From: Chromatiales bacterium | GTDB taxonomy: Bacteria > Pseudomonadota > Gammaproteobacteria > JAJPIJ01 | Assembly: GCA_052388435.1 (NCBI GenBank) | Contig: JBQTIC010000054.1 | Span: forward strand, 2,739-66,738 | DNA: 64,000 bases | Reading direction: 5' to 3' | Shown here: positions 1-64,000 of the stretch, piece after piece | Layout of the letters: every line of letters starts with the position of its first letter | Numbering within the stretch: the stretch's first letter is position 1 | Translations under genes and position numbers: made by a program | The notes under the pieces: model-generated | The model's database searches: none | What the model was told of the DNA's origin: nothing | What the model saw: the letters and a program-made list of their open reading frames with translations, nothing else

Positions 1-779
1 AACACATAGGCCCCGTAACCGACCACGCGATCGCGTGGTCCGGCCGTGTCCCCGGAATTACGCACATCGAGAACCTCTACACGCAGGTCGCGCTGGCGCG
101 CGAAGTAAAGCAGCCCGTTGAGCGGCATGCAGCCGCAGGCGTTCTCGGGTCCGATCTCCTCGTACCGCAGCGCTTCGATTGATCGCGTGGTCTCGTTGTC
201 GAGGCGCTGAGCGGTGCGGTAGTCGTGATAGTGGCTGAGGTCCGTGCTCACCACGATGAGCGTCTCCGGCCCCCCCCATAACTTCGACAGTACGTCGGCG
301 ACCTGCGGCGGCGCAGTGTCGCCGACGACCAGCGGCACCAGCGTGAAATCATCCAGCACGGCCTGCAGAAACGGAAGATGGACTTCCAGACTGTGCTCGT
401 AGACATGCGCCTGGTCGGCAACGACCACGCCGGGCGAGTCCGCGATCTGTGCGTAAGCATCACGGTCAATCGGAACAAGGCCCAGCGGCGTGCTGAAACT
501 CCCGGCGCTGGAGAGAGCTATACCCTGTACATACACCCGGTGCGCGGGGCCGAGCAGCACAACGCGCCTGATCCGTCCGCATGCCGGTCGCACGACGCGA
601 TAGGCGGAACCGGCCACCGCTCCGGAATAAACGTAGCCGGCATGGGGGGCGATGATGGCCTTGGGGACGGGCACGTTACTGCCTGCCGCGCCCACGTGGC
701 GCTCCACCTCCCCTTGCAGCGTCGCTGCGTCATCGGGGTAGAACTGGCCGGCGACCGCCGGCCACCGGATGCTTGTCAC
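1..779 (-). CDS. MEMO1-family protein (AmmeMemoRadiSam system protein B-like), 3' end cut by window edge
   Basis: Minus-strand frame is open from GTG at 779 to position 1: MTSIRWPAVAGQFYPDDAATLQGEVERHV...PHAGYVYSGAVAG...ETLIVVSTDLSHYHDYRTAQRLDNETTRSIEAL...VVGYGAYV. AGQFYP N-terminus, HAGYxYSG and STDLSHY are MEMO1/AmmeMemoRadiSam-B hallmarks. Absent from ORF track because there is no in-window stop. Confidence 0.7.
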   Translation of the reverse strand, partial: MTSIRWPAVAGQFYPDDAATLQGEVERHVGAAGSNVPVPKAIIAPHAGYVYSGAVAGSAYRVVRPACGRIRRVVLLGPAHRVYVQGIALSSAGSFSTPLGLVPIDRDAYAQIADSPGVVVADQAHVYEHSLEVHLPFLQAVLDDFTLVPLVVGDTAPPQVADVLSKLWGGPETLIVVSTDLSHYHDYRTAQRLDNETTRSIEALRYEEIGPENACGCMPLNGLLYFARQRDLRVEVLDVRNSGDTAGPRDRVVGYGAYV

Positions 780-840
780 TGTCGGGCCCGCCCGCCTGGA
801 TGTTAATCTCGATCGAAGTATAGACCCGCCGGCCCCGGCT

Positions 841-3267
841 TCACCCCGTGCTGGCCGGCACGGACCACGCGGCGAGGAGATATAGGACGGCGGCCGCGAC
901 CACCGCCCCGATGTAACCGGCGTGCATCATGGTCAGTGTCGCCAGCATCGCACCCACGACTGATGCGCAGCCGTTGATCGCGAAGGCCCAGGGGATCAGC
1001 CGGCTGTCGCGCTCGCCGACGGCGCGCAGGGCCAACGGAAACGGCTGTCCCATCGCCATGGCGAGCGGTGCGAGCAGGCTGAGCGTAATCAGGATCCGTC
1101 CCCCGTCACCCATACCGCCGCTCCAATCAAACAGCGCCGGTAATATGGCCATGTGGAAAAGGAGCAGGGCGATGATCACGCCAATTGCGCGGCGCACGGC
1201 GCGCCGTGTGAATGCGCCGCCCCGCATGCCAAGCAGGCTGCCCAGGCCTGAGAACAGCAGCATGCCCGTGAGCACGACGGCGATGGCGTAGAGCGGATGA
1301 TGCAGATAAAGCATGAACTTCTGGATGCATGCCAGCTCGACAAACATGAACCCCAGCCCGATGGCGCCGAAATAGAGCGGAATGCGCGGTTCCCGTCCTG
1401 GACGGTCCGCGGTGTGCAGGCGCCGTTGCCACCACCACACGGGCAGCGCCACCAGTAACACACTGACGAGCAGCGCCTGCGCCAGTGCCGCCACGAGCAC
1501 AAAGTAACCGAGGTCCAGTAACGCCATGCCGCGCTCGCGACCCAGGCTCAACACTTCGGGCAGCACGCGCCAGCGGAAGAAGTGGAAAAAATACGGTCGG
1601 TCGTCGGTGGCCGGCCGCACGTTAAACTTGTAATCGGCGATAAACGCCTCCGCACGCTCGCCGAGCAGCGCCGCAGCGCCGAGGTAATCGTAGGCTTCCG
1701 GCCACACGTTGTAGCGGTTGGCCTCCGTCGCGGTCATCCCGGGGTACCACGCCAGGTCGAACCACCGCGACTGCGCAAATGATTTTGCCGTCTCGATCTG
1801 GGCGGGCGTCAGCGGTGCGTTGCCGACGACAATGACGCTCAGGTTCCAGCTGCGCAACCACAGGAGATGACGTTCCGGCTGCCTGTGCAGACGCCTCAGC
1901 GCTTCGACCGCGGTGGCAAAGAGCTTGAGGTCGTCGCGCGGCGGCAGTTGCGCCCAGCGCGACATTGCCAGCAGGCCGCCCGGTGCGAGTCTTCCGAGAT
2001 ACTCCTGCACCGCCTCGCGCGTGTAGAGATGGCTCTCGCTCAACGCGTGCACGCCGGAGGCGGCGGTGCTCAGCGCATCGAGGGGACTCAGCTCGATGAG
2101 GTCAAAACGATGCGGCGTCGTGGAGACGAACTGGCGCGCCTCGGCCACATGAACGTGCACCCGCGGGTCCGCATAGAGATTGCCGGCGAACTTCGAGAAC
2201 CGGTGGCGAACCATCTCGACCACTTGCGGGTTGAGTTCCACCACGTCCACGCGGCGCGCGCCGTGCACCAATGCGTCGAGGACGTCTACGCCGCCGCCGC
2301 CACCGAGGATGAGCACTGACGGCGCAGGCGCGAGCGCGTAAGGGAGTGCCGAGGGCAGATCCTTGAGATACTTGACCGTGGCGGAATTGCCGTCGTAGCG
2401 CGTGATGACGGACATCCCCTCCCCGTCAGTGAACAGCGCGATCTGTGCCGGCGGCGTCGCGGTTGCATTCAGGCTCAAGCCGGGCGCATGCCTGAACGGC
2501 ACCTCGGAGTTTTCCACGGCGGTGACCACCCCAAGCGGGCTGCTTCGCTCGGCGGCGACCCCGGCGCTGAGGATCTGCAACGTGCGGCTGAGCGACTTGT
2601 ATTCGCTCATGCGTACCGGAACCTGCGCCGCGAGCAACGCCAGCGCTGCGATGACCAGCACGATCAGCACCGGAGCGGCCTCGAAGCGCCCGGCAAAACC
2701 GCGCCACCCGAGCAGCACCGCCACCGCAATCACCACAGCGAGTGTGGCGAGGCACGCCACCGGCGGCAGCCACCAGAGCAGCCCGACGGTGGCGGCTGCT
2801 CCACACCCGGCACCGGCGAGATCGCAGCCGTAGACGACCGGCTGCTGCCGGCGGAAGCACGCCAGCATCAAGCATATACAGCTCGACGCAAAGAAGAAGG
2901 GCACGGCCAAGATGAGGTATGTCGCGAGCAGGTGCAGCCACTCCCGCCCATCCCACAGGATGGCGAGCGGGTTGAACGGGACCAACTGCGAGAGCAGGAA
3001 CGCGCCGCAGGCGCTGACGGCGAAGCCGAGACCGCAGGCGACGTAGAGCCGGCCAGCGGTCTGCGCCGACGGCGGCGGGCGGATGGCGAGCACCGTGCCG
3101 CTTACCGCATAGCCAAGCAGGGCGACACTGATGATGAGATAAGCGAAGTGATGCCACTGCACGATGGAGAACAGCCGCACGAGCAGGATCTCGGTGCCCA
3201 GCGCGGCGCCCGAGATCGCGAACACGGAAAAGAGGAGGTAACGACTCGGTCGATCGCTGGCAGCCAT
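841..3267 (-). CDS. polytopic membrane protein fused to spermidine-synthase-like (PABS / class I methyltransferase fold) domain
   Basis: 808-aa ORF. More than 8 hydrophobic helices N-terminal, central ILGGGGGVDVLDALVHGARRVDVVELNPQVVEMV...DLIELSPLD aminopropyltransferase-like core, then a second hydrophobic block. Known widespread fused membrane/spermidine-synthase family. Confidence 0.7.
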   Translation of the reverse strand: MAASDRPSRYLLFSVFAISGAALGTEILLVRLFSIVQWHHFAYLIISVALLGYAVSGTVLAIRPPPSAQTAGRLYVACGLGFAVSACGAFLLSQLVPFNPLAILWDGREWLHLLATYLILAVPFFFASSCICLMLACFRRQQPVVYGCDLAGAGCGAAATVGLLWWLPPVACLATLAVVIAVAVLLGWRGFAGRFEAAPVLIVLVIAALALLAAQVPVRMSEYKSLSRTLQILSAGVAAERSSPLGVVTAVENSEVPFRHAPGLSLNATATPPAQIALFTDGEGMSVITRYDGNSATVKYLKDLPSALPYALAPAPSVLILGGGGGVDVLDALVHGARRVDVVELNPQVVEMVRHRFSKFAGNLYADPRVHVHVAEARQFVSTTPHRFDLIELSPLDALSTAASGVHALSESHLYTREAVQEYLGRLAPGGLLAMSRWAQLPPRDDLKLFATAVEALRRLHRQPERHLLWLRSWNLSVIVVGNAPLTPAQIETAKSFAQSRWFDLAWYPGMTATEANRYNVWPEAYDYLGAAALLGERAEAFIADYKFNVRPATDDRPYFFHFFRWRVLPEVLSLGRERGMALLDLGYFVLVAALAQALLVSVLLVALPVWWWQRRLHTADRPGREPRIPLYFGAIGLGFMFVELACIQKFMLYLHHPLYAIAVVLTGMLLFSGLGSLLGMRGGAFTRRAVRRAIGVIIALLLFHMAILPALFDWSGGMGDGGRILITLSLLAPLAMAMGQPFPLALRAVGERDSRLIPWAFAINGCASVVGAMLATLTMMHAGYIGAVVAAAVLYLLAAWSVPASTG

Positions 3268-3528
3268 GAAATTGGTCGATTCGCGTGTCCTCTACGCTCG
3301 CAGATCTGATGGTTGATGATGCGATCTTCGCCACTCCGGCGAAAGCAGGAGTCCCGTGAGCAATATAAAGGCGTCTGGATGCCGGCCCGCCGGCATCCGG
3401 TAGAAGATCGTTTCTACTGCATTGCGCGACCCATCCATGTCGCGTCCTTCGGACTCGCGGATGCTCGCTCAAATGCGCTCCAGGCGCCTTTGTCGGCCAC
3501 GAACCTCAGAAACGATGCCAGAGCCTCC

Positions 3529-4275
3529 TTAGTGGTCACCCGTAAGTGGCACGAAGCGGACGGGTAGCAGTTGCCTGAGCTGCACCGAACCGTCGGATGC
3601 CTTGGTCACGAGGACCAGGTGCTGGGTCACGAAGCGGTCGCCGACCGGGATGACCATCCTGCCGCCCGCCTTGAGCTGACGGACGAGAGGCTGCGGGATG
3701 TGACTGGCGGCGGCGGTGACAATGATGGCGTCATAGGGACTGTGTTCCGCCCACCCAAAGTAGCCATCGCCTACACGCGTCTGCACTGCGTCGTACCCAA
3801 GCCGCGCCAGGCGTGCGCGCGCCCCTTGGGCGAGTGGTTCGATGATCTCGATGGTGTGGACATGGGTCCGCAGCTCGGCGAGCACCGCGGCCTGATAGCC
3901 GGAGCCGGTGCCGATCTCCAGGACGCGGTCACCCGGCTCAAGCTCCAGCAGCGCGGTCATGATCGCGACGATGAAGGGCTGCGAGATGGTCTGGCCGTGA
4001 CCAATCGGCAAAGGCTGATCGCGGTAGGCATCCGTGCGCTGGGCATCCGGCACGAACTCGTGGCGCGGCACCTTGCGCAGCGCATCCAGCGTCGCTGCGA
4101 CGGGCTCTCCGCGGGGATCGAGGTCCGCCACCTGACCGATGTCGGCGGCAATGTGATCCACCAGTGCGTGCCTTGCCGACTGTTCATCAGCACCGCCCCG
4201 CAGCGGGCAGACCGCAATCGTGCCAGCCAGCAGTATCCCAACTAATGCTCTCGCGCCTGGCGCCTGGCTCTTCAT
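3529..4275 (-). CDS. pcm: protein-L-isoaspartate O-methyltransferase with N-terminal signal peptide
   Basis: VLEIGTGSGYQAAVLAEL...DAIIVTAAASHIPQPLVRQLKAGGRMVIPVG matches Pcm SAM-binding core. ORF track extends to 4575 (348 aa) but that would overlap nfi. ATG at 4275 gives 248 aa starting MKSQAPGARALVGILLAGTIAVCPLRG (signal-peptide-like) and leaves a 4-nt gap to nfi. Confidence 0.75.
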   Translation of the reverse strand: MKSQAPGARALVGILLAGTIAVCPLRGGADEQSARHALVDHIAADIGQVADLDPRGEPVAATLDALRKVPRHEFVPDAQRTDAYRDQPLPIGHGQTISQPFIVAIMTALLELEPGDRVLEIGTGSGYQAAVLAELRTHVHTIEIIEPLAQGARARLARLGYDAVQTRVGDGYFGWAEHSPYDAIIVTAAASHIPQPLVRQLKAGGRMVIPVGDRFVTQHLVLVTKASDGSVQLRQLLPVRFVPLTGDH

Positions 4276-4279
4276 AACT

Positions 4280-5071
4280 CTATCTCTCGTGCGCACGCAG
4301 AACGGCGGCCCGATCGCGGCCGCTACCGCGTACGCGCACGCCTGCTCCGTAGCGAATAGACCGCATTTGCTGTGCTGCGTCGCCGTGCCGGGGTGCATCG
4401 CGAGCAGAGGCAATGCGATCGGCAGCGCGGCTCGGCTCCGGCAGGCGGTAACGCGTCGCGCAGCGCAGGACATGGTCGATAGCGGTGGCAAGCGAGATCC
4501 GGTGACCGACGGATACATACACCGGTCGGACAGCCGTGCGCGTGCGCAGCGCGGCGCCGATTGTTTCATCGCCATCCTTGAGCGGTTGCCACCGCCCTCG
4601 CCTCGCGCCCACGTCGCGGTGGCGGCCGATGAGCCGGCTCTTTGCCACGCCGATGCTCGGCCGGTCGAGCATCACCCCCAGATGGGAGGCAAGCCCAAAG
4701 CGTCTGGGGTGAGCATAGCCCTGGCCGTCACAAAGGATCAGATCGGGCAACTCACGCAGCTTTGCCAGCGCCGCGAGGATAGCGGGGATTTCGCGAAACG
4801 ACAGCAATCCCGGGATGTACGGAAATCGGGTGCGCCGGGTCGCGACCGCTTGCGCGAGCAGCTCCAGGCCGGGAAACGTCATGACCACGACGGCGGCGCG
4901 CGTGGTCCGTCCACCGTCAGTGAAGCCCGCATCGATGCCGGCGACAGTGCGGATGCTTCCGAGCCGATCCTCGACCAGCACGCGGGCGCGCAATGCCTCC
5001 TGCAGTTCGATCGCCTCGCGGGGCGTGAGATCGAAGCTGTGCGTGCAGGCCAGGCGCAGCGTCTTTAGCAT
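4280..5071 (-). CDS. nfi: endonuclease V (deoxyinosine 3' endonuclease)
   Basis: AGIDAGF...[18 protein letters not shown]...[23 protein letters not shown]...GVAKSRL...YRLPEP aligns along E. coli Nfi. About 25 extra C-terminal residues. Confidence 0.8.
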
Positions 5072-5805
5072 GCGCCGCGCAGTGCCGCCAGCGCCTCAAG
5101 GACGTCCTGAAGCATGGCCGCGACCAGACGCTCGCCCTTCGCAGCCGTGGCAAGCGTAGGGTTACCGTTCACACCGCTCGGACTGTAGTTCGGCGCAGCC
5201 GGGTCACTGCGATTGAATATCCCACGCTCTATCCGCTGCCTCGCCGGCTCCGCCCTACCCATGACCACGTAGTGAGGAGCCAGAGCCAGCATGATGGACG
5301 TTTCGATCTCGTCAGCGTGACCGCCAAAGCTCTGCTCCTCCACTTCCCTTACCACCTGCGTGAAGCGTGCACCGGAATACACGTTGATGAGGCCGACCGC
5401 GACTCCGTGCGGTGGCTCGCGAACCACTGCATCGAGCGGCTCGATCGTGCTGATCCCCGTGTTGAGCAGCGCCACCGTGCGCGCGCCGGCGCGGACAATG
5501 CCGTCGAGCAGCTCGCGCACGACGCCGCAGAAAGTGTCGCGCGACAGACTGATGCTGCCGGGATACTCGATGAACACGGGATAATAGCCGTAACTCAACG
5601 GCGGCCACACCGTGACTTCCGCCGCACCAGCGATCGCTCGCCCCAGCCATTCCGCCTGCAGGTAGTCGGTGCTGAGCGGCAGGTGATAGCCGTGCTCCTT
5701 GGCGGCCGCGCCGATGGGCAGCACAGCAGTGGCGCCGGCTGCGAGCGCCTGTTCTACTGCGGGCCATGCCGCCTCGGCGACCAGCACACCCCGGCGCGGC
5801 GACAT
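5065..5805 (-). CDS. creatininase-family amidohydrolase
   Basis: [16 protein letters not shown]...[16 protein letters not shown] is the creatinine amidohydrolase family signature. Start moved from 5931 to ATG at 5805 ([11 protein letters not shown]...); the upstream extension is non-conserved. Confidence 0.7.
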
Positions 5806-5822
5806 GGCGATCCTGCAGCAAC

Positions 5823-6434
5823 TCAGAGACGGACGCGACGGTAAGACGCGCCGAGGCGAGAACGCTCCTCGCCGGTGAAGGCAGCGATCATGAGTCCGGC
5901 CAGGAACCAGCCGATGACCGCATCGGCGCAACTGACCAGCGTGTAGTCAGTGGCAAAGCGCCACCAGATCCAGTACGGCCCGTTCCCGGCCAGGGCGACG
6001 ATGAAGCCGATCACGGTAACAAATAACGCCCGCGATACATAACCCAGCCCGTCGGTGGTTCTGAGCAGGAGCACGATGAGGAACGCGACTGCAACATCCA
6101 GGGCAAGCGCGCCAGCCAGCTGTACAGTCATGCGAGGGTCCATGCCCTCGCGAGTAAATGCCACGAAGGCAAAGGGGCCCTTCCGCAATCGCTCGCTCGC
6201 CGCCTCTTTGGCCTGTTGCGCCACCTCAGGCAGGGTGTTGCTCTGTATGTGCTCCGGATTGGGGAGGACGTAGACGCCCGAGGTCGGCGCGTTGTCAGTC
6301 AGGGTCTGCGTGACCTGCTCTTCGCTGGCAAACACCTTCAGCGTCGGCGCGTGCCATGGCAATACCATCCATGACACCCAACCCCACACAAAGACCACAG
6401 CGCCGCCCAGGATCGCTGCGAGTAGCATTTTCAT
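5823..6434 (-). CDS. hypothetical integral membrane protein
   Basis: 203-aa ORF with 4-5 hydrophobic helices. Strong RBS GGAAGGGGAGG just upstream of ATG at 6434. No recognisable family. Confidence 0.5.
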   Translation of the reverse strand: MKMLLAAILGGAVVFVWGWVSWMVLPWHAPTLKVFASEEQVTQTLTDNAPTSGVYVLPNPEHIQSNTLPEVAQQAKEAASERLRKGPFAFVAFTREGMDPRMTVQLAGALALDVAVAFLIVLLLRTTDGLGYVSRALFVTVIGFIVALAGNGPYWIWWRFATDYTLVSCADAVIGWFLAGLMIAAFTGEERSRLGASYRRVRL

Positions 6435-6954
6435 ATCCTGCCTCCCCTTCCATATGCATGTTGGGCTCGTTGGGGCCTGCTTGATTTTGAAGGATAAAGG
6501 ATAAAGCCTGGCGGGTCACCCCTCGCGCCTGACCAAACCTGCGCAGGTGCCCCATCGTTCAACACCGGACGCGCCAAAAGAAGCAGCCCGCCGGCTGATT
6601 TCACGTTCAGCCCCGCTCGGACGGAAGTGACTCTGAGGAACGCAAGATAACGGAACAACCTGGTGCTGGGCACGACGGAGGGGCGCCACGCTGGCAGGAT
6701 TGGGCGTGAGCGGGAGCAGCGCCAGTTGACTCCTCGCGCCGGACGCTTTCGGCTACAAGGGGAGCCCTGTGGTGACATCGCCTTCGCTGGAGCCTTCGGT
6801 GCGGCGCGAGCGTGGCCGAACTGTCGCCGGAGCGGCCCGCTCAAGCCACTGCGGCCCTTGACCTGCTCACATCACTACGTGATGCTCCTCGCTCAAGGGA
6901 GGCGCTCAGCTCCCGCCTCCGCTAGACGGCGGTCCACGCCACAGGGAGCATGGC

Positions 6955-7083
6955 ATGCAAAGCAAAGTGACCGAAATTGCGCGAGATACATATCGGATCT
7001 CAACGTTCCATCCCGGGTACGGTATCCAGTTCAACCAGTTCCTCATCAGGGATGATGAGCCATTTGACGCACGGAATTCATGA
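6955..7083 (+). pseudogene. truncated N-terminal fragment (42 aa) of an MBL-fold/ODP-family (flavodiiron-like) protein
   Basis: [42 protein letters not shown] with AGGGAG RBS. I-x-D-x-Y-x-I...N-x-[FY]-LI-[RK]-[DE]-[DE] resembles the first beta-strands of FprA/NorV-type ODP domains. A stop follows after 42 codons and no continuation appears in any frame. Confidence 0.35.
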
Positions 7084-7203
7084 CGTCAAAGCACCCCGTC
7101 TAACCCGGGTGACGGTCAGTTGCACCGGCCCGCGCGAGCGGCGCGCCGGAGCCCCGCTACCGTGAGGCGACTGGCGATCGGGCGCGCCAGAGGAGAACTC
7201 TGA

Positions 7204-7628
7204 ATGACTCGGGCTCTGAGAGCCAGGACTCTGAGTGTCTCCATTCAGTGTCCGCCGAGCCACGTGTATGGCTTCGTTTCCAACCCTGAGAATCTCCCGA
7301 GATGGGCGACAGCATTCTGTCGGTCGATCAGAAGTCGGAGGGCAAGTGGATCGTGGAGACTCCGGACGGTCCAATGAGAATCAAGTTCGCTCAACAAAAT
7401 GAGTTTGGGGTTCTCGATCACTGTGTGAGTCTCGCGCCCGGTCTGGAGATCTCGATTCCGATGCGTGTGGTTCCCAACGGCTCTGGCAGCGAGGTAATGT
7501 TGACGCTGTTCCAGTTGCCCGATATGTCTGATGAGAAGTATGCCGAGGATATCGGATTGGTAGAGCGCGATCTGAGGACTCTGAAGAGCGTCCTGGAAGG
7601 AACGGACCCCCTAAGCCCGAACCGCTAA
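7204..7628 (+). pseudogene. SRPBCC (START/Bet v1-like) family protein, frameshifted
   Basis: ATG 7204 with AGGAGAA RBS gives MTRALRARTLSVSIQCPPSHVYGFVSNPENLPRWATAF..., which stops at ~7372. The rest of the domain (…DQKSEGKWIVETPDGPMRIKFAQQNEFGVLDHCVSLAPGLEISIPMRVVPNGSGSEVMLTLFQLPDMSDEKYAEDIGLVERDLRTLKSVLEG) runs in the +1 frame to 7628. A 1-nt indel near 7300-7330 is needed to join them. Confidence 0.5.
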
Positions 7629-7660
7629 GATGACAGCAACAACAACCAGGGAGAGCCAGA

Positions 7661-8176
7661 GTGCAGAGACTCAAGGCCAAAATCCGCGATATTCCCGACT
7701 TTCCGAAGCCCGGCATCGTTTTCAAGGACATCACGCCGCTGGCGAAGGACCCTGCCGCGCTGAGGCTCGCCGTCCATCAGCTGCTGCATCCCTTCCTGGG
7801 CGAGCGCCTGACGGCGGTCGCGGGCATGGAAGCGCGCGGCTTTATCTTCGGCAGCCTGGTGGCCTGGGAGCTGGGTGTCGGCTTTGTGCCGCTGCGCAAG
7901 CCCGGCAAACTGCCCTACGACGTGCAGGCGATCTCCTACGATCTGGAGTACGGGTCGGCCTCGCTGGAAGTGCACATTGATGCCTTCGGCCCCGGCGATC
8001 GCGTGCTGCTCGTCGATGATCTCATCGCCACCGGCGGCACGGCGCTGGCGAGCTGCGAGCTCATCGAGAAGCTTGGCGCCGAGGTGGCGGGATGCGCGTT
8101 CGTGGTGGAACTGGATTTCCTGAAAGGACGCGATAAGCTGACAAAGTACCGCGTGCATACGCTCATTCATTATTAA
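7661..8176 (+). CDS. apt: adenine phosphoribosyltransferase
   Basis: IPDFPKPGIVFKDITPL...VLLVDDLIATGGTALA (PRPP-binding motif). 171 aa. Confidence 0.9.
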   Translation: MQRLKAKIRDIPDFPKPGIVFKDITPLAKDPAALRLAVHQLLHPFLGERLTAVAGMEARGFIFGSLVAWELGVGFVPLRKPGKLPYDVQAISYDLEYGSASLEVHIDAFGPGDRVLLVDDLIATGGTALASCELIEKLGAEVAGCAFVVELDFLKGRDKLTKYRVHTLIHY

Positions 8177-8949
8177 TGTGCCTGATCCTGCTCGCGTGGC
8201 GGCACCACCCGCGATATCCTCTGGTCATTGCCGCTAACCGCGACGAGTTCCGTGCGCGGCCTTCAGCCGCCGTGAGATTCTGGAGCGACAGGCCGGACAT
8301 CCTCGGCGGACGCGATCTGCAGCAGGGCGGCACGTGGCTCGGCATCAGCCGCGGTGGACGCGTCGCCGCCGTCACCAACTATCGCGAAGCCGGTCCGCCC
8401 GTCTCCCCAGCATTGTCGCGCGGCTGGCTGGTGCAGGAGTTCCTGCTCGGCACGGAAGCGCCCGGCGACTATCTCCGCGAAGTCCAGTCGCGCGCCGAAC
8501 TCTACAATGGCTTCGGTCTCTTTGTCGGCGATACCCGGCGGATCTGTTATTACTCCAACCGTGGCACCGGCATCCGCGATCTCGACCCCGGTCTCTACGG
8601 TCTGAGCAACCACCTGCTGGACACGCCCTGGCCGAAGGTGAGGCGCGGCAAGGCGGCCCTGCAACGCGCCCTCGATCGCGAGGGTGCCCCTGACGTCGAG
8701 GAGCTGCTCGGGATCCTTGCCGACGGCACTCCGGCTGCGGATGACCTGCTGCCACACACGGGCGTGGGTTTAGAGCACGAACGCTCTCTCTCGCCCATCT
8801 GCGTCCGCGGTGAGGACTACGGCACCCGCTGCTCGACTGTGCTCCTGCTGAGTCACGACGGCGAGGTTACTTTGGCGGAACGCTCCTTCGACGCCGCGGG
8901 CGTTGCGATGGGCACGGTTACGCACGGCTTCAAGATCGAACAAGTGTAA
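8176..8949 (+). CDS. NRDE-family (TANGO2-like) protein
   Basis: MCLILLAWRHHPRYPLVIAANRDEF...GGTWLG has the eponymous NRDE motif. Start overlaps apt stop (TAATG). Confidence 0.75.
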   Translation: MCLILLAWRHHPRYPLVIAANRDEFRARPSAAVRFWSDRPDILGGRDLQQGGTWLGISRGGRVAAVTNYREAGPPVSPALSRGWLVQEFLLGTEAPGDYLREVQSRAELYNGFGLFVGDTRRICYYSNRGTGIRDLDPGLYGLSNHLLDTPWPKVRRGKAALQRALDREGAPDVEELLGILADGTPAADDLLPHTGVGLEHERSLSPICVRGEDYGTRCSTVLLLSHDGEVTLAERSFDAAGVAMGTVTHGFKIEQV

Positions 8950-8964
8950 GGCTGGCCACGGGCC

Positions 8965-9660
8965 ATGAACCAACCAGTGCTGGAGTTGCGGCAGCTCGCC
9001 AAGCAGTACGGCGACGGCGTGGTAACGCCCGTGCTCCGCAATGTCGATCTGACCGTGTGCGCCGGCGAATTCGTTGTACTGTTTGGTCGCAGTGGTTCCG
9101 GCAAGTCCACCCTGCTCAATCTCATCGCCGGCCTGGACACGCCCACACAGGGTGAAGTCATCGTGAACGGGGCTCCGCTGACGCGGCTGCCGGAGCGCGA
9201 GCGCACCCTGTTCCGGCGGCGGCACATGGGATTCGTGTTTCAGTCCTTCAGTCTGATCCCGACCATGTCGGTGCTGGAGAACGTGCTGCTGCCGCTGCAG
9301 CTCAACGGCGAGTCGCCGGCACGCATGCGCGGCAAGGCCCTGCAAATGCTCGGCGAGCTCGGGCTTGCCGATAAGGGCGAGCGCTATCCGGAAAGCCTCT
9401 CCGGCGGGGAGCAGCAGCGCGTGGCAATAGCGCGCGCCCTCGTGCATGAGCCGTTGCTGATCCTCGCCGATGAACCGACCGGCAACCTTGACCTGGAAAC
9501 CGGCCGCCACGTCCTCGCGCTACTCTGCCGGCTTACGCGCGCAGCGGGCAAAACACTGATCATGGCCACGCACAGCCAGGAGGTTGTCGGCCGTTGCGAC
9601 CGCATGTTCAAGCTGGTCGACGGCAGGGCCGTGCCGGTCTTGGATCACCCCGATGCATAG
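8965..9660 (+). CDS. ABC transporter ATP-binding protein (LolD/MacB-like)
   Basis: Walker [10 protein letters not shown], signature [15 protein letters not shown], Walker [15 protein letters not shown]-loop ATHS. Confidence 0.85.
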
Positions 9661-12220
9661 CGATCGGATGAAACCATCCCGCATCGCAGCCGTTGCCGCG
9701 TTCCTGCGACAGAGCCTGCGCCATGTCTCCCGGCACCCGGCTCAGATGCTGCTGGCACTCGTCGGGATTACCCTTGGGGTCGCGGTGGTCGTCGGCATCG
9801 ATCTGGCCAGGGCCAGCGCGCAGCGCAGCTTCGAGCTCGCCATCGACGATGTCGTGGGCAAAGCGACACATCACATCGTCGGCGGACCGGAGGGGGTCGA
9901 TGAATCGCTTTACGCCCGGCTGCGCGGCCGGGGCATACACCCCCTCGCACCGATCGTAGAAGCGCAGGTGACCGTCACCGGCCAGCCGGGTGTCCTGCTC
10001 AGATGGCTCGGTGTAGACCCGCTCGCTGAATCGTCGTTCCGCGAAGGGACTGCGGCCCGAGGCGAAAGCGGGTCAGCGTTGCTCGCCGCTCTGATAACGG
10101 AGCAGGGCACGGCACTTGTCTCGCGGGCCATGGCCGCCTCGCTCGGTCTGCGGATTGATGACACTCTGCGTGTGGATCGTGGCGGCGCCAGTCATGCGCT
10201 CCGCATCGTGGGCTGGCTCGCTGACGGCGATGATCCCGACTCTCCACGTTTCCGTGACCTTCTCGTTACCGACATCGCCACCGCACAGGAACTGCTTGGC
10301 GTGCTCGGCCGCCTCACCCGCATCGATGTCATCGCCCGCGACGAGGCGGCGGCGGAGCGCATCCGGCGGATCCTGCCGCGGGACGTTGAACTCATCGGGA
10401 GCGCGCGGCAGGGGGAGGCTTTGGAACAGATGGCGCGCGCCTTCACAACCCAGCTCCAGGCATTGAGCCTGCTCGCTGTCCTTGTTGGCATGTTCCTCAT
10501 CTACAACACGATGACATTCCTTGTCCTGCAGCGACGCGAAGTGCTTGGTACTCTGCGCGCGCTCGGCGTGACGCGGAGCGAGGTGTTCCTGCTTATCATC
10601 GTCGAGTCGCTTTGCCTGGCGCTGGCGGGCACGCTGCTGGGCATCCTTGCCGGTATCGTGCTCGGAAGCGGACTGACACGTCTGGTCGCACGCACGATCA
10701 GCGACCATTACTATGCGCTCACGGTGCGCGGCCTCGCGGTGTCTCCCTGGCTCCTCCTCAAAGCTGCCAGCGTCGGCCTGATCAGCACCCTGGTCGCTGG
10801 CCTCGCACCCGCCACTGACGCGGCCCGCGTGGTGCCCAGCATGGCGATGCGGCGCGAGGCAGCCGAGGCGACCACAGGTCGAGTCACCCGTGCCCTGACC
10901 CGAGCGGCGGTGATCCTTCTGATCGCCGCGATGCTCGTGCTCGCTATGCCAGGCAGCATCCGTTGGGGCTTTCTCGGTCTCGCCCTCCTCGTGCTTGGCT
11001 GCACAGCTCTCACGCCGGCAGTGTGCACGCGTATCTTAAGCAGCGGCGCGCCGCCGCTCGCCCGCCTGTTCGGCTGGCGCGGCGATCTCGCCGCGCGAAG
11101 CATCGTGCGATCCTTGAGCCGCACCGCGCCGGCGATCACCGCGCTGATGCTAGCGGTGGCGGCGACCGTCGGCATCGGCCTGATGATCACCAGCTTCCGC
11201 GGCGCTGTCGATGAGTGGCTGGCGCAATTGCTGCGTGCCGACCTGTACGTCTCCGCCACCGGAGCCGGACAGGCGGCGCAACCGCTGCCCGCGGATCTGG
11301 CGGGGCGCATACGCGCGCTGCCGGAAGTGAAAGCGATCAGCACCGCGCGCCGCCTGGTGCTTGACTTACGGGAAGGTCGCCAGCAACTGGTTGTCTACGC
11401 GCTCGCGCCGAAATCCTACGCGGGCTTCCGCTTTCTCTCCGGCGGCGGCGCGGCGACATGGACCGCCTTCGAATCCAGCGATGCGGTCATCGTGTCCGAA
11501 CCGTACGCGATCCGCCACGGCCTCGCAGTGGGTAACATCGTCGCATTGCGGACGGATCGCGGGCCTCACCCGTTCGCCCTCGCCGGAATTTACCGCGATT
11601 ACGCTTCTGATCAGGGCACGATCGCGATCAGCCGGCGCACCTACGACCGTCACTTCCGCGATCGCGCGATCACCGGCATCGGTGTGTACGGCCGCGCGGA
11701 GGTCACGCTACCCGCCCTCACCCGCAGCGTGCAATCCGTCATCGGACCGCTGCCACACGTGTCGGTGAGTTCGCGCAACATGCTGCGCCGCTCATCGCTG
11801 CAGATTTTCGATCGCACCTTCACCGTCACCGAGGTTCTGCGCGTTATCGCCGGCATCATCGCCTTCATCGGCGTGGCCGGAAGTCTCATTGCCCTGCAGC
11901 TCGAGCGGCGCTACGAGCACGGTGTCCTGCGCGCGATCGGCGTCACGCCCACCGAACTTACGACGCTTATCGTCGGTCAGGCGGCACTCATGGGCTTGCT
12001 GGCGGGCCTGCTTGCCATGCCGGTCGGCATCGGCATGGCGGCCGCGCTGGTGTATGTCATCAACGTGCGCGCCTTCGGCTGGAGCATGAGCCTGCACGTT
12101 AATCCGGCCGTGCTGGCCCATGGCCTGCTGCTGGCGACCATAGCGGCGCTCCTGGCCGGCGCCTACGCCGCGCTCGCCGCCTCGCGCCGGCGCCCCGCGC
12201 AATCCCTCCGCCAGGAGTGA
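9653..12220 (+). CDS. ABC transporter permease, tandem FtsX-like domains (YbbP/MacB-type, no periplasmic large loop assignment)
   Basis: ~855 aa with two blocks of 4 TM helices typical of duplicated FtsX permeases. ORF track start 9584 lies inside the ATPase gene; ATG 9653 (overlapping stop) or 9668 is more likely. Confidence 0.8.
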   Translation: MHSDRMKPSRIAAVAAFLRQSLRHVSRHPAQMLLALVGITLGVAVVVGIDLARASAQRSFELAIDDVVGKATHHIVGGPEGVDESLYARLRGRGIHPLAPIVEAQVTVTGQPGVLLRWLGVDPLAESSFREGTAARGESGSALLAALITEQGTALVSRAMAASLGLRIDDTLRVDRGGASHALRIVGWLADGDDPDSPRFRDLLVTDIATAQELLGVLGRLTRIDVIARDEAAAERIRRILPRDVELIGSARQGEALEQMARAFTTQLQALSLLAVLVGMFLIYNTMTFLVLQRREVLGTLRALGVTRSEVFLLIIVESLCLALAGTLLGILAGIVLGSGLTRLVARTISDHYYALTVRGLAVSPWLLLKAASVGLISTLVAGLAPATDAARVVPSMAMRREAAEATTGRVTRALTRAAVILLIAAMLVLAMPGSIRWGFLGLALLVLGCTALTPAVCTRILSSGAPPLARLFGWRGDLAARSIVRSLSRTAPAITALMLAVAATVGIGLMITSFRGAVDEWLAQLLRADLYVSATGAGQAAQPLPADLAGRIRALPEVKAISTARRLVLDLREGRQQLVVYALAPKSYAGFRFLSGGGAATWTAFESSDAVIVSEPYAIRHGLAVGNIVALRTDRGPHPFALAGIYRDYASDQGTIAISRRTYDRHFRDRAITGIGVYGRAEVTLPALTRSVQSVIGPLPHVSVSSRNMLRRSSLQIFDRTFTVTEVLRVIAGIIAFIGVAGSLIALQLERRYEHGVLRAIGVTPTELTTLIVGQAALMGLLAGLLAMPVGIGMAAALVYVINVRAFGWSMSLHVNPAVLAHGLLLATIAALLAGAYAALAASRRRPAQSLRQE

Positions 12221-13380
12221 TCGCCTTGACGGATCGGTTCGCGCACAAAGCATGGCCGCTTATCATCGCGGCGTCGCTCGCAGGTTGCCTCAGCGGTTGC
12301 GACGAGCCGGCAGCGCCGACGACCGTGCCGGTGACGCGCCTGCTTGGTGCGGCCGGTCTTGACCATGGCTACGCGCGTGCAGAACAGCTACGGGAGTTCC
12401 GCTTCCCCGCCGATCACGGCGCGCATCCACGGTTCCGCAGTGAGTGGTGGTACTTCACCGGCAACTTGCGCACGGGTGATGGACGCCTATTTGGTTATCA
12501 GTTGACCTTCTTCCGCTTTGCGCTGTCGCCGCATCCAGTAACGTCTGCCCGCTCTTCCTGGCGCAGCAACGAGTTGTACCTCGCCCACTTTGCGCTCACC
12601 GACATCGAGGGCCGCCGCTTCCATGCCTTTGAGCGCAGCAGCCGCACTGCGCTGGAGATCGCGGGGGCCAGCGCCGAGCCGTTCGCCGTCTGGCTCGATA
12701 ACTGGTCGGCCCGCAGCGATGCAGGCGCGTTCGCACCGCGACTGCGGGCGGCTGCGGAGGATGCTCGCATCGATCTGCAACTTTCGCCAGGCAAGCCCGT
12801 GGTGCTGCAGGGCGACCGGGGCCTGAGCCGCAAGGGCGTGCGGCCCGGCGACGCCTCGTACTACTACTCGCTCACCCGCATGCCGACCTCAGGAACGGTC
12901 ACGCTTGCAGGCCGCGTGTTCCACGTCGAAGGCGCGAGCTGGATGGATCGCGAATGGTCGACTTCCGCGCTCGAGCCCGAACAGGTCGGCTGGGACTGGT
13001 TTGCCCTGCAATTCGAGGATGGGCGCGATCTGATGTTCTACCGGCTGCGCCGCCGCGACGGCAGCGTTGATCCGCACAGCGCTGGTGTTCTGGTGGGAGC
13101 GGATGGTTCGACGACGCCCGTCAGTCACAACGCGGTAATTACCGATGAGCTGTCGACCTGGCGCAGCTCGCGCAGTGGCGTGCGGTATCCGGCGCGCTGG
13201 CGCCTGCGCGTCCCCTCAGCGGATTTGGACGTGGAGATACAACCGCTGCTGGCGGATCAGGAACTCGACCTCTCCGTGCGCTACTGGGAGGGGGCGATCC
13301 GGTTCGTGGGCGCGGGCAACGGGAAGTCCGTCGCCGGCGTGGGTTATGCGGAACTGGTGGGTTACGCTACCAGCCGGTAG
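12217..13380 (+). CDS. AttH-like lipocalin/CrtC-domain lipoprotein (ABC-transporter-associated)
   Basis: GTG start overlapping FtsX stop (GTGA). Lipoprotein signal ...WPLIIAASLAGC. FRFPADHGAHP..EWWYFTGNL...GYQLTFFR matches the hydroxyneurosporene-synthase/AttH family found after AttF/AttG-type transporters. Confidence 0.65.
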   Translation: MIALTDRFAHKAWPLIIAASLAGCLSGCDEPAAPTTVPVTRLLGAAGLDHGYARAEQLREFRFPADHGAHPRFRSEWWYFTGNLRTGDGRLFGYQLTFFRFALSPHPVTSARSSWRSNELYLAHFALTDIEGRRFHAFERSSRTALEIAGASAEPFAVWLDNWSARSDAGAFAPRLRAAAEDARIDLQLSPGKPVVLQGDRGLSRKGVRPGDASYYYSLTRMPTSGTVTLAGRVFHVEGASWMDREWSTSALEPEQVGWDWFALQFEDGRDLMFYRLRRRDGSVDPHSAGVLVGADGSTTPVSHNAVITDELSTWRSSRSGVRYPARWRLRVPSADLDVEIQPLLADQELDLSVRYWEGAIRFVGAGNGKSVAGVGYAELVGYATSR

Positions 13381-14741
13381 CAGGGCACGTACTCTCGGCC
13401 GGGCAGCCGCATGCGCTGCTCGGCAACGAAGGCGCGCAACAGGCGGTCGAGCGGGTCCATGATCCTTCGCTCGCCGTGGATCTCAAACGGTCCATGCTTC
13501 TCCACGGCGCGCATGCCCTCTTCCTTGACGTTACCGGCGACGATCCCCGCGAAGGCACGGCGCAGGTTGCAGGCGAGCTGGTGCACAGGCTGATCGCGGT
13601 GCAGGGCAAGGCGCAACATGTTCTCGTGGGTCGCCCTGAACGGCTGCTGGAACTCCAGGTCGAGGCGCAGATGCCAGTTAAAGTAATAGGCCTCGTCGTA
13701 GCGTTCGCGGTAGCTCATCACTTCGTTTATCTCCGCGAGGACGCTGCGCGCCACTTCGGCGGGATCGCCGATGATGAGACGCAGGCGCGAGCTGACCTCG
13801 CCGCCCACCGTCGCTTCTATGAAACCGACCAGATCCCGGAAATACCCCTCACTCGACGCCGGTCCAGTGAGGAGCAGCGGAAAGGGAAGATCACGATTCT
13901 CCGGATGCATGAGGATGCCCAGCAGATAGAGTATTTCCTCCGCGGTGCCCACGCCCCCCGGGAACACGATGAAGCCGTGGCCCAGGCGCACGAACGCCTC
14001 CAGCCGCTTCTCCATGTCCGGCATGATGGCCAGCTCATTGACGATGGGGTTCGGCGACTCGGCGGCGATGATGCCCGGCTCCGAGATGCCGATGTAGCGG
14101 CCGTGGCGAAAGCGCTGTTTGGCGTGGCCGACCGCTGCGCCCTTCATCGGCCCTTTCATGGCTCCGGGGCCGCAGCCCGTGCACACGTTCACGCCGCGCA
14201 GGCCAAGTTCATAGCCAACCCGCTTGGTGTAATCATATTCCTCTCGGCTGACGGAGTGACCGCCCCAGCAGACCACCAGTTTGGAGCCCGCACCTGAGCG
14301 CAAGATCCGCGCATTGCGCAGAACGCTGAATACGGCATCGGTGATGCCCGACGAGGTCGAGAGGTTGAAGCGGCCACTGCGCTGGACTTCATTGTGCACA
14401 TACAGGATGTCGCGGACCACGGCGAAGAGGTGCTCGCGGATGCCGCGGATCATCTTGCCGTCCACAAACGCATTCGCCGGGGCGTTCACAATCTCCATCT
14501 TCACGCCCCGCTCCTGCTGCACCAGCCTGACATCGAAATCCGCATGCGCGGCGAGCACTGCGCGCGTGTCGTCGGCATCGCTGCCGCTGTTCAGCACCGC
14601 CAGACAACAGCGGCGGAAGATCTCGTAGAGGCCCCCGCTGCCCGTGTCGCACAACTCGTTGACCTCGCGTTGTGACAATACCTCGAGGCTGCCCTCCGGA
14701 TTGACGACAGCGTTGATTCCGTTGCTCATCCAGCCCTCCAA
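13362..14741 (-). CDS. ppnN: nucleotide 5'-monophosphate nucleosidase PpnN (LOG family, YgdH)
   Basis: Aligns end to end with E. coli PpnN: LAVLNSGS...ERGVKMEIVNAPANAFVDGKMIRGIREHLFAVVRDIL...VVCWGGHS...NVCTGCGPGAMKGPMKGAAVGHA...PGGVGTAEEILYLLGILM...NVKEEGMRAVEKHGPFEIHG. 3' end overlaps the AttH-like gene by 19 nt (convergent). Confidence 0.85.
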   Translation of the reverse strand: MEGWMSNGINAVVNPEGSLEVLSQREVNELCDTGSGGLYEIFRRCCLAVLNSGSDADDTRAVLAAHADFDVRLVQQERGVKMEIVNAPANAFVDGKMIRGIREHLFAVVRDILYVHNEVQRSGRFNLSTSSGITDAVFSVLRNARILRSGAGSKLVVCWGGHSVSREEYDYTKRVGYELGLRGVNVCTGCGPGAMKGPMKGAAVGHAKQRFRHGRYIGISEPGIIAAESPNPIVNELAIMPDMEKRLEAFVRLGHGFIVFPGGVGTAEEILYLLGILMHPENRDLPFPLLLTGPASSEGYFRDLVGFIEATVGGEVSSRLRLIIGDPAEVARSVLAEINEVMSYRERYDEAYYFNWHLRLDLEFQQPFRATHENMLRLALHRDQPVHQLACNLRRAFAGIVAGNVKEEGMRAVEKHGPFEIHGERRIMDPLDRLLRAFVAEQRMRLPGREYVPCYRLVA

Positions 14742-14844
14742 CCGTCCTGCAACGCGTTGTTAGTGGTATTGAAACATCGCCGCAACATTACTCCTGCAAA
14801 TTATCGGCCTGGGTCTTTGGACTTCAATCCCGGGAGGGTCGATA

Positions 14845-15089
14845 TGCATCACGTTAACACACACAGCAACTTGCAACGGCTTTACGGTCACACCGCACCG
14901 GGTTGGGATCGGTCAGGCGCCGAGTGTCAGACGCGGTGGTGGCAGTTGCTCGAACACATCGTCGAGCTGGAAGAACTCATCGCAGATCTCAGGGCCAACG
15001 ACGACGAGACCTCTGCGATCATCGTGCGCCGGTTGTCCAACACGCTGCAGCAACAACTGGATGTCTTGAAGTCTATCGACGTCGGCTGA
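14845..15089 (+). CDS. hypothetical small protein (81 aa)
   Basis: ATG 14845 preceded by GGGAGGG RBS. Acidic helical C-terminus (LEHIVELEELIADLRANDDE). No family recognised; weak call. Confidence 0.3.
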
Positions 15090-15535
15090 CTTGAGGTGTG
15101 CAGGCCAGCACTTACGGACATCTGGCCGCCCTTCAAGCAGCCACATTGGTAGTCTCTTGCCCGTTTGTTAGGATTGAATATGGTCGCCCTCGTTAGCTCA
15201 GCGAGCGAGGTGGGCGAGTCGGACATAGCCAGTCATGCCGTGAATGACTGGCCCGACGAGCGCCTTGCCATGGATGGCAGGGCCGGGGATCCCCGACGAC
15301 AGCCGGTAGCCAGGACGGTAACTCATCTTCAATCGGACGAGGCCCAGCGAACGCCGAGACAGGGGTGAGGCGGTTTAAGACGGCCGTCCGGTGAACGGCC
15401 GCCCCGCCGAACGGGCAAGCTAAGGATGGCTTGCCCTGTCTTGCGAGCGGAGCAGGACTGCGAAGCGATGCAAGCGAGGCCGGTAGGAGGCTCCATGGAC
15501 GGAAGCAAAACCTTACAATCATCACTGCCACACGC

Positions 15536-15611
15536 GCCCTGGTAGCTCAGGGGATAGAGCAACCGCCTCCTAAGCGGTAGGTCGGCGGTTCGAGTCCGCC
15601 CCAGGGCGCCA
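15536..15611 (+). tRNA. tRNA-Arg (anticodon CCU)
   Basis: Cloverleaf: acceptor GCCCTGG/CCAGGGC, D-arm GCTC-AGGGGATA-GAGC, anticodon stem ACCGC/GCGGT with loop CU-CCU-AA, T-arm GGCGG-TTCGAGT-CCGCC, discriminator G, encoded CCA. Confidence 0.9.
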
Positions 15612-15612
15612 C

Positions 15613-15637
15613 ATCGCCGTTGCTTCTGCGGCGATCC
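15613..15637 (+). terminator. hairpin after tRNA-Arg (candidate intrinsic terminator)
   Basis: ATCGCCG-ttgcttctg-CGGCGAT (7-bp stem) followed by a T-rich tract (CCTTGCTATCTTCATTTAATTT). Confidence 0.35.
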
Positions 15638-15929
15638 TTGCTATCTTCATTTAATTTACGGCCGACTGCGTCGGCGGTTTCCAGGACCATCCGTGGTCCT
15701 GGCCCTGCGGGTCCGCCTGCCACTTGCCAGGAGGGGCGGAACGTGGATGGAAGCCTGGGCTGCGTTGAATCACGGCGGAGATACCGGCGGTACGACTGCG
15801 GGTGAAATCACGCAAAGCGTGCGATGGTCAGCGCTGATATTTGTTGTGCTGTCGCGGTTACACGTGGTATGTGTGTTGTAGTCCTGCAGTCGGCGCTCAA
15901 TTCATCGCTGTGCGCTAGAGTTTTCGCTA

Positions 15930-17825
15930 ATGCTGACCGACCACGACATCTATCTGTTCAAGGAAGGCAGTCACGGCCGCCTCTATGAGAAACTGGGCTG
16001 TCACCCGACTGAGAGCAACGGTATCGCAGGCGCCCGCTTTGCGGTGTGGGCGCCAAATGCCCGCGCCGTGTCCGTGATCGGCGACTGGAACGACTGGGAT
16101 GATGCGAAGCATCCTCTGAGTACGCGTGGCGACGGGTCCGGCATCTGGGAAGGATTTGTCGCCGGTGTATCGCGCGGCCAGGCCTACAAATACCGGGTGT
16201 TTTCCGCTTACCGCGACTATCAGGTCGACAAGGCTGATCCGTTCGCATGCTGCGCGGAGACGCCGCCTTCCACCGCATCGCGTGCATGGCGTCTGGACTA
16301 TCAGTGGCAGGACGATGAGTGGATGCGGAGTCGCGGTGCACGCAATGCGCTCGGTGCGCCAATGTCCATCTACGAGGTCCACCTGGGTTCCTGGAAGCGC
16401 GTGCCAGAGGACGGCAACCGCTCTCTCTCCTATCGCGAGCTGGCGGGACCGCTGGCGCAGTACGTGCGGGACCTGGGCTTTACGCACGTTGAGTTCCTGC
16501 CCGTCGCCGAGCATCCCTTCTACGGCTCCTGGGGTTATCAGTGCACCGGCTATTTTGCACCCACCTCACGCTATGGCGCCCCACAGGACTTCATGTATCT
16601 CATCGATGTCCTGCATCAGCACGATATCGGGGTGATTCTCGACTGGGTGCCGTCGCACTTCCCTGATGATCAGTTTGGCTTGAGCTACTTCGACGGCACC
16701 TACCTCTACGAGCACGCCGATCCGAAGAAGGGTTATCACCCGCACTGGCACAGTTACATCTTCAACTACGGACGGCATGAGGTGCGCGGCTTTCTTCTGT
16801 CCAGCGCTCTGTACTGGCTGGAGAAGTATCACGTCGACGGCCTGCGCGTGGACGCCGTTGCTTCTATGCTCTTTCTTGATTACGGACGAGCCGCAGGGGA
16901 ATGGATCCCGAATGTGCATGGCGGCAGAGAGAATCTGGAAGCCGTCCATTTCCTGCGGCTGTTGAACCAGGCCGTCTACCGGGAGTATCCGGACGCGCAG
17001 GTGATCGCCGAGGAGTCCACTGCCTGGCCCATGGTTTCCCGGCCGGTCTATCTCGGCGGCCTTGGTTTCGGCATGAAATGGAACATGGGGTGGATGAACG
17101 ACAGTCTCCGCTACATGGCGCTGGATCCGATCTATCGCAGGCATCACCATGAAACCCTCACCTTCAGCATCTGGTATGCGTTTTCCGAGAACTTCGTGCT
17201 GCCGCTCTCGCACGACGAGGTGGTGCACGGGAAGGGTTCGCTCATCGGGAAGATGCCAGGCGATCGCTGGCAGAAGTTTGCTCACTTACGGCTGCTGTTC
17301 GGCTACATGTGGAGTCACCCCGGCCGGAAGCTGCTTTTCATGGGCGGGGAATTCGGCCAGTGGCAGGAATGGAACCACGAAGCCAGCCTGGACTGGCACT
17401 TGAGCGGTCAAGGCGAACACGGGGGACTGCAGCGGTGGGTAAGCGATCTTAACCGCCTGTATCGCGAAGAACCGGCACTGCACGACGCCGATGTCGGTCC
17501 TGCCGGCTTTGAATGGATCGACTGCCACGATGCCGAGAACAGCGTCATCAGCTTTATGCGCAAGTCCCGCAATGACAGTCACATCATGCTCGTCATCTGC
17601 AATTTCACGCCCGTGCCGCGCAGCAATTACGTGCTGGGCGTACCTCGCGGCGGCCATTGGCAGGAGGTGTTGAACAGTGACGCAGAGACCTACTGCGGGA
17701 GCGGAACGGGCAACATGGGTGGCGTCGAGGCCTCGCCCGTTCCTTCCCATGGCCACCATCACTCGGTGGCCGTCACGCTGCCCCCGTTGGCAACCGTGTA
17801 CTTCAGGAACGTGCAACAGTCATGA
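15930..17825 (+). CDS. glgB: 1,4-alpha-glucan branching enzyme (short GH13_9 form)
   Basis: 631 aa. CBM48 N-domain ([22 protein letters not shown]), GH13 catalytic core ([53 protein letters not shown]). Confidence 0.9.
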
Positions 17826-19088
17826 ACGGCGCTCGCTTGGATCCTGAACTGCGAGCAGCCGCGGCCAGGGATGCGGCGACCCGCTTCGACGCTGGCGTGC
17901 CACCTTTCGAGTCGATGCCGTGGGTCGATCATTTTCTTTCATGGCAGCATGACTTCGGCAGACGAGTTGACACCATGAAGACATCCGGCACCCGGCGCTC
18001 GAGCAGAGCAACACGGGCGTCTTCTTCGGCGACAAGCTCTATCTCAAGGGCACCGACTTGCGCGCGGCATCAACACGGAGCTGGAAATCGGCCGCTTTCT
18101 CACTGAGATCTCACCCTACGCCAACATTGCCCCCGTGCTCGGCGCCGTGGAATACGTGGGCCCGACGGCACGACGATGGCGCTCGCGCCGTTGCAACGGT
18201 ATGTCGAAAACCAGGGCAGCGCCAGGAATCATCGCTGGAGTTTCTCGACCAGATCCTGACTGAGCAGGTCATTAACACGGAGGTCTCGCAACTCGGCGAG
18301 GTCAAGCAATACGACTACTACATGACTCTGATGAAAACACTGGGCCGGCGCGTGGCGGAGTTGCACCGCGCCTTCACGCGGCGAACCGGCGATCCGGCCT
18401 TCGATCCCGAGCCGGTGACCCCCGAGGATATCCGCCAGTGGCCGCAAACAGCAATGGACAAAGCGGCACAGACGGTGGGAACGCTGTCGCAACGCCGCCA
18501 AGAATTTCCGGAAGCGACCGCGCTGCTCATCGACAAACTGTTTCCCGGATTGACCGGATCCGCCGTGCCGTTGAACCCGCGTCCGCCGGCGACTCGGAGA
18601 TGGTTAAAACGCGCTACCACGGCGATCTTCACCTCGGACAGGCGCTGATCGCCGGCGGTGATTTCATCGTGACCGACTTCGAGGGCGAGCCTGCACGGCC
18701 GCTTGCCGAACGCCGGCGCAAGCACTGTCCGCTGCGCGATGTGGCCGGCATGCTGCGTTCGTTCAGCTACGCGGCGGCCACGACGGAGGAACGCCTGGCA
18801 GGCGAACATACGGCCAAACGGGAACGCATCGCTGCGGTTCTCGCGCGCTGGGAAACTCGCACCGGCGAAGCGTTTCTGCAGGGTTACCTCGAGGCCGCCG
18901 CCGATCCCGCCGATCCGGCGGCCGCGCGCGCACTTATCGATCTGTTCATGCTGGAAAAGGCGCTCTACGAGCTGCGCTACGAGCTCGCCCACCGCCCCGA
19001 TTGGGTGAAGGTCCCCCTCCGCGGCCTGCTGGCAGTGCTGAATGTAACGAGACCAGCCTCCGACACCACCGTTGCAACTCAGCCATGA
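17822..19088 (+). pseudogene. maltokinase (Mak/Pep2, GlgE pathway), disrupted by at least 4 frameshifts
   Basis: ATG overlaps glgB stop (ATGA). Maltokinase-like segments (HPALEQSNTGVFFGDKLYLKGTDLRA / GINTELEIGRFLTEISPYANIAPVLGAVEYVGP / DGTTMALAPLQRYVENQG / LEFLDQILTEQ... / ...YHGDLHLGQALIAGGDFIVTDFEGEPARPLAERRRKHCPLRDVAGMLRSFSYAA...) are spread over three frames. Frame switches are needed near 18045, 18165, 18215 and 18600. Confidence 0.7.
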
Positions 19089-19179
19089 TTAGTCCCGTCA
19101 CGGTCCTCTGGCCGGGACGGCCGTATCCGACTTCGCGCGCGGCCGCGTCCAGGACCCGTGGGCGGACGTTTGCCGGCCC

Positions 19180-20508
19180 TCAGCCGGTGCTGGCCGCGTG
19201 CGTGGCGTCGGCCTTTTCTCCCTGCTGACTCTCTCGCTCGGTGGTGACCGACAGGCGCTGGATCAGCGTGCGCACGAACACCTTGAGAAAGTGGACCTGG
19301 CAGCTCATGGACAGCTGGTTGATGACGGTGGAGTTGAGCTTGAGCAGCGAGGTCGGTTCGCAGGCGACGATGGTCGCCGTGCGCCGGGTGCGCGTGAGAT
19401 AGCCCATCTCCCCGAAGCAGTCGCCGCGAGCGAGCATGCGCAGATCCCTGCCTCCCTTGCGCACGGTGACAGCACCACCGGCGATGACATAGAACGAGTC
19501 GTCGATCTCGCCCTCGACGATGATTTCCCGGCCAGGCTCAAACTGCAGCCAGGTACCGGCCCGCACCAGCTGCCACAGCTCACTGTCGGGGAAGGTCTGG
19601 AAGAACTCCAGCTTCCGTATCGTTGTGAACAGCTCCTTGACGGCGAGATCCTCCCTGGGTTGCTCGAGGAGATGCTCGAAGGCACGGCTCAGGTCCGCGG
19701 CCAAGTCGAGCGCGGTCAGATACCGCTGGGCCTGGTTCTTGGCCAGCGCCGTGCGCATAATCCGGTCCAGCTTTTTTGGCAGGTCACGCCGGAGCGCGTC
19801 GATGGGTGGCGGCTCGTCGTTCAGGATGCGCTGGATGAGCCGCGAGAAGCTCTCCGCGGCGAACGGGTGCCTGCCGGTCAGCAGTTCGAACATGATAATG
19901 CCAAGGGAAAAGATGTCGGTCTGAGCGGTCAGCGCATCCTCGTTGATCTGCTCCGGGGAGAGATAAAGCGGCGAGCCGACCAGGCCGAGCGGCATGGTGC
20001 CCGTCGCGTCCAGCTTGGTGATATAGGCGATGCTGAAGTCACCGATCTTGACGTCGAGATCCGGGGTGAGCAGGATGTTGCTCGGCTTGATGTCGCGGTG
20101 GATGATACCCTGGCGGTGAGCGTAGTCGAGCGCCTTGGCGCACTTGAAGACGATCTCCACCACCTTCTCTATCGGCAGCAGCGCGTCCGGCTTGCAGCAG
20201 GGTTTGAGCGTGGTCCCGCCTTCGACATATTCCATGACGATGTAGCACTGCTCCTCGACCCCGGCGTCCAGTATGGCGACGATATTGGGGTGGGTGAGCA
20301 GGCCCGCGGTGTGCGCCTCGTTGAAAAACATCTTGCGGTACTGGGCGCCCGAGTGTTCGTCATTGAGCTGTTCGGCATGGGCGACCTTGATGGCGACCTG
20401 GCGGTCGAGATAGGGGTCGTGGCCCAGATACACAGTGCCCATGCTACCCCGGCTTATCTCCCGTAACACCTCGTACTTGCCTAGCTTCTTCGGCGCCGGA
20501 TTGGCCAT
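19180..20508 (-). CDS. Ser/Thr protein kinase with C-terminal cyclic-nucleotide-binding (cNMP) domain
   Basis: Hanks kinase motifs: GSMGTVYLG, VAIK, HRDIKPSNILL, DFSIA, SPLYLSPE. C-terminal CAP-family cNMP-binding fold: FFQTFPDSELWQL...EGEIDDSFYVIAGGAVTV...GDCFGEMGYLTRTRRTATIVA. Confidence 0.85.
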   Translation of the reverse strand: MANPAPKKLGKYEVLREISRGSMGTVYLGHDPYLDRQVAIKVAHAEQLNDEHSGAQYRKMFFNEAHTAGLLTHPNIVAILDAGVEEQCYIVMEYVEGGTTLKPCCKPDALLPIEKVVEIVFKCAKALDYAHRQGIIHRDIKPSNILLTPDLDVKIGDFSIAYITKLDATGTMPLGLVGSPLYLSPEQINEDALTAQTDIFSLGIIMFELLTGRHPFAAESFSRLIQRILNDEPPPIDALRRDLPKKLDRIMRTALAKNQAQRYLTALDLAADLSRAFEHLLEQPREDLAVKELFTTIRKLEFFQTFPDSELWQLVRAGTWLQFEPGREIIVEGEIDDSFYVIAGGAVTVRKGGRDLRMLARGDCFGEMGYLTRTRRTATIVACEPTSLLKLNSTVINQLSMSCQVHFLKVFVRTLIQRLSVTTERESQQGEKADATHAASTG

Positions 20509-20774
20509 TGGTCCAGTCTTATCGAAACGTGGAGGGTATCGCGTTGAAGGCGAGTATTTAATGCTAGCCTGAAAGGGCTGGCTACGACAGGCAAATGATA
20601 TGTTTTACAGCATAGCTCACGGTTGTGCAGGTGCAGCATGTGTAGCCCATGATAGTTTGGTTCGGCGGTACGGCCTTCGGTTGTGATCCGTCTTTTTGGG
20701 TGCCAAACTACGTCTAGCTGTTAACCAGAACCTATACGCAACGCGTGAAGTGGACGCGCGGGAGGCAGGCCACT

Positions 20775-21212
20775 ATGGTGACGGTACAACAGGTGTTGCA
20801 CGACAAAGGTTACGGTGTCTGGTCCATCGGCCCGGAAGCAACCGTGTACGAAGCCGTGGCGCTCATGGCGGAGAAAGGGATTGGGGCTCTGCCGGTAGTG
20901 GACTGGAGCAATCGTCTCGTCGGCATCATTTCAGAGCGGGATTACACCCGGAAGATCGTCCTCAACAACCGCTTGTCGCGGGAAACGAAGGTGCGCGAGA
21001 TCATGACTGAAAAGGTCATCAACGTCGCGCCCGACGACATCATCGACGAGTGCATGGTGCTGATGTCGGAGAACAGAATCCGCCACCTGCCCGTGGTCGA
21101 TGGTGACCGGGTCGTCGGCATGCTCTCCACCAAGGATGTGTTCAAGATCATGATCGCGGAAAAGCAGACTCTCATCGAACAACTGGAACACTACATTACC
21201 GGGACGGGCTGA
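20775..21212 (+). CDS. CBS-pair domain protein
   Basis: Two CBS motifs: VYEAVALMAEKGIGALPVVD... and ...IIDECMVLMSENRIRHLPVVDGDRVVGMLSTKDV. ATG 20775 with GGGAGG RBS chosen over GTG 20745. Confidence 0.75.
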   Translation: MVTVQQVLHDKGYGVWSIGPEATVYEAVALMAEKGIGALPVVDWSNRLVGIISERDYTRKIVLNNRLSRETKVREIMTEKVINVAPDDIIDECMVLMSENRIRHLPVVDGDRVVGMLSTKDVFKIMIAEKQTLIEQLEHYITGTG

Positions 21213-21254
21213 AGGAGTCCGTCCCTCCGTCCGGAGGTGCGAACGCTCCCCGGT

Positions 21255-22301
21255 ATGCGCTCCTTCCTAGGCACTCTCGCCGTCGTCGTGCTCGTCGTTG
21301 CAGGAGTTTACTTGTACCTGCAGCAGGGGCCGCAGCGGGCCGAAACCAGTCCCGAGCAGGTCGCGGATGCCCACCCGGCGGTGCAGGACCAGTCCGCTGC
21401 CGCTGAGGAGAAACTGGAGCAGGAGGCTCGCGACTACATCCGCGACATCACCACGCTGCAGCAGCAGCCGCTCTCGGCGCAGAACGCGGACAACTTCGTG
21501 CAGCGTGATCAGACTATCCGGCTGCTTCCCGAAACCAAAGTGGAGGAAGTCACGCCCAGGCAGCTTCTCGCCGACCCGAACCTCGAGCCGGACACGCCGC
21601 TGACCGTGATTAAGGAAGTGGAGCAGATCGAGATCGTGACCCCAGACACTCTGCGCGAGAGGAACCCCAGCGACCCAGATCAGCCCATCAAGGTGCTGGA
21701 GGGGGACCTGATCAAGGAGACCACGGTCGGCGAGGTGCTCGACCAGCATGGCGCGGCCGGTGATGCGCCGATTACGCTCGTCAAGGAGGTGGAGGAGGTG
21801 CGGGCGATGACGGCCAGGGAGATCCAGCAGGACCCGTCGCTGGCCGCTGACGAGAAGATCAAGATCGTGCGCGGCCGCCAGCGGCTCGATGAGGCCACCG
21901 TGGCTGAGCTGATGCCCAGTCAGGAGGGCAGCGACGCGGATGCCATCTATTACATTCGCACCGTGAAAGCCACCGACAAGCAGGGTATCTGGGGCATCAT
22001 CCAGTATGGCCTCGTCGACAACTTTGCCACCGGCATCGCCATTCGTCGCGGCGAGGACATCGACACCTACCGCGTCGACATCCCCCGGGACGCCGATGAG
22101 ATGGTCAACGGGCAAACCAGCTCATTCCTTGGCAAGATGATCCATGCCAAGTCGAGCGACACCTACGTCTACAACTTTGAGAAGGGGCGCATGGGTCACA
22201 ATCCGAACATGATCCGCCCCGGCCAGGAACTCCTCATCATCCGCTTCTCAGCCGAAGAGCTTGTCGCGATCTATAAGCACTTCGTCAACAGCCGCGCCTA
22301 G
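21255..22301 (+). CDS. hypothetical membrane-anchored acidic repeat protein (possible LysM-like C-terminus)
   Basis: N-terminal TM (FLGTLAVVVLVVAGVYLYL). Four ~20-aa repeats (P.T.LTVIKEVEQIEIV / PIKVLEGDLIKETTV / PITLVKEVEEVRAMT / KIKIVRGRQRLDEAT). C-terminus ...NPNMIRPGQELLII resembles the distal half of a LysM motif. Start ATG 21255 or GTG 21237. Confidence 0.5.
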   Translation: MRSFLGTLAVVVLVVAGVYLYLQQGPQRAETSPEQVADAHPAVQDQSAAAEEKLEQEARDYIRDITTLQQQPLSAQNADNFVQRDQTIRLLPETKVEEVTPRQLLADPNLEPDTPLTVIKEVEQIEIVTPDTLRERNPSDPDQPIKVLEGDLIKETTVGEVLDQHGAAGDAPITLVKEVEEVRAMTAREIQQDPSLAADEKIKIVRGRQRLDEATVAELMPSQEGSDADAIYYIRTVKATDKQGIWGIIQYGLVDNFATGIAIRRGEDIDTYRVDIPRDADEMVNGQTSSFLGKMIHAKSSDTYVYNFEKGRMGHNPNMIRPGQELLIIRFSAEELVAIYKHFVNSRA

Positions 22302-22353
22302 GAATCTGGCGCACTTAAGCCGCCACCAGAACCACTCCGGCGGGACCAACCTC

Positions 22354-24006
22354 ATGGACATCACCACCAGCCAGGCGTGGCAGCGGCTCGGCGAACACCA
22401 TGATCGCGTGGTCGGTCTGCACATGCGTGAACTGTTCGGATCGGATCCAGAGCGGTACGGGCGCTTCGCTCTGGAGTGCGACGATCTGTTCCTCGACTAC
22501 TCCAAGAACCGCATCGTCCCCGAGACCATGGAACGGCTGCTCGCGCTTGCGCGTGCGGCAGAGGTCGAGGCGGCGCGCGAAGCGATGTTTGCGGGCGACA
22601 CGATCAACCACACCGAGCACCGCGCCGCCCTGCATACGGCGCTACGCAACTTTGGCGACAAGGCGGTACATGTCGACGGCGAGGATGTGATGCCAAGGGT
22701 ACGCGGCGTGCTGGCCCGCATGCGCACGCTAGTTGAGACTGTCACCAGCGGTCAGTGGCGCGGCCATAATGGCGCACGCATCACCGACGTGGTGAACATC
22801 GGGATCGGCGGGTCGCACCTTGGGCCGTTCATGGCCAGCGAGGCGTTGCGTCCCCATCATCAGGCCGGCCTGAGGGTGCACTACGTCTCCAATGCCGACC
22901 CCAGTGACATTGCTCTCACGCTTGCGGGACTGGACCCGGCCTCCACCCTCTTCATCGTTGTCTCCAAGACGTTCACGACGCTGGAGACATCGGCGAACGC
23001 CGCCGTGGCGAAGGCGTGGTTGATGCAACGCTTCGGGGAAGAGCGCGCTATCGCGGATCATGTGGTCGCTGTGTCGAGCGACCTGGAGGCGGCGCGCGCA
23101 TTCGGGGTCGGCACCGCCAACGTGCTGGAGATGTGGGACTGGGTTGGGGGCCGTTACTCGCTGTGGTCCGCCGTCGGCCTTTCCACCGCCTTAGCCGTCG
23201 GAATGGATGCATTCCTCGATCTGCTCAGGGGGGGCTGGCAGATGGACAATCACTTCCGTTCCGCGCCGCTTGAGACCAACCTGCCCATCATCCTCGGTCT
23301 GCTGGGCGTGTGGTATCACAACTTCTTCGGCGCGGAGAGCCACTGTGTCGTGCCGTACGAGGAGTTGCTGAAGCACCTGCCCGCGCATCTGCAGCAGCTC
23401 GACATGGAGAGCAATGGCAAGCGGGCGCAACGCGATGGCCATCTACTGCCGGTCACCACGGCCCCCGTGATCTGGGGCGGCACCGGCACGAACACCCAGC
23501 ACGCCTTCTTTCAGTTGTTGCACCAGGGGGGACGCGTCATTCCCGTCGATTTCCTGCTCGGACTGGCGAGTCCGTGCCCGCTCGGCGAGCAGCACGACCT
23601 GCTGGGGGCAAACTGTTTCGCGCAGTCGGAGGCGCTCATGCGCGGACGCACGCTCGAAGAGACCGCTGCCGAAATGCTTAAGGCGGGTATGGCATCAGAC
23701 CGCGTCCGCTTGCTCGCCCCCCATCGCGTCTTCCCCGGGAACAACCCCAGCAACACGCTGCTCTACTCCAAGCTCACGCCGCGAGTGCTCGGCCAGCTCA
23801 TTGCCCTCTACGAACACAAGGTCTTCGTTCAGGGCGTCATCTGGGGTGTCAATTCCTTCGACCAGTGGGGTGTGGAGCTTGGCAAGCAACTGGCGACGAC
23901 CATACTCGGCGAGTTTCGTGGCGACAATGCACCGGCACACGACGCGTCGACGAGCGGCCTGATCGCGCGTTTTCGGGGCCGCCCCCGCCAGGGAACCACT
24001 GATTAA
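22354..24006 (+). CDS. pgi: glucose-6-phosphate isomerase
   Basis: 550 aa. Motifs NIGIGGSHLGP, VSKTFTTLET, VGGRYSLWSAVG, LDMESNGK, GTNTQHAFFQLLHQGG are PGI signatures. Start ATG 22354 (MDITTSQAW). Confidence 0.9.
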   Translation: MDITTSQAWQRLGEHHDRVVGLHMRELFGSDPERYGRFALECDDLFLDYSKNRIVPETMERLLALARAAEVEAAREAMFAGDTINHTEHRAALHTALRNFGDKAVHVDGEDVMPRVRGVLARMRTLVETVTSGQWRGHNGARITDVVNIGIGGSHLGPFMASEALRPHHQAGLRVHYVSNADPSDIALTLAGLDPASTLFIVVSKTFTTLETSANAAVAKAWLMQRFGEERAIADHVVAVSSDLEAARAFGVGTANVLEMWDWVGGRYSLWSAVGLSTALAVGMDAFLDLLRGGWQMDNHFRSAPLETNLPIILGLLGVWYHNFFGAESHCVVPYEELLKHLPAHLQQLDMESNGKRAQRDGHLLPVTTAPVIWGGTGTNTQHAFFQLLHQGGRVIPVDFLLGLASPCPLGEQHDLLGANCFAQSEALMRGRTLEETAAEMLKAGMASDRVRLLAPHRVFPGNNPSNTLLYSKLTPRVLGQLIALYEHKVFVQGVIWGVNSFDQWGVELGKQLATTILGEFRGDNAPAHDASTSGLIARFRGRPRQGTTD

Positions 24007-24100
24007 ACCGCAGCCGACGCGGAGCGGCAGTTCGTCTGTGCAGGATGATCAGCATCGCGCCAGGCCATGATGTCGCGGCTACGGCGGATCCGCAAAGACA

Positions 24101-25420
24101 CTATGCGTTGTTCACAACCTTTGCCGTCGTCGTCGACAAGCGCTCGATCAGGATCCGCAGGAACACCTTGCAGAACCGTAACTGGCAGTCCTTCGACACC
24201 TGCTCGATGAGCGTGGAATTGACCTTCATGAGCGTGACCGGCGCGCTCGCCACGATGGTGGCTGTGCGGCGCAGGCGACTGATGTATCCCATCTCGCCGA
24301 AACAGTCACCGGGCTTGAGCAGGCCGACGATGACGCCGCCCTTCTTCACCGTGACCGAGCCGTTGATGAGTATGTAGAAGGAATCGTCTATCTCACCTTC
24401 GACGATGATCTCATCGCCCTGGTCGTACTGCTCCCAGACGCTGGCGCGGATGATCTCCCAAACCTCGGCGTCTGGAAAGCCGCGGAAGAAATCCAGCTGC
24501 TTGACACTCAGGAACTTCTCTTTGGCCGAAAGGTCCTCCTGCGGGCGTTCGAGCTGGCTGAAGGATGTGCTGAGGTCGGAGGCGAGCTCGATGCCCATCT
24601 TGTAACGGTACTGCGGGTCCTTGGCCAGGCAGCGGTTGACAATCCGCGCGATGCTTTCCGGCAGATCCACCCGTACCTCGTGTATCGGGATCGGCTCTTC
24701 GTTCACCACGCGGTAGACCAGATTGGAGAACGATTCGCCTCCGAAAGGATGGCGGCCCGTAAGCAGCTCGTACATCACCACGCCGAGCGAAAACAGGTCG
24801 GTCTGGCTGGTGATGCTCTCCTCCTGGATCTGCTCCGGAGACATGTAGCGCGGTGAACCCACAAAACCCATTGGCAGTGTCTTGGAGGCGTCGCGGCGCG
24901 TCACATAGGCGATGCTGAAATCTCCAATCTTGAGGTCCTTGTCGTGCGTCAGCAACATGTTGGAGGGCTTGATGTCGCGATGGATCACGCCCTGCCGGTG
25001 GGCGTAGTCGAGGGCCTTGGCGCACTTGAAGACGATCTCCACCACCTTGTGCACGGGCAGCAGGTTGTCGGCGCGGACGTAGGACTTAAGCGTGTCGCCG
25101 CCCTCGACGAGCTCCATGACGATGTAACAGGTCTCGCCCTCCACCCCGGCGTCGAAGATGTCGAGGATGTTCGGGTGGCGCAGCATGCCGGCCGTGTGCG
25201 CCTCATTGAAGAACATCCGGCGGTAGGACTCACCGGATTCCTGGTCCCGCAGCGCTTCGGCAAGGGCGACCTTGATGGCCACGGGGCGCGCAACGAAGGG
25301 ATCGTAGCCCCGGTACACCGCGCCCATGCTGCCGCGGGCTATGGCCTTGATGACGTCGTACTTGCCGAGCTTGCTTGGCGTGGCGTCCGGCGCCAGGGGT
25401 GCGTAGAGGGCGGTGTTCAT
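24101..25420 (-). CDS. Ser/Thr protein kinase with C-terminal cNMP-binding domain (paralog of 19180-20508)
   Basis: ~60% identical to the first kinase along its length: GSMGAVYRG, VAIK, HRDIKPSNMLL, DFSIA, SPRYMSPE, then FFRGFPDAEVWEI...EGEIDDSFYILINGSVTV...GDCFGEMGYISRLRRTATIVA. Start set at ATG 25420; the ORF-track extension to 25543 runs into the MITE-like repeat. Confidence 0.85.
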   Translation of the reverse strand: MNTALYAPLAPDATPSKLGKYDVIKAIARGSMGAVYRGYDPFVARPVAIKVALAEALRDQESGESYRRMFFNEAHTAGMLRHPNILDIFDAGVEGETCYIVMELVEGGDTLKSYVRADNLLPVHKVVEIVFKCAKALDYAHRQGVIHRDIKPSNMLLTHDKDLKIGDFSIAYVTRRDASKTLPMGFVGSPRYMSPEQIQEESITSQTDLFSLGVVMYELLTGRHPFGGESFSNLVYRVVNEEPIPIHEVRVDLPESIARIVNRCLAKDPQYRYKMGIELASDLSTSFSQLERPQEDLSAKEKFLSVKQLDFFRGFPDAEVWEIIRASVWEQYDQGDEIIVEGEIDDSFYILINGSVTVKKGGVIVGLLKPGDCFGEMGYISRLRRTATIVASAPVTLMKVNSTLIEQVSKDCQLRFCKVFLRILIERLSTTTAKVVNNA

Positions 25421-25458
25421 GGGCTTGTACTGCCTAATGTTACTGAAACAGCGCCGCT

Positions 25459-25616
25459 TTAGGGAAGCTCTGAATAAGCCCATCCTGGACTTTTCAGAGC
25501 ACGCAAAGCAAAAAGCGTGGTTTTTGCTTTGCTTCATCTTCAACGGCTTGCAGCCTTCGAAGATGGCGGCACATCCCTGTGCCGCAGGAACCTCTGACTT
25601 AATCAGAGGTTCCTTA
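25459..25616. repeat. 158-bp MITE-like repeat, copy A
   Basis: 99% identical (2 mismatches) to 47642-47799. Imperfect terminal inverted repeats (TTAGGGAAGCTCTGAATAAGC vs ...GACTTAATCAGAGGTTCCTTA). Internal perfect palindrome GGAACCTCTGA-cttaa-TCAGAGGTTCC and an AT-rich hairpin AAGCAAAAA-gcgtgg-TTTTTGCTT. GC content well below the flanks. Confidence 0.65.
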
Positions 25617-25760
25617 GGTAGAGAACCGGATCACCGGTCACCGCCGGCGAGCCGCGAAACTGCGGCCGGGGGTGACCGGCGCGCACTTTCGCGCAGAAAC
25701 ACACGCGGGGCTCCCCTGCCGCAACAGGCGTATAATTCGGGCATTCAAGTGCTTGCGCTA

Positions 25761-26408
25761 ATGACCGACCACCATTCGACGCTGTCTCGTTTCAAAGTCG
25801 CCGCGGCGGCGGTCGTGGTGTTGGTGGTAGTGGCCCTTGCTGCTTATCTGCGGCACCCCATGGAATCCGCCCGGACCAGGCTGCCGGCTGCGGTTCCCGG
25901 GCTGCTCTGGCCCGCCGCCAAGACACTGCACGGGATCGCGCTGACGGATCATCGCAACCAGCCGTTCGACGACGAAAAACTCAAGGGGAAATGGTCGCTG
26001 CTCTTCTTCGGCTATACCCACTGTCCCGATGTCTGTCCGAACACGCTGCAGATGCTGAACCAAGTGGTACCGAAGCTGCCGGCGGACACGCAGGTGGTCT
26101 TCGTCTCGGTCGACCCGCAGCGTGATACTCCTGAACGACTCGCCGAATACATCTCCTATTTTCACCCTGACTTTCTCGGCGTGGGCGGGTCCCGGGAGGC
26201 TGTGAATGCACTGACCGCACAGATCGGAGTCGTGAATATCAGGAATGCCGAGAGTGACACCGGCCAGTACACTGTCGACCACACGGTGTCGCTGTTCCTC
26301 GTCGATCCTGAGCTGCGTCTGGTCGGCCTGTTCTCCCCGCCGTTGGCAGCCGGGGCGTTGGAGCGCCGGTACCGGCAGGTCCGCGAGTTGGTGGAGAGAG
26401 AGGGTTGA
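25761..26408 (+). CDS. SCO1/SenC copper chaperone (thioredoxin-fold)
   Basis: N-terminal TM anchor, then WSLLFFGYTHCPDVCPNTL (CxxxC copper site) and ...DHTVSLFLVDP. ORF-track start 25413 lies inside the repeat; ATG 25761 (MTDHHSTLSRFKVAAAAVVVLVVVAL) is preferred. Confidence 0.8.
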   Translation: MTDHHSTLSRFKVAAAAVVVLVVVALAAYLRHPMESARTRLPAAVPGLLWPAAKTLHGIALTDHRNQPFDDEKLKGKWSLLFFGYTHCPDVCPNTLQMLNQVVPKLPADTQVVFVSVDPQRDTPERLAEYISYFHPDFLGVGGSREAVNALTAQIGVVNIRNAESDTGQYTVDHTVSLFLVDPELRLVGLFSPPLAAGALERRYRQVRELVEREG

Positions 26409-26857
26409 TGGGATTGCGTCGCTACCGCAGGCTGCTCGCGGTCGCGGCCGGGCTGCTTATGGCAATGCCGGCATGGGCGACGGAGGTCCTGCGCGTCACC
26501 GAGGCGTGGATCCAGGAGGGACCACCTTCCGTACCGGTCCTCGCCGGCTACCTGACGCTGGAAAACACAACCAACCAGGAGGTCCGCGTTACACGGGTAA
26601 CCAGCGAGATCGCCGAACGCGTCGAGATCCATCGCACCGAGATCACCGACACCACTGCGACGATGCGGCGGATCCCGGAGCTGACGCTCATGCCCCGGGC
26701 CAAGCTCGCGTTCGCCTCGGGGGGCTACCACCTCATGATCTTCGGCGTCGGGAAACCGCCCGGCGCGGGCGACAGAGTCAATCTGGAGTTGCAGCTAGGG
26801 TCTGGCGACAAGGTCAAGGCCAGGGCCGAGGTCCGCCGCGTCTCTGCGGCGCCGTAA
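26405..26857 (+). CDS. copper chaperone PCu(A)C (DUF461)
   Basis: Signal peptide, H-x-M-rich beta-sandwich (ASGGYHLMIFG). Start overlaps SCO1 stop (ATGA). SCO1-PCuAC is a well-known cytochrome-oxidase CuA assembly pair. Confidence 0.8.
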   Translation: MMGLRRYRRLLAVAAGLLMAMPAWATEVLRVTEAWIQEGPPSVPVLAGYLTLENTTNQEVRVTRVTSEIAERVEIHRTEITDTTATMRRIPELTLMPRAKLAFASGGYHLMIFGVGKPPGAGDRVNLELQLGSGDKVKARAEVRRVSAAP

Positions 26858-26870
26858 TCAGGGCGACAAG

Positions 26871-27779
26871 GTGAACGAGCGGGCGCCCGACACCGCTCCT
26901 GCGGGAGCGACCTGGACCGATCGCCTGCAGACCTGGCCGCAATATCTGCTGCCCCAGCGCCTCCTCTCGCGCATCATCCATGCGGCGACACGCAGCCGGA
27001 CGTGGAAGGATCTGCTCATCCGCCGCTTCGCCCGGCACTACGGAGTCGACATGGATGAGGCCCTGGAGCCCGACCTCGGTCGCTACGCGCATTTCAACGA
27101 CTTCTTCACCCGCGCGCTGCGTCCCGGCGTCCGTGCCTTTCCCCAGTCAGGCGATGTCGTGGCAAGTCCGGTCGATGGCTATATTAGCCAGATCGGTTAC
27201 CTCCATGCAGACCTGCTAATCCAGGCCAAGGGCCGTCATTACACGCTTTCGGCGCTGCTCGGCGGGGAGCGCGCGCTGGCGGCACAGTTTCAGTCCGGCG
27301 CCTACGCCACGCTCTATCTGTCCCCGCGCGATTACCATCGCGTGCACATGCCGGTGGACGGAACGCTGCGAGAAATGATCTACGTCCCCGGCAAGCTGTT
27401 TGCCGTTAACCCCCGCACCACGCGCGTCATAAACAATCTGTTCGCGCGCAATGAGCGGCTGATCTGCCTGTTTGATTCCGCTGCGGGTCCACTGGCAGTA
27501 CTGCTGGTCGGCGCGATCTTCGTCAGCAGCATGGAGACCGTCTGGGAGGGCGTAATCGGGCCAGGCGGCCGACAGACATGCCGGCGATGGGATTACGGGG
27601 CATCGGCGCACGCATTCAGACGCGGGGCGGAGATCGCCCGCTTCAACATGGGCTCTACTGTCATCCTGCTGTTCGGCAGGGACCGGGTTCGCTGGGATGC
27701 CGTGTGGCCGCCCGGCATGGCGCTGCGCCTCGGCATGCCTCTGGGGAGGCTGCACAATCAGAGCGTACGACCAGGCTAG
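26871..27779 (+). CDS. psd: phosphatidylserine decarboxylase proenzyme
   Basis: Collinear with E. coli Psd: ...YHRVHMPVDGTLREMIYVPGKLF...RFNMGSTVILLF (LGST-type autocleavage site). GTG start at 26871. Confidence 0.9.
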   Translation: MNERAPDTAPAGATWTDRLQTWPQYLLPQRLLSRIIHAATRSRTWKDLLIRRFARHYGVDMDEALEPDLGRYAHFNDFFTRALRPGVRAFPQSGDVVASPVDGYISQIGYLHADLLIQAKGRHYTLSALLGGERALAAQFQSGAYATLYLSPRDYHRVHMPVDGTLREMIYVPGKLFAVNPRTTRVINNLFARNERLICLFDSAAGPLAVLLVGAIFVSSMETVWEGVIGPGGRQTCRRWDYGASAHAFRRGAEIARFNMGSTVILLFGRDRVRWDAVWPPGMALRLGMPLGRLHNQSVRPG

Positions 27780-29206
27780 CGCACTGCGCTGATGCAGACG
27801 GCCATCAACAGGCCCGGCATGATGCCCAGCAGCAATATCGCAAGCCCGTTAACGCTCAATGCCAGACGCGTGTCGGCACTCACTGCGAGTGCCGCCCCGC
27901 TTGCGGGCGGATCAAAGTACATCAGCTTGACCACCCGCAGGTAGTAGTACGCGCCGATGATGGAGAACAGGACCGCCACGGCGGCGAGCCACACGTGTCC
28001 GGCATTAATCACTTCCTTGAGCACGAACCACTTCGCCCAGAAACCGGCGAAGGGCGGGACGCCGGCGAGCGAGAACATCATGATGAGCATCACGAATGCG
28101 AACCAGGGACTGCGGCGGGTGAAACCCTTGAAGTCATCGAGACGGTCGGATTCCCTGCCCGCGTCACCGATCAGGATGATTACGCCGAAGGCGCCCAGGC
28201 TCATCAGCGCGTAGACGATGGCATAGAACATGGCTCCGGCATAGCCGCTCGGTGTCGCCGCTAGCAGGCCGAGGAGCAGGAAACCCATATGGTTGATGGT
28301 GGAATACGCCAGCATGCGCTTGATGTTTGACTGGGCAATGGCGACCACGTTGCCGATAATCATCGAGGCCACGGCGAGCGCAATCAACATGCGGTGCCAG
28401 TCCCCCGAAAGGTGCTGCAGGCCGTCGGCGAGCAGCCGCATTGCCATGGCAAAAGCGGCCACCTTCGACGCCGTGGCGATGAGAAGGGTCACTGCGGTGG
28501 GCGCGCCCTCGTAGACATCGGGCACCCACATGTGGAACGGCACTAGGCCCAGCTTGAAGGCCACGCCGACCACGATGAAGACGAGCGCAAACACCATCAG
28601 GAGGCGGTCGCTTCCGGCCGCAGTCGCTGCGTTCGCCATGTCCACGAGGTCGAGCGTGCCGGTCACGCCGTAGAGCATGGACATCCCGTAGAGCAGCATT
28701 CCCGAGGCGAGCGCGCCAAGGACGAAATATTTCATCGCCGCCTCGGAGGCCGCCGGCGAGTCCCGATGCATCGCCACCAGCGCGTAGAGCGAAAGCGACA
28801 GCAGCTCCAGCCCCAGGTAGATGGTCAGCAGGCTGCCGGCAGACACCAGCACCATGATGCCCAGCACCGCCATCAGCGCCAGCACGAAAAATTCCCCGCT
28901 CAGCAACCGTCGCAGGCGCAGGTAATCGCGCCCGTAAATCAGGCCGAAGATGACCATGGCGAGAACGAAGCTCTTAAGCACCACCGCCAGCGGGTCGCGC
29001 ACGAACATGCCGTGGAACGCCGTGGCGACACCCTTGGGACCCATTAGCGTGTCGGCGCTGAGCGCGGCGAGCAGGGTAAGCTGTGTCAGCCAGTAGGCCG
29101 CCCGGTGTTCGGGATCGCGGCTGTGGACATCAACGACAAGCACCAGGCAGATCATCGTCAGCACGAGGATCTCCGGCAGCGCCAGCTGGATAGATTCCGG
29201 CGTCAT
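27776..29206 (-). CDS. nuoN: NADH-quinone oxidoreductase subunit N
   Basis: 14-TM antiporter-like subunit, last gene of the nuo operon. Start ATG 29206 overlaps nuoM stop (ATGA). Its stop shares the tetranucleotide CTAG with the psd stop (convergent). Confidence 0.9.
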   Translation of the reverse strand: MTPESIQLALPEILVLTMICLVLVVDVHSRDPEHRAAYWLTQLTLLAALSADTLMGPKGVATAFHGMFVRDPLAVVLKSFVLAMVIFGLIYGRDYLRLRRLLSGEFFVLALMAVLGIMVLVSAGSLLTIYLGLELLSLSLYALVAMHRDSPAASEAAMKYFVLGALASGMLLYGMSMLYGVTGTLDLVDMANAATAAGSDRLLMVFALVFIVVGVAFKLGLVPFHMWVPDVYEGAPTAVTLLIATASKVAAFAMAMRLLADGLQHLSGDWHRMLIALAVASMIIGNVVAIAQSNIKRMLAYSTINHMGFLLLGLLAATPSGYAGAMFYAIVYALMSLGAFGVIILIGDAGRESDRLDDFKGFTRRSPWFAFVMLIMMFSLAGVPPFAGFWAKWFVLKEVINAGHVWLAAVAVLFSIIGAYYYLRVVKLMYFDPPASGAALAVSADTRLALSVNGLAILLLGIMPGLLMAVCISAVR

Positions 29207-30720
29207 GGCAGTTTGGACGCGGCGGCGTGTTGCACCAGGTTTTCGATACTCGCGCGCATGGTGTCGAGGAGCGGCGCGGGCCACACGCCAAAGACGAGCA
29301 CCGCAATGGCCAGTGTCAGCAAGACGAGGAACTCACGCCGGTCTATGTCCTGCAATGCGGCCACGCCGGGGTTGGCGACCGGGCCGAAGATGACGCGCTT
29401 GTACATCCACAGTGTGTAGGCCGCCCCGAGGACGAGGGTAGTGGCGGCCAGGAATGCCACCCAGAAGTTCGCCTTCACGCTCGCAAGGATGACCAGTAAC
29501 TCTCCGACGAAACCGGAGGTGGCGGGCAGGCCGGAGTTAGCCATCGCAAAGAGCATCATCAGCGCCGCAAAGCGCGGCATGGTATTGACCACGCCGCCAT
29601 AGTCGCGGATCTGCCGGCTGTGCAGGCGGTCATAGAGCACCCCCACGCAGAGGAACAGCGCGCCCGAGATGAACCCGTGGGAGACCATCTGCACCATGCC
29701 ACCGGCCACGCCCATCACGGCACCATCGTCCGTGCCGGTGTTCTGGATGATGCGGAAGATCGTGAAGAAGCCCAGCGTGACGAAGCCCATGTGCGAGATG
29801 GACGAATAGGCGATGAGCTTCTTCATGTCCTGCTGAACCAAGGACACGAAACCGATGTAGACCACCGCAATGAGCGACAGCACAATCATCAGGCCGTCGA
29901 AGTAGCGGGCGGCATCGGGGAGGATCGGCAGGCTGAAGCGCAGGAAGCCGTAGCCGCCCATCTTGAGCAGGATGGCGGCGAGGATGACGGAACCGCCCGT
30001 CGGCGCCTCGACGTGGGCATCCGGCAACCAGGTGTGCACCGGCCACATCGGCACCTTCACCGCGAACGCAAGCAGGAAGGCAATGAACAGCCACTTCTGC
30101 GCCGTCAGGGTGATCGGCAGCGCCTGCATGTCGGCGATTGCAAAGCTGTTGGCCTTGAAGTAGAGGTACAGCAGTCCGACGAGCATGAAGACGGAACCGA
30201 GGAAGGTGTACAGGAAGAATTTCACCGCCGCATACACGCGCTCAGGCCCGCCCCAGATGCCGATGATGAGAAACATCGGAACCAGCATCGCCTCCCAGAA
30301 GACATAGAAAAGGATGGCATCGAGCGAACAGAACACGCCCAGCATCAGTCCCTCGAGGATGAGGAAGGCGGCGAAATACTGGTAGGCCCTGTCCTTGATG
30401 ACCTCCCAGCCGGCCAGCACCACCAGCACCGTTGTCAGAGTGGTGAGCAGAATGAGCGGCAAAGCAATGCCATCGATGCCGAGGTGATAGTTGATGCCGA
30501 AAACCGGGATCCAGGGCCGCACCTCCACGAACTGCATTGCCGCGGTGGAGGTATTGAAGCGCGTGTATAAAAGTATGGAGAGCCCCAGTGTGGCGAGGCT
30601 GATGAGCAGGGAGTCGATCTTCACCGCCCGGTCGGTGACGCGGCCGCCGGCAAAGAGCACCCACAGCCCGCCGAGGGTCGGCACCCAGATAACGAGACTC
30701 AACAATGGCAGATCAGGCAT
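29203..30720 (-). CDS. nuoM: NADH-quinone oxidoreductase subunit M
   Basis: 505-aa antiporter-like subunit (Mrp/NuoM family), in operon order. Confidence 0.9.
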   Translation of the reverse strand: MPDLPLLSLVIWVPTLGGLWVLFAGGRVTDRAVKIDSLLISLATLGLSILLYTRFNTSTAAMQFVEVRPWIPVFGINYHLGIDGIALPLILLTTLTTVLVVLAGWEVIKDRAYQYFAAFLILEGLMLGVFCSLDAILFYVFWEAMLVPMFLIIGIWGGPERVYAAVKFFLYTFLGSVFMLVGLLYLYFKANSFAIADMQALPITLTAQKWLFIAFLLAFAVKVPMWPVHTWLPDAHVEAPTGGSVILAAILLKMGGYGFLRFSLPILPDAARYFDGLMIVLSLIAVVYIGFVSLVQQDMKKLIAYSSISHMGFVTLGFFTIFRIIQNTGTDDGAVMGVAGGMVQMVSHGFISGALFLCVGVLYDRLHSRQIRDYGGVVNTMPRFAALMMLFAMANSGLPATSGFVGELLVILASVKANFWVAFLAATTLVLGAAYTLWMYKRVIFGPVANPGVAALQDIDRREFLVLLTLAIAVLVFGVWPAPLLDTMRASIENLVQHAAASKLP

Positions 30721-30847
30721 TCTTGTTATTCGTTGTTCCTGGCTTGGTGATCGGTGACTCGTGATTCGTTGCTCGTGATCCCGTAATCGGTATATGCAAC
30801 TGCGGCCGCTTCACTGGGAACAAGTCACGAATTGCCAGTGACCGGAT
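30721..30847 (-). promoter_or_regulatory. unusual 127-nt nuoL-nuoM intra-operon spacer carrying a conserved element shared with the nuoF-nuoG spacer
   Basis: mRNA-sense GCAGTTGC-N13-GGGATCACGAGCAACGAA-TCACGAG... The 18-mer (plus-strand TTCGTTGCTCGTGATCCC, 30765-30782) is 16/18 identical to 37735-37752. nuoL and nuoM are normally adjacent or overlapping. Confidence 0.3.
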
Positions 30848-32809
30848 TCAGTGTCCGAACCCGTGTACGAAATAGCCCAGGAGCAGCAGAACTCCGATGA
30901 TCATGGCGAAGGCGTAGTGATACAGATACCCCGACTGGATCCGGCGCAGCCTGCCGGCGACCCAACCAACCAGGCGCGCCGTGCCGTTCACGCCCGCGCC
31001 GTCGATGACCAGCTCGTCGCCGACCCGCCATAGCGCCCGCCCCGCCCCGCGTGCCCCTCCTCCAAATACGATCTCGTTGAATTCGTCGAACCCATACTTG
31101 CGCTCCAGCACAAGATGCAGCCAGCGCAAGGCCGGGGCGAGCGCTGCAGGCAGCGACGGCCACCACCAGTAGAGCAGCCATGCGACCAGCATGCCGCTCA
31201 GCCCAAATATCGTGGGTGCGGCAGTGAGCCCGTGCTCAAGCGCCTCCCTCCAGCCGTGGAATTCCTCGGCCAGGTGCTGCGCGGCCTCATGGCTGGCGAA
31301 CACATGGATGGCGCTGCCAAAGAAGCCTTCCTTTAGTATCGCCTCGGCCGCGATGGCGCCGATGGCAACCGAGGGGATTGCGAGCAGGATCAGTGGAACG
31401 GTCACCACTGCCGGTGACTCGTGCAGGTGCTCCTTCGCAGGGAGGGCGATGCGCTCGCGGCCGTGGAAAACCAGGAAGAACATGCGGAAGCTGTACACCG
31501 CAGTGATGAAGACACCGGAAAGGACCACGTAGTACGCCCACGTCGCCGCCGGCAGGTTGGAATGATGGACCGCTTCGATGATGGCGTCCTTGGAGTAAAA
31601 GCCCGCCATGCCGGGAAAGCCTATCAGCGCCAGCGACCCGACCAGCGCGGTGATCCAGGTGATCGGCATGTAGCGGCGCAGCCCGCCCATATGGCGTATG
31701 TCCTGCTCATGGTGCAGAGCAATGATCACTGAGCCGGCGGCGAGGAAAAGCAGCGCCTTGAAGAAGGCATGTGTCATAAGGTGGAAGATCGCCACACTGT
31801 ATGCCGAGGCGCCGAGAGCCACCGTCATGTAACCGAGCTGCGAGAGGGTCGAATAAGCGATCACCCGCTTGATGTCGTTCTGCACCAATGCTATCAAGCC
31901 CGTAAGGAATGCGGTGACGGCGCCGATGATGAGCACCACGTTGAGCGCCGTGTCGGAGTACTCAAACAGCGGCGACATGCGCGCGACCATGAAAATGCCC
32001 GCGGTCACCATCGTCGCGGCGTGGATCAGCGCCGAGATGGGCGTGGGACCTTCCATCGAATCCGGCAGCCATACATGCAGCGGCATCTGCGCCGACTTAC
32101 CCATCGCGCCGAGGAACAGCAGCAGGCAGATGACCGTCAGCAACTGCCAGGCCTGTCCGTCCCAAACCGTGATCGTCCTGACGGCCAGCTCCGGAGCCTT
32201 GCCGAACACGGTCGCGTAATCGAGCGACCCGGCGTACATGAGCACCAGGGCAATGCCGAGCAGAAAGCCGAAATCGCCGACCCGGTTAACGATGAAGGCC
32301 TTCAGGTTCGCGTAGACCGCAGAGGGTCGTGTGTACCAGAAACCGATGAGGAGGTAGGACATCAGTCCCACCGCCTCCCAGCCGAAGAAGAGCTGCAGGA
32401 AGTTATTGCTCATGACCAGCATAAGCATGCTGAAGGTGAACAGCGCGATGTAGCTGAAGAAGCGCTGGTAACCAGGATCGCCATGCATGTAGCCGATGGT
32501 ATAGATGTGTACCATCAGCGACACAAAGCTCACCACCGCCATCATCGTCACGGTGAGCTTGTCCAGCAGAAATCCGATCTCGAACTTCACGCCGCCGACC
32601 ACCCCCCAGTCATAAACATGCGCGTTGTGGGTCGGTAGGCCATCGAGGGCGATCCGCTTGAACAGCCAGAACGAGACGAGAGTCGACACCGCCACTCCGA
32701 TGATGGTCACCCAGTGAGCGCCGGCCCGGCCGATCTGTCTGCCGCAAAGACCTGCCACCATGGAACCGATGAGCGGGGCAAGCACTACGATGAGCGCGAA
32801 TGTAGTCAT
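30848..32809 (-). CDS. nuoL: NADH-quinone oxidoreductase subunit L
   Basis: 653-aa antiporter-like subunit with C-terminal long amphipathic helix region. Confidence 0.9.
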   Translation of the reverse strand: MTTFALIVVLAPLIGSMVAGLCGRQIGRAGAHWVTIIGVAVSTLVSFWLFKRIALDGLPTHNAHVYDWGVVGGVKFEIGFLLDKLTVTMMAVVSFVSLMVHIYTIGYMHGDPGYQRFFSYIALFTFSMLMLVMSNNFLQLFFGWEAVGLMSYLLIGFWYTRPSAVYANLKAFIVNRVGDFGFLLGIALVLMYAGSLDYATVFGKAPELAVRTITVWDGQAWQLLTVICLLLFLGAMGKSAQMPLHVWLPDSMEGPTPISALIHAATMVTAGIFMVARMSPLFEYSDTALNVVLIIGAVTAFLTGLIALVQNDIKRVIAYSTLSQLGYMTVALGASAYSVAIFHLMTHAFFKALLFLAAGSVIIALHHEQDIRHMGGLRRYMPITWITALVGSLALIGFPGMAGFYSKDAIIEAVHHSNLPAATWAYYVVLSGVFITAVYSFRMFFLVFHGRERIALPAKEHLHESPAVVTVPLILLAIPSVAIGAIAAEAILKEGFFGSAIHVFASHEAAQHLAEEFHGWREALEHGLTAAPTIFGLSGMLVAWLLYWWWPSLPAALAPALRWLHLVLERKYGFDEFNEIVFGGGARGAGRALWRVGDELVIDGAGVNGTARLVGWVAGRLRRIQSGYLYHYAFAMIIGVLLLLGYFVHGFGH

Positions 32810-32818
32810 CGCTTCCGT

Positions 32819-33124
32819 CTAGCCCTTCATGGCGTCGAGGTCGTCGACGTTGATGGTGCGCCGGCTGCGAAACAGCACCACCAGGATGGCGAGCCCGATG
32901 GCTGACTCCGCGGCCGCGACGGTCAGAATAAAGAACACGAACACCTGGCCGGTGATGTCGCCGCGGAAGTGCGAGAAGGCGACGAAGTTCATGTTTACCG
33001 CCAGCAACATCAACTCGATGCACAGCAACAGCACAATGACGTTCTTGCGGTTGATGAAAATGCCGGCGACACTGAGACAGAACAGCACCGCGCCGAGCAA
33101 CAGATAATGCGACAGCGGGATCAC
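32819..33124 (-). CDS. nuoK: NADH-quinone oxidoreductase subunit K
   Basis: 101 aa, 3 [17 protein letters not shown]... Confidence 0.9.
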
Positions 33125-33720
33125 GGACGCTTCTCCGCCGGCATCTTCACCAGCCGCACACGCTCGCTGCGACGCACACTCACCTGATCCTCGGGCTTCG
33201 GGGTCTTCCCCTGCCGGATGCCGCGCATAGTCAGCGCGATGGCCGCGATGATGGCGACCAGCAACACCACCGCGGCGATCTCGAACGGATAGAGGTAGTC
33301 GGTGTATAGCGCGCGCCCCAGCTCGGCGGTGTTGCTGTAACCGGCAGCCCTGCGGGGCGGCGCCGCGAACTGCTCCAGGCCGAAATGGTGCGGCCCGACG
33401 ACCAGACTCATCGCCACCACAGTGAGCAGCGCCACCGCCGCACCGACCGGCAGGTAGCGGGCGAAGCCTTCGCGCAACTGCGTGATGTTGACGTCCAGCA
33501 TCATCACCACAAACAGGAACAGCACCATCACCGCGCCCACGTAAACGAGAACGAGCGCGATGGCGAGGAACTCGGCCTCGAGAAGCAACCAGAGGCCGCT
33601 GCTCGCCACGAACGCCAGCACCAGGAACAGCACGGCGTGAACGGGGTTGCGCACGGTGATCACCATGGTGCCGGCGAACAACAGCAGCGCCGCGAGCATC
33701 CAGAAGATCGCCCCCTCCAT
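33121..33720 (-). CDS. nuoJ: NADH-quinone oxidoreductase subunit J
   Basis: Start set at second ATG ([15 protein letters not shown]...), which has GGTGAGG RBS at 9-nt spacing. [13 protein letters not shown]...[17 protein letters not shown] matches NuoJ. Confidence 0.85.
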
Positions 33721-33736
33721 CTCTCTCATCCTCACC

Positions 33737-34225
33737 TTACCGGAACATCGCGTCGCGGGACCGGTCGGCAGCGATCTGTGCCTCGAATATCTCGCCAACC
33801 TTGAGCAGCTTTTCCTTGGTCATCACAAGATCGCCGCGCTGCTCGCCGTGATACTCGAAGTAACGGGTCTCGACAATCGCGTCGACGGGGCAGGATTCCT
33901 CGCAGAAGCCGCAGAAGATGCACTTGGTAAGATCGATGTCGTAGCGGGTGGTGCGCCGCGTCCCGTCGGCGCGCTGGTCGGATTCAATCGTGATGGCGAC
34001 CGCCGGGCACACCGCCTCGCAGAGCTGGCAGGCGATGCAGCGCTCCTCGCCGTTCGGATAGCGGCGCAGCGCATGCAGGCCGCGGAAGCGTGGCGACAGC
34101 GGTGTTTTCTCCTCCGGATACAGCACCGTCACCTTGCGATCGAACAGGTACCGGCCGGTGAGCCGCATCCCCTTCACCAGCTCCCAGAGCAGCAGACTCC
34201 TGAAGTAATTGGCGATCGCGCGCAT
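33737..34225 (-). CDS. nuoI: NADH-quinone oxidoreductase subunit I
   Basis: Two 4Fe-4S ferredoxin motifs: [12 protein letters not shown] and [12 protein letters not shown]. Confidence 0.9.
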
Positions 34226-34231
34226 GGCGCC

Positions 34232-35335
34232 TCAGACTGCGTCGAACCAGGGGGGGATCCGCCACATGACCAGTATCGCGACGACCACCAGCCATACGAT
34301 GGTGATCGGGATAAACACCTTCCAGCCCAAACGCATGATTTGATCATAACGGTACCTCGGGAAGGTGGCGCGGAACCACAGAAACAGCAGAAGAAAGAAC
34401 GCTATCTTTGCGATCAGCCAGTGCAGTCCCGGGGCGAAGAAGGAGCCGATCCAGGGGACATTGTAGAGATCCTCCGACGAACGCCCGAGCAGCTCGGGTA
34501 CACCCTGCACCGGCGACAGCCAGCCGCCGAGGAACATGACCGACGCCAGGGTCGCGATAAGGATCATGTTGGCGTACTCAGCGAGGAAGAACACCGCGAA
34601 CGCCATGCCGGAGTACTCGACGTGAAAGCCGGCGACCAGCTCCGATTCGCCTTCCGCCACGTCGAATGGCGCGCGGTTGGTCTCCGCCACCCCGGAAATG
34701 AAGTAGACGAGAAACATCGGCAGGAGCGGCAGCCAGAACCAGTTGAGGATGCTGCCCTCCTGGTGGAGGACGATGGCGCGCAGATTGAGGCTGCCGGCGG
34801 CGATGAGCACGCTCACCAGCGCAAAGCCCATGGCAATCTCGTACGCCACCATCTGAGCCGCTGACCGCAGCGCACCCAGGAAGGCATACTTCGAGTTCGA
34901 TGACCAGCCGGCGATGATGACACCATAGACGCCCATGGACGTGAGCGCCAGGATGTAGAGCAGGCCCGCGTTGATGTCAGCAATGGTCTTGGTCGCATCG
35001 AACGGGATGACCGCCCAGGCTGCAAGCGCCGGGCCTATTGCGAGGATTGGAGCGGCGATGAACAGAAACCTGTTGGCGCCGGCCGGGATGATGATCTCCT
35101 TGACCAGCAGTTTGAAGGCATCCGCGATGGGCTGCAGCCAGCCCTTCGGTCCGACACGGTTCGGGCCGAAGCGCACCTGCATGTAGCCAATCACCTTGCG
35201 CTCCGCAAAGGTGAGATAGGCCACCGACAGCATCAGCGGCACAAGCAGCGCAACAATCTGTATCAGAATGCTGGTCACCGACCACAGCGGCACCGGCATC
35301 CAGAAGAACATCTGTGAGCGCAGCCAATCCAGCAT
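34232..35335 (-). CDS. nuoH: NADH-quinone oxidoreductase subunit H
   Basis: Start ATG 35335 ([11 protein letters not shown]...) overlaps nuoG stop (ATGA). ...[23 protein letters not shown] is the NuoH/ND1 signature. Confidence 0.9.
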
Positions 35336-35337
35336 AT

Positions 35338-37710
35338 TCAGGCCCGCTCGACCTTGATGGATCCGAATGCCGGACCGAATCTGTGCAGCGGTCCGGCGCC
35401 GTGGATGAGCACACAAGCATCGGGCAGGGTGGGATCGATACGCAGCGGCAGCAGATCGCTTGTTTCACCCTGTTCGACCCGGACCAGCTTTTCACCGATG
35501 AGGCCGTGGCTGCTTGCGACGCCAGGACTGACGCGCACATAGCCGTCGGCGACCTCACCGGTATCCTGCAATGCCCTCGCATGCCGGACCAGCGGGTCGC
35601 CGGAATAAGCGGGCACAACCGTCACGCGTTCCAGACCGGTCGCCGGCACCTTGTAGAGCAGCGCGCCGTGCGCGACATCGCCGCTGTTATCCGGCCTTGC
35701 ATCTCCCACGGCGGCGCGCAGTTCCTCGCGCACCTCGGCGGAGGTCATGTAATCGAACCCGGCGACGCCGAAGGTGTTGCCCAGGACGCGCAACACCTTC
35801 CACGCCGGCCGTGCCTCGCCGGGCGGCTTCACCGCCGCATCGAAGCTCTGCCACCGGCCTTCCGCGTTCACATACGTGCCGGCGGTCTCCGCAAACAGTG
35901 CGATCGGCAGCATCGCGTGCGCATACTCCTCCATCGCCGCGCTGCGGTAGGCTGTCAACGCCACCACCAGCCCCGCACGTTGCATGGCCAGCAGGGCGGT
36001 GTGACTATCCCAGCAGTCGAGCTCGGGCTCCACGCCAAGCAGCAAATAGGCGCGCAGCTGCTTCCTGAGCATGGCGGCGGCGTCGAGACCGGGCGCGGCG
36101 AGTCGCGTCATGGCCGGCCCGCGATGCGGAAGCACGCCCGCCAACCACGCGCCGACGCCATTGGCGCCTTCGCAGAGGTAGCCGACAGACTTCCCGCTCA
36201 GGCGCGCAATGGTCTGCGCGAGCGTGCGCAGGATGGACAGGTTGGGGTGAGCGATGGCCAGGTTGCCAAGCAGGATCGTTGCGCGCGCAGTAGACTTCAT
36301 GCGCGTGGCGATCGCGCGATGGACAGGCTCGACCCTGACATCGTGCAGGCGGTCGGCCACGTCTGTTACGCGGCCTTCCTCGGCGAGCACTCGCGCCACG
36401 CCAGCCAGGGCCGCGATCATGGCGCTCGGCCGGCAAATGATCCTGTCGCTGACATGCCAGTTGAAGTCAAAGTCCACGGGATTGATGACCATCAGCTTGG
36501 CGCCACGCATCGAGGCCTTGCGCAGTCGGTGGTTGGCCATGGGCTGCTCCTTGCGCACGTTGGAGCCGACCAGCAGCACGGCGTCCGCCCTTTCGAGCTC
36601 GGCGATTCCCTGGGCCAGCCACGGGAAGATTGGTGCGCGATCCTGGTCACGGAAATCCCCTTGCCGCAGACGGTGATCGATGTGAGGCACGCCGAGGGCG
36701 CGCAAGAGCTTCTGAAAAAGGTACAGTTCCTCCACGGTCGCCGATGGCGAGGCGAGCGCGCCGATCTGCTCGACGCCGTGGTCGGTGACGGTCACTTTGA
36801 CGCGCGCGGCGGTGACCTTCAGTGCGGTCTCCCAATCCACCTCGCGCCACCGCCCGTGCTCCTTGATCATCGGCACTCGTAGCCGGCCCGCGCTGTTGAG
36901 ACCCTCGTAGCTGTAACGGTCGCGGTCCGAGAGCCAGACTTCGTTAACGGCCTCGTTCTCGCGCGGGACAACGCGCTTGACGATCTGACCCTTGACGTGC
37001 AGCTCGATGTTGGAGCCAACGCAGTCGTGGGGCGCGATGCCCGGCTTGGCGCGAAGTTCCCAGGCCCGCGCGGTGTAGCGATAAGGCTTGGAGGTCAGCG
37101 CGCCGACGGGGCAGAGGTCGATGACGTTGCCCGACAATTCCGAGGTGACCGCGCGCTCTACGTAGGTGCCGATCTCCATCTGCTCGCCGCGGCCGGTCGC
37201 GCCGAGTTCCCGCAGACCCGCGATCTCCTCGCCGAAGCGCACGCAGCGCGTGCAATGAATGCAGCGTGTCATGTCGGTCTGGATGAGCGGCCCAATGTCT
37301 TTGTCCTTCACCACCCGCTTGCGCTCCGTGTAGCGCGATACGTCAGAGCCGTAGCCCATGGCCAGGTCCTGCAGTTCGCACTCGCCGCCCTGGTCGCAAA
37401 TGGGGCAGTCGAGCGGGTGATTGATGAGCAGGAACTCCATCGTCGCCTGTTGTGCCTCGCGCGCCACCGGGGAGCGGGTGTATACCTTCATGCCTTCCAT
37501 CACCGGCGTCGCGCAGGCGGGCAGCGGCTTCGGCACCTTCTCCACCTGCACAAGACACATACGGCAGTTGGCGGCAATGGACAGCTTCTTGTGATAGCAG
37601 AAGCGTGGAATATAGATGCCAGCGGCATCCGTGATCTCCATGATCATGGCGCCCTTGCGCGCCTTGAGGGGCACGCCGTCCACTTCGATGTTGACCAGGT
37701 GTTCGTTCAT
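35338..37710 (-). CDS. nuoG: NADH-quinone oxidoreductase subunit G
   Basis: 790 aa. N-terminal 2Fe-2S and 4Fe-4S cysteine clusters ([32 protein letters not shown]), molybdopterin-oxidoreductase-like C-terminus. Confidence 0.9.
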
Positions 37711-37803
37711 GCGCTCGTGAATCGTTATTTGTAGTTCGTTACCCGTGATCCCTGGCTGGCAACTGCTTTCGAATCACCATCACGCATTACCGGTCACGTC
37801 TAT
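37711..37803 (-). promoter_or_regulatory. 93-nt nuoF-nuoG spacer carrying the second copy of the conserved intra-operon element
   Basis: mRNA-sense GCAGTTGC-N5-GGGATCACGGGTAACGAA...GATTCACGAG. Plus-strand 18-mer TTCGTTACCCGTGATCCC at 37735-37752 and GCAACTGC at 37758-37765 mirror the nuoL-nuoM spacer. Confidence 0.3.
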
Positions 37804-39108
37804 TCATGCCGCCTTGGCAGCCTCGCTGTCGACGACGCTGCGGCCGTGCTCGATGTAGTACTCGAACTCGTGGCGGAAGTGCCTGATGAAACTCTGCACG
37901 GGCATGGCGGCCGCATCACCCAGGGCACAAATGGTGCGCCCCCCGATCTTGGAGGCCACGTCGTCGAGCTTCGCGAGATCCTCCCTGGCGCCCTCGCCCT
38001 CGACGATGCGCGTGAGCATGCGGTAGAGCCAGCCCGTGCCTTCGCGGCAAGGCGTGCACTGGCCGCAGGACTCGGAGAAGTAGAAGCGCGAGATCCGCTG
38101 CAGCAACCGCACCATGTCGGTCGTCTCGTCCATTACGATGACCGCGCCGGAGCCGAGCAGTGAACCGGCCCTGGCCATGGAGTCGTAGTCCATGTCGAGT
38201 TGCATCATGATCTCGCCCGGCAGCACCGGCACGGAGGAACCGCCCGGGATGACGGCTTTGAGAGCGCGCCCCGCGCGCACGCCACCGGCCAGTTCGAGCA
38301 GGGAGCGGAACGGCGTTCCCATCGGGATCTCGAAGTTGCCCGGTCTGGCCACGTGGCCGCTCACTGAAAAGATCTTGGTACCGCCCGCTGTCGGCTTGCC
38401 CAGCCCGGCAAACCACTTCGCTCCTTTGCGCATGATCGTCGGCACCGAGGCCAGCGATTCGGTGTTGTTGATGGTGGTCGGCTTGCCGTAGAGACCGAAA
38501 CTCGCCGGGAACGGTGGCTTGAAGCGCGGCAGTCCCTTCTTGCCCTCAAGCGACTCGAGCAGAGCTGTCTCCTCGCCGCAGATATAGGCACCGGCGCCGA
38601 GCGTCACGTACAGGTCAAAGTCCACGCCCGAGCCAAAGATATCCCTGCCGAGCAGGCCGAGCCCGTAGGCCTCCTTGAGCGCCTGCGTGAAACGCTGGTA
38701 GGGCTCGTCCATGAATTCTCCGCGCAGGTAGTTGTAACCAACCGTCGCGCCCATCGCGTAGCCGCCGATCGCCATGCCCTCGATGAGCGCGTGCGGATTA
38801 AAGCGCAGGATGTCGCGGTCCTTGCAGGTGCCCGGCTCACTCTCATCGGAATTGCAGACGAGATACTTCTGCACTGGCGCCGCGCGTGGCATGAAGCTCC
38901 ACTTCACTCCGGTCGCGAAGCCGGCACCTCCGCGGCCGCGCAGCCCGGACGCCTTCACCTCCTCTACCACCTTCTCCGGCGGGGTTTCCCCGGCAAGGAT
39001 CCTCTTCCAGGCCTTGTAGCCCCCGATTCTGAGGTAGTTGTCCAATGTCCAGGGCTGCTCAAACTGCAGCGTCTCGTAGCAGCAGGCATTCAGAAGCAGA
39101 TCCGTCAT
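37804..39108 (-). CDS. nuoF: NADH-quinone oxidoreductase subunit F
   Basis: Start ATG 39108 (MTDLLLNAC...) overlaps nuoE stop (ATGA). FMN/NADH site [19 protein letters not shown], 4Fe-4[16 protein letters not shown]-track extension to 39336 overlaps nuoE. Confidence 0.9.
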
Positions 39109-39605
39109 TCCATTGAGTCCAGGATCTCGTCGACCTTGGCGGTGGTCAGATGCTCGTAGTACTTGTGATCGACCTGCATCATCGGTGCCCCGCAGCACGC
39201 GGCGAGGCACTCCTCCTCCTGCTTTAGATAGAAGCGACAGTCGGATGTGCTCTCGCCGATCCTGATGCCGAGCTTGCGCTCGATGTGGCGCACGATCTCG
39301 TCGGCGCCACAGAGCCAGCAGGAAACATTGGTGCACACCGAGATGCTGTGGCGGCCGACGGGTCTGGTCTCGAACATGGAATAGAAGCTGGCCACCTCAT
39401 AGACAGCGATCGGCGGCAGTTCGAGATACTCGGCCACCGCGTCCATCAGTTCGACGGTGAGATAGCCACCGTTCTCGTGCTGAACCTCTTGCAGCGCGGC
39501 CAGCACCGCGGAGCGCTTGTGCTCCGGCGGATACTGCGTCAGCCACTCGTCGATGACGTGCCGCGCGTGCTCCGAAAGCTTGCTGACTTTCGCTGTCGTT
39601 TCCAT
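39105..39605 (-). CDS. nuoE: NADH-quinone oxidoreductase subunit E
   Basis: 166 aa thioredoxin-like 2Fe-2S subunit: [10 protein letters not shown]...CLAACCGAP. Confidence 0.9.
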
Positions 39606-39739
39606 CGTTACAGAGAGCTATCGAGCCGGTATGTCGCGTCCGGGCAAGGCGCGAGGCCGTGAGCGGCCCGGAGCATGCACGGCAGTATGTGAGGACCGCG
39701 AAGGAGCGAGTAAAACAGCATCGACGCGAAAGACCAGGC

Positions 39740-40993
39740 TCATCGATCGATTTCGCCGAAGACGATGTCCTGCGTGCCTATAATCGCCACCACGTCGGCG
39801 AGCATGTGCCCCTTGGCCATCTCATTGATCGATGCCAGATGCGGAAACCCCGCAGCGCGGATCTTGACGCGGTACGGCTTGTTGGCGCCGTCCGAGATCA
39901 GGTAGATGCCGAACTCGCCTTTCGGGTGTTCAACGGCCGCATATACTTCACCCTCCGGCACGCAATAGCCCTCAGTGAAGAGTTTGAAGTGATGGATGAG
40001 GGATTCCATGTCGCCCTTCATCTCCTCGCGCCGCGGCGGGACCAGCTTGTGATCGTCGATGATGACCGGCCCGGGATTCCTGCGCAGCCAGTCGATACAC
40101 TGTCTGATGATGCTGTTGGACTGCCGCATCTCCTCGATGCGAACGAGGTAGCGATCGTAGCAGTCGCCGTTGACGCCGACCGGGATATCGAAGCCAAGCT
40201 CGTCGTAGACTTCGTAGGGCTGCTTCTTGCGCAGGTCCCACTCCACGCCGGAGCCGCGCAGCATCGGCCCGGTGAAGCCGAGCGCCAGCGCGCGCTCGGG
40301 AGACACCACGCCTATCCCCACCGTGCGCTGCTTCCAGATGCGGTTGTCGGTGAGCAGCGTCTCGTACTCGTCCACACACTTCGGGAAGCGCGCGGTGAAG
40401 TCTTCGATGAAGTCGAGCAGTGAACCGGTGCGGTTTGCGTTGAGCTTCTTGATCTGCCCCTTGCTGCGAAAGCGTGAGGGCTGGTATTGCGGCATCTGCC
40501 CTGGCAGATCCCGGTAAACACCGCCCGGCCGGTAGTAGGTCGCGTGCATGCGCGTGCCCGAGACGGCCTCGTAGCAGTCCATCAGATCCTCGCGCTCGCG
40601 GAACGCATACAGGAAGACGGTCATCGCGCCGATGTCCAGCCCATGCGCGCCGAGCCACAGCAGGTGATTGAGGATGCGCGTCACCTCGTCGAACATCACG
40701 CGGATGTACTGCGCGCGTATCGGCGGCGTGATGCCGAGCAGCCGCTCGATGGCCATCACGTAGGCGTGCTCGTTGCACATCATCGAGACGTAATCGAGTC
40801 GATCCATGTAGCCGATGCTCTGGTTGAACGGCTTGCTCTCGGCGAGCTTCTCGGTCGCCCGGTGCAGGAGACCGATGTGCGGGTCGGCGCGTTCGATGAC
40901 CTCCCCGTCCATCTCCAGCACCAGACGCAGCACGCCGTGAGCCGCGGGGTGCTGCGGTCCGAAGTTGATCGTCATGTTGCGGATCTCAGGCAC
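39740..40993 (-). CDS. nuoD: NADH-quinone oxidoreductase subunit D
   Basis: 417 aa. [31 protein letters not shown]... is the classic NuoD/49-kDa N-terminus. Confidence 0.9.
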
Positions 40994-41678
40994 GCGTCCC
41001 GCCCTTCTGACGCGCAGCCTCGAAACGGTCGTCCTGGCGGATGACCTTTGGCACCAGCACGCGGTTCTCGATGGTCACTGGCTGGTAGATCACGCGCTTC
41101 TTCTCAGGGTCGTAACGCACCTCGACGTTGCCTTCCAGCGGAAAGTCCTTGCGGAACGGATGGCCAATGAAGCCATAGTCAGTCAGCAATCGGCGCAGGT
41201 CCGGATGACCCTCGAAAAGGATACCGAAGAGATCAAATGCCTCGCGCTCGTACCAGTTGGCCGAGTTCCAGATATCCACCACGCTGTCGATGGTCGGCGC
41301 ATCGGCATCGACAAAGACGCGCAGTCGCAGGCGCTGGTTATGCGTGTACGACAGAAGGTGGTAGACCACCGCAAAGCGCGGGCCTCGCCACGATGGAACG
41401 TTGCCGGCTCCAATTCTCACGCCGCGGCTGAAGCCCTCCACGGTTGCATCCTCCGTCTCCCAGTCGCTGCACCCATAATCCGCATAGTCGACGCCGCACA
41501 GATCAGACAACTGCTCGAAGGAGAACAGCGGGTCGTCACGCAGCACGCGGCAGACCGCCAACAGATGTTCGCGCGGCAGTTCGGCGCTCACCTGCCCGAC
41601 CGCCACTGCCAAGCGCGTCAAGCGGCCAGCAAATGCCTGCTCCAGCCTGGCCTTGAGATCTTCGACAGACAAAGACAT
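40986..41678 (-). CDS. nuoC: NADH-quinone oxidoreductase subunit C
   Basis: 30-kDa subunit ([26 protein letters not shown]). Start tentatively at ATG 41678 ([13 protein letters not shown]); the ORF track extends to 41816 with a non-conserved basic leader that would overlap nuoB. 3' end overlaps nuoD start by 8 nt. Confidence 0.8.
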
Positions 41679-41692
41679 GAGCCGGGAGTGAG

Positions 41693-42169
41693 TCAGCGGG
41701 CGATGGTGTTCGTCCGACGGATCTTGTTCTGCAGTTGCAGGATCCCAAAAAGCAGCGCCTCGGCGGTAGGCGGGCAGCCAGGCACGTACACGTCCACCGG
41801 TACGATGCGGTCGCAACCGCGCACCACCGAATAGGAATAGTGATAATAACCGCCGCCATTGGCGCAGGAACCCATGGAAATCACCCAGCGCGGCTCCGGC
41901 ATCTGGTCATAAACCTTGCGCAGCGCTGGCGCCATCTTGTTGACCAGAGTGCCGGCGACGATCATGACGTCGGACTGACGCGGGCTCGCGCGGAACACGA
42001 CACCGAAGCGATCGAGGTCGTAGCGCGCGGCGCCGGCATGCATCATCTCCACCGCGCAGCACGCCAGCCCGAAGGTCATGGGCCAGAGTGATCCGGTGCG
42101 CGCCCAATTTACCAGCTTGTCGACCGTGGTCGTGACCACGCCCTGGTCGAGGACGCCCTCGATGCTCAT
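41693..42169 (-). CDS. nuoB: NADH-quinone oxidoreductase subunit B
   Basis: 158 aa. N2 cluster motifs LACCAVEMM...[10 protein letters not shown]...GCPP. Confidence 0.9.
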
Positions 42170-42217
42170 GCCGTCACCTCCACCGATTGTCGCCCGCTGT
42201 GCGGACCCCTTCCACCG

Positions 42218-42574
42218 CTACTCCCAATCCAACGCCCCCTTTTTCCACTCGTACACGAATCCTATGACAAGGATAGCGAGGAAAACCATCATCGCGATGA
42301 AGCCTGCGAAGCCGATCTCTCGCAGAGCCACTGCCCACGGAAAAAGGAAAGCGATCTCGAGGTCGAACACGATGAAAAGAATGGCCACCAGGTAGTACCG
42401 GACGTCAAACTTCATTCGCGCGTCCTCGAAGGCCTCGAAGCCGCATTCGTAGGGAGCGAGCTTCTCGTCGTAGGGCTCGCGCCTGCCGAGTAGAAAGCCA
42501 ATGGCGATGGCAACCGTGCCTACCAGGATGCCAACGACGATGAACACCAGAACAGGCAGATACTGCGCCACCAT
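42218..42574 (-). CDS. nuoA: NADH-quinone oxidoreductase subunit A
   Basis: 118 aa, 3 TM, ...[32 protein letters not shown] is the NuoA/ND3 signature. Confidence 0.9.
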
Positions 42575-42713
42575 ACAGCCGTGCGTGCGGCACCTGGCCG
42601 CAACAGCTCCCTTCCGTCAAAAGACGGTCACATTGCAGTGCAATATAGTTTACTGCAATTCGGAGGTCGTCGGGACAGCAATTTTCGGATGATCATGTCG
42701 TGCAAGGCCGCCC

Positions 42714-42745
42714 GCTCAGCCGCTCAGCCGCTCAGCCGCTCAGCC
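42714..42745. repeat. perfect tandem repeat (GCTCAGCC)x4 plus a degenerate fifth unit, in the nuoA 5' leader
   Basis: cccGCTCAGCCGCTCAGCCGCTCAGCCGCTCAGCCaagc lies between tRNA-Leu and nuoA. The unit is 8 nt, not a multiple of 3, and lies outside any credible ORF. Confidence 0.8.
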
Positions 42746-42823
42746 AAGCATCAGGCCTCAGCTCTTCTGACTTAACGACGGCGGCGAGGGCGCCAGGGAC
42801 GAGGAGAAAATACTCGATAGCTT

Positions 42824-42908
42824 TGGTGCCGACGGAGAGACTCGAACTCTCACGGGTTGCCCCGCCACCCCCTCAAGATGGTGTGTCTACCAATTCCACC
42901 ACGTCGGC
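42824..42908 (-). tRNA. tRNA-Leu (anticodon GAG), class II tRNA with long variable arm (leuU-like position after secG)
   Basis: Reverse complement GCCGACG-TG-GTG-GAATTGGTAGA-CAC-A-CCATC-TT-GAG-GG-GGTGG-CGGGGCAACCCGTGA-GAGTT-CGAGTCT-CTCCG... acceptor pairs with CGTCGGC, then ACCA. 85 nt. secG-tRNA-Leu(GAG) synteny matches E. coli secG-leuU. Confidence 0.85.
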
Positions 42909-42950
42909 ACGGGTATGCATCGCTACGCCCGTTACAAACACTAGCAAAAA

Positions 42951-43445
42951 TCAGTTCTTCGGGGCAGGGGGTAATTCGGCAGATTCTGGCGGCGCTTCGG
43001 CGGCCGCCGCATCAGGCAGCTCCCCGGCACCACTGTTACCGACTTCCGGCACTTCACTCGATGCGGCATCCGCGCCCGCTCCCTCCCTCTTAGCTGCCGT
43101 GCCGGTCTCGGAGCCCGAGGGAGGCTGCTCGGCGGAATCGGCTTTCTCCGCTGTTCCCCTGGCCGCCTCCAGCGTCGTGACGGAGTCCATCACGCTGGTC
43201 GCTTTCTTCACCGTCTTGCCGGAAATGAACGAGAGAACAAAGCAGTTGGCGAAAAACAAGATCGCCAGGATGGCGGTTGTGCGAGTCAGGAACGACGCCG
43301 AGCCGCGCGCGCCGAACACGGTCGTGGAGGCGCCGCTGCCAAAGGCGGCACCCGTATCAGCGCCGCGCCCGCGCTGGATCAGGATGAGCGCGATCAGCGC
43401 CACCGCCATCAGCACCTGCACCATCAGAAGAATTGTCATCGACAT
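42951..43445 (-). CDS. secG: preprotein translocase subunit SecG
   Basis: MSMTILLMVQVLMAVALIALILIQRGRGADTGAAFGSGASTTVFGARGSASFLTRTTAILAILFF is the canonical SecG two-TM core, with an Ala/Pro/Glu-rich C-terminal tail. Confidence 0.9.
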   Translation of the reverse strand: MSMTILLMVQVLMAVALIALILIQRGRGADTGAAFGSGASTTVFGARGSASFLTRTTAILAILFFANCFVLSFISGKTVKKATSVMDSVTTLEAARGTAEKADSAEQPPSGSETGTAAKREGAGADAASSEVPEVGNSGAGELPDAAAAEAPPESAELPPAPKN

Positions 43446-43469
43446 GAATGTCGTCCCATCGTCGTCGCT

Positions 43470-44270
43470 CTAGGCTGCCGTAATGTCGGCTGCCCTGCAG
43501 ATGGCCATAAATTCACCAGCGTTCAGCGAGGCGCCACCGATGAGACCGCCGTCGACATCCGGCTCGGCGAAGAGGTCGCGGGCGTTCGCCGCCTTCACGC
43601 TGCCGCCGTAGAGGATGCGCGCCCGCGCCGAGACCGCTGCATCGCGGCGTGCGAGCAGGTCACGCACGAAGGCATGCACCGCCTGCGCCTGCTGCGGTGT
43701 CGCGTTACGCCCGGTGCCGATGGCCCATACCGGCTCATAGGCAATGACGGCCGTCGCGAAGGGGCTTGCTCCCGATCCCTCGAGCACCGTCTCGATCTGG
43801 CGCTGGACCACTATTTCGGTCTCGCCGGCGTCGCGCTCCGCGAGCGTCTCGCCCACGCACAGGATCGGCGTCAGTTCCCTCTGCAGCAGTTTCGCGAACT
43901 TCACGGCCACCAGTTGGTCGGTCTCGCCATAGTACTGACGCCGCTCGGAGTGGCCGATGATCACATAGCGGCAACCCGATTCCTTCAGCATCGCTGCCGC
44001 CACCTCGCCCGTGTACGCGCCCGCGTCGTGCTGAGAGCAGTTCTGCGCACCCAGCGCCACCGGCGTCCCTGCCAACTTTGCGGCAACATCGCGCAGGTGC
44101 ACGAACGCAGGACACACCGCCACGTCAACGTGCTCAAGCGAACCGGCCTCGCCGAGTATCCTGTCCATCAGCGCTGCGATGGCGGCGAGAGATCCGTTCA
44201 TCTTCCAGTTTCCCGCGACCAGCGGCCGCCGCACGCGCAAACCCTCTTGCACCGCAACGAAAGGGGGCAA
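43470..44270 (-). CDS. tpiA: triose-phosphate isomerase
   Basis: RPLVAGNWKMNGS...IIGHSERR...ILCVGETL...AYEPVWAIGTG...ILYGGSVK are the TIM catalytic motifs. The true start may be slightly internal to the 266-aa ORF. Confidence 0.9.
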   Translation of the reverse strand: MPPFVAVQEGLRVRRPLVAGNWKMNGSLAAIAALMDRILGEAGSLEHVDVAVCPAFVHLRDVAAKLAGTPVALGAQNCSQHDAGAYTGEVAAAMLKESGCRYVIIGHSERRQYYGETDQLVAVKFAKLLQRELTPILCVGETLAERDAGETEIVVQRQIETVLEGSGASPFATAVIAYEPVWAIGTGRNATPQQAQAVHAFVRDLLARRDAAVSARARILYGGSVKAANARDLFAEPDVDGGLIGGASLNAGEFMAICRAADITAA

Positions 44271-44838
44271 AGCTTACCGATCACCCGTGCTTAAATCAAA
44301 CGCGCTGGCGCTGCCGCGAGTCTGTGCGGCGCGCGGACTTCAGGTGACGGCGATCAGGCCGAAGCTGGCGGTCCAAACCGGTAGGGAGCTGGCACTGTCA
44401 AAGCCGGCGATTGGGGTCAAACGCAATGAGTTGCAACAGATCTTGCAATGCTGAGTGAATACCATCGCTGCCCGGAGTCCACCTCTCGTTCCGCCCTAAG
44501 CGGATGCTTAGGGGTCACGGACTTTGCCGGATCACCGGTTCCAGAGGCCGCAGGCGCGCCAAGCGCGCCCGGTCAAGCACCGGTGAAAAGCCGCGACGGG
44601 CTTGGCCTGGCCCGATCCACGGCGAATGCAACTCCGTGTGTCCGGGGCTCCTCCGAGCCTTCGAAGCGTCCATGGACTGCTGACTGATCAGGTCCCGATC
44701 CGCATCGCGGGCGTGCTGTCAAGTAACCAAATCAGAGACTTGTGCGCCGACGGTGAATAATTTTCCTAACGGAAACAAACTATCTCGTCACGATTTTATC
44801 ATTTGACCTGGTCTTTGCTGTGATGCAGCATAGCACCC

Positions 44839-45864
44839 ATGAGAAGCAACGAGAAAACCGTCAACCTCGCCCTGCAAGGCGGCGGCGCGCATGGCGCGTT
44901 CACGTGGGGGGTCCTCGACCGCCTGCTCGAAGACACCCGCGTGCGGATCGAAGGCATCAGCGCCACCAGCTCCGGCGCAATGAACGCGGTCATGATCGCC
45001 AACGGACTCGCCACGGGCGGGCGGGTCGGTGCGCGCGAGAAGCTCGCCGCCTTCTGGGAGATGATTGCCCGCAGGTCGCCTTTTGATCCTACCGGGAGCG
45101 GCATGTTGGCAATGTTCGGTGCGCCGCAGGCGGATCCGCCGCCCTGGATGCAGGCCTACATTGGGCTGTCGCGGACGCTGTCGCCTTACGTGGTTAACCC
45201 GCTCGACATCAACCCCCTGCGCGACATTCTGAGCCAGATCGTGGAGTTCGACCGGCTGCGCGACGGTTGCCCCATTAAACTCTTCGTCTCCGCCACACGC
45301 GTCAACAGCGGCAAGATCCGCATCTTCCGCAACAACGAGCTCAAGGTGGAGGTTCTGCTCGCCTCCGCCTGTGTGCCCTCGCTGCACCACGCCGTGGAGA
45401 TCGACGGCGAGGCGTACTGGGATGGTGGTTTCTCCGGCAACCCCGCCCTGTTTCCGCTCATCTTCGAGTGCCGTGGCGAAGACATCGTCATCGTGATGCT
45501 GCATCCGCTGGAGCGCAGCAAGGTGCCGACCAGCGCCAAGGCCATCTGGGAGCACATGACGGACCTTGCCTTTAACTCCGCCTTCCTGCGCGAAGTGCAG
45601 GCCATCGCGCACATGAAGACGCACGCCGACAGGCTGTGGGGGTTCGGTCCGATCGAACGCCGGTTCCGCCGCCTCAAGCTGCATCTCATCGAGGGCGAGG
45701 CGCTGCTCGGACAGCTCAGCCACAGCAGCCGCTTCAACGCCCGTCTCTCGTTTCTAGAGCATCTTCGCGACCAGGGCCGCGAGCATGCCAGCCAGTGGTT
45801 GGAGGGCCAGTTCTCGCAAGTCGGTTCGCGCTCGACCCTCAACATCGCCGAGCACTTTGCATGA
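44839..45864 (+). CDS. patatin-like phospholipase family protein
   Basis: Oxyanion hole LALQGGGAHGAF, nucleophile elbow GISATSSGA (G-x-S-x-G), catalytic Asp region DGGFSGNP. 341 aa. Stop overlaps phaC start. Confidence 0.8.
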   Translation: MRSNEKTVNLALQGGGAHGAFTWGVLDRLLEDTRVRIEGISATSSGAMNAVMIANGLATGGRVGAREKLAAFWEMIARRSPFDPTGSGMLAMFGAPQADPPPWMQAYIGLSRTLSPYVVNPLDINPLRDILSQIVEFDRLRDGCPIKLFVSATRVNSGKIRIFRNNELKVEVLLASACVPSLHHAVEIDGEAYWDGGFSGNPALFPLIFECRGEDIVIVMLHPLERSKVPTSAKAIWEHMTDLAFNSAFLREVQAIAHMKTHADRLWGFGPIERRFRRLKLHLIEGEALLGQLSHSSRFNARLSFLEHLRDQGREHASQWLEGQFSQVGSRSTLNIAEHFA

Positions 45865-47645
45865 CCATGGACGCCGCTGCTAGCACCGAGCGGAGTGCGC
45901 CGCCGCCAGCGCGCATGTGGCAGCGGCTCATGGGATACCAGTGCGCGCGTGACTGGATCGAGTGGCAGCGGCAGGTTTGGGCCGAGCACCCGCTCGCGAA
46001 GCTCATTCCGCTCGACACCGCGGAGGTGTCGCGGGCTTGGATCGATCTTGCCGAGCTCCTGGCCGCGCAACCGGCGCTCGCAGAGAAACACCTGAGCACC
46101 CTGCTCTATGAGCAGTCCAGGCTGGCACTGTGGACCTGGCGGCGGCTGCAGGGTGACGCCGCCGAGGAGCCGATCCCGGCGTCGGTGAAGGACCACCGCT
46201 TTCAGGACCCGGACTGGTCGCAATTGCTTCCTTTCAGCACGCTGCGCCAGTGGTATCTGCTGTGGTCGAAATGGATCAGCCACGCGACCGAGGAGGCCGG
46301 GAGCGGGAACGTCGATACGCAACGTATCGCCTTCTATTTGCGTCAGTGGCTCGATGCCCTGTGCCCCGCGAACTTCCCCGTCACCAACCCCGTGGTCATG
46401 CGCGAGACGCTGGCGAGCGGCGGCGAAAACCTTAAGCGGGGTCTGAAGAATCTGGCCGAGGATCTGGAGCGTGGCGCAATCAGCGTGGTCCCAGGCGAAC
46501 GTTTCAGACCAGGCGAGAACCTGGCGCTCACACCTGGCGACGTTGTCTATCGCAACGAGCTGATGGAACTAATGCAGTACCGGCCGGCCACCAAGAAGAC
46601 CTACGCCGTGCCGCTGCTCATCATTCCGCCGTGGATCAACCGCTACTACGTGCTGGACATGCGTCCTGGCATGAGCATGGTGGAACATCTGGTCGCGAAG
46701 GGATTCGCCGTATTCCTCATCAGCTGGCGCAATCCCGACAAGTCACAGGCCAGCCTCGGCTTCGAAGACTACTTGCGGCTTGGACCCCTGGAGGCGCTCA
46801 AGGTCATCAAGGGCATCACGCGCTCGCGCAAGGTGAATCTCGCCGGCTATTGCATCGGCGGCACCTTGCTAGGCATCGCGCTCGCGTACCTCGCGGCCAG
46901 GCGCGACTTCACCGCCGGCAGCGCCACGTTCCTCACCTCACTGCTCGACTTCGCAGAGGTGGGCGAGACCGCGCTCTTCCTCTCCGAGCAGCAGCTCGCC
47001 GAGATAGAGCGGCGCATGAATGCCAAGGGCTACCTGAGCCCGGACGAAGTCAGCTCGATCTTCCGCCTGATGCGTTCCAACGATCTCATCTGGAACTTCG
47101 TGGTCAACAATTATCTCCTGGGCAAGGAACCGCCGTCATTCGACCTGATGCACTGGAGCGTGGACGGCACGCGGCTGCCGCGCGCGATGCACGAGTACTA
47201 TCTTTACAACATGTATCTGCGGAACAATCTGAGCAAGCCGGATGCGCTCGAAATGCTCGGCAAGAAGATCAACCTCGGCCGGGTGCGCTGTCCCGCCTAC
47301 ATCGTCGCCGGCTCGGAGGATCACATCGTGCCGTGGCGCGCGGCGTTCCGCACCACCACACTGCTCAGCGGGCCCGCGCGTTTCGTGCTGGGCAATGCCG
47401 GGCACATCACCAGCATCGTCTCTCCGCCCGGTCCCGGCAAGGCCGCTTACCTAACGGGGAAGGTCGATACCGGCGACGCTGATGGCTGGCAGCAGGCGGC
47501 GACGCGGTACACAGGGAGCTGGTGGTCGGACTGGGTGAAGTGGCTGGCCAGGCATTCCGGCGAGAACACCGCTCTGACCCCGCGCGGCAGCAGGAGGTAT
47601 CCGCCAATCGAGCCTGCGCCCGGCCGCTACGTGCTGGAGACTTAG
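45861..47645 (+). CDS. phaC: class I poly(R)-hydroxyalkanoate synthase
   Basis: 594 aa from ATG 45861 (ATGA overlap with the patatin gene). Lipase-box GYCIGGT with catalytic Cys, alpha/beta-hydrolase core, conserved PhaC N-domain (WQRQVWAEHP...). ORF-track start 45636 is inside the patatin gene. Confidence 0.9.
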   Translation: MTMDAAASTERSAPPPARMWQRLMGYQCARDWIEWQRQVWAEHPLAKLIPLDTAEVSRAWIDLAELLAAQPALAEKHLSTLLYEQSRLALWTWRRLQGDAAEEPIPASVKDHRFQDPDWSQLLPFSTLRQWYLLWSKWISHATEEAGSGNVDTQRIAFYLRQWLDALCPANFPVTNPVVMRETLASGGENLKRGLKNLAEDLERGAISVVPGERFRPGENLALTPGDVVYRNELMELMQYRPATKKTYAVPLLIIPPWINRYYVLDMRPGMSMVEHLVAKGFAVFLISWRNPDKSQASLGFEDYLRLGPLEALKVIKGITRSRKVNLAGYCIGGTLLGIALAYLAARRDFTAGSATFLTSLLDFAEVGETALFLSEQQLAEIERRMNAKGYLSPDEVSSIFRLMRSNDLIWNFVVNNYLLGKEPPSFDLMHWSVDGTRLPRAMHEYYLYNMYLRNNLSKPDALEMLGKKINLGRVRCPAYIVAGSEDHIVPWRAAFRTTTLLSGPARFVLGNAGHITSIVSPPGPGKAAYLTGKVDTGDADGWQQAATRYTGSWWSDWVKWLARHSGENTALTPRGSRRYPPIEPAPGRYVLET

Positions 47646-47799
47646 GGAAGCTCTGAATAAGCCCATCCTGGACTTCTCAGAGCACGCAAAGCAAAAAGCG
47701 TGGTTTTTGCGTTGCTTCATCTTCAACGGCTTGCAGCCTTCGAAGATGGCGGCACATCCCTGTGCCGCAGGAACCTCTGACTTAATCAGAGGTTCCTTA
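47642..47799. repeat. 158-bp MITE-like repeat, copy B (between convergent phaC and glnE)
   Basis: See copy A (25459-25616). Begins on the phaC TAG stop and ends 2 nt after the glnE stop, so it fills the whole convergent intergenic gap. Contains the 11-bp-stem palindrome GGAACCTCTGA/TCAGAGGTTCC, a plausible bidirectional terminator. Confidence 0.65.
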
Positions 47800-50691
47800 A
47801 GCACCCTCGACCACAAACAACTGCCAGAGTCGTTGCACCAGGCTGCGCGCTTCCTGGAACTCGCTGTCGGCGGCGAGCGCCGGCTGCTCCTGCAGGGCGC
47901 GCCGGTGAGTCTCCGCGCGAAAGGCAAAATACGCCTCGCGCACGGCAATGCAATCCGCCGCCGGCAATACACCGCAATCGCTGAAGACTTCAAGCAGCCG
48001 CAGATTATCGGTCCACGCAAGGAGGGCCGGACACTCCGCGGCATGGGCGAGCACGCCATATTGCACCATAAATTCAATGTCCGTCATACCACCCTCACCC
48101 TGCTTGAGATCGAATACGCCCGCCTCGCGGGAGGCGAGTTCCTGGCGCATGCGGCTTCGCATGTCGAGGATGTCGCGCCGCAGAACCGCGCGATCACGCT
48201 GCCTGCCCAGCACGTCGTTGCGAATGCGCCGAAAGCCCTCGGCGACGCTGCTGTGACCGGCGACAAAACGTGCGCGTACCAGGGCCTGGTGCTCCCAGGT
48301 CCACGCCTGCTCGCGCTGATACTTGCCAAAGGCCTCCAGGCTGCTGACCATCAGGCCCGACTCCCCGCTCGGGCGTAACCGCGTGTCCACCTCGTAGGCG
48401 AGACCCGCCGGCGTGAACGTGGAGATGAGGTGGATGAGACGCTGTGCGAGGCGCGTGAAAAAGGAACTGTTGTCGATGGGGCGGACGCCGTCCGTCAGCT
48501 GTTCCTCCCCCGCGCTGTCATGCAGGAACACCAGATCGAGGTCCGATCCATAGCCGAGTTCCAGTCCGCCCAGCTTCCCGTAGGCGATGACGGCGAAGCC
48601 CGCCGGCCGGCCGTCAGCTCCTGAACCGCACTGCGGACGTCCGTGCCGCTCGGTCAGATAGCCCCATGCCAGGTCGAGCGCGACACGCAACACCGTCTCG
48701 GCGATCCACGACAAATGATTGCTGACTTCCGGCAGCGCCAGATGACCGGTGAGATCCGCGGCGGCGACCTTGAGCACCTCGGCGTGCCGGAAGTGTCGCA
48801 GCGCATCCATCTGATGTTCCAGATCGGCGGGCGCATGCTTCGCGATCTCGTTGCGCAGGGCCTTCTCCAACGCCGCCGCGCCGGGAGGCGCATAGAGTGC
48901 GCGGGCATCAAGGAGTTCATCAAGCAGGATCGGGTGCTGGGCAATGTAGTTGGCAATCCAGGGGCTGGCAGCAAACAGCCTGGCCAGTTGCTGCAAAGCC
49001 TGCGGCTGCTCGGCAAGGAGGGAGAGATACACGCTGCGGCGGGCGACCGTCTCCAGCAGCCGGAAGATGCGTTGCACGGCGACGATCTCTCCGGTGCCGC
49101 CGGCGACCGTCCCGAGCACCATCGGCATCAGCCGCGACAGGCGCTCCTGCCCGTGCGCACTCAGCCGACCGATGTCTTGCGCCAGGCGCAGCTTGTCGAT
49201 CTCTTCCAGAGCCGCCCCGGGGTTCTCGAAGCCGGTGGCGTTCAGCGTCGCGATCGCCTGCTCCTCGGTGAGGCGTCCCGCCCACAGCTCCACCAGTTGC
49301 GACGTCGCGGTGGAGATCGTTCCGGCCAGACGGTTACGATTTTCCAGAAGGCGCGCGAAGTGAGTCTCGACGTGCTGGCGATGGACATGCAATGCCGCCT
49401 CGAACTCCTCCCATGCCTCGAACCCCATGCCGAGGGCGATGCGCGTGCGCTCCGTCTCCTCCTCCGGCAATGTGTGGGTCTGGCGATCGTCAAGCTGCTG
49501 CAATCGCTGCTCGGTGTTGCGCAAGAAGACATACGCGGCCTGCAGATCCTGGACCGCCTGCGCCGGCAATTCTTCGAGCGCACCCAGCGCATTCAGTGCC
49601 GCGCGCGTCGAGCGCACCCGCAGCGCGGGCTCGCGCCCGCCGCGGATGAGCTGGAAGGACTGGGCGATGAACTCGATCTCGCGGATGCCACCGGGCCCGC
49701 GCTTGATGTCGTCCCGCAGTTCTCCGCGCGCGACTTCGGAGTTGATGAGTGCCTTCATTTCGCGCAGGGCCTGCAGCGCGCCGAAATCGACGTAGCGGCG
49801 GTACACGAAGGGCTGCAAGGCCCGCAGAAAGCGCTCGCCGGCGTCGAGGTCGCCGGCGCAGACGCGCGCCTTGATCATGGCGTAGCGTTCCCAGTCCCGC
49901 GCGTGCGCCTCGTAATAGCTCTCCATCGCCGCCATGCTCTGCGTGAGGGCGCCGCTGTCGCCGAATGGACGCAGCCGCATGTCAACCCGAAAAGCGAAGC
50001 CGTCCTCGGTCGGCTCGTGCAGCACCTTGACGAGGCGCCGGCCCAGGCGATCGAAGAACTCCTGGTTGGATATCGAACGCCGCCCACCCTGGGTTTCCCC
50101 CGCCCGCGGATAACCGAAGATGAGGTCGATGTCGGAGGAGAAGTTCAGTTCCGCCCCTCCGAGCTTGCCCATGCCGAGGACGAAGAGAAGCTGCGGTCGG
50201 CCGCGATCATCCACCGGGCTGCCGTAGCCACCGCTCTGATCCGCGCACAGCCACCTCAGGGTCACGTCCGTTGCCGCATCGGCGAGCGAGGATGTTTCGC
50301 GCAGGGTGCTCTCGCTATCGGCAAGGCCACCCAGATCACGCCAGGCAATCCGCACCATCTCGCGGTTGCGGAACCGGCGCAGCGCCACCTTGAACGCGGT
50401 TTCGTCCGCCACGCCGTCGAGGGCCGCCGTCAGGCGCTGCACATAAATCTCCCGCTCGCATGCCCGTTCCAGTTCACCGCTGCGGAGCAACGCATCAGCG
50501 AGACCGGGATTCCGCTGCAGTACGCGAGCGACAAAGCGGCTGCAGGCAAGCACCCGCGGCAACGCGCAAGCCGCGCTGTCCTCGGGCGCCGCTAATATCG
50601 TTCCTGTATCGATCTCCTGCAAGAGACGCGCAACGTCGGCGCGAAGTGCCTCGGGGATGGTATTCAGGGACGGTATCACGGCGAGCTTCAT
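47797..50691 (-). CDS. glnE: bifunctional glutamine synthetase adenylyltransferase / adenylyl-removing enzyme
   Basis: 964 aa with two nucleotidyltransferase domains (…GMGKLGGAELNFSSDIDLIF… and …AYGKLGGLELGYGSDLDLVFL…), each followed by a GlnE helical domain. Confidence 0.9.
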   Translation of the reverse strand: MKLAVIPSLNTIPEALRADVARLLQEIDTGTILAAPEDSAACALPRVLACSRFVARVLQRNPGLADALLRSGELERACEREIYVQRLTAALDGVADETAFKVALRRFRNREMVRIAWRDLGGLADSESTLRETSSLADAATDVTLRWLCADQSGGYGSPVDDRGRPQLLFVLGMGKLGGAELNFSSDIDLIFGYPRAGETQGGRRSISNQEFFDRLGRRLVKVLHEPTEDGFAFRVDMRLRPFGDSGALTQSMAAMESYYEAHARDWERYAMIKARVCAGDLDAGERFLRALQPFVYRRYVDFGALQALREMKALINSEVARGELRDDIKRGPGGIREIEFIAQSFQLIRGGREPALRVRSTRAALNALGALEELPAQAVQDLQAAYVFLRNTEQRLQQLDDRQTHTLPEEETERTRIALGMGFEAWEEFEAALHVHRQHVETHFARLLENRNRLAGTISTATSQLVELWAGRLTEEQAIATLNATGFENPGAALEEIDKLRLAQDIGRLSAHGQERLSRLMPMVLGTVAGGTGEIVAVQRIFRLLETVARRSVYLSLLAEQPQALQQLARLFAASPWIANYIAQHPILLDELLDARALYAPPGAAALEKALRNEIAKHAPADLEHQMDALRHFRHAEVLKVAAADLTGHLALPEVSNHLSWIAETVLRVALDLAWGYLTERHGRPQCGSGADGRPAGFAVIAYGKLGGLELGYGSDLDLVFLHDSAGEEQLTDGVRPIDNSSFFTRLAQRLIHLISTFTPAGLAYEVDTRLRPSGESGLMVSSLEAFGKYQREQAWTWEHQALVRARFVAGHSSVAEGFRRIRNDVLGRQRDRAVLRRDILDMRSRMRQELASREAGVFDLKQGEGGMTDIEFMVQYGVLAHAAECPALLAWTDNLRLLEVFSDCGVLPAADCIAVREAYFAFRAETHRRALQEQPALAADSEFQEARSLVQRLWQLFVVEGA

Positions 50692-50764
50692 GCGTATGCC
50701 GGAGTCGTGAAGACCTTTTGCACCGGGCGCAGGGTCGTCGACTGCGGAACCTGACCCCTTGGGT

Positions 50765-51478
50765 TCAGCGCTCCGACTGTTTTTCGAGGTCCTGAAGACG
50801 TTTCATGAGGAAGCGCTGCTCTGCGGGGTCCGTGACCTTGCCGTCTTCCAGCAGTCCGCCGATGAGGATCTTCGCCGCCTCGATCTCTCCCATGTCCTCC
50901 AAGACAAAGATATTCATTTGACGCGCCCATTTCGGCACCTGCGGTCCCCTGGCGTGGGTGGCGAGCGCGTCGGCGTACTTGAGCGCGAGCGCCAGATCGC
51001 CGATGCGGTGCCTGGCTACGTACACCGCGTGGGCGAGCCACTGCCAACGGCCGTTGGGGTTCTTGAGGAATTCGCGGTAGACGAAATCGAGCATCTGCCG
51101 CTGCTTCGTCGGCACCGGCACTTCGCCGTAGAGGCGGGCGGCCGCGAGCAGTGGGTATTCCGTGCGCTCATCGAGACTGCCGACGCGCTCCAGCCACGCC
51201 ACAACGCGCCCATAGTCAAGGTCCCGGAAGGGAATGCTCAGGCCCGGCGGGTTATCAAAGGCCTGCAGCCACAGCATGAGCGCCTGCGCGAGGACGATGC
51301 GATCCCCCGCTGCCAGTACCTGCAACACAGGCAGCGCGGGAGGAGCGGGCAGCGCCTCGGCGTGCGCCTCGGGCGCCGGGCGAACGTGGTGCCAGGCGCC
51401 CTGCATTAGCAGGCTCGCCACGAGCAACATCAGCGCGGCGCGCGGCACGGCGTGGATGGGACGTTCCCTGGCTGACAT
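50765..51478 (-). CDS. hypothetical secreted/periplasmic protein
   Basis: 237 aa, N-terminal signal-like segment (AALMLLVASLLMQGA), helical remainder. No family recognised. Co-oriented with the upstream membrane protein and with glnE. Confidence 0.45.
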   Translation of the reverse strand: MSARERPIHAVPRAALMLLVASLLMQGAWHHVRPAPEAHAEALPAPPALPVLQVLAAGDRIVLAQALMLWLQAFDNPPGLSIPFRDLDYGRVVAWLERVGSLDERTEYPLLAAARLYGEVPVPTKQRQMLDFVYREFLKNPNGRWQWLAHAVYVARHRIGDLALALKYADALATHARGPQVPKWARQMNIFVLEDMGEIEAAKILIGGLLEDGKVTDPAEQRFLMKRLQDLEKQSER

Positions 51479-51480
51479 AT

Positions 51481-52251
51481 CTAGAAATTCTTCCGGTAAA
51501 GATCAAAGAGTCCGGCGCCGATCAGGAGAGCGAGGTAGATGATTGTCTGCCCGAGGATCGGCGCAAGCGCCGCGGGGTTGCCGGTCCCGTAAACGAGCCA
51601 CTCGCTGGGGGTGTAGCGATACAGTTCCGGCAGCAGGTAGGCCAGACCATCCACCATCGCTGCAATGATCTTCTGCGACCAGGCATTGGGGTCGATTAGA
51701 GGTCCGTGTCCCATCAATTGGATCGCGTCGATGACGCGCCCGAGTACGTAGAACGCGGCCACCGCGCTCAGGGCGGCAGTGACCTGCGAGAAGGTGAACA
51801 TGCACAACAGGCTGAGGGCGGCGATGATCAGCATTTCGCAGTACAGCGACAATGCCCAGAGCATCGCCTGGGCGGGCGGCGCGTAGAACGCGACGACAGC
51901 GCCGAAGGCCATGGCACCGATCAGCGCCACCAGGCCATAGCCCATGACCTTTCCGCAATAATACACATGGCGCGGCAGCGCGAGGGAGAGAACGAGATCC
52001 GCGCCCTTGTCCGCCAGTTCGCGCGCCACGCTGCTCGCCACAAACAACCCGATGAGGAACACGCCCGCCGCGCGCAGGAACGCAGCCAGGAACGCTATCC
52101 TGATCGCCCCGCTTTCGGTCACGGCGGCGGCGGCGGCAACCTCGGCGAGCAGGAACGCGATCACAACCGTTACCGCCAGCAGTACGAGCAGCCGTCCCCG
52201 GACCGCCTCCAGGGCGGTGAAGATCGCGATGGTTCCCGCCTTATGCCACAT
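51481..52251 (-). CDS. hypothetical polytopic membrane protein (ABC-2-permease-like topology, 6-7 TM)
   Basis: 256 aa, almost entirely hydrophobic helices. No ATPase partner in the window. 2-nt gap to the next gene. Confidence 0.45.
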   Translation of the reverse strand: MWHKAGTIAIFTALEAVRGRLLVLLAVTVVIAFLLAEVAAAAAVTESGAIRIAFLAAFLRAAGVFLIGLFVASSVARELADKGADLVLSLALPRHVYYCGKVMGYGLVALIGAMAFGAVVAFYAPPAQAMLWALSLYCEMLIIAALSLLCMFTFSQVTAALSAVAAFYVLGRVIDAIQLMGHGPLIDPNAWSQKIIAAMVDGLAYLLPELYRYTPSEWLVYGTGNPAALAPILGQTIIYLALLIGAGLFDLYRKNF

Positions 52252-52342
52252 TGGTCACCTCTTTGCCAACGAGTACTATAGCAATCGTAACGAGGCGTTG
52301 TAGCGCCCCCAGAAAGCCAGATCCGGACTCTCCCGCTGCCCC

Positions 52343-54127
52343 ATGGACGCTGACATAACAAAGCCCGCGCGCATACCCGCCCGATCAGCGCAGATTGTCC
52401 GTGTGCTGATCGTAGTGTTCAGCAAGTACGAGAATGTCGTGCTTGCCACCATGCTGCTCCTGCTGCACCTGTCGCTGTGGTGGGACTTCGCCGGCCCGCT
52501 GTCCCGATCGCTCATGCTCGCCCACCTGGGGCTCTTCTTCCTCTGGCAGCCGATCTGGCGGGGCGATCAGCGCCTCGATATGCACAGCGCTGTCCTCTTC
52601 TTTCTCTGCACGATCGGGTTTGTGGTGCTGCTGAACGGCTGGCTGTTCGTATGCTGGCTCATCCTGCTCATCGGCCTGGTGGGCGGCCGCTCGTTAAGTC
52701 AGACGAGAGAGCGCTACGTCTACATGCTGACGCTGTTCTTCCTGACCTCCGAGCTGCTCATCGGCGCCACGCCACTGCTGTTTGACACGGGCGGTCTGCC
52801 CGGCACGATAAACGATCTCTTTCGTTACGGCCTGCTCGCGATCCCGCCGGTCGTTGCCTTTATACCAGCCATGGCTTCGGGCACGCGTACGCGCTTTGCC
52901 GTCGACCTTCTGCGCGGAGTGACCACTTCGATGATGGCGGCCATCGTGGCCATGGGCAGTCTGATAACGATGTACCGGTCACAGGCCGACTACTCGGAGG
53001 CATTGTTCTGGGCGTCCCTTGTGCTTGCAGGCTTCCTGTTCGCCATCAGCTGGCTTCTTACGCCGGGGACAGGGGTCAGTCGCCTCGCGGAGGTGTGGGA
53101 GCGCTCCCTGCTCAACATCGGCACGCCGTTCGAGGAGTGGTTGGCCGACCTTGCCAAAGTCGCCGAGCAGCACCTCACGCCCAAACAGTTCTTTGAAGCG
53201 GCCATGCTGGCGCTGGTCAGGCTGCCGTGGGTGCGCGGCGTGGCGTGGAGTGGATCTGACCTGGCCGGGAGGCACGGAGATCGCACGGTGCACTTCATAG
53301 ATCTCAACGCCGCCGGTGTCACCGTGCTCCTGTTCGTGCCGCGATCACCGGGCCCTGCGCTGCTGCTGCACGCCAAACTGCTGGTGCAGCTGCTGGGGCA
53401 TTTGTACACGGCCAAGCAGCGCGAGCAGGAGCTCGCCAAACAGGCGCACCTGCAAGCCATCCATGAGACCGGGGCACGCGTCACCCACGATATTAAGAAT
53501 CTGCTGCAGTCCCTCCAGGCCATCACCGCCGTGCTGACCGAGGCACCGCTGCCGATCGGCGCCTCGGAACGGCGCCGTTCGGCGCGCGTGTTTCAGCTGA
53601 TCGAGCGCCAGATGCCGCTCATCACGCAACGCCTGCAGCTCGCGCTGGACAAGCTCCAGTCCCCGGAGAAAACGGTCCAGCAGGAGAGACGGTTGCGCGA
53701 ATGGTGGGAGTCGCTCAAGGTCCGCAATCATGACACCGGTATCGGCTTTAAGGATAGCATTACAAGCAACCCGCTCATCCCGGGCGATCTCTTCGACAGC
53801 GTCGTCGAAAACCTGCTTGAGAATGCGCGCCACAAGCGGGAGCTCGAACGGGATATCGAGATCGGAGTGATGCTCACCAGCAACGGGGGGGGTCTTCGGC
53901 TCGAAGTGACCGACACGGGGAGTGCTGTTCCAGCGGCGGTCGCGGAGGGCCTGCTGAAGCAGCCGGTCAATTCTGACACCGGATTGGGCATCGGGCTTTA
54001 TCAGGCCGCGCGGCAGGCCGAGATGGTCGGCTACACGCTCAGCCTGCGGACCAATATCCCCGGCAAAGTCTGTTTTGAGCTCTCGGCCACCCAGCCGGCC
54101 AAGGGCGCAGACACGATGCTCGGTTGA
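52343..54127 (+). CDS. sensor histidine kinase with large polytopic N-terminal membrane domain (PrsK-like architecture), orphan
   Basis: ~250 aa with 7-8 TM helices, a GAF-like linker, H-box ARVTHDIKNLLQSLQ, and HATPase N/G boxes (LENARHK..., DTGSAV..., GLGIGLY). No response-regulator gene adjacent. Confidence 0.7.
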   Translation: MDADITKPARIPARSAQIVRVLIVVFSKYENVVLATMLLLLHLSLWWDFAGPLSRSLMLAHLGLFFLWQPIWRGDQRLDMHSAVLFFLCTIGFVVLLNGWLFVCWLILLIGLVGGRSLSQTRERYVYMLTLFFLTSELLIGATPLLFDTGGLPGTINDLFRYGLLAIPPVVAFIPAMASGTRTRFAVDLLRGVTTSMMAAIVAMGSLITMYRSQADYSEALFWASLVLAGFLFAISWLLTPGTGVSRLAEVWERSLLNIGTPFEEWLADLAKVAEQHLTPKQFFEAAMLALVRLPWVRGVAWSGSDLAGRHGDRTVHFIDLNAAGVTVLLFVPRSPGPALLLHAKLLVQLLGHLYTAKQREQELAKQAHLQAIHETGARVTHDIKNLLQSLQAITAVLTEAPLPIGASERRRSARVFQLIERQMPLITQRLQLALDKLQSPEKTVQQERRLREWWESLKVRNHDTGIGFKDSITSNPLIPGDLFDSVVENLLENARHKRELERDIEIGVMLTSNGGGLRLEVTDTGSAVPAAVAEGLLKQPVNSDTGLGIGLYQAARQAEMVGYTLSLRTNIPGKVCFELSATQPAKGADTMLG

Positions 54128-54366
54128 CGGCAGCTTAAAGACTTTCTGTCGATCGCGCGGCCAAAGATCAGGCCGTCATTCCGGCGAAAGTCGAAATCCA
54201 GTCACAACAACTTTTCCACCGGATCATGTGGTCCACGATACCTCTGCGGCAGTTCACAGGTCTGCCAGCCATGGCACCATTGTCGGGCCACCCGAGGATT
54301 CGTGCGCCAACGTTGCATCAGCGGTCACCAGGGGCATCCGCCAGACCAGCGAGAACCACATACGCC

Positions 54367-55152
54367 TCAAGGTAGGCGCCCTGCCATCACCATTCGGTTC
54401 TTGAGAACGTTCGGCGAGATCCATGTCACGAGGTCGTCGAATTCCAGCGTGTCGTCCCGGCTGAAGCTCTTGGAGACAAACACCGCATCTGGATCCTCAT
54501 TTTCCTGTTCATGGCTGGAGAGAGTGCCGCCGATTGCCAGCGCAGCGTCATTGTGATTGCTGCCGCGCGAGAAAATCAACGCGGGCACTTGGTTAACCAC
54601 TGTCGCGCCGCCCGCAGCATCCAGAACCGTTATGTCACCGACAGAGCAAAGCTCGAATGCCACCGTGGCTGTTGCTGTACCGCAAGGAGCGGTGTTTGTT
54701 CCGGCCGCAAAGAGCGGCGTAACTCTGTAACGAAAGAAGCCGCGATAACCAGCCGCACCTCCCCATTCGTCTCGCTGCCCAACATTCAGGTCAACCCACG
54801 GCAGGTTTCCCGAAGCGGCCACGCAAACTGGCGGGGTTCCAGTTCGATCCTCCGTCCCATCGTCACCGACGGAATCCGGACAGGGAAGTCGCCCATTTGC
54901 AACGGCGAACCCGACCAGCGCTTCCTTGATGTTCTCCAGTTGACCCTGTGTCCTTTGCCGCTCCTGCGATTCGGTGCGAGTGCTCAACGGGCCAAGCAGG
55001 CCCGCGAGCAGCAAAGCAATGACCAGAAGAACGATGGCGAGCTCGACGAGAGTGAAGCCCCGCGAGGCCGAACGCGCACGCAAGCCTCGTTCGCAACTCC
55101 AGGCAACCCCACATGGTGCGCTCACCGGCGAACGGTTACGGCTGGCGCGCAA
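54367..55152 (-). CDS. type IV pilin-like / pseudopilin protein with prepilin cleavage-methylation motif
   Basis: ...LRARSASRG|FTLVELAIVLLVIALLLAGLLGPL is the canonical class III signal (G-1, F+1, E+5, hydrophobic helix). The ORF starts with TTG at 55152 (GAGGT RBS at 8 nt), giving an unusually long 32-aa leader. The alternative TTG at 55083 gives a typical 9-aa leader MRARSASRG. Mature protein has 4 Cys. Confidence 0.75.
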   Translation of the reverse strand: MRASRNRSPVSAPCGVAWSCERGLRARSASRGFTLVELAIVLLVIALLLAGLLGPLSTRTESQERQRTQGQLENIKEALVGFAVANGRLPCPDSVGDDGTEDRTGTPPVCVAASGNLPWVDLNVGQRDEWGGAAGYRGFFRYRVTPLFAAGTNTAPCGTATATVAFELCSVGDITVLDAAGGATVVNQVPALIFSRGSNHNDAALAIGGTLSSHEQENEDPDAVFVSKSFSRDDTLEFDDLVTWISPNVLKNRMVMAGRLP

Positions 55153-58100
55153 CGATTCGCACCTCGTCGTTGAATGTGTTCGTCACAGGCGGAAATGTGC
55201 CGCGCTCATACTCGCACGGGGCCCCCGGACAGGGAGCCGGCGGAGAAAATGGAGGCCCGATAACGGGAAGATCATTCTGGCCTTCAAAGTAGGCTCCCGA
55301 GACACCTGTCGTGCGATCCTGTGTTCCTACTGGGGGGCCGGCGGCGATCAGGAGGGCGCGGATCCTGTCATTGTTGGTCGCCAGGTCGGCGCCATCCCTG
55401 AGCACCAGGCAGTCCGTCCCGATGGTGCAGGATCCGGTTGAGCCGCTGGTCGGAACCTCCTGAGGAGACGCCGCCGCATAGATGAGTTGATGCCAGTTGT
55501 TGCGCACGAACCAAGGCGGCAGCTCGTGATAGATCCTGTACCTGTCGTTGGCGGCGAACGTGATGGAGCCGCCCGGCACATTCTTCACCGTTACCTGACT
55601 GGCTGGCCCGACGGACTCGACGCGGCCCTTCGAGCAACCGACCCCAAGCTTTTCGACCCAATCGCCGGGCCGCACTCCCAATTGAACGAAGTCTCTAGTG
55701 CTGTCGATAAGCTCCAATCCGGTTGCTCCAACCGCCGTCACGGCTCCGTCAAGCGGTGCAAAATCCATATGGATGTTGCCGGTACTCACGAAACCGCTGG
55801 TGCCCGCGGGTATGGACAGCGTCGCATTCCCAAGTTGCGTCCCGGCCACATCCACATCGGTAATCGTGACCGGAGGAATCGCCGGCATGGCTGGCGGTGG
55901 CTGCTCTGGCAGCGGTGCAAAAGCTGCTGGCGAACCGATTACGACGTCTCTCACTTTTGTGCCGGCCGAGTTGGCGAAGCTCACGGTGCCATTGTGCATA
56001 GGCCGGAAGGCATATTGCCGGGTCTCGATCAAACCGCTGCGTATGAGGTACTCATCGCCCGCGTTGAATGAATTGGACGCCCCGCCTGTTAGCGCAATGA
56101 CGGTAATCTGATTCGTGCCCACCGTTGCGACTCTCCCAATTGAACCGTCATCGAGGTTCCGAACAACATCGCCAGCGCGCACGCTGAGTGCCACAAAATC
56201 CTGACTGCTGTCCATCAGCGTCAGTCCGGCGCTGCCAGCGGTGGCGGCATTGGTAAGCTGATACTGCTGGCCTGCCACAAATGTAACGCCGCTCAGCAGG
56301 TCGACGATCAGGTGGCTGGGAGTCGGCAGACCGACGGTCTGGATCACACCCTTCAAGCCAGTGCTCAGGTTCTCGACATAGTCACCGGCATTGACCCCCA
56401 GCGCCAGGAAATCGACATTGGTGTCCTCGAGCAGCGGTCCGAGACTCCCAAGGGTCGCTGTGCCCGGCGGCGGCAATGGAAGTTCCCGGGTGGCGATACG
56501 GAGCCTGTAGCCGTCGTTTGCTGCAAAGGTAAGGCCAGATACTGTCAGAGTGGTAGGAGAAGTGACCGCGGTGACGAATCCGCTGATAACGCTAGTCTGG
56601 TTTTCCACTACATCACCGGGGTTCACTCCAAGCGCATTAAAGTCAGCCTCCGCATCCATCAGCGTCGTGCCAGCGCTGCCGGCAGTGGCCGTACGCGTAA
56701 AGTACGGCTCCGCAGCGGTACCCGAACAGTCCACGCTGTCCGTCGCAGTCTGCGCCAAGGGACATTGGCCGGCAGTCGGGAAGTTCGCCGGATAGTCCAT
56801 GGACCACAAGCAGATTCCATTCGCTGACAGGACCGGGACCGGGTCCCGCGTGGGAGGCACGGCCACAGAGTCCAATAAGGGACGAGGCAAGGTCTTCTGT
56901 ATCGTCGCCCGCAGCCCCGGCACGTAATTGGCGACGGCTGTTACAACGGGAGGCGGCAATGCGGGCAGGAAGGCGGCGGTGACGACCGCGCCGTTTGCCT
57001 CCCTGATGTCCCAGTCAAGCGTGAAGCCCGTTCGAAACGCCTCGCCCGCCACGCCTGCGGGAGGAGGCAGCTGAACCATGGCATGGTATGGCAGATGTCC
57101 GTCGCGCGCAGTGCCTGACAGAATGTCACCGTTGTTGCGCGGGATCTGATAGGCGTCTCCCGCATCGAAGTCGTTCTCGGCGCCGTCGCGTAATGCTGCC
57201 ACCGTTAACGTGGTTGCGGCGACAGCGGTGATCACGCCCTTGGAGCCGTCCGTTACATTCTGAACGATGTCGTCAACGCGAACGCCCAACGTGACGAAAT
57301 CCTTGGTCGGGTCTTGCAGTTGAGTGATGCTGCTCGCGGCCGCCGTGCCAGCGATCATTGGTGCGGCCATGGTCGCCGCGCGGGGAGCGGCGAAAGGACT
57401 GGACCAGGGATACCGCCCATCGTCGGGTGTCGATGGTGTTAGATTTTCAGCAACCTCACGGTACTGGCTTACGGAATTTGCCGCCTCCCCGAGGACGCGT
57501 TTTTCCATCTCGCCCATGAAGTCGCGGCGGCTAATGACCAGCACCTGATCGTTGAAGTCGCCCGCGCCGCTGGTAACAAAGTCGGGGTCAGGGTCACTGT
57601 TTTCGCCTTCGAGGTAATGAGAGACGACATTACTTGGTCTCAACTGATCGTTGAAGCTGGGTCCGGGCGCCAGTAGCACGGCAACAATATCGCCGCTTCC
57701 GTCAATAGTCAGTTGACCCGGAGTCTCGCTGTTCAAGGGAAAGGTCTTCGGATTGTTCCGGAAGTTGCCCGACAGCGCATACCACAGCCTCTCGCCGCTA
57801 CTGTCGCGCACATCGTGCAGCCCCAGAAACTCCCAAGGCAGCCTTCCTACGCGAACTGTTTCAGCAAGAGTTCCGCAGGGCGGATTCGGCGATCCGTCAT
57901 TATCCGTGTCCGGACATGGCAGAAAGCCCGGTCCTGCGAGAAAGTCCGTTGTTGCTGGATTGTCAGGATAGGAAGCCGCGTAGCCGATCAGCGCCTCTCT
58001 GGCGGCTTCCAATGCGGCGGCCGACCGTTCCCTGCGGTACCCCTCACTGGCGGCCGCGTTCAACTGGGTCAGCAGCAAGGAAGAGCTTGCCACCACCAGA

Positions 58101-58255
58101 ATCAGCACTATGAGTATGAGTACCACGCCCTGCTGCCGATGCGGCCCATTGACCGACACGGTCGGCGCCAAGGTCACGGACGGGGGAAGGCATACGTCAC
58201 CCGATCTACCACCGCCTTTTGAAGGCGACTTCTTACCGGGACTGCTGATAGCCAT
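55136..58255 (-). CDS. giant (1039 aa) signal-anchored repeat protein of the pilus cluster (candidate PilY1/MshQ-like tip or assembly factor)
   Basis: ATG 58255. Single N-terminal hydrophobic segment (QQGVVLILIVLILVVASSSLLL) without prepilin motif. Five tandem ~65-aa repeats (aa ~307-372, 523-586, 602-666, 669-738, 842-909; nt ~55531-57337) with core L-x-D-x(3-5)-DF-x(2)-LGV-x(2)-GD-x-V-x-N...G-x-V...[LI]TV...[AN][AG][DQ]-x-Y-x-[IL]. Cys-containing N-terminal globular region (FLPCPDTDNDGSPNPPCG), Pro-rich linkers. Confidence 0.6.
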   Translation of the reverse strand: MAISSPGKKSPSKGGGRSGDVCLPPSVTLAPTVSVNGPHRQQGVVLILIVLILVVASSSLLLTQLNAAASEGYRRERSAAALEAAREALIGYAASYPDNPATTDFLAGPGFLPCPDTDNDGSPNPPCGTLAETVRVGRLPWEFLGLHDVRDSSGERLWYALSGNFRNNPKTFPLNSETPGQLTIDGSGDIVAVLLAPGPSFNDQLRPSNVVSHYLEGENSDPDPDFVTSGAGDFNDQVLVISRRDFMGEMEKRVLGEAANSVSQYREVAENLTPSTPDDGRYPWSSPFAAPRAATMAAPMIAGTAAASSITQLQDPTKDFVTLGVRVDDIVQNVTDGSKGVITAVAATTLTVAALRDGAENDFDAGDAYQIPRNNGDILSGTARDGHLPYHAMVQLPPPAGVAGEAFRTGFTLDWDIREANGAVVTAAFLPALPPPVVTAVANYVPGLRATIQKTLPRPLLDSVAVPPTRDPVPVLSANGICLWSMDYPANFPTAGQCPLAQTATDSVDCSGTAAEPYFTRTATAGSAGTTLMDAEADFNALGVNPGDVVENQTSVISGFVTAVTSPTTLTVSGLTFAANDGYRLRIATRELPLPPPGTATLGSLGPLLEDTNVDFLALGVNAGDYVENLSTGLKGVIQTVGLPTPSHLIVDLLSGVTFVAGQQYQLTNAATAGSAGLTLMDSSQDFVALSVRAGDVVRNLDDGSIGRVATVGTNQITVIALTGGASNSFNAGDEYLIRSGLIETRQYAFRPMHNGTVSFANSAGTKVRDVVIGSPAAFAPLPEQPPPAMPAIPPVTITDVDVAGTQLGNATLSIPAGTSGFVSTGNIHMDFAPLDGAVTAVGATGLELIDSTRDFVQLGVRPGDWVEKLGVGCSKGRVESVGPASQVTVKNVPGGSITFAANDRYRIYHELPPWFVRNNWHQLIYAAASPQEVPTSGSTGSCTIGTDCLVLRDGADLATNNDRIRALLIAAGPPVGTQDRTTGVSGAYFEGQNDLPVIGPPFSPPAPCPGAPCEYERGTFPPVTNTFNDEVRIVARQP

Positions 58256-58706
58256 CGACGATGGTGTTGGTGGCGGGGTCGTAGGTCTGGCCGGGCTTGA
58301 GCCGCACGTTGGGCAGATGCTCCGGGGTGTCGATGGGCACGGCTACGCTGCGCGGCCGATCGATGCGGATATGCTCATCGCCGAAGTCGCCCTCGTAAGT
58401 ATTCTGGCCGTTGACCCAGACCGTGCCGTCGCCTCGCGAGCGCAGCACCACTCCGTTGACGGTGATGGGCGGCACCTGCGGGGGCGGAAGGACTTCTTCG
58501 GGCGGCGGCGGCTCGACGACGGTTACGGGAGAGGGTTGCACGGGGGGCGCAGGCGGCCTCGGCGGCGCGGCGCGCAGGCGCTCGAGCATCTCCCGTTCCT
58601 CCGGTGTCATGAACAGCCGTCCCAGTTCCTGCGCCTGCATGGACGCCGTGGCTAGGCTCAGGAACAAGCCGATGGCGACGGTGGTTGCGCTTACATGGCG
58701 TTTCAT
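58233..58706 (-). CDS. PilP/MshK-like periplasmic assembly protein (signal peptide, Pro-rich linker, C-terminal beta-domain)
   Basis: Start set at ATG 58706 (MKRHVSATTVAIGLFLSLATASMQAQE = signal peptide). Then PPRPPAPPVQPSPVTVVEPPPPEEVLPPPQVPP linker, then ~60-aa beta-rich domain (ITVNGVVLRSRGDGTVWVNG...). Position after a PilO-like gene. ORF-track 5' extension to 58865 overlaps the upstream gene. Confidence 0.5.
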   Translation of the reverse strand: MKRHVSATTVAIGLFLSLATASMQAQELGRLFMTPEEREMLERLRAAPPRPPAPPVQPSPVTVVEPPPPEEVLPPPQVPPITVNGVVLRSRGDGTVWVNGQNTYEGDFGDEHIRIDRPRSVAVPIDTPEHLPNVRLKPGQTYDPATNTIVDGYQQSR

Positions 58707-58713
58707 GGCGGCC

Positions 58714-59340
58714 CTACCTGAGCACCAGGCTCTTGTCAGGCAGGTTGACCGTGTACCATTCCAGCTCGCACCCCGCGCTGATGTTCTGGGCCTTGGGGTT
58801 CGGCTCAATCGCGCCCTGCTTGCGGGTGAAAGTGCAACGGGAGATGCTGTACAGCCCGGCGGCATGGCGATTCAGTTCATCGAGCAGGGTGGCGAAGTCG
58901 TATTCGTGCAGCAGACCGAGGTCGAGCCGCATCCTGCTTTCGTAGACCTGGAAATGGCCGGTGTTGGTGCCTACCAGATACGGCGGGTTGGCCGCCTCCT
59001 GGGCGTTGATCTGGTAGCGCAACTCTGGCAACTTTATCGATGCACCGGCCCGGCGCAACGTCTCCAGCCAATTCAAGCGATTCTCCTCGCCGATCACGCC
59101 TCTGTTGTAAAGGTCGATAAACCGCGGGTATTGTTCGCGGATGATGCGGTCTTCATCATCGACAGCCAGATAGCGCTGGCTCGTGTCCTTAAACTGCGCG
59201 TGGTTGCGCTGGTAAGCCGCCTCCTCCTTCGTCTTGAAGTAGTGGCTGTACCACATCATCGCGGCGCTCACCACGACGCAGACCACCAGCGCGATAAAGG
59301 CGTCGCTGAGGAAGCGGAAATCGAGATCAAGCTTTTTCAT
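58714..59340 (-). CDS. PilO/GspM/MshJ-like bitopic inner-membrane pilus assembly protein
   Basis: 208 aa, short cytoplasmic N-terminus, one TM (FIALVVCVVVSAAMMWY), then coiled-coil plus periplasmic domain. Operon position after the PilMN-like gene. Confidence 0.5.
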   Translation of the reverse strand: MKKLDLDFRFLSDAFIALVVCVVVSAAMMWYSHYFKTKEEAAYQRNHAQFKDTSQRYLAVDDEDRIIREQYPRFIDLYNRGVIGEENRLNWLETLRRAGASIKLPELRYQINAQEAANPPYLVGTNTGHFQVYESRMRLDLGLLHEYDFATLLDELNRHAAGLYSISRCTFTRKQGAIEPNPKAQNISAGCELEWYTVNLPDKSLVLR

Positions 59341-60961
59341 CGGCTATTCCCATCACCAGCCGCACGAGAAAATCAGCCCTCTCGCCCGTCACCGGCGCGT
59401 CGGACGCGCCCCGCAGATTCGCGCTGGAGCTGACATCAAGCGGCTGCCGGATCACCTCTACCCGGTACACGTTTTCCTGGTTCCTCAATGCTTCCTCGAA
59501 GCGATTGACTGTCGCGATGGCGCCGCGGTAGTTGCCGTCGAAGGGCTCGATGTGTCCCTGCACCTCGGCAACGTGATAATAGAGGTACGACTTGGGAGGT
59601 TCGCTCTGCAACACGCCAGGATCGGCGGGACCGCGCGTTGCCTGCTCCGCGCCGGCGGTGGTTTCCGCGGCGTCGAGCTGCGCGTTGGGATCCGGGCTGG
59701 CAATCCACTCGATCCTGTCGAGCTCCACCGTCTGGAAGCCCCCCAGTGCGAGGCTCACTGTGCGCATCATTTCGATCGGCCTGGCCCTGTGACGCGCTAG
59801 CGCGTCAACAATGTCCACTGCCGACTTGATGTCGCGGGGCTCGACGGCGGTCGGCGGCAGACGTTTGCGGGCGATCTCATAACGTGCCTGGTAGTACGCC
59901 GCCTTCTGCTGCGAGTCGAAGGCCTGATGCCGCAGCGACACGCCCTCGATGAAGTTGAAGCCGCTCCAGACCGAGCCGCCCAGCAGCAGCAGCGCCGCCG
60001 CGGCCATCATCCCGACCCGCGTCTTGAAAAGCCGGTAGTAGCGGGTCTGATGCTTGGGCGCGTATTGGTTGACCGGCTTCTCATCGAGCAGCAGGTGCGC
60101 AAAAAGCACGTCGCTGTATGGCGTCGTCAGTGCGCCGCTGATCCCCAGGCGCCTGCCGACCTCGGCGACATTCACCAGATGGAAACGCACCTGCTCGACC
60201 GTTCGCGTCTGGTGCTTGAGTTCGCCGAGCAGATCGCCACCGGTGACGACGAAGATGTCGAGCGGCGCGTCGCGGTTCAGCAGCCGCAGGCTGACGAGAT
60301 AGCGCCGGAATTTATCGAGCTCGCCCAGCACGTGCGGCGCGTAAGGCACCGAGCCGTAACGCGGCATCTTCGCCAGACGGCTCACCTTCAACTCCTGGTC
60401 ACGGAAGAAGGTCTGCCTGAGGCCGCTTGCGCCGTGCAGCGTCACCAGCAGCAGATTCGACGACTTAGTGCCCAGCTTGTCGAGCAGCAGCTCACTGATG
60501 ACTGGCAGCGAGTAGATGCCGGTGACAGGCACCTTGTTGTCGCTGAACAGGCGGATGAGCGGGTCGAGCTGATCCGGGTTGGTGAGTGCCGTCAGCAGCA
60601 GACGGTCGTCTTTGCGCCCCTCGACCTCGCGGCCCTGAACCTGCGCATACTGGTAAGGTGTGTTACGGAACAACCGCAACAGCTTGCGCTGAATGATCGC
60701 GCCGCGGTCGCGACCAAAGACGTGCGGAATGGTGTCCTGGCGGTATTCCTCTTCGACAACGTCGACGACGAGATAGACGGGGACGTTGGGCGATTCCTCC
60801 AGGTAATGCGCGAACTGCCCGAACCCCACATCGGTGGCCTCAAAAAGAAACCCGTCCGCGAGTCCGCCGCTGCGCCAGTGATAAACGGCGATCTTGTCGC
60901 CAGTGATATAAATGGCGCGGCGATCGAAGAGATCAAACCTTGATCTTAGAGATGAGATCAT
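59327..60961 (-). CDS. PilM-PilN fusion-like (MshI/GspL-type) assembly protein
   Basis: 544 aa: ~315-aa cytoplasmic domain, single TM (VGMMAAAALLLLGGSVWSGF), ~200-aa periplasmic domain. ATG 60961 overlaps the 3' end of the platform gene by 29 nt. Confidence 0.5.
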   Translation of the reverse strand: MISSLRSRFDLFDRRAIYITGDKIAVYHWRSGGLADGFLFEATDVGFGQFAHYLEESPNVPVYLVVDVVEEEYRQDTIPHVFGRDRGAIIQRKLLRLFRNTPYQYAQVQGREVEGRKDDRLLLTALTNPDQLDPLIRLFSDNKVPVTGIYSLPVISELLLDKLGTKSSNLLLVTLHGASGLRQTFFRDQELKVSRLAKMPRYGSVPYAPHVLGELDKFRRYLVSLRLLNRDAPLDIFVVTGGDLLGELKHQTRTVEQVRFHLVNVAEVGRRLGISGALTTPYSDVLFAHLLLDEKPVNQYAPKHQTRYYRLFKTRVGMMAAAALLLLGGSVWSGFNFIEGVSLRHQAFDSQQKAAYYQARYEIARKRLPPTAVEPRDIKSAVDIVDALARHRARPIEMMRTVSLALGGFQTVELDRIEWIASPDPNAQLDAAETTAGAEQATRGPADPGVLQSEPPKSYLYYHVAEVQGHIEPFDGNYRGAIATVNRFEEALRNQENVYRVEVIRQPLDVSSSANLRGASDAPVTGERADFLVRLVMGIADEKA

Positions 60962-62138
60962 AGATGGGTCCCAACACCGATAGCATCACCCACATCAGCA
61001 GCCCGCCGAGCAAGATGGTTATGCCCGGCCCGAGGATCTTCTGCAGCCGCTCCACGGACTCCTTGACGTCGCGGGTGTAAAAATACCCCACGTTGGCCAG
61101 CGCCGTCTCTAGTGAGCCGGTATTCTCGCCGACGCGCAGCATGCGCAGGACCAGCGGCGGAAAGAGCTCCGACTCTCCGAAGCTCGCGGCGATACCCGAC
61201 CCGTCGCCGATTCTGCGGCCCGCCGCCAGCACCGCCTCCTCGACGGCCTTGTTGTCCACCACGTCGGCGCTCAGACGAATACTGTCTAGCACGGTAATGC
61301 CGGAAGCGTACATCAGGGCAAAGTTGTTCGTGAAACGCGTCAAAATAAGTTTCTTGAGTATCGGCCCAATGACCGGCCAGCGCAGTTTCCAAGCGTCCCA
61401 GTTGCGACGGAATACCGGACTGACCTGCGCGCCGACCTTGATGGCCACGGCAGCCACAACCGGCGCCAGGAGAAAAAGGTACCAGTACTCCTGGAAGGCG
61501 CCCGACACCGTGGTGAGCAGCTTGGTGTGCCAGGGCAGCTCCCCGCCCATGGTCTTGACGAACTTGAGCAGCTCCGGCACGACATTGACCATCAGAACAA
61601 AGACCGCGATCGTTACGACCACGAGCACGATGCTGGGATAAATAAGCAAGGTCTTGACGTGGGACGCCTGCTCGTCCTGCCATTTCAGGTTCTCCGCGAT
61701 CTGGCGCAGGACCTCCGGGAGCTGACCGGCCTCCTCGCCGGCGCGGATCAGGTTCACCATCGTGTCCCCGAACACGTACGGGAAGTCGGCCATCGATTGC
61801 GAGAGGTTCTTGCCGCCCTGGATGGTTTCGATCATGACCGCAATGACGTCACGCAGTCGCGGGTTCTCCATGGTGTCGCGCAGATCGGCCAGGCCCTCCA
61901 GCATCGGCACGCCGGCGCGCAGGAGCTGCTCCATGTGAAAGCAGAAGGTGATCAGATCGACCCGGCGGATGGTGCGGCCGCCGGCGGCGCGGCTGCGGCC
62001 CCTGATTTGCCGGTAGCTGATGAGATCGAGACCCATGCGGCTCAGGCGCGACTCCAGATCGCCGACGTTGACGGCATCCAGTCGGCTGCGCTTGACGGTG
62101 CCGTCACGAGCTATCGCTTTGTAGCGATACACCTCCAT
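60933..62138 (-). CDS. type II secretion / type IV pilus platform protein (GspF/PilC/MshG family)
   Basis: 401 aa, duplicated T2SSF domain architecture, 3 TM, conserved ...LLRAGVPMLEGL... and ...GESELFPPLVLRMLRVGENTGSLETAL... segments. Confidence 0.85.
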   Translation of the reverse strand: MEVYRYKAIARDGTVKRSRLDAVNVGDLESRLSRMGLDLISYRQIRGRSRAAGGRTIRRVDLITFCFHMEQLLRAGVPMLEGLADLRDTMENPRLRDVIAVMIETIQGGKNLSQSMADFPYVFGDTMVNLIRAGEEAGQLPEVLRQIAENLKWQDEQASHVKTLLIYPSIVLVVVTIAVFVLMVNVVPELLKFVKTMGGELPWHTKLLTTVSGAFQEYWYLFLLAPVVAAVAIKVGAQVSPVFRRNWDAWKLRWPVIGPILKKLILTRFTNNFALMYASGITVLDSIRLSADVVDNKAVEEAVLAAGRRIGDGSGIAASFGESELFPPLVLRMLRVGENTGSLETALANVGYFYTRDVKESVERLQKILGPGITILLGGLLMWVMLSVLGPIYDLISKIKV

Positions 62139-63844
62139 CAGGCGATCCTTTCCGTGAGATCCACCACCCGCGACACCTCATCGATACTGGTTACGCCGTC
62201 CAGGACGCGTTTCGCCGCGGCGTCCGCAAGCGTGGTGAAGCCCTTGCCGATTACCGCTGTGCTCAGCTCCTTCAGCCTCGCGCCGGCGGCGATGAGCTGA
62301 TCCATATCGCGGTCGAACTTCAGCAGCTCCATCGCCGCCGTGCGTCCGCGATAGCCTTGGTTATCACAATGGATGCAGCCCTTGGCCCGGTAGATGAGCG
62401 GCGACGCCCCACCCTGGTTGATGCCGAGCACGCGGCGTTCCAGTTCGCTCGGCTCGTAGGCCTCCTTGCACTGGTTGCAGAGCTTGCGCACCAGCCGCTG
62501 CGCGATAATGCCGATGATGTTGCCAGACATGATGTCCGGGCGGATGCCTAGGTCGAGCAGACGCGGAACCGCCCCAAGGGCGCTGTTGGTGTGCAGGGTT
62601 GCGAATACCTGGTGGCCGGTCATAGCGGCGCGGAACGCCATGGACGCTGTCTCCTCGTCGCGGATCTCGCCGATGAGGATGATGTCAGGATCCTGCCGCA
62701 GGATCGCCCGCACGCCACTTGCAAAATCCAGCCGCACGGCCTCGTTGATGGAGGTCTGGCGGATCTGGCCCATCGGATATTCGACGGGATCCTCCAGTGT
62801 CATGATATTGACCGACTCCGTATTAAGATGGCTGAGCACCGAATAGAGGGAGGTCGTTTTGCCGCTTCCGGTCGGACCGGTCACCAGAATGATGCCCTCC
62901 GGACGCGCCACCATGAGCTTGAGAACGTTGAGCACTTCCTCTTCGAGGCCCAGTTGTTCCAACTCCACGAGGCCCTTCTGCCGGTCGAGGATACGCAGCA
63001 CGATGTTCTCGCCGTTCACTGTCGGCATGGTGGAGACGCGGAAGTCGATCTGGCGGCCGGAAAGCGACAGCGAGATGCGGCCGTCCTGCGGCGCGCGCGT
63101 TTCGGCGATATCCATGCCCGACATGACCTTTACACGCACCGCGATCGCCGACCAGTAGTTCCTGTGCAGGCTGCGGATCTGCCGCAACACGCCATCGATG
63201 CGGTAGCGGAACCGCAGGAACCCCTGCTCCGGCTCGAAGTGAATGTCGGAAGCGCTGCGCTTGACCGCGTCTGCCAACAGCGCGTTGACCAGCCGCACCA
63301 CGGGTTGGCTGTATTCGCCGCTATCGGCCTCGAGGCTCGCGTAGTCGATCTCGCCGGTCTCAATCTCCTGCAGGATCCCGTCGACGGACAGTTCAAAGCC
63401 ATAGAACTGATCGATGGCCTTCTCGATGTCGGCCTCGGCCGCAAGCAGCGGCACGACCTCCACATCCCCACCCAGCAGGGCGTTGATCTGATCGATGGTG
63501 ACGACGTTGAAAGTATCCGCCATCGCAACAGTCAGGCGATTGCGGTTCAGCTCGTAGGTCAGCGGCAGGATGCGGTGGCGGCGGGCGATATCCTTGGGGA
63601 TGAGGCGTACCGCCTCGCTGTCGACAACCACCTGGGTGAGGTCGACGCTCTGCTGACCGAGCGCGCCGCCCAGAACGTCGAGGATGATCGCCTCGGTGGC
63701 AAAACCGAGACGGACGAGGATCTTGCCTAGGTGTTCCTTGTCCTTCTTCTGCTCGGTGAGCGCAATGCGGATCTGGTCCTGGCTGACAACGCCCTTCTGC
63801 ACCAGCAACTCCCCAATGCGGAGCGGCTGTTTGGGGACATTCAC
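62138..63844 (-). CDS. GspE/PilB-family secretion ATPase with MshEN-type (c-di-GMP-binding) N-terminal domain
   Basis: 568 aa. N-terminus has two tandem MshEN-like half-motifs (RIGELLVQKGVVSQDQIRIALTEQ and HLGKILVRLGFATEAIILDVLGGALG). Then T2SSE N-domain, Walker A GPTGSGKTT, Asp box, Walker B ILIGEIRDEETA, His box, tetracysteine CNQC...CIHC. Confidence 0.85.
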   Translation of the reverse strand: MNVPKQPLRIGELLVQKGVVSQDQIRIALTEQKKDKEHLGKILVRLGFATEAIILDVLGGALGQQSVDLTQVVVDSEAVRLIPKDIARRHRILPLTYELNRNRLTVAMADTFNVVTIDQINALLGGDVEVVPLLAAEADIEKAIDQFYGFELSVDGILQEIETGEIDYASLEADSGEYSQPVVRLVNALLADAVKRSASDIHFEPEQGFLRFRYRIDGVLRQIRSLHRNYWSAIAVRVKVMSGMDIAETRAPQDGRISLSLSGRQIDFRVSTMPTVNGENIVLRILDRQKGLVELEQLGLEEEVLNVLKLMVARPEGIILVTGPTGSGKTTSLYSVLSHLNTESVNIMTLEDPVEYPMGQIRQTSINEAVRLDFASGVRAILRQDPDIILIGEIRDEETASMAFRAAMTGHQVFATLHTNSALGAVPRLLDLGIRPDIMSGNIIGIIAQRLVRKLCNQCKEAYEPSELERRVLGINQGGASPLIYRAKGCIHCDNQGYRGRTAAMELLKFDRDMDQLIAAGARLKELSTAVIGKGFTTLADAAAKRVLDGVTSIDEVSRVVDLTERIA

Positions 63845-64000
63845 GGTGGGCTTCCGCTTGCCGCGGCGAGCGCCTGGATCCGGGAGTTGGCCTGCGCGGA
63901 CGCAAACCTGGGAGGACGCGTGGCCGCAAGCTGAACCGCCTTGCGGTAATAGTCCAGCGCCGGAGCGCTCTGGCCGAGATGATCGAGGCTCACCGCGAGG
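63845..64000 (-). CDS. TPR-repeat protein (MshN-like position), 5' part beyond window
   Basis: Minus-strand frame ...LAVSLDHLGQSAPALDYYRKAVQLAATRPPRFASAQANSRIQALAAASGSPP* with TGA immediately followed by the ATPase ATG (TGAATG). TPR-like helical content. Confidence 0.4.

What the first reader, a model, noticed from the sequence alone, without database searches (positions are those of the whole stretch)
54367..64000. MSHA-like type IVa pilus / T2SS-like cluster with non-canonical gene order and no secretin in view
Nine co-oriented, mostly overlapping minus-strand genes: TPR protein, MshE-type GspE ATPase, GspF platform, PilMN-like (544 aa), PilO-like, PilP-like, a 1039-aa repeat protein, and a prepilin. 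Composition matches the Vibrio MSHA system (MshN-E-G plus MshI-J-K equivalents), but the order is N-E-G-I-J-K-[giant]-[pilin]. The canonical MSHA order is I-J-K-L-M-N-E-G-F-pilins-O-P-Q. No secretin (MshL/PilQ), MshM ATPase, major pilin or prepilin peptidase is present in the ~10 kb. This looks like a rearranged or minimal pilus-like machine. It may use the giant repeat protein instead of a conventional fibre, or it may be a surface-attachment organelle of an undescribed subtype.
Basis: partly seen in the sequence, partly recalled or inferred. Interest (0 to 1): 0.75.

Follow-up and report, generated by a model that had tools for sequence, protein, structure and literature searches.

The report
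MSHA-like pilus machine, conserved unusual variant
The window holds most of a conserved operon for a type IV pilus-like surface-filament machine related to the Vibrio MSHA pilus; its 'missing' secretin lies just past the window edge, but the fixed non-canonical gene order, four component families with no database model and a giant repeat-bearing pilin make it an apparently undescribed variant common in uncultured Gammaproteobacteria.

Summary
The genes are real. On the minus strand the window has a TPR gene tail, an MshE/GspE ATPase, a GspF platform, a 544-aa PilM/GspL-fold protein, two small membrane or periplasmic proteins, a 1039-aa protein and a prepilin.

"No secretin" is a window-edge effect. 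A 5.1-kb contig that matches the window (2 mismatches in 3088 nt) shows the full TPR gene and then a secretin C-terminus beyond the edge. In relatives the upstream genes are a sigma54 response regulator, an MshM/GspA-like AAA ATPase and an MshL-type secretin.

The order RR-M-L-N-E-G-[MN]-[O]-[P]-giant-pilin, followed by a convergent kinase and two ABC-2-like membrane genes, is nearly invariant in 80 species-level genomes, all MAGs or single-cell assemblies. It differs from Vibrio mshIJKLMNEGF/BACDOPQ.

The giant protein is itself pilin-like. It has a GspK/PilX-type leader without Glu5, a 53-residue alpha-1 helix and a domain homologous to the neighbouring pilin. It carries five ~70-aa beta-barrel repeats (0-9 in homologues).

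Most relatives also have a separate pilin gene behind a sigma54-type promoter, probably the major pilin. The window lacks it.

Verdict: an MSHA-related type IV filament system of a new, widespread variant. The tip-adhesin function is inferred.

The parts
63841..64000 (-). 3' end (last 53 codons) of a 599-aa membrane-anchored TPR protein, the MshN-position gene. The rest lies beyond the window edge.
   Evidence: L001 matches the window (2 mismatches in 3088 nt) and gives the full ORF. Pfam TPR_16/TPR_2/TPR_19 hit residues ~410-575. Its stop overlaps the ATPase start by 4 nt.
62138..63844 (-). Assembly ATPase of the GspE/PilB/MshE family (568 aa) with an N-terminal MshEN-type domain.
   Evidence: Pfam T2SSE 1e-129 and MshEN 2e-18. 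NCBIfam GspE 540 bits and PilB 532 bits (both below the equivalog cutoffs); c-di-GMP motif domain NF053729 57.6 bits against a cutoff of 38. PDB: PilB 1.6e-129, GspE 2.6e-115. MshEN motif 1 is canonical; motif 2 starts with His and ends with Ala.
60933..62138 (-). Inner-membrane platform protein (GspF/PilC/MshG family, 401 aa).
   Evidence: Pfam T2SSF 1.9e-47, two copies. NCBIfam GspF 280 bits, PilC 242 bits. Three hydrophobic segments.
59327..60961 (-). 544-aa bitopic protein: a cytoplasmic actin-like domain (PilM/GspL-cyto fold), a TM helix (~316-334) and a periplasmic alpha/beta domain. It is a PilM-PilN / GspL / MshI-type alignment component and belongs to a family with no Pfam or NCBIfam model.
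   Evidence: No family hits. AF2 pLDDT 82.9. Foldseek PDB: PilM 4.6e-11, FtsA, EpsL/GspL cytoplasmic domain 1.8e-7. There are 2879 cluster representatives at E<=1e-3.
58714..59340 (-). 208-aa protein with one N-terminal TM segment (10-28) and a conserved periplasmic part with two invariant Cys. It sits in the PilO/GspM/MshJ position. The homology is unproven.
   Evidence: Present in 43 of 43 loci with enough downstream sequence. No Pfam, PDB-sequence or hhalign support. Topology.
58233..58706 (-). 157-aa exported protein: a signal peptide, the conserved motif LGRLF-TP-ER, a Pro-rich linker and a beta-rich C-domain (TVNG-V-RS-G--T-WVNG ... LKPGQ-YDP). It sits in the PilP/GspC-HR/MshK position. 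The homology is only hinted at.
   Evidence: Alignment A4. hhalign against E. coli GspC aligns to HR residues 85-157 with E 0.025. T2SSB E ~0.04 in 2 of 31 members. Present in 43 of 43 loci.
55136..58255 (-). Giant modular pilin-like protein (1039 aa; 1011 aa from NCBI's start at 58171). It has a GspK/PilX-type leader ...QQG|VVLILIVL without Glu5, an alpha-1 helix at residues 43-95, a pilin-like domain at ~70-245, five beta-barrel repeats and a C-terminal module that repeats part of the pilin domain.
57140..57358 (-). Repeat 1 of the ~70-aa beta-barrel module (giant protein residues 300-372).
56495..56704 (-). Repeat 2 (residues 518-587).
56255..56464 (-). Repeat 3 (residues 598-667).
56036..56254 (-). 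Repeat 4 (residues 668-740).
55526..55753 (-). Repeat 5 (residues 835-910).
54367..55083 (-). Prepilin (238 aa): leader MRARSASRG|FTLVE, the conserved motif NGRLPCPD and the C-terminus ...FDDLVTWISP-VL-NRMV-AGRLP. It is a paralogue of the giant's pilin domain and a likely minor or priming pilin.
   Evidence: Pfam N_methyl 8.6e-6. NCBIfam IV_pilin_GFxxxE and the GspG N-terminus 3e-8. NCBI start confirmed by P0241. It is the only class-III signal peptide in the window.
52343..54127 (+). Convergent polytopic sensor histidine kinase (594 aa, at least 5 TM segments). It is conserved next to the cluster and is the probable partner of the sigma54 response regulator that lies upstream of the cluster in relatives.
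   Evidence: Pfam HATPase_c 5e-7. TM segments. Present in 37 of 43 loci. The L002 orthologue weakly matches PrsK.
50765..52251 (-). Two conserved membrane-protein genes (256 aa with weak ABC-2 permease similarity, and 237 aa) that travel with the cluster. Their role is unknown.
   Evidence: Pfam ABC2_membrane_3 3.7e-4, below cutoff. Present in 37 and 36 of 43 loci. In L090 they directly follow the pilin on the same strand and an ABC ATPase gene flanks the cluster.

Best explanation
The window carries the distal two-thirds of a single operon for an MSHA-related type IV filament (TFF) machine.

**Shown**
- An MshE-type hexameric ATPase and a GspF-type platform are encoded in the window.
- They are followed by a PilM-N/GspL-fold bitopic protein and two small partner proteins.
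- An MshL-type secretin is preceded by an MshM/GspA-type AAA ATPase and followed by a TPR protein. These genes lie just beyond the window edge or in relatives.

**Inferred**
- The ATPase and platform polymerise pilin subunits from the inner membrane.
- The 544-aa protein and its two partners form the alignment complex that links the platform to the secretin.
- The two co-operonic pilin-type proteins, the 238-aa 'LPCPD' prepilin and the giant GspK/PilX-like modular pilin, form the priming or tip complex. This places the giant's five beta-barrel repeats at the filament tip as a ligand-binding or adhesive module.
- The shaft is built from a separate major pilin. In most relatives this gene lies a few kb downstream behind a sigma54-type promoter. 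It is presumably switched on by the locus-encoded sigma54 response regulator and polytopic kinase, as with PilS/PilR/pilA. In this genome it must be encoded outside the window.
- The prepilin peptidase, and any retraction ATPase, are supplied in trans, as in MSH loci.
- c-di-GMP control through the MshEN domain is possible but uncertain, because the second binding motif is degenerate.
For: - **Domain and fold assignments:**
- **Secretin beyond the edge:**
- **Full locus in an 81%-identical relative:**
- **Invariant order in 80 species-level genomes:** SEC/E/F in 49 of 49 loci, RR/AAA/TPR in 45 of 49, and O/P/giant/pilin in 43 of 43. The same core is present in a distant member.
- **Translational coupling:** start/stop overlaps between adjacent genes.
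- **Giant protein is pilin-like:** homology to the adjacent prepilin at 2e-8, a conserved G|AALL... leader lacking Glu5, and an alpha-1 helix at 43-95 in a confident model.
- **Repeat number varies from 0 to 9 between homologues**, as expected for an exposed module.
- **Literature on bulky pilins:** modular pilins can only be accommodated at filament tips, and GspK is such a case (PMC8179133).
- **Second pilin in relatives:** found in 27 of 35 loci. A -24/-12 element lies at a fixed distance in 28 of 34 genes, against 0.07 expected.
- **Literature on MSH loci:** they characteristically lack a prepilin peptidase and are single-locus (PMC6668835).
Against: - No experiment exists for any member, and all 80 related genomes are MAGs or single-cell assemblies.
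- The PilO-like and PilP-like roles are positional only.
- The giant model has no pilin among its top structural matches, so its pilin nature rests on sequence features and the alpha-1 helix.
- The window's own genome shows no major-pilin gene or sigma54 promoter within 64 kb.
- The upstream RR, AAA ATPase and secretin N-terminus are inferred from relatives, not seen for this strain.
- MshEN motif 2 fails even the relaxed published motif in 76 of 76 family members.
- No sigma54 element was found upstream of the main operon.
- Adhesion as the output is inference only.
Confidence: 0.65

Rival explanations
1. It is a type II secretion-like exporter. A short periplasmic pseudopilus made of the 238-aa GspG-like subunit and capped by the GspK-like giant pushes a substrate through the secretin. 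That substrate could be an exoprotein, or material handled by the linked ABC-2 transporter.
For: - The ATPase and platform score slightly higher on the GspE and GspF models than on PilB and PilC.
- The pilin N-terminus best matches GspG (3e-8).
- The giant's leader lacks Glu5, like GspK.
- A GspA-like AAA ATPase is present, with a weak T2SSB/GspC-HR resemblance in the P-like protein.
- The pilin is the last gene of a long operon, which suggests low abundance.
- ABC-2 genes are conserved alongside the cluster.
Against: - There are no GspC (PDZ), GspH, GspI, GspJ or GspM matches.
- The secretin's best model is MshL, not GspD (245.8 against 160 bits).
- The 544-aa protein's top fold hits are PilM rather than GspL.
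- The pilins are ~240 aa, much larger than GspG.
- A conserved, separately promoted sigma54-dependent pilin in relatives looks like a pilA-type major pilin.
- A 1039-aa cap with 5-9 exposed repeats is hard to reconcile with a periplasmic piston.
Confidence: 0.2
2. The giant repeat protein is not a filament subunit. It is the cargo or the fibre substitute: a surface-anchored adhesin delivered or displayed by the machine in place of a conventional pilus.
For: - The window holds no major pilin.
- The giant has no structural match to known pilins.
- Its repeat array is variable, as in adhesins.
Against: - It has a conserved class-III-like leader and a 53-residue alpha-1 helix.
- It is paralogous to the adjacent prepilin.
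- Core-only homologues (~600 aa, 0 repeats) keep the pilin-like N-terminal and C-terminal modules.
- Most relatives do have an additional conserved pilin.
Confidence: 0.1
3. It is a decaying remnant or half of a standard MSHA or T2SS locus and has no function of its own.
For: - In some relatives IS elements interrupt the secretin or separate F from MN, and the giant gene is split (L004, L005, L007).
Against: - In the window all ORFs are intact and coupled.
- The same 11-gene order is kept at 38-64% identity of the 544-aa marker across 80 species.
- The 544-aa family alone has 1252 cluster representatives at E<=1e-30.
Confidence: 0.03

Closest known systems
Vibrio cholerae MSHA type IVa pilus (mshIJKLMNEGF / mshBACDOPQ)
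   Same: - An MshE-type ATPase with an MshEN domain, and a GspF-family platform.
- An MshL-type secretin (with Secretin_N_2), an ExeA/GspA-like AAA ATPase (MshM) and a TPR protein (MshN).
- A GspL-like bitopic protein (MshI) followed by small partners.
- A very large protein of unknown fold next to the pilins (MshQ in Vibrio).
- Single-locus organisation with no prepilin peptidase in the locus (PMC4624765; PMC6668835).
   Different: - The order is M-L-N-E-G-I'-J'-K'-giant-pilin instead of I-J-K-L-M-N-E-G-F then B-A-C-D-O-P-Q. M and L are swapped, and the alignment genes come after the motor.
- There is no MshF.
- Only two pilin-type genes lie in the operon, against six or more in Vibrio.
- The 544-, 208-, 157- and 1039-aa proteins have no recognisable sequence similarity to any model, so the link to MshI is by fold only.
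- A sigma54 regulator and kinase pair and ABC-2 genes are attached.
- MshEN motif 2 is degenerate.
Type II secretion system (Gsp/Eps/Xcp)
   Same: - GspE- and GspF-family motor and platform.
- A GspL-like fused cytoplasmic and periplasmic protein.
- A secretin.
- A GspA-like ATPase.
- A GspK-like large pilin lacking Glu5.
   Different: - No GspC (PDZ), GspH, GspI, GspJ or GspM is recognisable.
- The secretin scores better as MshL than as GspD.
- The pilins are much larger than their Gsp counterparts.
- No known substrate genes are present.
T4aP PilMNOPQ alignment complex with PilS-PilR/sigma54 control of pilA (Pseudomonas, Myxococcus), and the Myxococcus pilGHI ABC genes
   Same: - A PilM-fold domain gives the best structural match.
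- The M-N-O-P-like gene series.
- A polytopic kinase plus a sigma54 enhancer-binding response regulator in the locus.
- In relatives, a pilin gene behind a -24/-12 promoter.
- ABC-transporter genes embedded in a pilus cluster, as with pilGHI (PMC6060248).
   Different: - PilM and PilN are fused here.
- The secretin precedes rather than follows the alignment genes.
- There is no PilT/PilU, PilD, FimU-PilVWXE or PilY1 in the locus.
- The components are not detected by the PilM, PilN, PilO or PilP profiles.
Modular (bulky) minor pilins: S. sanguinis PilB, ETEC CofB, T2SS GspK
   Same: A pilin module carries extra domains. These subunits are expected at the filament tip, where they mediate ligand binding (PMC8179133).
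   Different: - Much larger: 1039 aa, against an 860-plus-aa protein cited as the extreme case in that survey.
- The extra modules are five copies of an unannotated ~70-aa beta-barrel plus a partial second pilin-like module.
- The repeat number varies from 0 to 9 among orthologues.

Membership tests
Type IV filament (TFF) superfamily | GspE/PilB-family assembly ATPase | tested here: met
   T2SSE 1e-129; PilB and GspE PDB hits at 1e-129 and 1e-115.
Type IV filament (TFF) superfamily | GspF/PilC-family polytopic platform protein | tested here: met
   T2SSF in two copies, 1.9e-47; GspF model 280 bits.
Type IV filament (TFF) superfamily | Subunit with a class III signal peptide (G|FxxxE plus a hydrophobic alpha-1N) | tested here: met
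   N_methyl and TIGR02532 on the 238-aa protein. The giant protein has the Glu5-less variant.
Type IV filament (TFF) superfamily | Prepilin peptidase available | not testable with these tools
   None is present in the window or in the related loci inspected. The rest of the genome is not available. MSH loci normally lack one (PMC6668835).
MSH (MSHA-type) system, MacSyFinder TFF-SF definition: mandatory mshA, mshE, mshG, mshL, mshM | mshE: ATPase with an MshEN c-di-GMP-binding domain (two 24-residue motifs with a 5-residue spacer) | tested here: inconclusive
   MshEN Pfam 2e-18 and NF053729 above its cutoff. Motif 1 and the spacer are canonical. Motif 2 has His at position 1 and Ala/Val at position 24 in 76 of 76 relatives, so it fails the relaxed motif of PMC5013675.
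MSH (MSHA-type) system, MacSyFinder TFF-SF definition: mandatory mshA, mshE, mshG, mshL, mshM | mshL: MshL-type secretin | tested here: inconclusive
   For this strain only the C-terminal 128 aa is seen (Secretin 3.8e-21). The orthologue in L002 scores 245.8 bits on TIGR02519 MshL, just below the 250.2 cutoff. MshL is still clearly the best model (GspD 160 bits, PilQ 109 bits).
MSH (MSHA-type) system, MacSyFinder TFF-SF definition: mandatory mshA, mshE, mshG, mshL, mshM | mshM: ExeA/GspA-like AAA ATPase in the locus | tested here: met
   Seen in relatives only: AAA_22, and pepcterm_ATPase 201 bits (below cutoff), in 45 of 49 loci. Not visible for this strain.
MSH (MSHA-type) system, MacSyFinder TFF-SF definition: mandatory mshA, mshE, mshG, mshL, mshM | mshA major pilin and the mshB/C/D/O/P minor pilin set | tested here: not met
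   There is only one canonical prepilin plus the giant in the operon. The candidate major pilin (pil2) is present only in relatives and outside the operon. MacSyFinder's own profiles could not be run.
MSH (MSHA-type) system, MacSyFinder TFF-SF definition: mandatory mshA, mshE, mshG, mshL, mshM | Canonical gene order mshIJKLMNEGF-BACDOPQ (V. cholerae, PMC4624765) | tested here: not met
   The order is RR-M-L-N-E-G-MN-O-P-giant-pilin in the window plus L001, and in 80 relatives.
Type II secretion system | GspC (HR plus PDZ), GspM and the pseudopilin set GspG/H/I/J/K | tested here: not met
   No Pfam or NCBIfam hits to these families beyond the generic pilin N-terminus. hhalign against E. coli GspM and GspB is negative, and against the GspC HR region gives E 0.025 only.
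T4aP PilMNOP alignment subcomplex | PilM actin-like ATP-binding fold joined to a PilN-type TM and periplasmic domain | tested here: met
   Met at the fold level only: PilM 4.6e-11, TM-score to target 0.49-0.58. There is no sequence-profile match.
T4aP PilMNOP alignment subcomplex | PilO and PilP homologues | tested here: inconclusive
   Position and topology fit. No profile or PDB-sequence similarity was found. No structure prediction quota was left.

The most novel reading that the evidence does not exclude
This may be a distinct, so far undescribed subtype of the type IV filament superfamily. It would be an MSH-related clade, widespread in uncultured soil, sediment and groundwater Gammaproteobacteria: 312 species-level genomes hit, and about 2900 50%-identity clusters of the marker protein. 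Its proposed defining features are:
- a fixed RR-M-L-N-E-G-MN-O-P operon;
- a two-member priming complex, a 'LPCPD' pilin plus a giant modular GspK-like pilin with a variable array of a new beta-barrel repeat, in place of the usual four or five minor pilins;
- a PilSR-like sigma54 circuit driving a separate major pilin;
- an associated ABC-2 transporter.
Probability: 0.45. Interest if true: 0.6.

Novelty: new variant of a known kind. Interest (0 to 1): 0.5.

Why it matters
- **A new branch to study.** Type IV filaments are classified into a handful of experimentally anchored types. A conserved, abundant variant whose alignment proteins and tip pilin escape all current profiles would be annotated as 'hypothetical' or 'generic'. 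It therefore goes uncounted in surveys of adhesion and secretion potential in environmental Gammaproteobacteria.
- **Priming with fewer pilins.** It offers a natural test of how few minor pilins suffice to prime a filament: two, against four or five in T4aP and T2SS.
- **An extreme modular pilin.** The giant subunit shows modular-pilin evolution with a variable repeat array.
- **Practical lesson for the scan.** The 'missing secretin' was a window-edge artefact.

Tried and rejected
1. **Sequence-profile links** of the 544-, 208-, 157- and 1039-aa proteins to Pfam, NCBIfam and PDB sequences gave nothing significant.
2. **hhalign tests.** The O-like family was compared with E. coli GspM and HofO and with the periplasmic part of the 544-aa family. 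The P-like family was compared with E. coli GspB. All were negative. P-like against GspC gave only E 0.025 on the HR region.
4. **Sigma54 promoter upstream of the secretin or main operon.** No conserved element was found in relatives, and none is present in the window. The promoter turned up only upstream of the second pilin of relatives.
5. **Exact-sequence look-up of the window's own contig** beyond the edge failed for the 544-aa protein. The ATPase look-up gave the 5-kb Logan contig that solved the edge question.
6. **Plasmid collection:** tblastn found no homologue of the marker protein. The window context is core chromosome (nuo, pgi, glgB, phaC, glnE), so a mobile-island origin was rejected.
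7. **Names and organisms for distant family members:** none are recorded.
8. **Literature searches** for this architecture found no description. Absence from the searchable open-access library is not proof of novelty.
9. **A PEP-CTERM/XrtA connection** was considered because of below-cutoff hits to the PrsR, PrsK and pepcterm_ATPase models. It was rejected because no exosortase or EPS genes are present and the cluster is a complete TFF machine.

Full report
**Observation.** The ORF scan confirms a run of co-oriented, tightly packed minus-strand genes between 54367 and the window end.
- The 568-aa product (62138-63844) is a GspE/PilB/MshE-family ATPase: T2SSE 1e-129, MshEN 2e-18, and the MshE-related c-di-GMP motif domain at 57.6 bits against a cutoff of 38.
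- The 401-aa product (60933-62138) is a GspF-family platform protein.
- The last gene is a prepilin with G|FTLVE. NCBI's 238-aa start at 55083 matches a database entry exactly.
- The 544-, 208-, 157- (210-aa ORF) and 1039-aa products have no Pfam or NCBIfam match at all.
- Only the last 53 codons of the TPR gene are in the window, so there are eight genes, not nine.
- A six-frame scan finds just one class-III signal peptide in the whole 64 kb.

**The window edge.** An exact-protein look-up of the ATPase returned a 5.1-kb contig (L001). It matches the window over 3088 nt with 2 mismatches and extends 2047 nt beyond coordinate 64000. It shows the complete 599-aa TPR protein. Eighteen nucleotides upstream of that gene lies the C-terminal 128 residues of a secretin (Pfam Secretin 3.8e-21).

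The window derives from a 67.6-kb contig of a Chromatiales MAG. In an 81%-identical relative (L002, a 297-kb contig) the full locus reads as follows:
- a sigma54 response regulator (483 aa);
- an AAA_22 ATPase (397 aa);
- a secretin (559 aa);
- a TPR protein, the ATPase and the platform;
- proteins of 545, 208 and 156 aa;
- a 1040-aa protein and a 256-aa prepilin;
- then a convergent histidine kinase, two ABC-2-like membrane genes and glnE. The window shows the same kinase, membrane genes and glnE.

The L002 secretin's best model is MshL: 245.8 bits, just under the 250.2 cutoff, against GspD at 160 and PilQ at 109. The AAA protein is MshM/GspA-like (pepcterm_ATPase model, 201 bits, below cutoff).

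**Conservation.** A degenerate-pattern scan of one genome per GTDB species found 312 genomes encoding a relative of the 544-aa protein. The best 80 are all uncultured Gammaproteobacteria MAGs or single-cell assemblies. A few are labelled otherwise, which probably reflects mis-binning.

Mapping fourteen reference proteins onto these loci gives one order throughout: RR-AAA-SEC-TPR-E-F-MN-O-P-GIANT-PILIN, then HK(-), ABC2a, ABC2b.

| Loci considered | Genes found |
|---|---|
| 49 loci with at least 9.5 kb upstream | SEC, E and F in 49; RR, AAA and TPR in 45 |
| 43 loci with at least 9.5 kb downstream | O, P, GIANT and PILIN in 43; HK and ABC2a in 37; ABC2b in 36 |

The marker protein is 38-64% identical across these loci. 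A full HMM search of 1.84 billion cluster representatives finds 2879 relatives (1252 at E<=1e-30). A distant member (L090) keeps the same core without the regulator pair.

The V. cholerae MSHA locus is mshI-J-K-L-M-N-E-G-F followed by mshB-A-C-D-O-P-Q (PMC4624765). The architecture here is a conserved alternative, not a chance rearrangement.

**The unannotated components.**
- *544-aa protein.* The AF2 model (pLDDT 82.9) has an N-terminal actin-like domain. Its best PDB matches are PilM (4.6e-11), then FtsA and the cytoplasmic domain of EpsL/GspL (1.8e-7). A long TM helix and a periplasmic alpha/beta domain follow. This is the PilM-PilN fusion / GspL / MshI design.
- *208-aa protein.* It has one N-terminal TM segment.
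- *157-aa protein.* It has a signal peptide, a conserved LGRLF-TP-ER motif, a proline-rich linker and a beta-rich C-domain.
- Their PilO-like and PilP-like labels fit position and topology. They could not be supported by Pfam, PDB-sequence or hhalign comparisons. The only hint is P-like against the E. coli GspC HR region at E 0.025, plus two T2SSB hits at E ~0.04.

**The giant protein.**
- Residues 70-242 are homologous to residues 60-246 of the adjacent prepilin ORF (2e-8), sharing the EAL-GYA...G-LPCPD and ...EGEN-D-D-F...F(N/D)D-V motifs.
- Across 40 homologues the N-terminus is ...(R/Q)xG|AALLAFMLVLIVGSS-LL-S-LN. This is a class-III-like leader lacking Glu5, as in GspK and PilX by my recollection of those families.
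- The AF2 model (pLDDT 81.4, pTM 0.76) starts with a 53-residue helix (43-95), the hallmark pilin alpha-1.
- Five ~70-aa repeats (300-372, 518-587, 598-667, 668-740, 835-910) are 44-51% identical to each other.
- The C-terminal ~75 residues repeat part of the N-terminal pilin-like domain (2e-5).
- Homologues carry 0 to 9 repeats. The ~600-aa forms are core-only.
- Fold searches find no significant whole-protein match. The repeats resemble small EF-Tu-domain-2 / F1-N-terminal-type barrels and domains of phage tail proteins.
- Bulky modular pilins are expected to sit at filament tips, and GspK is a precedent (PMC8179133).

**Regulation and the missing major pilin.**
- In 27 of 35 related loci with at least 5 kb after the operon there is a second prepilin of ~225-256 aa. 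Its N-terminus is almost invariant: Q-G|FTLVE[IM]AIVLVIIGLLLGGILKGQELITSARVRN.
- Twenty-eight of 34 such genes have a -24/-12 element (TGGC[AG][CT]-N6-TGC) 60-100 nt upstream of the Gly codon. From the motif's density in 2.86 Mb, 0.07 would be expected. No other cluster gene shows enrichment.
- Together with the sigma54 enhancer-binding regulator and the polytopic kinase (at least 5 TM segments), this mirrors PilS/PilR/sigma54 control of pilA.
- The window has neither this pilin nor such a promoter. In this lineage glnE directly follows the membrane genes, so the shaft pilin must lie elsewhere.
- MshEN motif 1 (RIGELLVQKGVVSQDQIRIALTEQ) and the 5-residue spacer are canonical. Motif 2 begins with His and ends with Ala or Val in all 76 relatives examined, so it fails even the relaxed published motif (PMC5013675). 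c-di-GMP control is therefore an open question.

**Interpretation.** The best-supported reading (about 0.65) is an MSHA-related type IV filament machine. Its operon encodes secretin-assembly factors, the secretin, the motor, the platform, a fused alignment protein with two partners, and a two-pilin priming or tip complex whose giant member displays a variable beta-barrel array. The shaft pilin is separately transcribed under sigma54 control, and the peptidase is provided in trans, as is usual for MSH loci (PMC6668835). The domain and fold assignments, the synteny and the promoter are shown. The tip location, adhesion and the regulator-to-pilin link are inferred.

A T2SS-like exporter remains possible (about 0.2). 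The 'giant protein instead of a fibre' idea (about 0.1) and a decaying remnant (about 0.03) are disfavoured.

**Novelty.** No paper in the searchable library describes this architecture. All four special components are annotated 'hypothetical protein' where a source gives any name; JGI calls a few of the giant proteins a PulG pseudopilin. It is a new variant of a known kind: clearly a TFF machine nearest to MSH, but failing MSH's pilin set and gene order. It has its own conserved features.

Interest is moderate (0.5). It is useful for annotation and for understanding minor-pilin priming and modular pilins, but it is not conceptually new.

Noticed in passing
Related loci, e.g. L007:20195-20923, L014:20689-21420, L022:19084-19797, L090:17793-18482 (not in the window): A second, highly conserved prepilin ('pil2', ~225-256 aa, ending ...CNA[VL]YLY) lies 2-5 kb downstream of the operon in 27 of 35 loci. 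28 of 34 copies carry a sigma54-type -24/-12 element at a fixed distance, against 0.07 expected. It is the probable major pilin, under control of the locus's sigma54 regulator. It is absent from the window.
   Followed up: yes
window 63670-63820 (ATPase residues 9-61): The first MshEN c-di-GMP-binding motif is canonical. The second systematically has His in place of Arg at position 1 and Ala or Val in place of Gln at position 24, in 76 of 76 family members. Binding may be altered or lost.
   Followed up: partly
window 50765-52251 (-); L090:1208-1921 and 15887-17626: Two membrane-protein genes (one weakly ABC-2 permease-like) accompany the cluster in ~85% of loci. In some loci an ABC ATPase gene is adjacent. 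This recalls the pilGHI ABC genes of the Myxococcus T4aP cluster. Their role is unknown.
   Followed up: partly
L004:2289-5285, L005:1211-4207 and 8805-9848, L007:2703-5546 and 12725-14455: In some relatives IS/transposase genes interrupt the secretin or sit between the platform gene and the 544-aa gene, and the giant gene is split in two. The system is therefore being lost in some lineages.
   Followed up: no
window 27776-41000: A complex I (nuo) operon: three Proton_antipo_M subunits plus NuoG- and NuoF-like proteins. It coincides with the strong positive AT skew (0.16-0.23) seen at 28-36 kb. This probably reflects minus-strand membrane-protein codon usage and is not an anomaly.
   Followed up: partly
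window 841-3267, 9584-12220, 15930-17825, 22261-24006, 45636-47645, 47797-50691: The neighbourhood is housekeeping chromosome: a spermidine-synthase-domain protein, a MacB/FtsX-type permease, a glycogen-branching-type amylase, phosphoglucose isomerase, PhaC and GlnE. The pilus cluster is therefore not on an obvious mobile island.
   Followed up: partly
L037, L054, L060, L065, L075 (record titles): Contigs carrying this gammaproteobacterial cluster sit in MAGs labelled Hydrogenophaga intermedia, Planctomycetota, Klebsiella pneumoniae, Enterobacteriaceae and Zixiibacteriota. This is probably mis-binning or mislabelling rather than true distribution.
   Followed up: no
L090:12847-13326: A distant member of the system has an extra 159-aa ORF, with no family match, between the P-like gene and the giant gene. 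It lacks the regulator and kinase pair.
   Followed up: no

Follow-up and report, generated by a model that had tools for sequence, protein, structure and literature searches.

In the stretch of Chromatiales DNA studied here (the window, 64,000 nucleotides), a reading frame of more than a thousand codons lies between pilus-assembly genes and a prepilin gene. What part might so large a protein play in the pilus? The original prediction described it as a large pilus-associated protein and candidate adhesin, and a tip/adhesin role is still the best-supported reading. What has changed is the kind of protein. We consider it likely that the protein belongs to the cap class of minor pilins (GspK/PilK/PilX/MshP-like), as a giant and modular member, and that its place is in an MSHA-like type IV filament machine, probably controlled by c-di-GMP.

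The reading frame

The gene runs uninterrupted over 55136..58255 on the minus strand, with its stop codon at 55136-55138; the plus-strand frame at the same positions is broken by many stops. The reading frame and its length of 1039 aa (from ATG 58255) agree with the first description, to be amended by the minus strand and by a shorter form: the NCBI entry for the identical protein (P0001, from a Chromatiales bacterium MAG) starts at TTG 58171 and comprises 1011 aa. ATG 58255 overlaps the stop of the upstream gene, and TTG 58171, giving 1011 aa, is probably the true start.

At 63% G+C, both strands of the genome show numerous long ORFs that are spurious, and one might suspect an artefact in which frames were fused or the repeats described below resemble each other by chance. 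Same-length orthologues with 71-73% identity exist (P0002 and P0003), a sequence search gave about 120 relatives, and species-representative genomes contain at least 581 stretches related to the gene. AlphaFold2 modelled the whole protein with confidence (pLDDT 83.7, pTM 0.80), and the repeats match each other with E-values down to 1e-19. On these grounds a frame-fusion or chance origin is ruled out to near certainty. The giant pilin has no match in Pfam, NCBIfam or among PDB sequences; its family is widespread and unstudied. We divided the protein into nine domains in the order PIL-R-X1-R-R-R-X2-R-CD, where PIL is a pilin module, R a repeat, X1 and X2 are non-repeat domains and CD is the C-terminal domain.

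A pilin module at the N-terminus

The predicted pilin module spans aa 29-272 (57440..58171, minus strand) and consists of a leader, an alpha-1 helix, a beta-sheet head and a trailing helix. Its leader is short and basic and ends at the invariant Gly43, its alpha-1N is hydrophobic and lacks Glu5, and the alpha-1 helix is predicted to be 53 residues long. The head carries an LPCPDxxNDG...C motif and is followed by the trailing helix. A long N-terminal alpha-1 helix together with an antiparallel beta-sheet head, as predicted here, is characteristic of the pilin superfamily, and a hydrophilic leader up to a Gly followed by about 20 hydrophobic residues of alpha-1N is the layout of a class III signal peptide. 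The combination of Phe1 and Glu5, a further mark of the superfamily, is absent from the giant pilin.

Homology to the adjacent prepilin was found at two levels. In BLASTP, aa 70-242 aligned with the whole head of that prepilin (E 2e-8). In hhalign, the family of the N-terminal region aligned with the prepilin family at Prob 99.8% (E 2.9e-29, 198 columns), setting RQQG|VVLIL on ASRG|FTLVE and hence starting at the leader Gly. All 74 aligned family members have Gly(-1), preceded by R/K-Q-x and followed by the hydrophobic stretch. Position +1 is mostly Ala or Val, and none of 79 members has Glu at +5; in the neighbouring prepilin family, E5 is found in 94 of 115. In its pattern Q-x-G|(A/V)(A/V)L(L/I) the leader resembles XcpX and PilX. 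None of the curated pilin models N_methyl (PF07963), TIGR02532, PilX_N and T2SSK (Pfam, NCBIfam) matched the giant pilin or 59 relatives, and T2SSK and PilX_N did not appear even at E <= 10 when the N-terminal 357 aa were searched. Judged by this homology, which extends from the leader glycine to the last strand, a complete pilin module makes up the first ~245 residues and is a paralogue of the adjacent prepilin. The N-terminus had previously been taken for a plain signal-anchor without a prepilin leader and for a Cys-rich domain; the former gives way to a pilin-type leader and an alpha-1 helix without Glu5, and the latter does not fit the Cys count, which is 11 over the whole 1039 aa and two within the pilin head. 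The conserved Cys are paired.

Tip complexes are known to be capped by a subunit without Glu5, and filaments assemble from tip to base (reviewed in PMC10191384); the absence of Glu5 from the giant pilin family would thus follow the known exception for cap pilins.

The same module bears on the likeness to PilY1 or MshQ that had been suggested from gene position, i.e. on a non-pilin tip adhesin of PilY1/PilC or MshQ type that docks on minor pilins. A size of about 1000 aa and a place at the end of the assembly genes beside a pilin gene would suit such a protein, and so would the strand conserved at the very C-terminus, which PilY1 and MshQ also have (PMC13533445). However, a bona fide pilin module forms the N-terminus, no separate PilK/MshP-like acceptor pilin was found in the cluster, and the C-terminal beta-propeller of PilY1/PilC (Pfam Neisseria_PilC), with or without an N-terminal vWA domain, was not detected, nor was any other Pfam or NCBIfam domain. 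The check for propeller or vWA signatures (Pfam) that had been proposed for the giant pilin hence came out negative, and we consider a non-pilin adhesin very unlikely.

Five barrels, two family-specific domains and a C-terminal duplication

The five repeats and their quoted motif are borne out; their tandem arrangement is not. R1 (aa 305-378, 57122..57343), R2 (aa 524-593, 56477..56686), R3 (aa 601-672, 56240..56455), R4 (aa 672-748, 56012..56242) and R5 (aa 841-917, 55505..55735), all on the minus strand, follow a 1 + 3 + 1 layout in which only R2-R3-R4 form a contiguous block; R1 is set off from this block by a conserved non-repeat domain of 145 aa and R5 by one of 92 aa. Each repeat is about 70 aa long, and all ten pairs are significant in BLASTP (35-51% identity, E 9e-10 to 1e-19). 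Compared as DNA, R1-R5 show no similarity to one another, which indicates that the duplications are old. Repeat-bearing relatives have two to eight such modules per protein, inserted at three junctions of the core.

R1, R2, R3 and R5 are beta-barrel modules, and R4, modelled singly, gave a six-stranded beta-barrel with pLDDT 93. Of the two early guesses, a small beta-sandwich or an SH3-like module, the latter comes close to these small barrels. A fold search grouped the repeat with closed six-stranded barrels of the EF-Tu-domain-II/phage-accessory type, not with Ig-like folds. Its nearest structural neighbours are barrels that serve as accessory domains in the tailspike, hub and tip proteins of phages. 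The fold is also found in unrelated domains of a purely structural or housekeeping kind, such as EF-Tu domain II and the N-terminal barrel of F1/V1-ATPase. Curated models (Big, cadherin, FN3, PKD and SH3; Pfam) gave only sub-threshold noise, with DUF5666 at E 0.17, and no Pfam or NCBIfam family covers the repeat, as had been supposed. Its novelty goes no further than this: a repeat profile matched 2,984 cluster representatives, phage tail proteins among them, and its sequence relatives include a phage baseplate hub, a tail sheath, a Phage-tail_3 (tail-tip) protein and beta-helix surface proteins.

The conserved core beyond the pilin module is made up of X1, X2 and the C-terminal domain. X1 (aa 379-523, 56687..57121, minus strand) is a conserved non-repeat domain, mostly beta, with conserved Cys482 and Cys510; X2 (aa 749-840, 55736..56011, minus strand) is likewise conserved, non-repeat and beta. 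Both are kept in repeat-less relatives of about 600 aa. The C-terminal domain (aa 915-1039, 55139..55513, minus strand) has the conserved terminal strand FNDEVRIVARQP as its last element. It matched the N-domain of the giant pilin in hhalign (Prob 98.4%, E 5.7e-15) and also the prepilin family (Prob 95%, E 3e-8); by this profile comparison it is a duplicate of the second half of the pilin head. In 65 of 83 family members an invariant FND is followed by 6-10 residues up to the C-terminus; D1002 is invariant, and the segment after FND is modelled as a strand (E1003-1009).

The neighbouring machine

All neighbouring genes discussed here lie on the minus strand. The gene at 54367..55083 encodes a canonical prepilin (238 aa as annotated, G|FTLVELAIV; Pfam N_methyl; P0254 at 100% identity), which is probably the major pilin and is the one canonical prepilin that a motif scan found in the 64-kb window. 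On the other side, the product of 58233..58703 is a secreted protein, 156 aa long, whose signal peptide is of Sec type. Of the placement predicted for the giant pilin the prepilin neighbour thus holds, and the supposed PilP-like neighbour is this 156-aa protein with a weak T2SSB match only. Two further genes belong to the conserved module. One (58714..59340) encodes a bitopic membrane protein, 208 aa long, for which topology and position suggest a PilO/GspM/MshJ-like role; the other (59327..60961) encodes a protein of 544 aa with a single central transmembrane segment, which on the same two grounds may have a GspL/MshI-like role. They are followed by a GspF/PilC-type platform protein (60933..62138; Pfam T2SSF E 1.9e-47, with NCBIfam in agreement) and an extension ATPase of MshE type whose N-terminus carries the c-di-GMP-binding MshEN domain (62138..63844; Pfam, NCBIfam). 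The ATPase matched T2SSE (E 1e-129), MshEN PF05157 (E 2.3e-18) and NF053729 (57.6 bits against a cutoff of 38), so that the MshE ATPase with MshEN domain that defines an MSHA-type (T4e) system is present in the window.

In the window the operon comprises the ATPase, the platform protein and three assembly genes, and its gene order is kept in the orthologous loci L001, L003, L005 and L004. The window stops at the ATPase gene, and a secretin gene, a TPR gene after it and an AAA+ gene were seen in the orthologous loci only. An MshL-type secretin and an MshN-like TPR protein are further marks of MSHA-type (T4e) machines. The secretin of the orthologous loci has TIGR02519 MshL as its best match (245.8 bits in L001 and 256.8 in L003; cutoff 250.2). 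Some of these loci carry three or four more pilin-like genes of about 250 aa. Taken together, the sequences describe what appears to be an MSHA-like type IV filament machine, probably under c-di-GMP control.

The giant pilin might be a pilin-like, non-polymerising component of the inner membrane, anchored in the platform by its N-terminal helix, cleaved or uncleaved. A large beta-rich domain in the periplasm would then serve a T2SS-like machine as scaffold, gate or substrate adaptor, and the protein would never reach a tip. Its lack of Phe1 and Glu5 and of matches to curated pilin models would be compatible with this; ATPase and platform are about equally T2SS- and T4P-like (GspE 540 vs PilB 532 bits; GspF 280 bits), and neither a retraction ATPase nor further minor pilins were found in the cluster. 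On the other hand, the homology with the adjacent prepilin is full-length and includes the leader Gly, cap subunits typically lack Glu5 and still become part of the filament (PMC10191384), and the secretin of the orthologous loci is of MshL and not of GspD type. A length of about 1000 residues with modules common to phage receptor-binding organelles also suits an exposed better than a periplasmic role. Hence we regard an inner-membrane component as unlikely, if the least unlikely of the alternatives.

Slightly less probable still is a homotrimeric tip pilin in the style of T4b pili (CofB/TcpB-like), which as sole minor pilin would initiate assembly and present the barrels, without a single GspK-like cap that adds its strand in cis. 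The locus has one major prepilin and one large pilin, as TCP and CFA/III loci have a single minor pilin (PMC13533445), and the pilin module of CofB is also followed by beta-repeat and beta-sandwich domains (PMC8179133). However, ATPase and secretin are of MSHA and not of T4b type, and the additional pilin-like genes in some orthologous loci do not agree with a sole minor pilin. TcpB and CofB also retain Glu5, a residue never present in the giant pilin family.

A proposed cap pilin and tip adhesin in one chain

The best reading of the giant pilin is a cis fusion of a cap pilin (as MshP) and a tip adhesin (as MshQ or PilY1) in a single polypeptide. We propose that prepilin peptidase would cut the leader, which keeps the invariant -1 glycine of the peptidase site, and that the alpha-1 helix might then seed the filament. 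Without Glu5 the protein would be confined to the very top, so that the major pilin would assemble beneath it and the giant pilin would reach the tip of the pilus. Cap pilins depend on a terminal strand, whether supplied in cis or in trans, and in CpaL a large insert lies between sheet and strand (Ellison et al. 2026, PMC13533445). In the giant pilin the extreme C-terminal strand (FND and the 6-10 residues after it) might complete a pilin-type beta-sheet in cis. This would correspond to the ‘C-beta licensing’ step, for which PilY1 or MshQ act in trans and GspK and CpaL in cis. The barrels and X domains, about 750 residues, could then form an exposed tip organelle that mediates attachment; its probable target would be a polysaccharide or some other surface ligand.

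Some points count against the cap-pilin reading: the curated pilin models do not match, the barrel fold is common to purely structural domains, the secretin, TPR and AAA+ genes come from orthologous loci only, and GspI/J (MshD/O)-like partner pilins were not found in the cluster by the motif scan of the 64-kb window. As a consequence of the last point, the canonical I-J-K initiation complex could not be assembled from the window alone.

Comparison with known systems

With GspK, PilK, PilX and MshP the giant pilin has in common an N-terminus of pilin type that has Gly at -1 and lacks Glu5, the rank of largest pilin of its system, a predicted apical place and a conserved terminal beta-strand. 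Unlike these caps it is unmatched by Pfam T2SSK and PilX_N, has no alpha-domain in the sheet, continues with about 750 residues of beta domains after the pilin module, has the second half of its pilin head duplicated C-terminally and lacks GspI/J-type partners in its cluster.

Comparable in design are CpaL of the Caulobacter Tad pilus and ComZ of Thermus, which are PilK-like and in which a large insert separates the sheet of the pilin from the C-terminal strand (PMC13533445). All three have an N-terminal pilin-like domain, a large middle presumed to serve in adhesion or sensing and, at the extreme C-terminus, a conserved strand for which action in cis is proposed (PMC13533445), and none has a separate PilY1 in its system. 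The giant pilin differs in that it belongs to an MSHA-like filament and not to a Tad or competence T4aP system, has about twice the length of CpaL (~600 aa), has a different middle composed of a repeated beta-barrel module and two family-specific domains, and ends in a whole duplicated half-domain where CpaL and ComZ have a single strand.

MshQ of the V. cholerae MSHA locus is a large non-pilin protein encoded downstream of mshDOP, with curated domain signatures of its own. It is by these signatures that the giant pilin, with its pilin N-terminus and no Pfam or NCBIfam family, is set apart from it. MshQ, PilY1 and PilC resemble the giant pilin in size, operon position, presumed function as tip adhesin and conserved C-terminal strand, but they are non-pilins that dock in trans on PilK or MshP, whereas in the giant pilin the adhesin and pilin parts are joined in one chain.

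Modular pilins, in which a pilin module bears extra modules for display at the tip, are a widespread and diverse design (Raynaud et al. 2021, PMC8179133); examples are PilB (vWA) and PilC (lectin) of S. sanguinis, and CofB and TcpB of T4b pili (PMC8179133). By the definition used there, an N-terminal pilin module plus at least one non-pilin module, the giant pilin is one of them, although with 1011-1039 aa and nine domains it exceeds their 860-residue extreme (PMC8179133) and, unlike PilB of S. sanguinis, has neither Phe1 nor Glu5 and hence no canonical class III motif. Since its extra modules have no signature at all, an InterPro-based survey of that type would miss it. The structural kin of its repeats are accessory barrels found in the tailspikes and baseplate hubs of phages, in tip protein J, in capsid insertion domains and in GH110 galactosidases, where they are strung on a virion protein or an enzyme; here they are strung on a pilin. 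As such, the giant pilin represents a known design principle, that of the modular pilins, carried out with barrels that are common to phage tail proteins.

Reading frame and start codon

An open reading frame had been predicted at 55136..58255, and a frame of exactly this extent runs without interruption on the minus strand; a plus-strand reading of the same interval was ruled out by stop codons throughout the frame. The start codon of the encoded protein, which we call the giant pilin, is ambiguous (58171-58255, minus strand). Translation from ATG 58255, a codon that shares bases with the upstream gene's stop, gives 1039 aa with a 43-residue leader. The NCBI start for the identical protein P0001 from a Chromatiales bacterium MAG is TTG 58171, giving 1011 aa with 15 residues ahead of a conserved glycine. 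A leader of 15 residues is typical of pilins and more pilin-like than one of 43. Could the frame be an artefact, for example of frame fusion? This explanation is refuted by orthologues of the same length at 71-73% identity, by ~120 relatives, by at least 581 related stretches among species-representative genomes and by a confident full-length AlphaFold2 model (pLDDT 83.7, pTM 0.80).

Neither the full-length sequence nor its N-terminal, C-terminal or triple-repeat segments matched anything over noise in sequence searches of Pfam, NCBIfam and the PDB, and by sequence search the giant pilin is not a member of the curated pilin, T2SSK, PilX_N or PilY1 families. Among 59 relatives, Pfam models matched in isolated cases only: E1_FCCH in P0099 and Cys_rich_CPCC in two members. 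The giant pilin holds 11 Cys in total, so that its description as having a Cys-rich N-domain was overstated; the conserved Cys are paired, in keeping with an exported protein.

The N-terminus is a pilin module

The N-terminus had been taken for a plain signal anchor. Both BLASTP and profile-profile comparison identify it instead as a pilin, homologous to the canonical prepilin encoded directly downstream (54367-55083, minus strand). By BLASTP, aa 70-242 of the giant pilin align with the whole globular head of this prepilin (E 2e-8, 27% identity), and the two proteins have the motif LPCPDxxxDG...C in common. When the N-terminal region of the family was compared with 120 prepilin homologues, the profiles matched over 198 columns (Prob 99.8%, E 2.9e-29) in an alignment that begins at the leader and places RQQG|VVLILIV on ASRG|FTLVELAIV. 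A PDB phmmer search with the neighbouring prepilin gave weak matches, confined to the alpha-1 helix. We also observed that LPCPD-x(2-3)-DG...C, with a conserved Cys, lies at the start of the head in both the prepilin (54367-55083, minus strand) and the giant pilin (57440-58171, minus strand); the stretch resembles a disulfide or metal-binding loop particular to this clade of pilins.

The leader glycine is present in all 74 sequences of the giant-pilin family alignment, followed at +1 mostly by Ala or Val, and Glu at +5 occurs in none of 79 family sequences; the neighbouring prepilin family reads G|FTL(I/V/L)E, with Glu5 in 94 of 115. In the model a 53-residue N-terminal helix is followed by a sheet. 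Gly(-1) without Glu5 on a pilin-type N-terminus is the hallmark of a tip-complex cap subunit, and filament assembly runs from tip to base (PMC10191384). Rival explanations for such a protein are that it is a membrane-anchored, non-polymerising pilin-like component, or that it forms a homotrimeric tip in the style of CofB/TcpB. A non-pilin adhesin of the PilY1/MshQ type, to which the protein had been likened, is contradicted by the pilin module at the N-terminus, and as the check for a propeller was negative too, membership of PilY1/MshQ is ruled out.

Repeats and domain order

Five repeats had been described as tandem. There are indeed five (R1-R5, at aa 305-378, 524-593, 601-672, 672-748 and 841-917), but they are not tandem: the order is PIL-R1-X1-R2-R3-R4-X2-R5-CD, where PIL is the pilin module, CD the C-terminal domain, and X1 (145 aa) and X2 (92 aa) denote conserved beta domains outside the repeats. 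All 10 pairwise BLASTP comparisons of the repeats are significant (35-51% identity, E 9e-10 to 1e-19). At the DNA level R1-R5 have no similarity; hence the duplications are old, and recent duplication or slippage is ruled out.

The original prediction could not assign the repeat to a known family, which still holds, since no Pfam model covers it. Its fold is a closed barrel, which rules out a Big, cadherin or other Ig-like repeat, and there is no PilY1 propeller. Leading matches in the fold search were the phage VP1 capsid insertion domain, the siphophage hub 8gtc_P, the phi297 tailspike and tip protein J. Behind them came GH110 barrels, Pbp11 and PF0907; EF-Tu domain II and ATPase N-terminal barrels ranked next.

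Minimal relatives of ~600 aa, such as P0088, have the layout PIL-X1-X2-CD with zero repeats. Repeat-bearing relatives carry 2-8 barrels inserted at the junctions PIL|X1, X1|X2 and X2|CD, most commonly as PIL-R-R-R-X1-R-R-X2(R)-CD. Because repeat-less relatives exist and insertion occurs at three junctions, the barrels are accessory expansions of a conserved core. In the repeat-less, 641-aa relative P0099 the E1_FCCH match (aa 469-527, E 3.8e-7) falls where others carry X domains or barrels. E1_FCCH is the ubiquitin-E1 beta-barrel half-domain, and a remote relationship between its model and the barrel module is possible.

The barrel beyond pilins

A search of 1.84 billion cluster representatives with the repeat profile matched 2,984 proteins at E <= 1e-3 and 564 at E <= 1e-10, and pilin domains were absent in 52 of the 133 newly retrieved top matches. 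Among the carriers without pilin domains are a baseplate hub (Phage_phiJL001_Gp84_N + BR0599), a tail sheath and a Phage-tail_3 (J-like) protein, as well as NosD/beta-helix giants and Calx-beta and Big_5 surface proteins. The phage carriers P0183, P0189 and P0166, namely a baseplate hub, a sheath protein of the tail and a J-like protein of the tail tip, each have 4-6 inserted copies; most non-pilin carriers had no match in PHROGs. The phage link of the barrel is thus both structural and sequence-level. With no Pfam model and this number of profile matches, phage proteins included, the barrel is an unannotated, widespread surface or decoration module that is not unique to the giant pilin.

A duplicated half-domain at the C-terminus

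The last ~125 residues of the giant pilin are homologous to the second half of the pilin head, as seen with hhalign against its own N-domain (Prob 98.4%, E 5.7e-15) and against the prepilin family (Prob 95%, E 3e-8). Throughout the family D1002 is invariant and N1001 nearly so, and 65 of 83 members have 6-10 residues between FND and the C-terminus, in a segment predicted as a strand (E1003-1009). PilK-family cap pilins require a terminal beta-strand (Ellison et al., PNAS 2026; PMC13533445). According to that study it is given in trans by PilC/PilY1, with MshQ predicted to do likewise for the MSHA cap pilin MshP, or in cis, as in GspK and the ~600-aa CpaL; where a tip adhesin is lacking, the PilK homologue often carries a large insert between the sheet and the donor strand (PMC13533445). 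The giant pilin fits this last description in an extreme form, and its terminal strand may pair in cis with the pilin sheet.

Genomic setting

On the minus strand the cluster runs from an MshE-type ATPase (T2SSE + MshEN, with the c-di-GMP-binding motif over cutoff) through a platform protein of the GspF/PilC type, a 544-aa protein that has a single TM segment at its centre, a bitopic protein of 208 aa and a secreted one of 156 aa to the giant pilin and then the prepilin. A mechanical ORF of 210 aa at 58233-58865 (minus strand) is probably the 156-aa secreted protein (MKRHVSATTVAIGLFLSLATASMQAQE...), like the 156-aa call in the orthologous locus L001. This protein has a T2SSB match below threshold (E 0.047), and the three upstream assembly genes received no usable Pfam assignment at E <= 10; from topology and position we infer PilM/N/O/P- or MshI/J/K-like roles for them.

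Gene context was read from the orthologues P0002, P0004, P0034 and P0088. The same order is found in the orthologous loci L001, L003 and L005, where a secretin and a TPR protein come before it and, in L001, an AAA+ gene as well; L004 has the five-gene distal module alone. The secretins match MshL best (245.8 and 256.8 bits against a cutoff of 250.2). By gene order and these secretins, the filament machine is MSHA-like, without the mshB/C/D/O/P/Q set. The window holds one canonical prepilin, and some relatives' loci have 3 or 4 extra ~250-aa pilin-like genes. Four such genes follow the giant pilin in L003 (13015-17096) and L005 (12921-16102), with a weak N_methyl match in two of the four in L005 and only in the fourth in L003; the remaining ones may be divergent pilins. 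These weak matches and differing gene sets indicate that the pilin complement varies between genomes. Nearly all hosts belong to uncultured Gamma- and Betaproteobacteria.

A divergent sensor histidine kinase gene (52343-54127, plus strand) lies right after the prepilin gene, a position kept in L001, and its product is weakly similar in NCBIfam to PrsK, an XrtA/PEP-CTERM kinase (E 2.7e-10, far under cutoff); it may regulate the pilus cluster. Further on, 47797-50691 and 50765-52251 (both minus strand) correspond by synteny with L001 to two small membrane/ABC-2-like proteins and a GlnE-like adenylyltransferase, and by the same synteny the genes beyond the kinase are housekeeping genes outside the pilus cluster.

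Discussion

Current work on type IV filaments asks what starts them and how their tips gain functions, and a 2026 study showed that the tip complex is licensed by a terminal beta-strand, whether provided in cis or in trans (PMC13533445). The giant-pilin family offers a natural, extreme cis case: a pilin module, ~750 inserted residues and a duplicated half-domain ending in the invariant FND strand, in a system where there appears to be only one other pilin in the cluster. As a mechanism we propose that prepilin peptidase would cut after Gly43 and that the alpha-1 helix would then seed the filament at its apex. Completion of the pilin sheet in cis by the terminal strand would be the licensing step, after which the neighbouring pilin would polymerise beneath, powered by the c-di-GMP-responsive ATPase, and the barrel-rich body of ~750 residues might be displayed at the tip for attachment.

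A more far-reaching idea, which we regard as rather doubtful, is that the family represents a single-chain pilus tip complex in which a Glu5-less cap pilin, a mimic half-domain with a cis strand and a phage-exchanged barrel organelle together replace the MshD/O/P/Q (PilV/W/X/Y1) set. The second pilin-like half-domain would then mimic a neighbouring subunit and deliver the licensing C-terminal strand in cis, and the adhesive organelle would be built of a barrel exchanged with phage receptor-binding machinery. If true, this would be an unrecognised, widespread MSHA-like filament branch in uncultured Gamma- and Betaproteobacteria.

The family is widespread and invisible to signature-based annotation. 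Our analysis defines an unannotated beta-barrel module common to putative pilus tips and phage tail organelles, which hints at a common type of ligand or at module exchange. For the question of tip licensing, the giant pilin offers a clean, testable natural example that extends current models rather than overturning or challenging them. In function it resembles GspK, PilK or MshP joined to an adhesin of the PilY1/MshQ kind, with CpaL and ComZ as its closest functional likenesses. Conceptually it is one of the modular pilins (PMC8179133), longer than the 860-residue extreme noted in that survey, and it is set apart from known relatives by its duplicated pilin half-domain, its barrel module and its size.
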